Shown in pieces: positions 1 through 20,765 of a DNA stretch of 20,765 nt. This stretch comes from a virus, in the IMG/VR virus record IMGVR_UViG_3300045988_172498. One strand, written 5' to 3'. The notes beneath the pieces are model-generated. The model was not told where the DNA came from and ran no database searches. It saw nothing but the letters and a program-made list of their open reading frames with translations. The translations under genes and the position numbers were made by a program. How positions within the stretch are numbered: the first letter of the stretch is position 1; every line of letters begins with the position of its first letter.

Positions 1-214
1 CATGTTTTCTATATTGTATATTGTTATATTAGTTATATTAATAATACATTTTTACCCTTTTTTTCCCCAATAACTATTATATTTTATAACTAATTGGACT
101 ATAGGTATATTATTTTTCATAATCTATACTAAAAAATTCATTATAATTATAATTATTCTGAACGCAGACAAAATTTTTGTCCAAAATCGAACATACGTTC
201 TATACATATTATAC

Positions 215-253
215 AATATAACTAATATAACAATATACAATATAGAAAACATG
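215..253 (-). repeat. Internal inverted copy of the terminal 39-mer (reverse complement of 1..39)
   Basis: 215..253 (AATATAACTAATATAACAATATACAATATAGAAAACATG) is the exact reverse complement of 1..39. The match breaks at position 40 versus 214. Confidence 0.95.
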
Positions 254-314
254 TTCTAAACATTTGTTCTATGTAGATAGATATACATATTATAAATAAA
301 CATATAAAAAAGTG

Positions 315-343
315 TTGACAAGATGGAGTAATCGTGCTATAAT
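315..343 (+). promoter_or_regulatory. Sigma-A-type promoter inside the left ITR, firing inward
   Basis: TTGACA at 315-320, a 17-bp spacer, and TGcTATAAT (extended -10) with TATAAT at 338-343. It is preceded by the TATAAAAAAGTG A-tract box shared with the other early promoters. Confidence 0.8.
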
Positions 344-387
344 ATAGATATAGTAAAGAGAGGTTGACACACAATAAATAAAAATAA

Positions 388-451
388 TAAAAAAGTGTTG
401 ATAAGCTAATTAAAAGATGATATAATATAGTTACAGTAAAGAAAAGAGGTA
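388..451 (+). repeat. Copy 1 of a 64-bp promoter/5'UTR/RBS cassette
   Basis: 388..451 and 829..892 are identical except for 2 mismatches: T/C in the -35 hexamer and G/A in the leader. Confidence 0.9.
398..426 (+). promoter_or_regulatory. Sigma-A-type promoter for ORF 459..794
   Basis: TTGATA at 398-403, a 17-bp spacer, and TGaTATAAT with TATAAT at 421-426. The RBS AAGAGG lies upstream of the ATG at 459. Confidence 0.8.
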
Positions 452-458
452 TTAAAAA

Positions 459-794
459 ATGACAGTATTAGAATTTATTAAAAAAGTAGAAAACGCAGAC
501 AATTGGAACGATATAGAAGTTGATGAATATAAAGAATATTTATCTATATATGGTATTGATTATGATAAATATTATTGTCCAGATTTTATGTGGGACGATT
601 TCTTAGCAGTTGTTAAAGTTGAATTGATTAAATATATAGACCGTAATTCTGAATATAATTACTTTTATAATGATGGTACTGGTGATATTGAATTTGGTAA
701 TGGTTATGAGAATGTTAGTATTTATGATGATAAAGATAATATAGTAAATGTAATTGAAAAACTAACAGAATTTAAAAATATAGTATGTGATTAG
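459..794 (+). CDS. Hypothetical early protein (111 aa), paralog of ORF 19929..20309
   Basis: ATG with RBS AAGAGGT about 8 nt upstream and its own consensus promoter. The N-terminal roughly 60 aa align by eye with the rightmost gene (LEFIKKVENADNWNDIEVDEYKEYL versus LDFINKVETVDKWEDIDEKEYNKNL). Confidence 0.75.
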   Translation: MTVLEFIKKVENADNWNDIEVDEYKEYLSIYGIDYDKYYCPDFMWDDFLAVVKVELIKYIDRNSEYNYFYNDGTGDIEFGNGYENVSIYDDKDNIVNVIEKLTEFKNIVCD

Positions 795-828
795 ATTTAA
801 TCGGCTTGTCAATACATAAATAAAAATA

Positions 829-892
829 TAAAAAAGTGTTGACAAGCTAATTAAAAGATGATATAATATAGTTACAATAAAGAAAAGAGGTA
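829..892 (+). repeat. Copy 2 of the 64-bp promoter/5'UTR/RBS cassette
   Basis: Near-identical to 388..451 (2 mismatches). Confidence 0.9.
839..867 (+). promoter_or_regulatory. Sigma-A-type promoter for ORF 899..1291
   Basis: TTGACA at 839-844, a 17-bp spacer, and TGaTATAAT with TATAAT at 862-867. Confidence 0.8.
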
Positions 893-898
893 CAGTGA

Positions 899-1291
899 AT
901 GATTAATAATTTAAATAATAGAATGGTAACAGTAGTTAAAAATAAAATAGCAGAATGTTATAGAATAATGGATATAAAATCTTTAAAAATGGGAAAAGAT
1001 AAGGAAGAAATTAGCAAAATAAGTCACGAATTAAGCAGAAAATTTTTTACTGATGTAATATTAAAATTTGAAAATGATATGTTTGATTACTTTAATACAA
1101 ATTATCAGACTAATGTTAGGTTTGGCTATGAAATTATTAGAAAAAATCATTTATTTAATGAAGTTGCTGATGATAGTATTGAATTAGATGATATTAAAGA
1201 CAAGGGATACAGATATTTTTTAGAATATTGTCCAACAATAAAATTATTTGAATTTTACTATATGATTGATGATTTTATACAAAAATTATAA
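899..1291 (+). CDS. Hypothetical early protein (130 aa)
   Basis: ORF with RBS AAGAGG at 885-890 and a consensus promoter upstream. No recognisable domain. Confidence 0.7.
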   Translation: MINNLNNRMVTVVKNKIAECYRIMDIKSLKMGKDKEEISKISHELSRKFFTDVILKFENDMFDYFNTNYQTNVRFGYEIIRKNHLFNEVADDSIELDDIKDKGYRYFLEYCPTIKLFEFYYMIDDFIQKL

Positions 1292-1309
1292 AAATTTGAG
1301 GTAAAATAA

Positions 1310-1498
1310 ATGTTAGATAAATATTATTATATTTCTAGTTTTCATAGCTTTTTACAAATTAGAAGATATTACAAAGTAAAAATTATAGAAATTGTAGATA
1401 GCGATTTTATGATGTTTAAAACTGATAAAAATATAAATCAAGATGATTTGTTAAGATTTAAAGTTAAAATATTTGATATGGATAGATTACTAAAATAG
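1310..1498 (+). CDS. Hypothetical early protein (62 aa)
   Basis: ATG preceded by GAGGT with about 8 nt spacing, tightly following the previous ORF. No recognisable domain. Confidence 0.55.
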   Translation: MLDKYYYISSFHSFLQIRRYYKVKIIEIVDSDFMMFKTDKNINQDDLLRFKVKIFDMDRLLK

Positions 1499-1695
1499 GT
1501 ATTAAAAGATGAATAATAAAAATGATGTTTGGTGTGGTATTAAAAGACCACGTCAATAAAAAATAAAAAAGGTAGTATTAAAAAGAGATAATTATAATAC
1601 TATAAATAGATTGTTGATAATTATAAACAATTTTATTAAGTTATTATTGTTAATAAATTTACTTGTTATTTCATCAAAATTTTTATAAAAAAGAC

Positions 1696-1724
1696 TTGAC
1701 AATGTAAAAACTTTGATGTATAAT
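1696..1724 (+). promoter_or_regulatory. Sigma-A-type promoter for the replication-gene operon
   Basis: TTGACA at 1696-1701, a 17-bp spacer and TATAAT at 1719-1724, preceded by TATAAAAAAGAC. It is followed by the strong RBS GGGGGGAGG. Confidence 0.8.
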
Positions 1725-1759
1725 ATAAGTATAAAAGATGAGGGGGGAGGTAAATAGTT

Positions 1760-2014
1760 TTGGGTAAAGAGTATAAAATAATTACCAAACAAGAAATAAA
1801 AGAGCTTGACTTAGACGATATCAAAAATGAAAATTCTGATAACTTAGTATCTTATGTATTTGATGATAATAAGTTGGTTTATGGTCTTGATAAATTTGGT
1901 AACATTTATTATCCATTCTCAAGTTGTTCAGGAATTAGCACAAGACAATATATTAATAAACTTGGGCAACAGGGTAGATTATTATGGATAAAAAGGACTA
2001 CACACGATGTATAG
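1760..2014 (+). CDS. Hypothetical early protein (84 aa), TTG start
   Basis: TTG start at 1760 lies about 8 nt after GGGGGGAGG. It is the first ORF after the promoter at 1696. Confidence 0.6.
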   Translation: MGKEYKIITKQEIKELDLDDIKNENSDNLVSYVFDDNKLVYGLDKFGNIYYPFSSCSGISTRQYINKLGQQGRLLWIKRTTHDV

Positions 2015-2301
2015 AGTTATTATTAGAATATATTGATAAATACTGTAATGAAAAGATAAATTTTTATAGCGTTAAAGTTAGAGCAATGGTAAACAATAAT
2101 AATTTACAACATTTTGAAGAACAATTTATAGTATATTTCCTAAAAAAATTCAATGGTGTATTATCTTTTAAGGTTAAATTATTTTTAAAAAATTGCAACT
2201 TTAATGACTATGAAGAATATTACAAATTATGGGATAGTATCAAATATTTGAGAACTGAAGAAAAGATAATAAAAAAAATAGCTAATTATAAAAATAATTA
2301 G
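1984..2301 (+). CDS. Hypothetical early protein (105 aa). Its position is analogous to the phi29 gene 6 DNA-binding protein, but no similarity is seen
   Basis: The ORF overlaps the previous one by 31 nt. It lies upstream of SSB/TP/polB, as gene 6 does in phi29. This is a positional argument only. Confidence 0.55.
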   Translation: MDKKDYTRCIELLLEYIDKYCNEKINFYSVKVRAMVNNNNLQHFEEQFIVYFLKKFNGVLSFKVKLFLKNCNFNDYEEYYKLWDSIKYLRTEEKIIKKIANYKNN

Positions 2302-2466
2302 CTATATGATGAACAAAAAGCTTTTTAAAATGCGATAGATTAAGTCGCAATATAAACTATACTACAAGTTAATGTATAATCTTGTACAGTTTATAGATTA
2401 AAAACATCAATTTGTTCTATAACTATTATAACATATTTAAATTTAAAAAACAATGGAGGATAAATA

Positions 2467-2814
2467 ATGAATAACGTACAATTAATAGGTAGATTTGTAA
2501 GGGATATTGAAATTAAAAGTGTTAACGAAAAAACAGTGGTTGCTAATTTTACATTGGCAGTAAATGGTTACGGTGATAAAACAGATTTCATCAATTGTGT
2601 CGCTTTTAACAAAACGGCTGAAAACTTAGCAAAATGGACTAAAAAAGGGGATATTATAGGAATTACTGGAAGTATCACAACAGGAAGTTACGAAAATAAA
2701 AACGGTGCTAAAGTTTTTACTACTGATGTTTTAGTAAATAATTTCACTTTTTTGCCAAATTCTAAAAAAGAAGAAAAGCAAGAAACACAAGACAAACCAT
2801 TTGGTAGATATTAA
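2467..2814 (+). CDS. ssb: Single-stranded DNA-binding protein, bacterial OB-fold SSB family (115 aa)
   Basis: RBS GGAGG upstream. The sequence MNNVQLIGRFVRDIEIKS...VANFTLAV...DFINCVAFNKTAENLAKWTKKGDIIGITGSI...Y matches the canonical SSB OB-fold pattern (N-terminal xxxLIGRL, DFI..V.W.K.AE, KG..I.V.G). It is short and lacks the usual acidic D-D-D-I/L-P-F tip. Confidence 0.85.
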   Translation: MNNVQLIGRFVRDIEIKSVNEKTVVANFTLAVNGYGDKTDFINCVAFNKTAENLAKWTKKGDIIGITGSITTGSYENKNGAKVFTTDVLVNNFTFLPNSKKEEKQETQDKPFGRY

Positions 2815-3563
2815 TGAACAAGAAAAAATCAAGAGGGGCAATGATTGCCTCTCTGACTACTCAAAGACGTAACCTTTTAAGGGGTGGAGCAAATAAAAAC
2901 GAAGTTAACAAACTTTATAGATTGTCTAATACTTCAAGTTTTTCCAATCTTAATGATAAAGAGTTGACAAGTTTATATAATGAGATAAAAAGCTATGGTA
3001 AATTATCAGTTATGCACGATGTACCTTATTCGTTAGATAGTAAAGATGGATTGATACGTTCTTCTACTTATGAAGAAAACGCTCAAAGATACAGAGATTA
3101 TAAAAAGAATGTTCGTGGTATAACATCAACTGTTGAAGAAAATGTATCTATAAATAAAGCTAAAAATTATATTATGATGAAATATAATTCAAATCGTGAT
3201 ATTCACTTAGAAGAATTAGAAACTGCGAAAAGATTTCAAGCTAAAATTTTTGAGAATTTAACATATGTAATTAAACACAATAAACGCACAAGTGATGAAG
3301 AGAAAAAACAATATAATAAACTAGTTAAAAAACTTAATTCTTTAAAACCTGAACAGTTTTTGAAATTTTATTACTCTACTAAAGAGAATAAAATTAATTA
3401 TGATGAACTTGTTAAAGACTCTCCAAAATCGCTAAATTTATTAGTAACACACTCAAATGAACAAGAGGAACTTTTAACAGTTGCTAATAATAGATTAGTG
3501 GATATTGATAAAGAATTATCAGATTTTACAAAAACAGATAGAATTTTTGGAGATAGGAAGTAA
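2814..3563 (+). CDS. Putative terminal protein (249 aa)
   Basis: The gene lies immediately upstream of the protein-primed polB and is translationally coupled to it (TAATG and ATG overlaps). It has a basic N-terminus and a size close to phi29 TP (266 aa). The C-terminal segment LNSLKPEQFLKFYYS...NYDELVKDS resembles my recalled phi29 TP region LKKIPPDDFYELF...FEEFDSEG around the priming serine. Confidence 0.6.
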   Translation: MNKKKSRGAMIASLTTQRRNLLRGGANKNEVNKLYRLSNTSSFSNLNDKELTSLYNEIKSYGKLSVMHDVPYSLDSKDGLIRSSTYEENAQRYRDYKKNVRGITSTVEENVSINKAKNYIMMKYNSNRDIHLEELETAKRFQAKIFENLTYVIKHNKRTSDEEKKQYNKLVKKLNSLKPEQFLKFYYSTKENKINYDELVKDSPKSLNLLVTHSNEQEELLTVANNRLVDIDKELSDFTKTDRIFGDRK

Positions 3564-5413
3564 TGAGTAAATTTTCAACAGTAACATCAAGAAAAAGTAA
3601 AAAAAGAAATAATTCAGAATTTTATTTATTAGCAGCAGATTTTGAAACTACAACAATTTTTGAAAAAAATCTTGATAGAGATATTAATAATAAAAAACTT
3701 GAAACTTGGTTAAATTGCTTTGTAGATATTAGAAAATGCTATGATATTGAAGAATACAGAATTTCAACAAGTACACAAGAATTTTTTGAACAAGTACATA
3801 ATCAGATTGAACAACAAGATAACAATGATGTAATTATATATTTTCACAATTTAAAGTTTGACGGAAGTTATATTTTAAATTATTTTAATTCAATTGGACA
3901 AGATTTTTCAACGTTTATTAACGATATGGGGCAATGGTATTCAATAGAATATACTTATAAAGATTATACTATAGTAATAAGAGATAGTTTGAAAATATTG
4001 AATTTTTCTATAAAACAAATCGGTAAAGATATGTTGAAAACAGTTGAAAAGGGTGTAACACCTTTGACGGAGGAAAAAATTCCTCTTGATGTTTGTTATC
4101 AAAAAGGATATGTTGATTATGTAATTCGTGATGTTGAGATTTTAGCAAAAGCACTTAACAAAATGATTTTTGAACAACATTTTGAAAAATTTACTGCAAG
4201 TAGTCAAGCACTTGCAACATATAAAGAGATAATCGGATTTGATACTTTTAGATGGTTATTTCCAGTTTTAAAAAATGATGAAATTATGCGTATGGGTTAT
4301 CGTGGTGGTTGGACTTATGCAAATCCAGTTTTTCAAAATAAAGAAATCAAGGGTGATATAAAGGTTTTTGATAAAAACTCTATGTATCCAGCTATTATGT
4401 TAAATTATCCTCTACCTTGTGGTTATCCTCGAAAATTAGAATATGATTACACTAAAGAAAAGGAGGATATTATTTTCAAAGAATTTGAAGGGTGTTGTTA
4501 TATTTATAATTTAAATATAGCTTTTGATATAAAAGATAATCACTTACCCTCTATTCAAATTAAAGTTGCAAATAAAGAATATTTTAAAGATAATCAATAT
4601 TTTAAGGATATGATTTTAGCTAATAAAGACAATTTATTTATGTTAGATAAAACTCAACGTGATTATTTAACTACAAGTGGCGGTTTTTATTTTAATATAT
4701 CATTAACAAATTATGATTTGGATTTGATAAAAAGACAATATGATTTCAGAATTATGCCAAATTCAAAGGTTATAAAATATGAATTTACAGCTAAAAAAGG
4801 TATGTTTGACACTTATATTAATCATTATAAAGAAAAAAAGATAGAGGGTAAAAAAATCGGTAACGCAGTAATGACACAAGATGCCAAATTAAAATTAAAT
4901 TCTTTGTACGGTAAATTTGGTACTAAAAAATTGATACAAGAAAAGGAAGTATTTTTTGATGATGATGTACTAAAATTTAAAACTGATTTGGAATTATCAG
5001 AAACAAACGGCGTTTACGTACCCTTGGCAATGTTTGTTACATCAATTGGAAGATGGGAGATTATAAACAATGCTCAAGATAATTATAATAATTTTCTTTA
5101 TAGTGATACTGATAGTTTACATTTATTAGATGAGGGACAAAAAATAAAACTAAATATTGATGAATACAAATTTGGTGATTGGAAAATTGAAGAGCAAGCA
5201 ACAAGGGGTAAATATTTAAGAGCAAAACTCTACATTGAAGAATTGATTGACGGAACTTTATCAGTTAGAGGTGCTGGAATGACGGAAGAAATAAAAAAAC
5301 AAGTCACTTTTGATAATTTTAAATTGGGTGCAAGTTTTGACGGGAAAAAAGCAAGTAAACAAATAAAAGGTGGAGTATTAATATATAATACAACATTTTC
5401 AATAAAAGAATGA
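3563..5413 (+). CDS. Protein-primed family-B DNA polymerase (616 aa), phi29 gp2-like
   Basis: All the expected motifs are visible: Exo I AADFETTT, Exo II FHNLKFDGSYIL, Exo III YVDYVIRDVEIL, motif A VFDKNSMYPA, motif B KLKLNSLYGKFG, motif C YSDTDSL, and KxY KYLRAKLY. Confidence 0.97.
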   Translation: MSKFSTVTSRKSKKRNNSEFYLLAADFETTTIFEKNLDRDINNKKLETWLNCFVDIRKCYDIEEYRISTSTQEFFEQVHNQIEQQDNNDVIIYFHNLKFDGSYILNYFNSIGQDFSTFINDMGQWYSIEYTYKDYTIVIRDSLKILNFSIKQIGKDMLKTVEKGVTPLTEEKIPLDVCYQKGYVDYVIRDVEILAKALNKMIFEQHFEKFTASSQALATYKEIIGFDTFRWLFPVLKNDEIMRMGYRGGWTYANPVFQNKEIKGDIKVFDKNSMYPAIMLNYPLPCGYPRKLEYDYTKEKEDIIFKEFEGCCYIYNLNIAFDIKDNHLPSIQIKVANKEYFKDNQYFKDMILANKDNLFMLDKTQRDYLTTSGGFYFNISLTNYDLDLIKRQYDFRIMPNSKVIKYEFTAKKGMFDTYINHYKEKKIEGKKIGNAVMTQDAKLKLNSLYGKFGTKKLIQEKEVFFDDDVLKFKTDLELSETNGVYVPLAMFVTSIGRWEIINNAQDNYNNFLYSDTDSLHLLDEGQKIKLNIDEYKFGDWKIEEQATRGKYLRAKLYIEELIDGTLSVRGAGMTEEIKKQVTFDNFKLGASFDGKKASKQIKGGVLIYNTTFSIKE

Positions 5414-5445
5414 GGGAACAAATATTCCCTCATATTTTTATTTCT
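5411..5445. terminator. Bidirectional rho-independent terminator between the convergent polB and endolysin genes
   Basis: An 8-bp stem TGAGGGAA (5411-5418) pairs with TTCCCTCA (5425-5432) around the 6-nt loop CAAATA. It is followed by TATTTTTATTTC on the + strand and by TTCTTTTATTG on the minus strand. Confidence 0.8.
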
Positions 5446-6397
5446 TTACTAAAAATTTATATCTATCTTTAATAAAATCATCTATGTTGTCGCTATCTTT
5501 AATATGGTATGTTGAATAGTTTGTCAAACCATAATTTTTGCCTTTAATTTTACCTAACTTTTCTTCACCTATAGCGATTATAGTATCTCCAGATTTTACC
5601 ATTCTTCCAAAATCAAGATTGAATTTACAAGGTACTAATAACGCTTTGTGAATTTCTGCTATTTTTAACGCTTTGTCTAAATTTTTATCAGTAAATGTGA
5701 CAACTGTATTTTTTAATTGGTCTTTAATTTCTTTTGTAATTTCCATTTTTTTAACCTCTTTTTTTATATCTTTTTTATATCCATTAAGTCCATTCATTTT
5801 TATTATATTTGGATAATCAATATAACAATAGTTTGTATCTACACCACCTTCTTCAGTTGAAGGAATACCGTACCATTTCATAGCATTTGTAAATTGGTGC
5901 ATAGGGTAAATTCCTTTGTAATTTACATATCTTGACCAGTGAGCAATCCAAATATCGTAATTTTTAATATCGTTATAATTAAAATTTCTATTTAAAAATG
6001 CTCTATTAGTATATATTCCTACATAACAACCTAGTTTTTCAATTTCTTTTAGATATTTTGTTGTATAAAATGTTATTTGTGATTTTGTTAGGTTTTTACC
6101 TTTTATACTAAAATCTTCAATATCAAAATAAATAGGATATTCAAATTGTTTATTTTTTATAGCTTGTTTTGTTAGTTGTATTTCAGTATCAATATTTAAA
6201 TAACTTGCAATATAGCAACCTACAGGTATTCCTACTCTTTTACATTCTTTATAATTATAATCAAATGTTTTATCAATGTATCCTCCGTTGTATCCACTTC
6301 CCAAACGTAAAATTGCAAATTGCACTCCAGATTTTTTGGCTTGTTCCCAATTTATTTTTCCATTATATTTTGATACATCAACTCCAATTTTTACCAT
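5438..6397 (-). CDS. Endolysin: N-terminal GH25 muramidase plus a C-terminal domain of about 100 aa, putatively cell-wall-binding (319 aa)
   Basis: The N-terminus MVKIGVDVSKYNGKINWEQAKKSGVQFAILRLG...GCYIASY is typical of glycoside hydrolase family 25 lysozymes. RBS GGAGG is upstream and the start overlaps the stop of the upstream membrane-protein gene (TAATG). This is the last gene of the late operon. Confidence 0.88.
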   Translation of the reverse strand: MVKIGVDVSKYNGKINWEQAKKSGVQFAILRLGSGYNGGYIDKTFDYNYKECKRVGIPVGCYIASYLNIDTEIQLTKQAIKNKQFEYPIYFDIEDFSIKGKNLTKSQITFYTTKYLKEIEKLGCYVGIYTNRAFLNRNFNYNDIKNYDIWIAHWSRYVNYKGIYPMHQFTNAMKWYGIPSTEEGGVDTNYCYIDYPNIIKMNGLNGYKKDIKKEVKKMEITKEIKDQLKNTVVTFTDKNLDKALKIAEIHKALLVPCKFNLDFGRMVKSGDTIIAIGEEKLGKIKGKNYGLTNYSTYHIKDSDNIDDFIKDRYKFLVKK

Positions 6398-6708
6398 TAT
6401 TTTACCTCCAATAATATATATTTTTCATAAATTTGTTGAACGTGTCCATTTCCATTTAAATTTTTATAACAAGTATATAATACATTTATAGCTTTTAATT
6501 CATCATTATAAGTGTATCCACGCTCTAGTGCTTTGTCAATTCTAGTGTCGACTAATTCGCCAATTATGATTTTGTTACATTGAGTTTGTAATTCTTGATT
6601 GTGAATTACTTTTTTAATTTTATCTATTAAATATTTAATAGCTTTGAATAAACTGACACCAAATATAGCGTAAACTATATTATTTACATTTATAATTTTA
6701 TCTATCAT
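6397..6708 (-). CDS. Small membrane protein coupled to the endolysin, putative holin (103 aa)
   Basis: A single N-terminal hydrophobic helix (IVYAIFGVSLFKAIKYLI) is followed by a charged soluble tail. The stop overlaps the endolysin start. The holin call is positional, and I cannot name a family. Confidence 0.45.
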   Translation of the reverse strand: MIDKIINVNNIVYAIFGVSLFKAIKYLIDKIKKVIHNQELQTQCNKIIIGELVDTRIDKALERGYTYNDELKAINVLYTCYKNLNGNGHVQQIYEKYILLEVK

Positions 6709-6722
6709 ACATTTTTACTTCC

Positions 6723-7808
6723 TCAAATAATATTGTTTAGTTGTTCCATTACATTATATTTTACCTCAAATGATGAATAAATGATATCATTTAAATAAAA
6801 TTTATCTCTTAACATTTTAGATATAAAGTGACTTCTTGATAAATATGTTGACTTATCACTAATCAAATTCTTATCAAATGTAATATTATTTAAATTCTTT
6901 TCATATCCACTATCAAAATAAATCATATCTCCAGTTTGAAATATACTGTAAATGTTGTTATTTCCACAATCTATTTGATACAATTTTAATTTACCATCTT
7001 TTATCTTTTTAACGTTTGAATAATTATTCACTGTGAACTCATTTTCAACGTTACTTTTAAAAATTTGACTGTCTTGCATAATCTTTAACAAGGGGTTATT
7101 GTCTAAACTTTCACGTGATAAGTCTATAGGTTTATTGGGTGCTATATGAATTACAACTCCATACTTTTTTAAATAATTATATTCTTTTGTATTCTTGTCG
7201 TTATAGTCAAATCGAAAATATGCAAAATATGGATTGTTTGTATTTGTGGCATTTGCAAGCATAAACACTTTTACTTTATCTCTTTTTCTAAAAACTGAAC
7301 TCATAAATTGAAATAATAAATCGACTTCGTTAGGTAAATAACGTAAATTTCTGTCCATTTCATCTATTAAAAATTCATCAAATAAAACTGTGTCTACTTC
7401 ATCATATTCACTTCCCTTTAATTTAATTGATGTTGATAAAGATTTCAAGTAAATTATAACTTTATCATTTAATATAATTCTTTTTGAGTTTATTTTTAAT
7501 TCATTTTCAATATTATTACCCATAAATCGTATTGAGGTTTCGGCTCTACTATTTTTGGTTTCTATTTCCTCAAAATTTTTAAATACTTGTCTTAGAATTT
7601 CAGTAGGAAAAAATTTTTCCTTATCAATTCCCAAGAGTTCACTATCTCTACGTCTTAAATATATACTTTTACTTCCTTTATAGATTGCTTGTTCTAACAT
7701 ATATTTTTTTACAGCAAATGTTTTTCCTACACCACGTGCTCCAATAACCATATTTAACATAGAATTATAACTTAATAATTTATCTAATTTATAATAATTA
7801 GTTATCAT
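6723..7808 (-). CDS. DNA encapsidation (packaging) ATPase, phi29 gp16-like (361 aa)
   Basis: Walker A VIGARGVGKT and Walker B VLFDEF are present. Long stretches match my recalled phi29 gp16: KLLSYNSMLNMVIGARGVGKTFAVKKY versus KMLSYDRILNFVIGARGIGKSYAMKVY, and YLPNEVDLLFQFMSSVFRKRDKVKVFMLANATNTNNPYF versus YIPNEVSALLNLMDTVFRNRERVRCICLSNAVSVVNPYF. Confidence 0.95.
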   Translation of the reverse strand: MITNYYKLDKLLSYNSMLNMVIGARGVGKTFAVKKYMLEQAIYKGSKSIYLRRRDSELLGIDKEKFFPTEILRQVFKNFEEIETKNSRAETSIRFMGNNIENELKINSKRIILNDKVIIYLKSLSTSIKLKGSEYDEVDTVLFDEFLIDEMDRNLRYLPNEVDLLFQFMSSVFRKRDKVKVFMLANATNTNNPYFAYFRFDYNDKNTKEYNYLKKYGVVIHIAPNKPIDLSRESLDNNPLLKIMQDSQIFKSNVENEFTVNNYSNVKKIKDGKLKLYQIDCGNNNIYSIFQTGDMIYFDSGYEKNLNNITFDKNLISDKSTYLSRSHFISKMLRDKFYLNDIIYSSFEVKYNVMEQLNNII

Positions 7809-9024
7809 AATTTTTCACCGTAAAATCTTTGAATTTCATATCTTGTTTATAATTCCATATTCTGACACCACTTTTAAATAATTCTTCTATAACTGATAGA
7901 CTTTGTTGTGGTATTTTGTTATTGTTTATAACTACTTTGTTCATCTTAATAAAATTGTATTCACTTCGTCCCTCTTGTAAAAATCTCCACAAATTTGATA
8001 CTTGTTTATTAAGTCTGACACCAAATAATCTAAAATAGTTATAAGCGTTATTTAATGCTATTTTATTACTTATTTTTATATCAAAATATATTCCGTCTAA
8101 TTTATAACCACCTTGAAAAGCAATATCATTTCCTAATTGTTGTATCGTGTTCGGTCTGTTGTACATATCCCCCAAGCTTGCGTTATATCCCCTCAAACCT
8201 TGTAGATAATTTAACTTTGATTTGTAATTTGATAAAGTAACACTTGCTAAATTCATATCGTTAACTTGACTTTGTTGCTCTTTTAACATTTGTCCTTTTT
8301 CATAACCAAAAATTCCACTCATTATATTAGCACCAAGTCCAAGTGTTCCACCTAAAATGTTGCCCATACCAATTCCTAATAATGAATTTGCAACTCCAAA
8401 ACCTGTGTTTACCAAATTTTGTGTGTTTTGGAAATCTATATTTGCTAATGAAAATTGATTATTCATTAACGTTCTTTGTGTATTCAAGTTGTTTTGTTTG
8501 TTAATCATATCAGCATTTTCATTGAACGTTTGTTTTTGTGCCTCTATTTGATTTTTATTAGCTTGCATAAAACTTGCAACACTATCAGTTATGATTGGCA
8601 TACTTCGTGGAGTTTTATCTATAAATCCAGTCTTTATTTCGTTATGTTCTCTTAAATATTTATTATATCTTTTATAATGTTTTCTTTTGTCTTCTTCGGG
8701 TTCTATAGTATTTTCTGATTGCTCAATAAAATAATTTTTTAATGTATAATGAACTTGGTTATTGTCGGATATACTTCCTCTAACAACTAGGTAATTATCT
8801 TCATTTTTTAAAAACTTAATATCATAGTTATAACTATTTCCATAGTTATCACGCATTAAGAGGTCTACAAATTCTGTAGACATTAATTGCGGCTCAAAAT
8901 TCTTTTCATCTATTAAATAATCTAAGTCTTTTATAACTTCTTTTTTTGCAATTTCTATCAAGTTACCTATATGGAACTCTTGTTCTCTGAACTGGTAACT
9001 TCCTTTATAGTGTATAATCTTCAT
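7798..9024 (-). CDS. Tail knob protein, C-terminal half (408 aa): phi29 gp9 C-terminal-like, with a Gly-rich hydrophobic segment
   Basis: RBS AAGAGGT is upstream. By eye it matches the recalled C-terminal half of phi29 gp9. VRGSISDNNQVHYTLKNY matches VRGSLGVSNKVAYSVQDY. The Gly/hydrophobic stretch GFGVANSLLGIGMGNILGGTLGLGANIMSGIFG matches GIMGMIGGGISAGASAAGGSALGMASS. NTIQQLGNDIAFQGGYKLDGIYFDIK...YNYFRLFGVRLNK...YNFIKMNKVVINNNKIPQQSLSVIEELFKSGVRIWN matches [27 protein letters not shown]...FFHKYGYKINR...[35 protein letters not shown]. Confidence 0.7.
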   Translation of the reverse strand: MKIIHYKGSYQFREQEFHIGNLIEIAKKEVIKDLDYLIDEKNFEPQLMSTEFVDLLMRDNYGNSYNYDIKFLKNEDNYLVVRGSISDNNQVHYTLKNYFIEQSENTIEPEEDKRKHYKRYNKYLREHNEIKTGFIDKTPRSMPIITDSVASFMQANKNQIEAQKQTFNENADMINKQNNLNTQRTLMNNQFSLANIDFQNTQNLVNTGFGVANSLLGIGMGNILGGTLGLGANIMSGIFGYEKGQMLKEQQSQVNDMNLASVTLSNYKSKLNYLQGLRGYNASLGDMYNRPNTIQQLGNDIAFQGGYKLDGIYFDIKISNKIALNNAYNYFRLFGVRLNKQVSNLWRFLQEGRSEYNFIKMNKVVINNNKIPQQSLSVIEELFKSGVRIWNYKQDMKFKDFTVKNYDN

Positions 9025-9050
9025 TTATATAACCTCTTTAAATATAAATA

Positions 9051-10952
9051 TTATGCTTTGTCTATTTGGTCTGGGAATTGTGGATTTCTTTTTGCTATTG
9101 CTTTATATACAGCGTTAATATTATCATAGTATCCTTTCCAATATCCTTTACCCCAAGCATAACCATCTAACGCTTGACAATATGATAACAAGGTTGTTTT
9201 TCCTTGCACTTTATAAACGTGAGTAATTAAGTATGTGAAATCATCGAAGAATACATCAATTGTATCATATTTAACATAGTAACCACCTTCATTACGAGGT
9301 CGTGGTGAACCTCTGTGCCTTTTGTTCGCATTTTGAGGATTTCCACCTCCGCCCGGATAGGTAATTCCTCCCCAATTATTTTCGACTTTTGAACGATTGG
9401 AAGAATTTCCCCAAAAACTTTCTTCGTAAAGTTGTGCAAGAGCAAACGAAGGTTTTATGTTACGTTTGTTACAATATGCAATTAATTTTTTCAAATTATC
9501 GACACTGATATTGCCATTTGGCATACTCAAACCACTTGATACGTTAACTTTTTGCCAATCTGTATTACCTGCTGATTTCGGTACACATTTAAAAAGATAA
9601 GGATAAGGGTCTGTTGTCGCATTTGTTCCACTGAACGTATGTTCATTTGTTGTATTAAGTTGGAAGTGCAAATGTGGTCCCGTACTTCTTCCAGTATTTC
9701 CACTTAAACCTATTTTTTGTCCTTGTTTTACTGTGTCACCAACATTGACAAGTCTTTTATTTAAGTGACCATAGACTGATAAATAATTATCTCCGTTTGT
9801 ATGTTTGATAACTATTAGATTACCAAATCCGCCTTGATTAAGTTCTGAACGTTTGACAACTCCGTCACGAACTGCGTATATCGGTAGATTTTCAACACCT
9901 TTTGTGGATAAGTCAAGCCCCCAATGTTTTGTGTGTCCTCCAACGCTGTAATTTGGGTCAAGGTAAGTCGCAGAAATTCGCCATTTACTGCTATCCGTTC
10001 CAAGTGGTAAAAATGGGCAAGAACCATCGGGATTTGTTGGGTTAATTCCGTCTGCTATTTCGCTATCACTATCAGAACCTACACCTACAATTTCAAAATA
10101 GTGGTTTGATAGGACGATAGGTTCTTTGTCTAAAGTTTCACCAAGTCCTAAAAATTTTGTAGTATAAATGTTAACACAATTATTAACTGTATTTGTATCT
10201 TCTGTAAATGAATTTGTTAATTCGTGAATTAAGTCCTCAAGATTGGTATTTTCAATTGTTACCCCTCCAACTTGAACAGAATATCCGTATCCCTCCTCTG
10301 TGATTGGATATAAAAAGTAAGAGTATGGTTTATATGTTCCTGAAAATGTTCCGTCAAATTTTCTTGAGCCTAATTTTGTTCCACTTTTCATAACAAAAAC
10401 AAGCCAAGTTACATTATTATTAAAATAAGTTGTTTTTTTATTTATTTTATATCCTGTATCAAATCCTTGATTGAGTGGTACAACATTGTTATAATATTGA
10501 TTATTTCTTTTAATGTGACCTTGTTCTATGATACCACTAATATTATCAAAATCAAGTGACAAGTGATAAGTTTGCCAATAATCTATTTCAAATATAATCT
10601 TTGTAGTATTATAATTAATATATTCTATATCTATTACAAACGCATAATACCAAAATCCCTCAACATTTTTAAATCTAATATAAGTAATAAATTTGTTGTC
10701 TTCTTTATTACCTTTAATCAATAAATAATTAGTATTTTTTATATATGCTTGTGTAGTTTCCTTTATCTTTGGTGTTAATATATGCGTGAAATAATATTCT
10801 TGTTCTAAATCATTATTAAATTTAATTACGTCTAAATTATCAATTGTAAACGGTGTTTTTTCGTAAATTTGTAACTCCGTATCTTTGATTTTATTCTCCA
10901 AATTTTCCTTGTCCAACAAAAACACCACCTTTTCTAATTTGACAACTTCCAC
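9051..10952 (-). CDS. Tail knob N-terminal half fused to an M23 peptidase and a glucosaminidase (GH73-like) domain (633 aa); tail-associated peptidoglycan hydrolase
   Basis: - Residues about 1-295 resemble the phi29 gp9 N-terminus: EGFWYYAFVIDIEYINYNTTKIIFEIDYWQTY versus [31 protein letters not shown], and VNIYTTKFLGL versus VNMYVTDYIGL.
- Residues about 312-455 carry the M23 motifs HWGLD (HxxxD) and GPHLHF (HxH).
- Residues about 480-633 carry FALAQLYEESFWGNSS...NNWGGI, like the glucosaminidase motif AQ..ESgWG.S...NN.FGI.
- The annotated start is GTG at 10952 with no obvious RBS and a 62-nt overlap with the upstream ORF. An in-frame TTG at about 10901, preceded by AAGGAAA, is an alternative start. 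Confidence 0.8.
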   Translation of the reverse strand: MEVVKLEKVVFLLDKENLENKIKDTELQIYEKTPFTIDNLDVIKFNNDLEQEYYFTHILTPKIKETTQAYIKNTNYLLIKGNKEDNKFITYIRFKNVEGFWYYAFVIDIEYINYNTTKIIFEIDYWQTYHLSLDFDNISGIIEQGHIKRNNQYYNNVVPLNQGFDTGYKINKKTTYFNNNVTWLVFVMKSGTKLGSRKFDGTFSGTYKPYSYFLYPITEEGYGYSVQVGGVTIENTNLEDLIHELTNSFTEDTNTVNNCVNIYTTKFLGLGETLDKEPIVLSNHYFEIVGVGSDSDSEIADGINPTNPDGSCPFLPLGTDSSKWRISATYLDPNYSVGGHTKHWGLDLSTKGVENLPIYAVRDGVVKRSELNQGGFGNLIVIKHTNGDNYLSVYGHLNKRLVNVGDTVKQGQKIGLSGNTGRSTGPHLHFQLNTTNEHTFSGTNATTDPYPYLFKCVPKSAGNTDWQKVNVSSGLSMPNGNISVDNLKKLIAYCNKRNIKPSFALAQLYEESFWGNSSNRSKVENNWGGITYPGGGGNPQNANKRHRGSPRPRNEGGYYVKYDTIDVFFDDFTYLITHVYKVQGKTTLLSYCQALDGYAWGKGYWKGYYDNINAVYKAIAKRNPQFPDQIDKA

Positions 10953-11676
10953 TATTTGAGCTATTTGTGTCTGTAAATTTCATTAAATCTATATCTTGAA
11001 ATACTCCATTTTTTCTAATCTTTAAAAATCCACTACTAGTATTTAAAGTTTTAAAAATTTGACCTTTTCTAATTGCGAATGGTCTGAATTTTTGAGGTTT
11101 TGGTGGTGGAGGTGGTAGGATAATTTGTTCTATTTTTAGATAAATAGATTTTGGATATTTTGGGTTATCTCCAGATAAAATAAATCTTACCCACTTTACG
11201 TTTTGTCCTACTGTAAATGTTTTTGAAAATGAAGAACTTTTACAACCATTTCTCCAAGTCAAACCGCCATTTCCGTCTTCTTTGTATAAAAAAGGTAAAT
11301 ACCAATTGTGCGTTAATACTTTTTCATTTTGTATTACTTTATATTTACTGTCATCAGATTTTGCATTTGGGTCATCACTTGTTGCAATTTCCAAAAACCA
11401 ATCATATTTACCGCTGTAGTTTACATAAGTTTTGTCATAAATCGGTTTCGCAGTTTTAAAATTTAGTACAATTGGTGCCAAACTACATTCAAGTGTTACA
11501 ACTCTATCGTTATTTTTAAAACGAATACCTTTTGCAAATCCACTTTTATTTGCTCTTTCAAGATTGACGTTGAAGGGATAAGGTTTAACCTCTCCCCCAA
11601 CTAACGCAACGTCTTGTGCCGTTCCAGTTTTAGCAAATCCTCCGTAAAATTGATAAAATTTTGTCCAATCTCCCAT
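10891..11676 (-). CDS. Hypothetical tail/receptor-binding-module protein (261 aa)
   Basis: The gene is tightly packed in the tail module. The composition is beta-rich, with a PPPPPKP linker followed by three copies of an IRKG/NG(V/I)F motif. No family recognised. Confidence 0.6.
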   Translation of the reverse strand: MGDWTKFYQFYGGFAKTGTAQDVALVGGEVKPYPFNVNLERANKSGFAKGIRFKNNDRVVTLECSLAPIVLNFKTAKPIYDKTYVNYSGKYDWFLEIATSDDPNAKSDDSKYKVIQNEKVLTHNWYLPFLYKEDGNGGLTWRNGCKSSSFSKTFTVGQNVKWVRFILSGDNPKYPKSIYLKIEQIILPPPPPKPQKFRPFAIRKGQIFKTLNTSSGFLKIRKNGVFQDIDLMKFTDTNSSNSGSCQIRKGGVFVGQGKFGE

Positions 11677-11678
11677 TT

Positions 11679-12401
11679 TTAAATACCACCTATTAAATCA
11701 TTTTCTTTATTTGCTTTACTTGTTCTGATGTAATGTTCTTCATCTTGTCCAAATAAATTTATATTACCAACGGCAAAACCTAAACCATCTTTCAAGTAAT
11801 TTCCGTCAATTACTCCCCTATCTTTCAAATCATTATATAGATTTTTAATAAAGTTTAGTAATTCATTATCAATTTTTCCATCATTAATACTACCTTGTAA
11901 ATTCTTTATTTGTTGTTCAAGATTTGTTATTTTATCTCCAAGGTTTTTTAATTCTTGTTCAATAGTGTTAAGTCTTTCGACTAAATTACCAAGTGAATTT
12001 TTAAGTTTTTCAATTTCTTTTTTATTATTTTCAATATCACCTTGCATTTTATCAATAATTGGTTTCAATTCTTGTTCATACCAATCACGTATAATTTTCA
12101 AAATGATATTTTTAAATTCATCACTTTTTACATATTGCCTTATCAAGTCGGGTATTAATTCTTCTAATAAGTTTGTTAAATTATTTTTAAATTCTTCAAA
12201 TTCTAAAGACTGATTGATAAAATCATCTAATAGGTCTTTGAATGCTCTTTGTAACCAAGCTAATAATTCATAAATACTTTGTGAATTATCTAATGATGTT
12301 GGGAGGTGTGGTATCATCCCCCAACGTCTAATCCAATATTGATTATATCTATCTTTGTATTCTCTGAAATAATCATCAGTTATATTATCTATATATTTCA
12401 T
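11679..12401 (-). CDS. Coiled-coil tail/fibre-associated protein (240 aa)
   Basis: The central heptad-like region (KKEIEKLKNSLGNLVERLNTIEQELKNLGDKITNLEQQIKNL) suggests a coiled coil. The gene lies between the fibre and the other tail genes. The assignment is positional. Confidence 0.5.
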   Translation of the reverse strand: MKYIDNITDDYFREYKDRYNQYWIRRWGMIPHLPTSLDNSQSIYELLAWLQRAFKDLLDDFINQSLEFEEFKNNLTNLLEELIPDLIRQYVKSDEFKNIILKIIRDWYEQELKPIIDKMQGDIENNKKEIEKLKNSLGNLVERLNTIEQELKNLGDKITNLEQQIKNLQGSINDGKIDNELLNFIKNLYNDLKDRGVIDGNYLKDGLGFAVGNINLFGQDEEHYIRTSKANKENDLIGGI

Positions 12402-12413
12402 AATTACGCCTTT

Positions 12414-14486
12414 CTAATTAACTCTTGTTAATTGTTCTATTTTAGTTACATAAAAACTATTATTTACATCATCTTCAACTTTTGCTCTATAAAGTATTTT
12501 ACCTTCAGCTTGTAAAATATCTTGAACTATCCTGTATTTTCCGTCATCATCATTAATTACTAATAATCTTTCACTGTTTTTGTCAAAATTACTAACTTTA
12601 CTTTTATCTATAGTTATATTACTATTAGAATTTGAAGTAGTAAATATAGTGTCTCCATATTTTTTGTCAAGATCAATATAATTGTTATAGTTAAAACCAA
12701 ATGAACCAGCAGAAAAAGTAGATTTTGAATAATTATATTCCCACAAAACTGTTCTTTTAAAATTATCTATTTTTATATTTAAATCTGAATATTTTTCATT
12801 TACTTTGTCAATTTCTGTAACTAACTCATATTTATTAATTTTGTTATCTAATTCATTACTTATTTTTGATATACTTTCTGTATTAGATTTTATTGAATTA
12901 ATATTACTTTGTAGATTAGTTATATCAGATATACTGTGTGTATGTGATAAATTAGCTTTTTTGTCAACATTAGCTTGTACATTAGCTAAATCATTGTTAC
13001 TAGCTTTTTCAGCGAGTTTAGTTTCAAGATTAATGACATCAGTTATTGCATGAGTGTGTGACTTATTAGCTTTTTTATCCAAATCTATTTTATCAGCTTT
13101 TGAATTCAAATCAGTTTTTGTTATAACGTCAGTTTTATTAGCTTTATTTGATAAAGTTGTTTCTAAATTAGTTATATCTGATATATTATGTGTATGTGTT
13201 TTATCTGCTTTATTATCTAAATCTATCTTATCAGCTTTTGAACTTAAATTTTTTTGATTAGTGTTAACTTTATCACTAAGCGACGATAAGCTTGAATTAG
13301 TAGTAGAAATTTTATTTTCTAAATTTGTTTCTTTGTCTTTTAAATCTTTTTCTAATTGTGTAATTTTATCACTTGTAGTAGTTATTTTTGTCTTTAAAGT
13401 TGATAATGTTTCATTAGTAGTTTCTAATCCTTTTTCGTTATTTTCAACTTTGGATTTTAAAAGATTAAATTGTGTTACGTCTACATTTGTATCACTTGAT
13501 GAATTTTCAAGAATTTTTGATAATGAACTTTCAATATTTTTTATTTTCTCTTGTGCTAATGCTAAAGAATTTTCAGTATTAGTTGTATTTTCTTTATTTT
13601 CTGCTATTCTTGAATTATAATCTTCTAATTTTGTATTAATTGTATCAATAGAACTTTTATTGTCTTTTGATTTTGTATTAATACTTTTAATTTCTACATT
13701 AGCAGTTTTAATTTTATTTTCTAATTCTGTATCTTTATCTCTTAAATCTTTTAAATTAATATCATTTGTTGTGAATTTACTATCGTATTCAATATCTTTA
13801 TCCTTTAAAGATTTTATATCTTTTTGAATTTCTGTTAGCTTTTCATTACTTGTAATGTTTTTCTTTATATCTTCTATACTTGATTTTAATTCATTTATAG
13901 AATTTTCATTTTGTGATTTTATACTATTAATTTCATTTGTAGTATTTTTTATATCAGTTATATTTTGTTCAACTTTATCTATTAAAGTATATAATTTATC
14001 TTTATCCTCTGTTGTAGTATTTTCTAACTTTTCTATCTTTTCAATAGTTTTGTTTATCTCTGATATTTTTTCATTCATTGTATCAGATAAATTATTAAAA
14101 CTTTCTATCTTTTTATTCCAGTTGTTATAATTATCTTTTCTTTCGTTTTCGGCTTTTTCAATTTCTGATATCTTTTGTTCTATTTCTTTGAATTTTTCGT
14201 TTCTTTGATTTTCATTTTCAATATAATTTTTATTGCTTGATTTTCTTTTATTTTCGTTTTCTATTCTTTCAAGTTCATTTTGTAGTCTTTGAGTTTCTGC
14301 TTTTATTCTTTTTGTTTCTGCTAAAACTCTTTCTTTTTCAGAATTAACGATAATTTCTGCCTCATCTGAATAAACTTTAAAATTATTTAATTCATTCAGA
14401 ATATTTTCGATAACTCTATCTATATTAGATACATTATTGAAATATAATTCATCAGAATTACAAGAGCAATTACAATTCTTCTTCAA
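12414..14486 (-). CDS. Tail fibre/appendage protein (690 aa): long coiled coil plus H-T-H fibre repeats
   Basis: About 430 aa of K/E/N-rich heptad-like sequence is followed by three copies of KA(D/N)xxHTHxI(S/T)D(I/V)xNL(E/Q), which resembles the phage tail fibre repeat (Pfam Phage_fiber_2 type). A globular tail of about 130 aa ends the protein. A head-fibre role cannot be excluded. Confidence 0.6.
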   Translation of the reverse strand: MKKNCNCSCNSDELYFNNVSNIDRVIENILNELNNFKVYSDEAEIIVNSEKERVLAETKRIKAETQRLQNELERIENENKRKSSNKNYIENENQRNEKFKEIEQKISEIEKAENERKDNYNNWNKKIESFNNLSDTMNEKISEINKTIEKIEKLENTTTEDKDKLYTLIDKVEQNITDIKNTTNEINSIKSQNENSINELKSSIEDIKKNITSNEKLTEIQKDIKSLKDKDIEYDSKFTTNDINLKDLRDKDTELENKIKTANVEIKSINTKSKDNKSSIDTINTKLEDYNSRIAENKENTTNTENSLALAQEKIKNIESSLSKILENSSSDTNVDVTQFNLLKSKVENNEKGLETTNETLSTLKTKITTTSDKITQLEKDLKDKETNLENKISTTNSSLSSLSDKVNTNQKNLSSKADKIDLDNKADKTHTHNISDITNLETTLSNKANKTDVITKTDLNSKADKIDLDKKANKSHTHAITDVINLETKLAEKASNNDLANVQANVDKKANLSHTHSISDITNLQSNINSIKSNTESISKISNELDNKINKYELVTEIDKVNEKYSDLNIKIDNFKRTVLWEYNYSKSTFSAGSFGFNYNNYIDLDKKYGDTIFTTSNSNSNITIDKSKVSNFDKNSERLLVINDDDGKYRIVQDILQAEGKILYRAKVEDDVNNSFYVTKIEQLTRVN
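12883..13258 (-). repeat. Three tandem in-frame repeat units inside the fibre gene
   Basis: At DNA level, TTATC-AAATCTAT-TTATCAGCTTTTGAA and GTGTGTATGTG-type blocks recur. At protein level the units are SKADKIDLDNKADKTHTHNISDITNLETTLSNKA, SKADKIDLDKKANKSHTHAITDVINLETKLAEKA and DKKANLSHTHSISDITNLQSNI. Confidence 0.8.
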
Positions 14487-14742
14487 TTTCTATCACCTCT
14501 ATTTTGATTTCGTCTTTGTGTCTATCGATAAAATTATATAAAAAATAATCTCTGATTACATTATATAAAATATCATCTTTAAATTCTAAAATACTTTTTC
14601 CGTCTACTCTATCAGTATTTAACCTATAATAAAAAAGGTATGTAATTATATTGAGTGTTTCACTCAAACTGTTACATACCTTGTAATTATGTCCACTCAC
14701 TATAATAGTATTCTTTTTATCGTTTAAAGTTATATTAATCAT
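14470..14742 (-). CDS. Small protein (90 aa), possible Prp-like (DUF464) cysteine protease fold
   Basis: MINITLNDKKNTIIVSGHNYKVCNSLSETL resembles the Prp pattern (I.V.....G.I....VSGHA...G.DIVCAAVSAL) with His and Cys in order, though the His-Cys spacing is shorter. The C-terminus EIKIEVIE resembles the Prp ending NIRLNY. Weak, by-eye only. Confidence 0.35.
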   Translation of the reverse strand: MINITLNDKKNTIIVSGHNYKVCNSLSETLNIITYLFYYRLNTDRVDGKSILEFKDDILYNVIRDYFLYNFIDRHKDEIKIEVIEIEEEL

Positions 14743-15278
14743 TTATATTTGTGTCCTTTACTTGCACTAATAATTTTATTTTCGCAACATTTGTTTGTTT
14801 TATAGCTAATCAAAAATTTATCCCATTTATTATCTTTTTTATTTAAATCATAACAAACACTTATACAAGACCTTATTCCAATAAAATTGTCTATGTGACT
14901 AATTTCATTTACTAAAGGTATTGATGAATAATAGTCGTTATCGTCTATAACATTTGTAAACATTCCTAAATGGAATAATCGTGGGTCTAATTCTTTTTCA
15001 CTTTCTTTGATTATACTAAATACTAATATATTTGTAAATGGTGTTATTATTTTACCTCTTTTCATATATACTTGTTTAAAATCTTCATTGTTAACCTTAT
15101 TTGACGGATAACAATATTTATAACTTAAATAGTAATATAAATTAAGGTTTTTATCATAATATTGATAAATATATTTATTATCTAATTGTGTTTTTCTATC
15201 TTTTATTTTAACTATTAATTTATTTTTAAATTTAATATAAGTTATTATATCAAAATCAATCTTTTTAAATTCTTTCAT
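14739..15278 (-). CDS. Hypothetical structural-module protein (179 aa from the preferred start)
   Basis: The ORF track starts at 15320. The ATG at 15278 is preceded by AAAGGTGGA and avoids the 32-nt overlap with the upstream gene. The protein is rich in Cys, Tyr and Lys. No family recognised. Confidence 0.55.
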   Translation of the reverse strand: MKEFKKIDFDIITYIKFKNKLIVKIKDRKTQLDNKYIYQYYDKNLNLYYYLSYKYCYPSNKVNNEDFKQVYMKRGKIITPFTNILVFSIIKESEKELDPRLFHLGMFTNVIDDNDYYSSIPLVNEISHIDNFIGIRSCISVCYDLNKKDNKWDKFLISYKTNKCCENKIISASKGHKYK

Positions 15279-15288
15279 ATATCCACCT

Positions 15289-15933
15289 TTAAAAAATTTG
15301 CATAAATAATTTTTCATCACAAATATTATATATTTGATTATATATATTTGTTAATTGAGATAATGTATAATATAATTGATATAGTGGCTGTGAATTTCTA
15401 CCTTTACTTTCTGTTTCTGTATGATAGTCACCTTTGTTAAAATTTTCTAAAATTCTATTAGCATAATTAATTAAGCTATCATTATCTTTGTCAAAATTAA
15501 ATACAATGTTTTTGTTTGTTTCGGGTGTTGTATCTTCCAAATTTTTTGAACTTTGTCTAGTTTTATTGTCTGATGTAGTTTTATTATAGTTTGTACTCAT
15601 CAACTCTTCCAAACTTTCTTTTCTAAGTTGTTCTCCAACTCTTAACATATCAATACATTCAGTATTTAATATAACTGACAACTTGTTAAAAAAAGGTTCT
15701 ACTGTTTCAAATGATATTTCAGAATTAAAAAACTTTAATAAAAAGTTATCTTTAAAATCTTTAGTTAAATATTCATTAGGTGTAATTCTTTTCCAAAAAT
15801 ACTCACTTGTTTTGTCAATTAATTCTTGAGCTGATAAATAATCACCGTCTAATTCTGTTTGAAATAAATGTTGATTTCTATTCAGACTTTTCAGTATCTG
15901 TTGTATCGTCATTGTGTAGCGTGCCATTTTCAT
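15289..15933 (-). CDS. Putative lower collar protein (214 aa)
   Basis: It lies immediately downstream of the connector gene, as phi29 gene 11 does. No sequence motif is confidently recognised. The start is ambiguous: ATG at 15933 or at 15927, with GGAG 9 nt upstream of the latter. Confidence 0.45.
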   Translation of the reverse strand: MKMARYTMTIQQILKSLNRNQHLFQTELDGDYLSAQELIDKTSEYFWKRITPNEYLTKDFKDNFLLKFFNSEISFETVEPFFNKLSVILNTECIDMLRVGEQLRKESLEELMSTNYNKTTSDNKTRQSSKNLEDTTPETNKNIVFNFDKDNDSLINYANRILENFNKGDYHTETESKGRNSQPLYQLYYTLSQLTNIYNQIYNICDEKLFMQIF

Positions 15934-16930
15934 CTACTCCGTCAATTTCTAAATTCATCAAATCGTCAACACTTTCATCAAACATTTCCAAATTGTGAAT
16001 TTGAATATTCTTTGATATGTTAACTTCAATATCTAATCCATAGCATTGATTAATTAAATCTACAGATTTTCGTCTAGCTTTTAACCTACTTTCTAACGAA
16101 CTCGCAGTAATTCCGTCTTGTGAATTTACTTCATCTGTGATTAATCTTTCTTTCTTGCCATTATCATTATATGTTATACCAATATAATTTAAATAAGTAT
16201 TTATAATTCTCTTCTTTTCATTATATAAATCTTCTAAAACATTAGCGTTAGTATTTGCTAAATTTAAAACTTGTACTTTATCAAGTAAACTTGTTTCACC
16301 AATTCCTGCTTTGTCCTTTAAAGATTTCAAATAAATTACTTGTTCTCCATCTTGAATTTTTTGATAAAAATTTTTCATAGCGAGTTTGTTATCTTCACTA
16401 GTTAAAAAAACATAAGGACAACGATAAGTATTTCTGACAAGTCTTATTGTTTGTTCCAAGTCTGCCAATTCAACAGCAAATTTATCTGCATAATAAAAAG
16501 TTGAATTTTGAAAAAAGTCGTTATTTATAATTGTTACATTTTCAGTATTTAATAAATCACCATAATTATTTACATTATATTCAAATCTAGACAATTTGTG
16601 ATAATTTGGATTGGTAATTGTAAATTTTGTTGGATTTTCGTATATATCTAATTGATTTGATAAAGTCCCATTTTGAACGATAAATCCAAAGTTTTCATCT
16701 AATAAAAAGCCAACATATCCATTTAAATTTAACATTTTCTCCAAATATATTGGGTCAATACTATCAGGTAAATTTTCCCATTCAAACATACTAGTTATTA
16801 ATAAAACAAACCAGTTATAGTAAAAAATATACCAACTTGATTTGTTGTCGGTAGAGGATATATACCCTCTATCGACTTTATCAAGTAAACCACCATTTTT
16901 TAAATTTTTAATATAGTGTTTATAATTCAT
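15878..16930 (-). CDS. Head-tail connector/portal (upper collar) protein, phi29 gp10-like (350 aa)
   Basis: [28 protein letters not shown] matches recalled phi29 gp10 [43 protein letters not shown] matches KKERMVTDEVSSNDE. Confidence 0.93.
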   Translation of the reverse strand: [350 protein letters not shown]

Positions 16931-16932
16931 AA

Positions 16933-18177
16933 TTATTTGCCTTTGTTAACTTCTGCTAATAATTTTTCGTATTCTTCGTTAAATTCTTCTCCATCTAATT
17001 TTTCAAGTTTATTAACTTTCTTTTTGAAATTATTTCTTGTTGTTGTGTCTGTAATTTTATCGTCAGCTAATTTGTTCAATTCTTCTTCTTTATCGTTCAT
17101 TGAACTATCATAGTACACGTGCATATTTTCAAATAGTGAATAAGATACTATTTGATGATGATGTAAATAATAGTTATAAGACAAAGTATTTGGATTGAAT
17201 TGATTTACCATAGTGAACAATTTATCTTTTAATATTAAAGTATTCTTTGACAAAAGAACTGCAACAGGTTTTACTCCAGTAAATTTTCCGTCACCAAAAT
17301 AACGTTCAAAATCATCTACAACAATTTTTTTAGCCATTACACTAGCTTTGTTCATATTAAAAGCATTTGCCAACATCATATCTAAATCACTTGACAATTT
17401 CGCAGATACTAACAAATAAATATCATCTTCATCCGTAACTTGAGGAACTCCTGCTTGATTTTCAAATCTTGTTTTAGATGGTGTTTTAAATAAATTTACA
17501 CGTTGAATTAAATCTTTGTTAAAATCAACTAACCAATCTTCACTTTGTGTATTAACCTTTGTTGCTTTTGGTAACAAAGTTTTACCGTACGCTTGAACTG
17601 GTGTTAAAGATTTTGTAATAATATCTTTGATTTTTGAATATTCATCTAGTTGATCACTTGCTAAAATACTTGTTAACATTCTATCAACAAAACTGTCAAA
17701 TGAATTTTCATTAGCAAAAGCTTTTTGTGTCCAACTTCTTTCTATAGTACGTATATATTTATCTTCTCTGTTAATATCGTGATAAAAAGCTTTAATATCT
17801 GTGTCATAAAATTTATAAGGGTGTTCTTCACTTTTAGCGTCAAACTTTTGTGCCTCTGCTAATCCTACATAAATTTCTTGATATGTTTCTCCAAAATCAA
17901 AATTTTCAGTTTTAAAAATTGATAATGGGTTTGTCCAAGATAAAGACTTAACTACAGTCATACCAATTCTATTAATTAAGATATTAAAAAATTCGTTTTG
18001 GTGAATTTCATACAAAGAGTATGGAATATTATTGTGATTAATTTTTGTCAATGTATTTAATCTTGGAATATCTCTTTGATAACTTTCACTTGCCTCACTT
18101 CTAATAAAATTTAATAAATCAGCGTTGGAATATTGTTTTCCAGTTTGATTTTTCATATAAGTAGTTATTTTATTCAT
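16933..18177 (-). CDS. Major capsid protein, phi29 gp8-like (414 aa)
   Basis: NRIGMTVVKSLSWTNPLSIFK...EIYVGLAEAQKFD matches recalled phi29 gp8 [21 protein letters not shown]...EIYTDITKEKQYD. The size and the position upstream of the connector gene fit. Confidence 0.9.
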   Translation of the reverse strand: MNKITTYMKNQTGKQYSNADLLNFIRSEASESYQRDIPRLNTLTKINHNNIPYSLYEIHQNEFFNILINRIGMTVVKSLSWTNPLSIFKTENFDFGETYQEIYVGLAEAQKFDAKSEEHPYKFYDTDIKAFYHDINREDKYIRTIERSWTQKAFANENSFDSFVDRMLTSILASDQLDEYSKIKDIITKSLTPVQAYGKTLLPKATKVNTQSEDWLVDFNKDLIQRVNLFKTPSKTRFENQAGVPQVTDEDDIYLLVSAKLSSDLDMMLANAFNMNKASVMAKKIVVDDFERYFGDGKFTGVKPVAVLLSKNTLILKDKLFTMVNQFNPNTLSYNYYLHHHQIVSYSLFENMHVYYDSSMNDKEEELNKLADDKITDTTTRNNFKKKVNKLEKLDGEEFNEEYEKLLAEVNKGK

Positions 18178-18496
18178 TTATACCTAAGTCCTCCACTTCT
18201 GTATCTTCTGTAATTACTTCGACTTCTCCGTCTGTGTTTACAATTTCTTCAGATTGATTTTCTGTAACGTCTGGAGCTTGTGTTGTACTTTCTTCGACTG
18301 TATCAACAACTGTTTTTGGTTCTCTTTCGATTACATCAATTCTTCCATCATAATCTGTAAATCTTTGGTTAACATCATTTCTGAAATCATTAATTGAATT
18401 TGACAAACCGTTAACTGTTTCTTTTAATTGGTTAAATTCATCTTGTGATTTCTCTTTTCTAATTAGGTCGTGTTCTCCCCAATTAATTTTCATCAT
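18170..18496 (-). CDS. Acidic hypothetical protein (108 aa) immediately upstream of the capsid gene
   Basis: The ORF overlaps both neighbours by a few nt. The C-terminal half is strongly acidic (TEDTEVEDL). No family recognised. It could be a head-assembly or decoration factor. Confidence 0.6.
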   Translation of the reverse strand: MMKINWGEHDLIRKEKSQDEFNQLKETVNGLSNSINDFRNDVNQRFTDYDGRIDVIEREPKTVVDTVEESTTQAPDVTENQSEEIVNTDGEVEVITEDTEVEDLGINE

Positions 18497-18725
18497 TAAT
18501 TACCTCCATAGTATTTTTGACACCACTATATAAACCACAACTACTCAATCCATTAATTATGCCTATAATAACATTATTAGTATTAACTCCATAAGCAAGT
18601 AATGTTATTATAATACCCATAACTAAAGAGAAAAGTGGTATATACTTTTTGTCTACAATAAATTGTTTTTCTATTTCATTAATTCCAGTTAATATAGAAA
18701 TAATGATTATGTTTGTGATTTGCAT
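18483..18725 (-). CDS. Small membrane protein (80 aa), holin-like
   Basis: There are two or three hydrophobic segments (NIIIISILTGI, YIPLFSLVMGIIITLLAYGV, VIIGIINGLSSCGLYSGV) and a charged C-terminus, which is the size and topology of small Gram-positive phage holins. Confidence 0.5.
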   Translation of the reverse strand: MQITNIIIISILTGINEIEKQFIVDKKYIPLFSLVMGIIITLLAYGVNTNNVIIGIINGLSSCGLYSGVKNTMEVINDEN

Positions 18726-18733
18726 AAAAACCT

Positions 18734-19060
18734 CTAAAATATGTTACTTAAATCATCAATCCTTTGACTTTCTTGTTCAATTTCATCATCTTTTGTATCG
18801 TTGATTGAAATTTGTCGCATTAATCTGTTATTTGCTTTTCTAAGATTAATTATATCTTGATTACATTGTGAAATTTCATCTTCTAAGCTTTGTCTATTTT
18901 GTTCAAATTCTCCAATATAGCTTTTTAAATCAATTAAATTTTGTGTAGCAATATCGATTTCTGTACTGTCTTTACTTGATAAAGTACCTACAACATCATC
19001 AATAATAGATTGATAATCTTTTTTAATTTCTTCTTGTTCTTTCTTGTCTTTATCTCCCAT
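18734..19060 (-). CDS. Scaffolding protein, phi29 gp7-like (108 aa)
   Basis: This is the first gene of the late operon, as in phi29. It is acidic and coiled-coil. ANNRLMRQISI...QRIDDL resembles recalled phi29 gp7 SNSKLFRQIGL...ITIEDL. Confidence 0.7.
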   Translation of the reverse strand: MGDKDKKEQEEIKKDYQSIIDDVVGTLSSKDSTEIDIATQNLIDLKSYIGEFEQNRQSLEDEISQCNQDIINLRKANNRLMRQISINDTKDDEIEQESQRIDDLSNIF

Positions 19061-19159
19061 TTTTTATATTCCTTTCTTTCAACTCTGCAATCCCGACCAA
19101 CCTCCACATATTTAATAGTGCAGGAATATATGCATAGATTACAATTAATCTATACTTAT

Positions 19160-19188
19160 ATTATACCTAATACTTTACTAAAAGTCAA
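19160..19188 (-). promoter_or_regulatory. Sigma-A-type promoter of the late (structural/lysis) operon
   Basis: On the minus strand: TTGACT (19188-19183), a 17-bp spacer and TATAAT (19165-19160), preceded by TTATAAAAATA. The predicted leader to the ATG at 19060 is about 90 nt. Confidence 0.75.
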
Positions 19189-19193
19189 TATTT

Positions 19194-19502
19194 TTATAAA
19201 TCCTCTTGTTTAATAAATTGACCATCTATTGTTTTACCTTGTCTATTCTTGATTTTTAGATATGCAAGTTCTAAACACTCTTCAAAATCTATATCTAATT
19301 GTTTTGATAAAATTATTAGTGTGACAATAACATCACCAAATTCTAACTTCATATTTTCTTTGTTATCTTGAATAATTTCCTCTTTTAATTCAAAAACTTC
19401 CTCTAATACTTTTTCAAATTGCCTAAATCTATAATCTGAATAAATTAAATTTTTATCATATCCCCATTTTTCTACATTTTCTTTTAGTTCTTCAAATTTC
19501 AT
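19194..19502 (-). CDS. MazG-like all-alpha nucleoside triphosphate pyrophosphohydrolase (102 aa from the preferred start)
   Basis: The preferred ATG at 19502 is preceded by AAGAGGTG and forms an ATGA overlap with the upstream stop. The track start at 19559 lacks an RBS. The EExxE...ExxD metal-binding pattern is visible (VLEEVFELKEEI ... KLEFGDVIVTLIIL ... KIKNRQGK). Confidence 0.7.
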   Translation of the reverse strand: MKFEELKENVEKWGYDKNLIYSDYRFRQFEKVLEEVFELKEEIIQDNKENMKLEFGDVIVTLIILSKQLDIDFEECLELAYLKIKNRQGKTIDGQFIKQEDL

Positions 19503-19957
19503 ATTTTTACACCTCTTAATTTCCAATCTATACCATAACAATTCCATAAATAACAACATTTATAATTATCATATTTCATAATAATAAATTTTTCATTATA
19601 ACTTATTAATTTACCCTTTTTCTTTTCATAAATTTTTCCTCCTCTTGTTTCTTCTGTAATTTCAGTTAACAAATATCTTTTGTTTAACTCAACTTTATTT
19701 TTTAAAAAATAGTATTTATTTTTATAATTACCATTTATTAAATCAATCTTTTCCTTTTCACCTCTTTTATAAAGTCTATTTTTTAATCGTAAATCGTTCA
19801 ATTCTTTATCCATTACTATTTTATGTAATGTAGATTGATAGCACGTTCTATCAGTTTCCTCAAGGATAACATTCATTACCCTTGAGAAATTGGTATCTTT
19901 ATATTTTTTTATAATTTCCTTTACTTTGTTATGCTCTTCTTGTGACCATCTTGCCAT
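19499..19957 (-). CDS. Early protein with an N-terminal SANT/Myb-like motif (152 aa), possible DNA-binding regulator
   Basis: ARWSQEEHNKVKEIIKKY fits the W-(S/T)-x-E-E start of SANT/Myb repeats. RBS AAGGA is upstream. The rest is basic and Lys-rich. Confidence 0.55.
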   Translation of the reverse strand: MARWSQEEHNKVKEIIKKYKDTNFSRVMNVILEETDRTCYQSTLHKIVMDKELNDLRLKNRLYKRGEKEKIDLINGNYKNKYYFLKNKVELNKRYLLTEITEETRGGKIYEKKKGKLISYNEKFIIMKYDNYKCCYLWNCYGIDWKLRGVKI

Positions 19958-20309
19958 TATTTAAATCCTTGAAATAATCTAGTATACTGTAAAAACTCAT
20001 AACTGTTAAATAAAATGATATTAAATATGATATTCTCATTGTTTTGCCATCTTCATCTTCAAATAACATACAATTATAAATATCATCATCACCAATATAA
20101 CAAAATTCTGTTATATCTTCGATATTTCTTGCAAATTCTTTTATTATAGATTGCTTGAAAAGTTGCCAAGAATAATCAGCTTGTGTATAATTAAAATAAA
20201 CGCCATATTCATTTAAATTTTTATTATATTCTTTTTCGTCTATATCTTCCCATTTATCAACTGTTTCAACTTTATTTATAAAATCTAATAAATCTTCTTT
20301 GTTTAACAT
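19929..20309 (-). CDS. Hypothetical early protein (126 aa), paralog of ORF 459..794
   Basis: RBS AAGAGGTATTAAA-ATG has the same leader as the leftmost gene. There is N-terminal similarity to ORF 459..794. Confidence 0.75.
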   Translation of the reverse strand: MLNKEDLLDFINKVETVDKWEDIDEKEYNKNLNEYGVYFNYTQADYSWQLFKQSIIKEFARNIEDITEFCYIGDDDIYNCMLFEDEDGKTMRISYLISFYLTVMSFYSILDYFKDLNNGKMVTRRA

Positions 20310-20340
20310 TTTAATACCTCTTTTCCTTTTCTTTAATTAA

Positions 20341-20369
20341 ATTATATCACGTATTTTGTAGTTTGTCAA
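20341..20369 (-). promoter_or_regulatory. Sigma-A-type promoter for the right early operon
   Basis: On the minus strand: TTGACA (20369-20364), a 17-bp spacer and TGaTATAAT (TATAAT at 20346-20341), preceded by TATAAAAAAGTG. Confidence 0.8.
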
Positions 20370-20422
20370 CACTTTTTTATAACTTTATTTATTGTGTGTC
20401 AACCTCTCTTTACTATATCTAT

Positions 20423-20451
20423 ATTATAGCACGATTACTCCATCTTGTCAA
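20423..20451 (-). promoter_or_regulatory. Sigma-A-type promoter inside the right ITR, firing inward (mirror of 315..343)
   Basis: This is the ITR copy of the TTGACA, 17 bp, TGcTATAAT promoter. Confidence 0.8.
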
Positions 20452-20512
20452 CACTTTTTTATATGTTTATTTATAATATGTATATCTATCTACATAGAAC
20501 AAATGTTTAGAA

Positions 20513-20551
20513 CATGTTTTCTATATTGTATATTGTTATATTAGTTATATT
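20513..20551 (+). repeat. Internal direct-orientation copy of the left-terminal 39-mer (mirror of 215..253)
   Basis: 20513..20551 equals 1..39 and is the reverse complement of 20727..20765. Confidence 0.95.
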
Positions 20552-20765
20552 GTATAATATGTATAGAACGTATGTTCGATTTTGGACAAAAATTTTGTCT
20601 GCGTTCAGAATAATTATAATTATAATGAATTTTTTAGTATAGATTATGAAAAATAATATACCTATAGTCCAATTAGTTATAAAATATAATAGTTATTGGG
20701 GAAAAAAAGGGTAAAAATGTATTATTAATATAACTAATATAACAATATACAATATAGAAAACATG

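What the first reader, a model, noticed from the sequence alone, without database searches (positions are those of the whole stretch)
1..253. Nested inverted repeat inside the ITR: the terminal 39-mer occurs four times in the genome
- Within each 382-bp ITR, the outermost 39 bp (1..39) recur as a perfect inverted copy at 215..253, mirrored at 20513..20551 and 20727..20765. They enclose a 175-bp core.
- A displaced single strand could therefore fold two ways. It could form the classic end-to-end panhandle, or a local terminal hairpin with a 39-bp stem and 175-nt loop.
- The junction at 247..254 is the palindrome AACATGTT. The sequence just inside it (CATGTTCTAAACATTTGTTCTAT) weakly resembles the genome end (CATGTTTTCTATATTG), as if an ancestral terminus had been internalised by fold-back synthesis.
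- The 5' end CATG has no terminal reiteration of the kind used for sliding-back initiation in phi29, Cp-1 or PRD1. Either a few terminal bases are missing or initiation differs here.
- An ITR of 382 bp is very long compared with the 6-bp ITR of phi29.
Basis: seen in the sequence. Interest (0 to 1): 0.62.

Follow-up and report, generated by a model that had tools for sequence, protein, structure and literature searches.

The report
Fold-back artefact on phage genome ends
The 39-base repeat nested in the ends of this small gut phage genome is really in the sequence, but its outer 34 bases are most likely a fold-back chimera, because a near-identical assembly and two relatives end in GGG(G)ATA, as expected for this kind of phage.

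Summary
Bases 1-39 are the exact reverse complement of 215-253, inside a perfect 382-bp ITR, and chance does not produce this (shuffles reach 14 nt at most).

The window is a complete Cp-1-like, protein-primed podophage from a human gut metagenome.

The evidence points to the outer copy not being native:
- **Near-identical record:** a separate record of the same phage (2 internal SNPs in 20.7 kb) reads GGGGATATTAATAATAC at both ends. The window has 34 other bases in place of the GGGG.
- **Relatives:** two related contigs put GGG at the same alignment column. In one of them the G run is followed outward by unrelated 50%-GC sequence.
- **Copy direction:** the inner copy (215-253) is native and is conserved, with substitutions, in relatives. 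The outer copy matches only the window's own inner copy, 39/39.
- **Junction:** the join lies on a 5-nt microhomology beside six more native pairs, which is the mark of a snap-back chimera.

With the native end, the ITR is 352 bp, close to Cp-7 (347) and Cp-1 (236).

The AACATGTT palindrome lies at 248-255, not 247-254. It belongs to one of three GAAC-N4-GTTC boxes.

Read-level proof was not possible. Interest is low.

The parts
1..34 (+). Non-native terminal extension at the left end. It is the exact reverse complement of 220-253 and takes the place of the native GGGG.
   Evidence: Window and G000 were compared base by base. G000 starts GGGGATATT at window position 31 and differs at 31, 33 and 34. 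It has no counterpart of bases 1-30.
35..39 (+). Microhomology at the chimeric junction: ATATT, the reverse complement of 215-219.
   Evidence: Read from the sequence. The fold also pairs 41-46 with 207-212, so the native sequence carries an imperfect 5+6 bp inverted repeat right beside the native terminus.
35..382 (+). Native left ITR, lacking its first four bases (GGGG). In G000 the perfect ITR is 352 bp.
40..214 (.). The 175-bp core. It is ordinary outer ITR sequence with C/T-rich blocks (ACCC-T7-CCCCAAT, window 54-71) that recall the Cp-1 and Cp-7 termini.
   Evidence: Conserved in G000, L030, G003, L013 and L014 without any flanking 39-nt inverted repeat.
215..253 (+). Native internal copy of the 39-mer. 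It is an A/T-rich stretch of AATATAAC-like short repeats lying between two GAAC-N4-GTTC boxes.
   Evidence: Present in G000 (100%), and at 34-35 of 39 positions in L030, L013 and G003.
189..200 (.). GAAC-N4-GTTC box 1 (GAACATACGTTC), invariant in five of the six aligned relatives.
245..256 (.). GAAC-N4-GTTC box 2 (GAAAACATGTTC; GAACACACGTTC in relatives). It contains the palindrome AACATGTT at 248-255. The repeat boundary 253|254 falls inside it.
258..269 (.). GAAC-N4-GTTC box 3 (AAACATTTGTTC; GAACATTTGTTC in L030 and L013).
315..343 (+). First early promoter inside the ITR (TTGACA, 17-nt spacer, TATAAT, with an extended TG).
2814..3563 (+). Candidate terminal protein, assigned by position only. 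It lies between the SSB gene and the polymerase gene.
   Evidence: Searches give the gene order (SSB, 249 aa, DNA_pol_B_2). There is no sequence match to known terminal proteins.
3563..5413 (+). Protein-primed family B DNA polymerase.
   Evidence: PF03175, E = 9.6e-52. It is 42% identical to the Cp-7 and Cp-1 polymerases.
20384..20731 (-). Native right ITR, lacking its terminal CCCC.
20513..20551 (-). Native internal copy of the 39-mer in the right ITR.
20732..20765 (-). Non-native terminal extension at the right end, the mirror of 1-34.
   Evidence: G000 differs at 20732, 20733 and 20735 and stops at 20735.

Best explanation
The window is the complete linear genome of a Cp-1-like (phi29-type) podophage that replicates by protein priming. 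It was assembled from a human gut metagenome.

Its real ends read 5'-GGGGATATTAATAATAC..., and its real ITR is about 352 bp. In this assembly the four terminal G are replaced by 34 bases. Those bases are the exact reverse complement of 220-253, a native stretch further inside the same ITR.

The join lies on the 5-nt microhomology ATATT (35-39, the reverse complement of 215-219). Six further native pairs (41-46 with 207-212) lie beside it.

This pattern marks a snap-back or template-switch chimera. The proposed steps are:
1. The 3' end of the strand complementary to the terminus (...TATTATTAATATCCCC-3') pairs with the imperfect native inverted repeat.
2. It loses the unpaired CCCC to a 3'-5' exonuclease.
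3. It is extended along its own strand or a sister strand.

The natural genome end is one fixed DNA end present in every genome copy. Such a chimera therefore forms at one reproducible position and can extend a contig tip.

An assembler holds both ITR copies as a single graph edge. One chimeric tip is therefore printed at both genome ends, which gives the four copies.

**Shown:**
- The extension is absent from a near-identical record and from the relatives whose termini are visible.
- The internal copy is native and conserved.
- The junction lies on microhomology.

**Inferred:**
- The snap-back steps themselves.
- Whether the chimera arose during end repair of the sonicated library or inside the assembler.
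- What set the arm length at 39. It could be the reach of the longest chimeric read, or a k-mer size of 39 to 40.
For: 1. **Near-identical record.** G000 is 20,705 nt and differs from the window at only two internal positions (6393 and 11415). Both its ends read GGGGATATT..., and its ITR is perfect for 352 nt. The window has 34 other bases there.
2. **Relatives.** Contig 167770 (G004/L014) ends GGGATAGTGGTAATAC at the same alignment column. Contig 168566 (L013) has GGGATATTGG at that column, preceded by 70 nt of unrelated sequence at 50% GC, against 25.7% for the rest of the contig. The physical end is therefore seen three times at the G run. L013 also shows that tips of these contigs do pick up chimeric extensions.
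3. **Inverted repeats in the native ITR.** The longest perfect inverted repeat in the G000 ITR is 8 nt, and in Cp-1 and Cp-7 it is 8 and 13 nt. The window has 39.
4. **Which copy is recent.** The terminal arm matches the window's own internal copy 39/39. It matches the internal copies of relatives at only 34-35/39. The duplication is therefore extremely recent or artefactual.
5. **Junction.** The join falls on microhomology beside a native imperfect inverted repeat.
6. **Terminal reiteration.** All characterised protein-primed systems need one for sliding-back: phi29, GA-1, Nf and Cp-1 use 3'-TTT and PRD1 uses 3'-CCCC (PMC4974454). GGGG provides it and CATG does not. PRD1 starts GGGGATACG.
7. 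**Spacing from the end.** With the GGGG end, the C-rich blocks ACCC-T7-CCCCAAT sit 24-41 nt from the terminus. In Cp-1 and Cp-7 the similar ACCCC-T5...CCCCAAT sits at 18-43 nt. In the window they lie 30 nt further in.
8. **Library method.** Window 891-20510 is 100% identical to a contig of run ERR866569, study PRJEB9150. That study made its libraries by Covaris shearing and ligation-based preparation (NEBNext or the automated PrepX kit), with no whole-genome amplification (PMC4442136). Sonication libraries are documented to give chimeric reads at natural imperfect inverted repeats (PMC10908179).
9. **Assembler effects in this genome.** Contig k127_26077 equals window 256..20510, which is the unique part plus exactly k = 127 nt of ITR at each end. 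This shows how the assembler sets repeat-arm lengths here.
Against: - Neither the frequency of junction reads nor their pair orientation is known.
- All three contigs that show the G-run terminus come from one IMG/VR dataset, 3300045988. That dataset appears to be a compilation: one of its contigs has the same length as an ENA SPAdes contig. Even so, the three are not guaranteed to be fully independent.
- The extension ends exactly at a CATG inside a palindrome. This could point to a defined physical end rather than an arbitrary read end.
- I could not establish which assembler made the window, so the account of the 39-nt arm length is unproven.
Confidence: 0.75

Rival explanations
1. The junction reads are real molecules made in the infected cell. 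During strand-displacement replication, the displaced strand snaps back on the imperfect native repeat. The phage polymerase's exonuclease removes CCCC, and the 3' end is extended. This gives fold-back by-products that were abundant enough to be assembled. They are not the canonical packaged genome.
For: The sequence evidence is the same as for the best explanation: microhomology at the junction, a native imperfect inverted repeat next to the terminus, and loss of the four terminal bases. Protein-primed polymerases have strong 3'-5' exonuclease and strand-displacement activity (established knowledge; review PMC4974454). Displaced single strands with free 3' ends exist in this replication mode.
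Against: An in-cell extension should run on far beyond 253. Nothing in the assembly distinguishes this reading from a library artefact. The near-identical G000 assembly shows no trace of the extension. The metagenome was total community DNA at modest depth, about 3 million reads per sample.
Confidence: 0.13
2. The window shows the true physical ends. This strain has a 382-bp ITR whose outermost 39 bp are repeated in inverted form inside the ITR. A displaced strand can therefore form either a panhandle or a local hairpin with a 39-bp stem, and initiation occurs on a 3'-GTAC end without reiteration.
For: The repeat is perfect, far beyond chance, and symmetrical at both ends. It would form a very stable hairpin, at -45.5 kcal/mol. 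The end coincides with a CATG inside a palindromic box, which could be a specific site.
Against: - A genome only 2 SNPs away ends in GGGG instead, and relatives end in GGG.
- There is no terminal reiteration, which every characterised protein-primed system has.
- Symmetry at the two ends is produced automatically by ITR collapse in assembly.
- The arms show no divergence, and the terminal copy is not conserved in any relative.
- The origin-proximal C-rich blocks would be displaced by 30 nt compared with Cp-1 and Cp-7.
Confidence: 0.08
3. The 175-bp core with its 39-bp inverted arms is a small mobile or invertible element, such as a MITE-like insertion or a DNA-inversion switch, sitting at the genome tip.
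For: Inverted arms flanking a short non-coding core give the general shape of such elements.
Against: - The core is ordinary ITR sequence, present in G000 and in relatives without the outer arm.
- One arm is the very end of the contig.
- No target-site duplication is visible, and no recombinase or transposase appears in the gene list.
- No other copy was found in the viral collection.
Confidence: 0.01

Closest known systems
Inverted terminal repeats of pneumococcal phages Cp-1 and Cp-7 (Cepunavirus, Salasmaviridae)
   Same: - They are the nearest cultured relatives: capsid protein 52% identical and DNA polymerase 42% identical.
- Their genomes are linear, 19-20 kb, and replicate by protein priming.
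- Their ITRs are long and perfect: 236 and 347 bp, against 352 bp native here.
- Early promoters lie inside or just past the ITR.
- C/T-rich blocks lie within about 45 nt of the terminus.
   Different: - The terminus is GGGG here and AAAG in Cp-1 and Cp-7.
- There is no detectable DNA similarity.
- GC content is 25% here.
- Three GAAC-N4-GTTC boxes lie in this ITR. I saw none when reading the Cp-1 and Cp-7 ends.
- Neither Cp-1 nor Cp-7 has a nested inverted repeat longer than 13 nt.
PRD1 terminus (5'-GGGGATACG..., 3'-CCCC template, stepwise sliding-back)
   Same: The native end seen in G000 begins GGGGATA, as PRD1 does. A run of four identical terminal bases is what PRD1 uses to initiate at the fourth template base and slide back (PMC4974454).
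   Different: PRD1 is a tectivirus with an unrelated virion. Initiation on the G run in this phage is an inference and has not been tested. Relatives show GGG rather than GGGG.
Inverted-repeat chimeric reads from sonication and end-repair libraries (PDSM model, PMC10908179), and repeat arms whose length is set by the assembler
   Same: - The chimera joins a strand to its own inverted complement at a natural imperfect inverted repeat.
- The source study used Covaris shearing and ligation-based library kits.
- k-mer-sized repeat arms at contig ends are visible in this very genome, in contig k127_26077.
   Different: Here the chimera sits on a natural genome end rather than a random shear end, so it became part of the consensus. 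Read-level confirmation is missing.
Terminal hairpin telomeres (parvovirus, poxvirus, N15-type)
   Same: There is only a superficial likeness: a terminal sequence able to fold back on itself.
   Different: - The loop is 175 nt rather than a near-perfect terminal palindrome.
- The gene list shows no nickase, Rep protein or telomere resolvase.
- The genome encodes a protein-primed polymerase.
- The structure is absent from the near-identical record.

Membership tests
Protein-primed linear phage genome with ITR (phi29/Cp-1 type) | Family B DNA polymerase of the protein-primed type | tested here: met
   PF03175, E = 9.6e-52; phrog_1907, E = 5.5e-125. It is 42% identical to the Cp-7 polymerase.
Protein-primed linear phage genome with ITR (phi29/Cp-1 type) | Identical inverted repeats at the two physical ends | tested here: met
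   The perfect ITR is 382 nt in the window and 352 nt in G000.
Protein-primed linear phage genome with ITR (phi29/Cp-1 type) | Reiterated terminal nucleotides that allow sliding-back or jumping-back | tested here: inconclusive
   Not met by the window's CATGTTTTC end. Met by the GGGG end of the near-identical G000 and the GGG of two relatives. The requirement is described in PMC4974454.
Protein-primed linear phage genome with ITR (phi29/Cp-1 type) | [quoted passage not shown] | not testable with these tools
   There is only a positional candidate gene, 2814-3563, between the SSB and polymerase genes. It has no sequence match to known terminal proteins.
Protein-primed linear phage genome with ITR (phi29/Cp-1 type) | phi29-type virion and packaging module (capsid, connector, gp16 ATPase, tail knob) | tested here: met
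   Phi29_MCP, E = 7.6e-75; Podovirus_Gp16, E = 7.8e-34; phi29_gp9_C. Phage_connector appears.
Fold-back (snap-back) chimeric extension of a contig tip | Absent from an independent assembly of the same genome | tested here: met
   G000 differs at 2 internal positions and carries GGGG instead of the 34 nt at both ends.
Fold-back (snap-back) chimeric extension of a contig tip | The extension is an exact inverted copy of nearby native sequence, joined at a microhomology | tested here: met
   1-34 is the reverse complement of 220-253 and matches 39/39 when the shared ATATT is included. Relatives' internal copies match only 34-35/39. Native pairs 41-46 with 207-212 flank the junction.
Fold-back (snap-back) chimeric extension of a contig tip | Not conserved in relatives whose termini are visible | tested here: met
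   L014/G004 and L013 have no such repeat.
Fold-back (snap-back) chimeric extension of a contig tip | Junction supported only by a minority of reads with abnormal pair orientation, while most terminal reads stop at the native end | not testable with these tools
Terminal hairpin telomere (parvovirus, poxvirus or N15 type) | Terminal palindrome that folds into a tight hairpin, together with a nickase or telomere resolvase gene | tested here: not met
   The loop is 175 nt. No such gene appears among the Pfam and PHROG hits or the precomputed families. Small ORFs without any hit cannot be excluded.

The most novel reading that the evidence does not exclude
The window's ends could be the physical ends of a natural variant. 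In that reading, snap-back synthesis on an 11-bp imperfect repeat replaced the GGGG terminus with a 34-nt inverted copy of internal ITR sequence. The change then spread to both ends through ITR homogenisation. The variant would still replicate, which would mean protein-primed initiation on a non-reiterated 3'-GTAC end, or a hairpin-assisted mode. This would be a live example of how long ITRs grow and how origins are remodelled in phi29-type phages.
Probability: 0.08. Interest if true: 0.6.

Novelty: not a real feature. Interest (0 to 1): 0.18.

Why it matters
The main value is quality control.
- **Chimeric tips:** ends of ITR phage genomes taken from metagenome catalogues can carry chimeric fold-back tips. 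ITR collapse in the assembler prints such a tip at both ends, so it looks like real biology.
- **Contig ends near the ITR boundary:** these can simply reflect the assembler's k.

Two by-products may be of use to people who work on protein-primed replication:
- **Likely true origin:** this gut clade of Cp-1-like phages probably starts with a PRD1-like G run, GGG(G)ATA. This can be tested with recombinant terminal protein and polymerase.
- **ITR boxes:** each ITR carries three conserved GAAC-N4-GTTC boxes of the shape bound by LexA in Firmicutes. This hints that the host SOS state, or a phage regulator, acts at the early promoters or origins.

Tried and rejected
**Searches that gave nothing**
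- **Phage database:** there was no DNA match for the whole genome, and only chance hits for the ITR.
- **Terminal 23-mer in viral contigs:** the exact search found nothing.
- **Conserved core and ITR patterns:** these found only the already known relatives.
- **Degenerate terminus pattern:** it gave chance hits plus the two known contigs.
- **Genome contigs:** no relative was found.
- **Metagenome contigs:** five relatives were found, but none reaches a left terminus. Their other ends could not be fetched.
- **The look-up of encoding contigs:** small ORFs in the ITR are not on record, and neither is the first right-end gene. Logan contigs break at the repeated promoter cassette about 30 nt upstream of the first gene.
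- **Right-end protein scan:** this recovered only G003, whose end stops inside the core.
- **L013 prefix:** the 70-nt GC-rich prefix has no match in plasmids or in the phage itself.
- **Rfam:** there is no pRNA or other family in window 1-900 or in the Cp-1 and Cp-7 ends.
- **Candidate terminal protein:** it has no match in phages.

**Readings rejected**
- **True ends near 254 and 20512.** The contig that ends at 256 is the unique part plus k = 127 nt of ITR.
- **A MITE or an invertible segment.** The core is native ITR sequence and lacks the outer arm in G000 and relatives.
- **GGGG as a poly-G sequencing artefact.** This is unlikely. The run is 3-4 nt long at the same column in three different strains, and in L013 it is followed outward by ordinary mixed sequence.
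- **An ancestral terminus internalised.** The similarity comes from palindromic boxes.

**Left open**
Why the arm is exactly 39 nt is unresolved. It may reflect the reach of the longest chimeric read. It may also be a k = 39 (MEGAHIT default list) or k = 40 graph node. I could not establish which assembler made the window.

Full report
**1. What the window is**

The 20,765-nt window has 25% GC. It encodes these recognisable genes:
- a protein-primed family B DNA polymerase (3563-5413; PF03175, E = 9.6e-52)
- a phi29-type major capsid protein
- a gp16 packaging ATPase
- a split tail knob carrying M23 and glucosaminidase domains
- a GH25 endolysin
- an SSB, a connector and a MazG protein

The nearest cultured phages are the pneumococcal phages Cp-1, Cp-7 and SOCP. 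Their capsid is 52% identical and their polymerase 42% identical. There is no DNA-level match in the phage collection.

Positions 891-20510 are 100% identical to a MEGAHIT contig of run ERR866569. That run belongs to study PRJEB9150, human gut samples from a Bangladeshi cholera cohort. The window is therefore a complete or near-complete Cp-1-like podophage genome from a human gut metagenome.

**2. The observation**

- Bases 1-39 are the exact reverse complement of 215-253, with 175 nt between them. The structure is mirrored at the right end.
- The ITR is perfect for 382 nt.
- In 200 shuffles of the ITR, the longest perfect inverted repeat averaged 9.7 nt and never exceeded 14.
- The 253 nt fold at -45.5 kcal/mol, z = -11.3.
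- One coordinate is off by one. AACATGTT lies at 248-255, not 247-254.

**3. The decisive comparison**

The genome search mapped the window onto a held virus record, G000, of 20,705 nt. It covers window 31..20735. A base-by-base comparison shows only two internal differences, at 6393 and 11415. The ends, however, are different.
- G000 begins GGGGATATTAATAATAC and ends with the complement of that. Its ITR is perfect for 352 nt.
- The window reads CATGTTTTCTATATTGTATATTGTTATATTAGTT|ATATTAATAATAC.

So 34 nt in the window stand where G000 has GGGG. Those 34 nt are exactly the reverse complement of 220-253. The only native complementarity at the junction is ATATT (35-39 with 215-219). After a small bulge come ATAATA and TATTAT (41-46 with 207-212). 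Without the extension, the longest perfect inverted repeat in the ITR is 8 nt, and the fold is unremarkable at z = -1.55.

**4. Relatives**

Seven related contigs were found in IMG/VR and five in public metagenomes, with polymerase identity of 84-98%. Most break at or near the ITR boundary or at the repeated promoter cassette, as de Bruijn assemblies do. Two reach the terminus.
- Contig 167770 (L014/G004) ends GGGATAGTGGTAATAC.
- Contig 168566 (L013) has GGGATATTGGTAATAC at the same alignment column. Seventy nt of 50%-GC sequence precede it, and this has no similarity to the phage.

The phage sequence therefore stops at a G run in three different strains. L013 also shows that these contig tips can acquire foreign extensions.

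The internal copy (215-253) is native. It is present in G000, L030, L013 and G003, with 4-5 substitutions. The window's terminal arm matches only the window's own internal copy, 39/39. None of the relatives has a nested inverted repeat.

**5. How it most likely arose**

This section is inference. The arrangement is an exact inverted copy of nearby sequence, joined at a microhomology next to an imperfect native inverted repeat, with loss of the four unpaired terminal bases. That is what snap-back or template-switch synthesis produces.

The 3' end ...TATTATTAATATCCCC-3' pairs with ATATT-GT-ATAATA on the same or a sister strand. The CCCC flap is removed by a 3'-5' exonuclease, and the end is extended.

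The source study sheared DNA with a Covaris instrument and used ligation-based library kits, NEBNext for one batch and the automated PrepX kit for the other (PMC4442136). Sonication libraries are documented to give chimeric reads at natural imperfect inverted repeats (PMC10908179).

A natural genome end is the same DNA end in every genome copy. The chimera therefore forms at one position and can extend a tip, especially at low depth. The related SPAdes contigs have coverage of 4.7-9.5. The ITR is one edge in the assembly graph, so the tip appears at both ends.

The same chemistry could also happen in the infected cell on displaced strands. That is rival 1, and I cannot separate the two without reads.

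**6. Arm length**

This is also inference. In a de Bruijn graph, a loop attached to a stick is written out with k bases of the stick at both ends. This very genome shows the effect. Contig k127_26077 is window 256..20510, which is the unique region plus exactly 127 nt of ITR on each side (382 - 256 + 1 = 127).

Two things follow.
- An arm of 39 could be a k = 39 or k = 40 node (39 is in MEGAHIT's default k list). With a larger k, it could be the reach of the longest chimeric read.

I could not find out which assembler produced the window.

**7. Replication**

All characterised protein-primed systems initiate on a reiterated 3' end and slide or jump back. GA-1, Nf and Cp-1 use 3'-TTT and PRD1 uses 3'-CCCC (PMC4974454).

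CATGTTTTC has no reiteration and GGGG does. PRD1 itself begins GGGGATACG, and G000 begins GGGGATATT.

With the GGGG end, the blocks ACCC-T7-CCCCAAT lie 24-41 nt from the terminus. Cp-1 and Cp-7 have ACCCC-T5...CCCCAAT at 18-43 nt. This is weak support for G000 carrying the true origin geometry.

The native ITR of 352 bp is in the range of Cp-7 (347, perfect) and Cp-1 (236, perfect). Its length is normal for this clade.

**8. The palindrome and the 'weak resemblance'**

The ITR holds three GAAC-N4-GTTC motifs, at 189-200, 245-256 and 258-269. With up to one mismatch the genome has 13 such sites, against 3.9 ± 1.9 in shuffles (0 of 100 shuffles reach 13). Six of the 13 lie in the two ITRs.
- Box 1 is invariant in five of the six aligned sequences.
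- Box 2 is a perfect GAAC-N4-GTTC in L030, G003 and L013, and box 3 in L030 and L013.

AACATGTT is the centre of box 2. The similarity between CATGTTCTAAAC... and the window's terminal CATGTTTTCTA... arises because box 2 is an imperfect palindrome (TAGAA...TTCTA).

From established knowledge, the motif has the shape of the LexA (Cheo) box of Firmicutes. Whether LexA or a phage protein binds it was not tested.

**9. Verdict**

The repeat exists in this record, but its outer arm is most probably not part of the phage.

| Reading | Probability |
|---|---|
| Chimeric tip from library preparation or assembly | 0.75 |
| Real fold-back by-products made in the cell | 0.13 |
| True remodelled terminus | 0.08 |

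Read mapping would settle the question.

I found the same kind of k-mer signature here independently.

Noticed in passing
window 189-200, 245-256, 258-269 (mirrored at 20566-20577, 20510-20521, 20497-20508): Each ITR carries three GAAC-N4-GTTC palindromes, the shape of a Firmicute LexA box, 45-125 nt upstream of the first early promoter. Box 1 is invariant in relatives. Box 2 is a perfect match in L030, G003 and L013, and box 3 in L030 and L013. Across the genome there are 13 sites with up to one mismatch, against 3.9 expected.
   Followed up: partly
G000 (record positions 1-4 and 20702-20705, aligned to window 31-34 and 20732-20735); L014 1-3; L013 71-73: The native terminus of this phage group appears to be a G run, GGG(G)ATA, like PRD1's GGGGATACG and unlike the AAA ends of phi29, GA-1 and Cp-1. 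This suggests sliding-back on 3'-CCC(C) in a Cp-1-like podophage.
   Followed up: partly
L013 1-70 (IMGVR_UViG_3300045988_168566): Seventy nt of unrelated sequence at 50% GC are fused exactly at the phage's GGG terminus. This is probably a ligation chimera at the natural DNA end. It has no match in plasmids or in the phage.
   Followed up: partly
L036/L047 (ena:ERZ917938 k127_26077), equal to window 256..20510: This MEGAHIT contig of the same phage ends 3 nt from the inner repeat boundary purely by arithmetic. It is the unique part plus k = 127 nt of the 382-nt ITR. It could easily be mistaken for evidence of a terminus near 254.
   Followed up: yes
window 54-71 (G000 24-41); Cp-1 and Cp-7 positions 18-43: C/T-rich blocks (ACCC-T7-CCCCAAT here, ACCCC-T5...CCCCAAT in Cp-1 and Cp-7) lie at a similar distance from the native terminus in a genome of 25% GC. 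They may be a shared origin element.
   Followed up: no
window 155-183, minus strand: A weak outward-facing promoter-like site (TGGACA, 17-nt spacer, CAGAAT) sits at nearly the same place as the annotated leftward promoter in the Cp-1 and Cp-7 ITRs (-35 at 172-177, -10 at 150-155). It could drive a small terminal RNA. Rfam finds no pRNA here or in Cp-1 and Cp-7.
   Followed up: partly
G004 (IMGVR_UViG_3300045988_167770), left end 1-100 compared with right end: The two ITR copies of this relative are not identical in their outer part. The left copy starts about 200 nt in and carries many substitutions towards A. It may be a strain mixture or a low-quality tip.
   Followed up: no
window 6393 and 11415: These are the only two internal differences between the window and G000 (A/G in the endolysin gene, T/C in the 261-aa tail-region gene). 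The ERR866569 contig carries the window's alleles.
   Followed up: yes

What the first reader, a model, noticed from the sequence alone, without database searches (positions are those of the whole stretch)
7798..10952. phi29-type tail knob split into two ORFs, with M23 peptidase and glucosaminidase domains fused to the N-terminal half
- In phi29 the tail knob is one protein of about 600 aa (gp9), and the tail lysin (gp13, lysozyme plus M23 peptidase) is a separate protein at the knob tip.
- Here the first roughly 295 aa of ORF 9051..10952 look like the gp9 N-terminal half. The ORF then continues into an M23 metallopeptidase (HWGLD...HLH) and a GH73-like glucosaminidase (AQLYEESFWG...NNWGG), and stops.
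- 26 nt later a new ORF with its own RBS (7798..9024) resumes with sequence resembling the gp9 C-terminal half. That half includes the Gly-rich hydrophobic segment (aa about 205-240, nt 8305..8412) that in phi29 gp9 has been described as a membrane pore-forming loop.
- This looks like a lysin module inserted into, and splitting, the knob gene. It would covalently attach two cell-wall hydrolase activities to each knob subunit.
- I cannot tell from memory whether this architecture has been described.
Basis: partly seen in the sequence, partly recalled or inferred. Interest (0 to 1): 0.72.

Follow-up and report, generated by a model that had tools for sequence, protein, structure and literature searches.

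The report
Split phage tail knob carrying wall-cutting enzymes
In this small phi29-like phage the gene for the tail-end "knob" is interrupted by two cell-wall-cutting enzyme domains and broken into two genes, which is real but matches a layout already seen in Clostridium perfringens and pneumococcal phages, so it is a new member of a known design.

Summary
ORF1 (9051..10952, minus strand) has three parts: aa 24-299 match the phi29 gp9 N-half, aa 342-437 are an M23 peptidase with all catalytic motifs, and aa ~471-633 are a GH73 glucosaminidase. ORF2 (7798..9024) is the gp9 C-half and includes the Gly-rich hydrophobic membrane loop.

The stop codon, 26-nt spacer, ribosome-binding site and ATG are conserved in four independent metagenome assemblies. 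All segments are under strong purifying selection, so this is not a sequencing error.

The architecture is not new:
- C. perfringens podoviruses (phiCP7R and relatives, published 2012) have an adjacent pair: tail domain + lysozyme + M23 (529 aa), then a gp9-like protein (399 aa). Both were found in virions.
- Cp-1/Cp-7/SOCP, this phage's closest cultured relatives, split the knob at the same site with lysozyme and CHAP domains.
- A 2024 review describes split knobs in Gram-negative phi29-like phages.

An exhaustive search shows a whole clade with interchangeable lysin cassettes at one site (about gp9 residues 277-298). Some members are single ~1040-1300-aa chains and others are split. The specific feature here is the cassette content and order (M23 then GH73).

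Most likely function: a two-protein hexameric knob that carries its own tail lysins, replacing the free gp13. Interest is modest.

The parts
9051..10952 (-). ORF1: knob N-half fused to M23 peptidase and GH73 glucosaminidase. It is 633 aa from GTG at 10952. The likely real start is TTG at 10916 or 10919 (621 or 622 aa), behind an AAGGTGG-like ribosome-binding site. It overlaps the upstream gene, which ends at 10891.
10056..10883 (-). Knob N-terminal half (ORF1 aa 24-299): tail-tube-like beta-sandwich plus the following segment, equivalent to phi29 gp9 residues 8-294.
   Evidence: PF16838 42 bits. phrog_2248 positions 5-256, E 1.6e-27. 5fb4 E 3.3e-13. Foldseek 5fb5 E 2e-10 and Andhra knob 8egs E 2e-7.
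9978..10055 (-). Ser/Asp/Gly/Pro-rich linker (ORF1 aa ~300-325) between the knob N-half and the M23 domain. It is the least constrained segment.
   Evidence: Sequence. dN/dS 0.12-0.25 against 0.02-0.08 elsewhere. AF2 pLDDT below 50 at model residues 277-296 and 305-331.
9642..9929 (-). M23 (LytM-type) zinc metallopeptidase domain (ORF1 aa 342-437). HWGLD (HxxxD), the middle His (VYGH) and HLH (HxH) are all present.
   Evidence: PF01551 E 1e-27. LytM and Csd1 alignments show the conserved motifs. Foldseek hits to LytM and lysostaphin.
9054..9542 (-). GH73-type N-acetylglucosaminidase domain (ORF1 aa ~471-633), with the catalytic-Glu motif AQLYEESFWG and NNWGG.
   Evidence: PF01832 32.6 bits against cutoff 30.2. 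A profile of this domain family hits GH73 structures: Listeria Auto 3fi7 (E 1.2e-9), FlgJ and LytB. phrog_9205 E 3.6e-33.
9025..9050 (-). 26-nt intergenic spacer between the ORF1 stop (TAA, 9053..9051) and the ORF2 ATG (9024). It contains the Shine-Dalgarno AAAGAGG at 9039..9033. ORF2 is not in frame with ORF1.
   Evidence: Conserved in four independent assemblies.
7798..9024 (-). ORF2: knob C-terminal half (408 aa), equivalent to phi29 gp9 residues ~300-599. Its 3' end overlaps the gp16 packaging ATPase gene (6723..7808) by 11 nt.
   Evidence: phrog_2248 positions 283-577, E 3.1e-38. PF20934 40.4 bits. 5fb4 E 7.9e-7. 31% identical to Cp-1/Cp-7 ORF19 over 94-96% of its length.
8215..8514 (-). 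L-loop (channel loop) region of ORF2 (aa 171-270). It is predicted as a long helical hairpin and is about 72 aa longer than in phi29.
   Evidence: (helices 157-215 and 224-289, low confidence).
8296..8412 (-). Gly-rich hydrophobic core of the L loop (ORF2 aa 205-243, VNTGFGVANSLLGIGMGNILGGTLGLGANIMSGIFGYEK, 28% Gly). It is the candidate membrane-inserting segment.
   Evidence: it holds the highest Kyte-Doolittle windows of ORF2 and aligns with the most hydrophobic stretch of gp9 (about 429-470).

Best explanation
The window is a complete linear genome of an uncultured phi29-like phage. Its closest cultured relatives are the pneumococcal Cp-1-like phages.

**What it is.** The distal tail knob is built from two polypeptides rather than one.
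- ORF1 supplies the collar-proximal tube-like N-half. A flexible Ser/Asp/Gly linker then connects an M23 endopeptidase and a GH73 N-acetylglucosaminidase.
- ORF2 supplies the C-half, including the hydrophobic Gly-rich channel (L) loop.
- The two genes are adjacent and presumably co-transcribed. ORF2 has its own ribosome-binding site.

**How it most likely works (inferred).**
1. Six ORF1 and six ORF2 chains assemble into a gp9-like hexameric tube.
2. This places six copies of each hydrolase on the knob.
3. After adsorption the GH73 domain cuts glycan strands and the M23 domain cuts peptide cross-links of a Gram-positive wall. That lets the tail reach the membrane.
4. The ORF2 loops are then extruded and insert into the membrane to form the DNA channel, as in phi29.
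5. The fused cassette takes the role of the free-standing tail lysin gp13, which this genome lacks.

**How it arose.** The phage belongs to a clade whose knob gene carries an exchangeable lysin cassette at one fixed site (about gp9 residues 277-298). In different lineages the gene stayed as one chain of ~1040-1300 aa, or broke into two ORFs either after or inside the cassette.

**Shown versus inferred.** Domain identities, the shared insertion site, conservation of the split, purifying selection and intact catalytic motifs are shown. Co-assembly, stoichiometry, enzyme activity, position of the enzymes on the knob and order of events are inferred.
For: - **Complementary halves of one family.** ORF1 matches phrog_2248 positions 5-256 and ORF2 matches 283-577. 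Against phi29 gp9, ORF1 matches residues 8-294 and ORF2 matches 322-586. Foldseek of the ORF1 model hits gp9 and the Andhra knob.
- **Enzyme domains look active.** The M23 HxxxD, middle His and HxH motifs align with LytM. The GH73 catalytic Glu is invariant in the domain family, and the profile hits Auto, FlgJ and LytB structures.
- **No other tail lysin.** No other late gene has a lysin domain. A separate holin-like gene and a GH25 endolysin cover lysis from within.
- **The split is real and selected.** The junction is conserved in four assemblies and dN/dS is 0.02-0.08. The same N-M23-GH73 + gp9_C pair occurs in a relative with only 45% identity in the N-half (L011).
- **Single-chain relatives exist in the same syntenic slot.** L010 is a 1039-aa N-GH73-M23-gp9_C ORF. 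P0123, P0124, P0126, P0127, P0129, P0131, P0132, P0137, P0139 and P0140 are similar.
- **One insertion site in all lineages**.
- **Published support.** In phiCP7R the analogous 529-aa tail-domain + lysozyme + M23 protein and the 399-aa gp9-like protein were both detected in purified virions by mass spectrometry (PMC3362512; gene layout). AlphaFold3 6+6 models of split knobs from Gram-negative phi29-like phages give a knob with beta-sheets shared between the two proteins (PMC11476376).
- **Knob topology and loop extrusion** are taken from PMC9710869 and PMC6542822.
Against: - There is no direct evidence for co-assembly, stoichiometry or activity in this phage.
- The AF2 model of ORF2 alone was unusable (pLDDT 40). 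The ORF1 model is only moderate (pLDDT 61). No complex could be modelled.
- The GH73 Pfam score is only just above threshold. The C-terminal YA(T/A)-type motif is diverged in the window sequence (GYAWGKGY against DYAASGY in relatives), so glucosaminidase activity is less certain than M23 activity.
- Where the cassette sits on the assembled knob (lateral or distal) is unknown.
- The host is unknown.
Confidence: 0.8

Rival explanations
1. ORF1 is functionally a gp13-type tail-tip lysin that merely carries a tube-like N-terminal anchoring domain, present in low copy number. ORF2 alone forms a reduced knob. This is essentially how the 2012 C. perfringens paper read the two proteins.
For: PMC3362512 treats the 529-aa protein as the gp13 analogue and the 399-aa protein as a 'much smaller' gp9 homologue. 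In Andhra the tip lysin is only a dimer that plugs the knob.
Against: - ORF2 lacks the whole N-terminal beta-sandwich that contacts the lower collar and forms the proximal ring. In Andhra gp12 the C-terminal chain returns to complete the N-domain sheet.
- The ORF1 N-half covers about 275 residues of gp9, not just a short anchor.
- Single-chain relatives contain N-half, cassette and C-half in one polypeptide, which forces 1:1 stoichiometry.
Confidence: 0.1
2. The split is an assembly or sequencing artefact or a recent pseudogenisation. The real gene would be one ~1040-aa ORF.
For: Single-chain versions exist in related phages. In the old Cp-1 record the upstream gene was wrongly split into orf17 and orf18, and this was corrected in SOCP and Cp-7.
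Against: - The identical TAA, 26-nt spacer, Shine-Dalgarno and ATG occur in four independent assemblies that differ from the window by 8-9% in nucleotide sequence.
- Both ORFs are under strong purifying selection.
- The same split is present in the 45%-identity relative L011, in Cp-7/SOCP and in phiCP7R.
- The ORF2 frame is closed by TAA immediately upstream of its ATG.
Confidence: 0.02
3. The M23 and/or GH73 domains are catalytically dead and serve only as cell-wall-binding or structural decorations of the knob, like the LytM-domain activators EnvC and NlpD.
For: Degenerate LytM domains are common; EnvC and DipM appear among the structural hits. The GH73 score is marginal and the distal motif is diverged.
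Against: - All zinc-ligand and catalytic residues of M23 are present and align with active LytM.
- The GH73 catalytic Glu and the NNWGG block are invariant.
- dN/dS is 0.02-0.08.
- No other virion lysin is encoded.
Confidence: 0.08

Closest known systems
Clostridium perfringens podoviruses phiCP7R, phiCPV4, phiZP2, phiCP24R and phiCPV1 (Guelinviridae): gp20 'peptidase' (529 aa) plus gp19 'tail protein' (399 aa)
   Same: - The upstream ORF is a knob N-terminal domain plus two peptidoglycan hydrolase domains, one of them M23.
- The immediately adjacent downstream ORF of about 400 aa is the gp9 C-half.
- The insertion maps to the same gp9 site.
- Both proteins are virion components.
   Different: - The glycosidase is a Phage_lysozyme (PF00959) rather than GH73.
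- The order is glycosidase then M23, as in gp13. The window has M23 then GH73.
- The N-half is shorter and more diverged.
- Genome organisation differs: their knob genes lie next to the capsid gene, not next to the ATPase gene.
- The published description did not frame the pair as one split knob.
Streptococcus phages Cp-1, Cp-7 and SOCP: ORF18 (520 aa) plus ORF19 (612 aa) 'tail proteins'
   Same: - They are the closest cultured relatives: major capsid protein 52% identical and ORF2 about 31% identical to ORF19.
- Gene order around the knob is identical: phrog_17155, phrog_15030/7782, N-half, C-half, gp16 ATPase, holin, endolysin.
- The knob is split at the same insertion site with two hydrolase domains.
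- The L loop is long.
   Different: - The cassette is Phage_lysozyme2 plus CHAP.
- The ORF break lies inside the cassette, so lysozyme stays on the N-half and CHAP on the C-half. In the window both enzymes are on the N-half and ORF2 is enzyme-free.
phi29 gp9 tail knob plus free gp13 tail lysin
   Same: - Same knob fold halves and hydrophobic L loop.
- Same pairing of a glycan-cleaving domain with an M23 endopeptidase at the tail end.
   Different: - phi29 gp9 is one 599-aa chain.
- gp13 is a separate protein (Phage_lysozyme2 then M23) that binds non-covalently at the knob tip.
- The window has no gp13 gene and uses GH73.
[quoted passage not shown] 2024
   Same: The knob is encoded as an N-part protein and a C-part protein. 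The split is attributed to insertion of foreign domains, and a 6+6 assembly has been modelled.
   Different: The inserted domains are Ig-like rather than hydrolases, and they sit on the C-part protein. The hosts are Gram-negative.
Metagenomic single-chain knobs with an internal lysin cassette (for example P0134/L010, P0123, P0124, P0126, P0139)
   Same: Same clade by N-half similarity (33-40% identity). Same insertion site and the same repertoire of cassette domains (GH73, M23, CHAP, lysozyme2).
   Different: One uninterrupted ORF of 1039-1302 aa. None was found among cultured phages in the collection searched.

Membership tests
phi29 gp9-type tail knob (Pfam PF16838 + PF20934; PHROG 2248) | N-terminal tail-tube-like beta-sandwich domain | tested here: met
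   ORF1 aa 24-131 match PF16838 at 42 bits (cutoff 27). 5fb4 E 3.3e-13. Foldseek 5fb5 E 2e-10.
phi29 gp9-type tail knob (Pfam PF16838 + PF20934; PHROG 2248) | C-terminal gp9 domain | tested here: met
   ORF2 matches PF20934 at 40.4 bits (cutoff 27), phrog_2248 positions 283-577 at E 3.1e-38, and 5fb4 at E 7.9e-7.
phi29 gp9-type tail knob (Pfam PF16838 + PF20934; PHROG 2248) | Hydrophobic Gly-rich L (channel) loop between the two C-terminal blocks | tested here: met
   ORF2 aa 205-243 align with the gp9 429-470 hydrophobic stretch and are the hydrophobicity maximum of ORF2. This is sequence-level evidence only.
phi29 gp9-type tail knob (Pfam PF16838 + PF20934; PHROG 2248) | Single polypeptide of about 600 aa | tested here: not met
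   There are two ORFs, separated by a stop codon and a 26-nt spacer, with about 340 aa of foreign domains between the halves.
phi29 gp9-type tail knob (Pfam PF16838 + PF20934; PHROG 2248) | Hexameric tube at the distal tail, attached to the lower collar | not testable with these tools
   No multimer modelling was available, and the ORF2 monomer model was poor.
Peptidase M23 (LytM / lysostaphin type) | HxxxD and HxH zinc-binding motifs plus the catalytic His | tested here: met
   HWGLD, VYGH and HLH align with the LytM motifs. PF01551 scores 96.6 bits.
Glycoside hydrolase family 73 (PF01832 glucosaminidase) | Profile match above the curated threshold, and the catalytic Glu in the A-Q-x-x-x-E-S-x-W-G motif | tested here: met
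   32.6 bits against cutoff 30.2. Glu is invariant in the domain-family alignment, and the profile hits Auto 3fi7 at E 1.2e-9 with the motif aligned.
Glycoside hydrolase family 73 (PF01832 glucosaminidase) | Distal Y-A-(T/A)-type motif of the active-site cleft | tested here: inconclusive
   Relatives have DYAASGY. The window has GYAWGKGY: the Tyr and Ala are kept but the context is diverged.
phi29 gp13-type tail lysin | Free-standing protein with N-terminal Phage_lysozyme2 and C-terminal M23 | tested here: not met
   M23 is present, but it is fused to the knob N-half, it precedes the glycosidase, and the glycosidase is GH73 rather than PF18013. It likely works like gp13 but is not a member.
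Split knob with lysin cassette (phiCP7R gp20+gp19; Cp-7 ORF18+ORF19) | Upstream ORF is knob N-half plus hydrolase domain(s); the adjacent downstream ORF carries the gp9 C-half | tested here: met
   for the window. for the reference phages.
Split knob with lysin cassette (phiCP7R gp20+gp19; Cp-7 ORF18+ORF19) | Foreign sequence inserted at the same point of the gp9 fold | tested here: met
   In a joint alignment all extra sequence maps after PZA gp9 residues ~277-298 in the window, L011, L008, Cp-7, phiCP7R and seven single-chain forms. Alignment fuzziness is about 20 residues.
Split knob with lysin cassette (phiCP7R gp20+gp19; Cp-7 ORF18+ORF19) | Both polypeptides present in the virion | not testable with these tools
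   Shown by mass spectrometry for phiCP7R only (PMC3362512).

The most novel reading that the evidence does not exclude
The site at about gp9 residues 277-298 may be a clade-wide docking point for interchangeable tail-lysin cassettes.
- Cassettes seen there include GH73, lysozyme2, PF00959 lysozyme, M23, CHAP, Amidase_5 and a GDSL-like domain.
- Some appear shared with siphophage tail lysins and prophage lysins.
- The gene seems to have broken into two ORFs, or re-fused, several times.

On this reading, a covalently attached six-copy lysin array is a widespread alternative to the low-copy gp13/LysT tip complex. The pattern has not been described as such. The window would be its M23-first, GH73-second version.
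Probability: 0.5. Interest if true: 0.45.

Novelty: new member of a known kind. Interest (0 to 1): 0.3.

Why it matters
**For this window alone.** The knob of Cp-1-like and Clostridium-type picoviruses should be annotated as a two-gene unit that carries the tail lysins. The current labels 'tail protein' plus 'peptidase' hide this.

**More broadly.**
- The family survey suggests that one surface site of the phi29-type knob tolerates large enzymatic insertions, both as one chain and as two.
- That is useful for engineering host range or wall-penetration modules into small therapeutic podoviruses.
- It also offers a natural series (free gp13, single-chain insertion, split) for studying how virion lysins are positioned and released.
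- The M23-GH73 cassette is a candidate enzybiotic against an as yet unknown low-GC Gram-positive host.

Tried and rejected
- **Megablast of 7000-12000 against cultured phages:** no match. The phage has no close cultured relative at the DNA level.
- **The search for homologous proteins with the whole ORF1:** swamped by M23 proteins. Only P0001 shared the architecture.
- **The same tool with the N-half typed as letters:** returned nothing, not even the 96%-identical P0001. I treated this as a tool failure, and one search was wasted. The exhaustive representative search replaced it.
- **phmmer of the GH73 domain alone against PDB:** no meaningful hit. A family profile was needed.
- **AF2 of ORF2 with 21 sequences:** pLDDT 39.8, so unusable and no fold search was run on it.
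- **Foldseek of the ORF1 model:** the top 50 hits were M23 and gp9, and GH73 structures did not appear. GH73 therefore rests on sequence profiles.
- **Frameshift or readthrough fusion of ORF1 and ORF2:** rejected. ORF2 is out of frame and a TAA sits directly upstream of its ATG in the ORF2 frame.
- **Host inference from endolysin relatives in bacterial genomes:** only 35-39% matches to the GH25 domain in assorted gut metagenome-assembled genomes (Ruminococcus, Clostridia, Bacilli, Muribaculaceae). Inconclusive.
- **Literature searches for an explicit description of a lysin cassette inserted in the knob of Gram-positive phi29-like phages:** none found. The library lacks most subscription-journal papers, so absence is not proof.
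- **The NJ tree of N-halves:** has no support values. I use it only as a hint that split and single-chain forms are interleaved.

Full report
**1. Setting**

The window has about 25% GC. Its ends carry a 382-nt perfect inverted terminal repeat, extending to 457 nt at 96.5% identity. It is therefore a complete linear genome.

It encodes a protein-primed type B DNA polymerase, an SSB, a phi29-type connector, a lower collar, a gp16-type packaging ATPase, a GH25 endolysin and a weak scaffold-protein match. The major capsid protein is 52% identical to that of the pneumococcal phages Cp-1, Cp-7 and SOCP. These are the closest cultured relatives. At the DNA level no cultured phage matches.

**2.

ORF1 (9051..10952, minus strand):
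- It is 633 aa from the first GTG, or 621-622 aa from the TTG codons preferred by gene callers on near-identical contigs.
- aa 24-299 match phi29 gp9 residues 8-294 (5fb4, E 3.3e-13).
- They also match positions 5-256 of the 590-position knob family phrog_2248 (E 1.6e-27) and Pfam Caud_tail_N.
- A moderate AF2 model (pLDDT 61) retrieves gp9 (5fb5, E 2e-10) and the Andhra knob (8egs, E 2e-7) by Foldseek.
- aa 342-437 are a Peptidase_M23 domain (E 1e-27). HWGLD, the middle His and HLH align with the LytM catalytic residues.
- aa ~471-633 match Pfam Glucosaminidase just above threshold (32.6 against 30.2 bits).
- A profile built from this domain and 11 relatives hits solved GH73 enzymes: Listeria Auto 3fi7 (E 1.2e-9), FlgJ and LytB. 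The catalytic Glu of AQLYEESFWG is aligned and invariant.

ORF2 (7798..9024):
- It matches phrog_2248 positions 283-577 (E 3.1e-38), Pfam phi29_gp9_C, and gp9 residues 322-434 and 470-586.
- Between those two blocks lies the Gly-rich hydrophobic segment at aa 205-243 (28% Gly, the hydrophobicity maximum of ORF2). It aligns with the hydrophobic core of the gp9 L loop.
- In this clade the loop is about 72 aa longer than in phi29.

The two ORFs are thus the two halves of one knob family, with about 340 aa of foreign sequence between them.

**3. The split is not an artefact**

- The ORF1 stop (TAA, 9053..9051), the 26-nt spacer with AAAGAGG and the ORF2 ATG recur unchanged in function in four independent assemblies. 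These differ from the window by 8-9% at the nucleotide level (L003, L005, L006, L007).
- dN/dS against three of them (L003, L005 and L007) is 0.05-0.07 for the N-half, 0.06-0.08 for M23, 0.02-0.03 for GH73 and 0.03-0.04 for ORF2. Only the Ser/Asp/Gly linker is relaxed, at 0.12-0.25.
- A relative with only 45% identity in the N-half (L011) has the same pair: 631 aa N-M23-GH73 followed by 401 aa gp9_C.
- ORF2 is out of frame with ORF1 and is preceded by an in-frame TAA. A frameshift fusion product is therefore not expected.

**4. What the surroundings and relatives show**

The late operon has no other lysin-domain gene. A holin-like gene and a GH25 endolysin lie downstream of the ATPase gene. 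The fused cassette is therefore the only candidate virion-associated wall hydrolase.

An exhaustive HMMER search with the N-half found 719 homologues. Domain mapping of the closest ones gave three classes.
- **Canonical knobs of about 600 aa.**
- **Single chains of 1039-1302 aa with a lysin cassette between the N-half and C-half.** Cassettes seen are GH73-CHAP, GH73-M23, GH73-GDSL-like-Amidase_5, lysozyme2-CHAP, and one with a weak M23-like stretch followed by lysozyme2.
- **Split forms ending after one or two hydrolase domains.**

One single-chain form (P0134, N-GH73-M23-gp9_C) sits in a phi29-like contig directly upstream of the gp16 ATPase gene. That is the same slot as ORF1+ORF2 (L010).

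In a joint alignment the extra sequence maps to one place, after PZA gp9 residues ~277-298. This holds for the window, L011, L008, Cp-7, phiCP7R and seven single-chain proteins.

A rough NJ tree of N-halves, without support values, groups all insertion-bearing knobs apart from canonical ones. It interleaves split and single-chain forms. The window falls with the two other M23-first proteins.

The M23-then-GH73 unit also exists as a free lysin, for example phiEf11 ORF28 (34% identity over aa 332-595). Bacterial proteins with the same two Pfam domains also occur. The GH73-CHAP cassette of P0123 resembles tail and antireceptor proteins of S. thermophilus siphophages. Together these point to cassette exchange with other phage lysins.

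**5. What is already known**

- **C. perfringens podoviruses.** Volozhantsev et al. 2012 (PMC3362512) reported that phiCP7R, phiCPV4 and phiZP2, and earlier phiCP24R and phiCPV1, have a 399-aa gp9 homologue that is 'much smaller' than phi29 gp9. They also have a 529-aa protein with a phage-tail domain (1-150), a lysozyme domain and an M23 domain. Both were detected in virions by mass spectrometry. In the phiCP7R genome the two genes are adjacent, and Pfam confirms the domains. The authors compared the 529-aa protein with gp13 rather than calling the pair a split knob.
- **Cp-1-like phages.** Cp-7/SOCP ORF18 is N-half plus Phage_lysozyme2, and ORF19 is CHAP plus C-half. Gene order matches the window. 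The literature labels both simply 'tail protein' (PMC4334900).
- **Gram-negative phi29-like phages.** Evseev et al. 2024 (PMC11476376) explicitly describe a knob split into N-part and C-part proteins. They attribute it to insertion of Ig-like domains and model a 6+6 assembly.

I found no paper that describes the lysin-cassette insertion site or the single-chain forms. No cultured phage in the collection has a single-chain form.

**6. Likely mechanism**

Established knowledge for phi29 and Andhra:
- The knob is a gp9 or gp12 hexamer.
- The N-terminal beta-sandwich contacts the collar.
- The chain runs to the distal end and returns to complete the N-domain sheet.
- Internal helical loops gate the channel and are extruded to form a hydrophobic barrel in the membrane.
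- A separate glycosidase+peptidase lysin sits at the tip (PMC6542822; PMC9710869).

By homology, I infer that six ORF1 N-halves and six ORF2 chains form the tube. The flexible linker then presents six M23 and six GH73 domains that digest the wall locally, and the ORF2 loops form the membrane channel. Co-assembly, copy number, activity and the spatial position of the enzymes are not shown.

**7. Verdict**

The architecture is a known solution in Clostridium and Cp-1-type picoviruses, and split knobs have been discussed in print. The window adds a different cassette (M23 first, GH73 second, both on the N-half protein).

The broader clade-level pattern is the more interesting by-product: one insertion site, swappable cassettes, and single-chain and split versions. 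It lies mostly outside this window.

Noticed in passing
window 1..457 and 20309..20765: Perfect 382-nt inverted terminal repeat, extending to 457 nt at 96.5% identity. The window is therefore a complete linear genome. This ITR is long for a phi29-like phage. A 46-nt internal inverted repeat lies within it (1-46 against 207-253).
   Followed up: partly
window 459..794 (+) and 19929..20309 (-): The first gene inward from each genome end encodes paralogous small proteins (36% identity over 70 aa, E 1e-9). The terminal symmetry therefore extends beyond the ITR into diverged coding sequence.
   Followed up: partly
window 10916..10952: The ORF1 start is ambiguous: GTG at 10952 (633 aa) against TTG at 10919 or 10916 (622 or 621 aa, used by gene callers on near-identical contigs). 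An AAGGTGG-like ribosome-binding site precedes the TTG codons. The gene overlaps the end of the upstream 261-aa gene (stop at 10891).
   Followed up: partly
window 12414..14486 (-): A 690-aa coiled-coil protein with phage tail repeats (PF12789), presumably the appendage or fibre. The syntenic gene in the otherwise ~92%-identical contig L005 is only 600 aa, so this gene is a length-variable hotspot.
   Followed up: no
window 10891..11676 and 11679..12401 (-): Two conserved proteins of unknown function (phrog_7782/15030 and phrog_17155) sit directly upstream of the knob genes. They are shared with Cp-7 ORF17 and ORF16, where they are annotated 'Appendage'. Their role in the tail is unknown.
   Followed up: no
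window 8215..8514 (ORF2 aa 171-270): The channel (L) loop of the Cp-1-like clade is about 72 aa longer than in phi29, with roughly 36 extra residues on each side of the hydrophobic core. This would give a longer helical hairpin, perhaps matched to a thicker wall.
   Followed up: partly
L010 9113..12232; proteins P0123, P0124, P0126, P0127, P0129, P0131, P0132, P0134, P0137, P0139, P0140: Single-chain knobs of 1039-1302 aa carry an internal lysin cassette, including one with GH73, a GDSL-like esterase and Amidase_5. They were found only in metagenomes, and no cultured phage in the collection has one.
   Followed up: partly
L002 (Cp-1 NC_001825) 2588..4032: The reference Cp-1 record still splits the N-half+lysozyme gene into orf17 and orf18. 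SOCP and Cp-7 have one 520-aa ORF, and the SOCP paper notes the difference. This is likely an old sequencing error in Cp-1.
   Followed up: partly
L013 (phiEf11) 5941..7206: phiEf11 ORF28 is a free M23+GH73 lysin in the same domain order as the window cassette (34% identity). It lies beside the lysis genes of a temperate Enterococcus siphophage.
   Followed up: no
tool behaviour: the search for homologous proteins given the N-half as plain letters returned no hit, although the 96%-identical P0001 is in the database and had been found. That null result should not be trusted.
   Followed up: no
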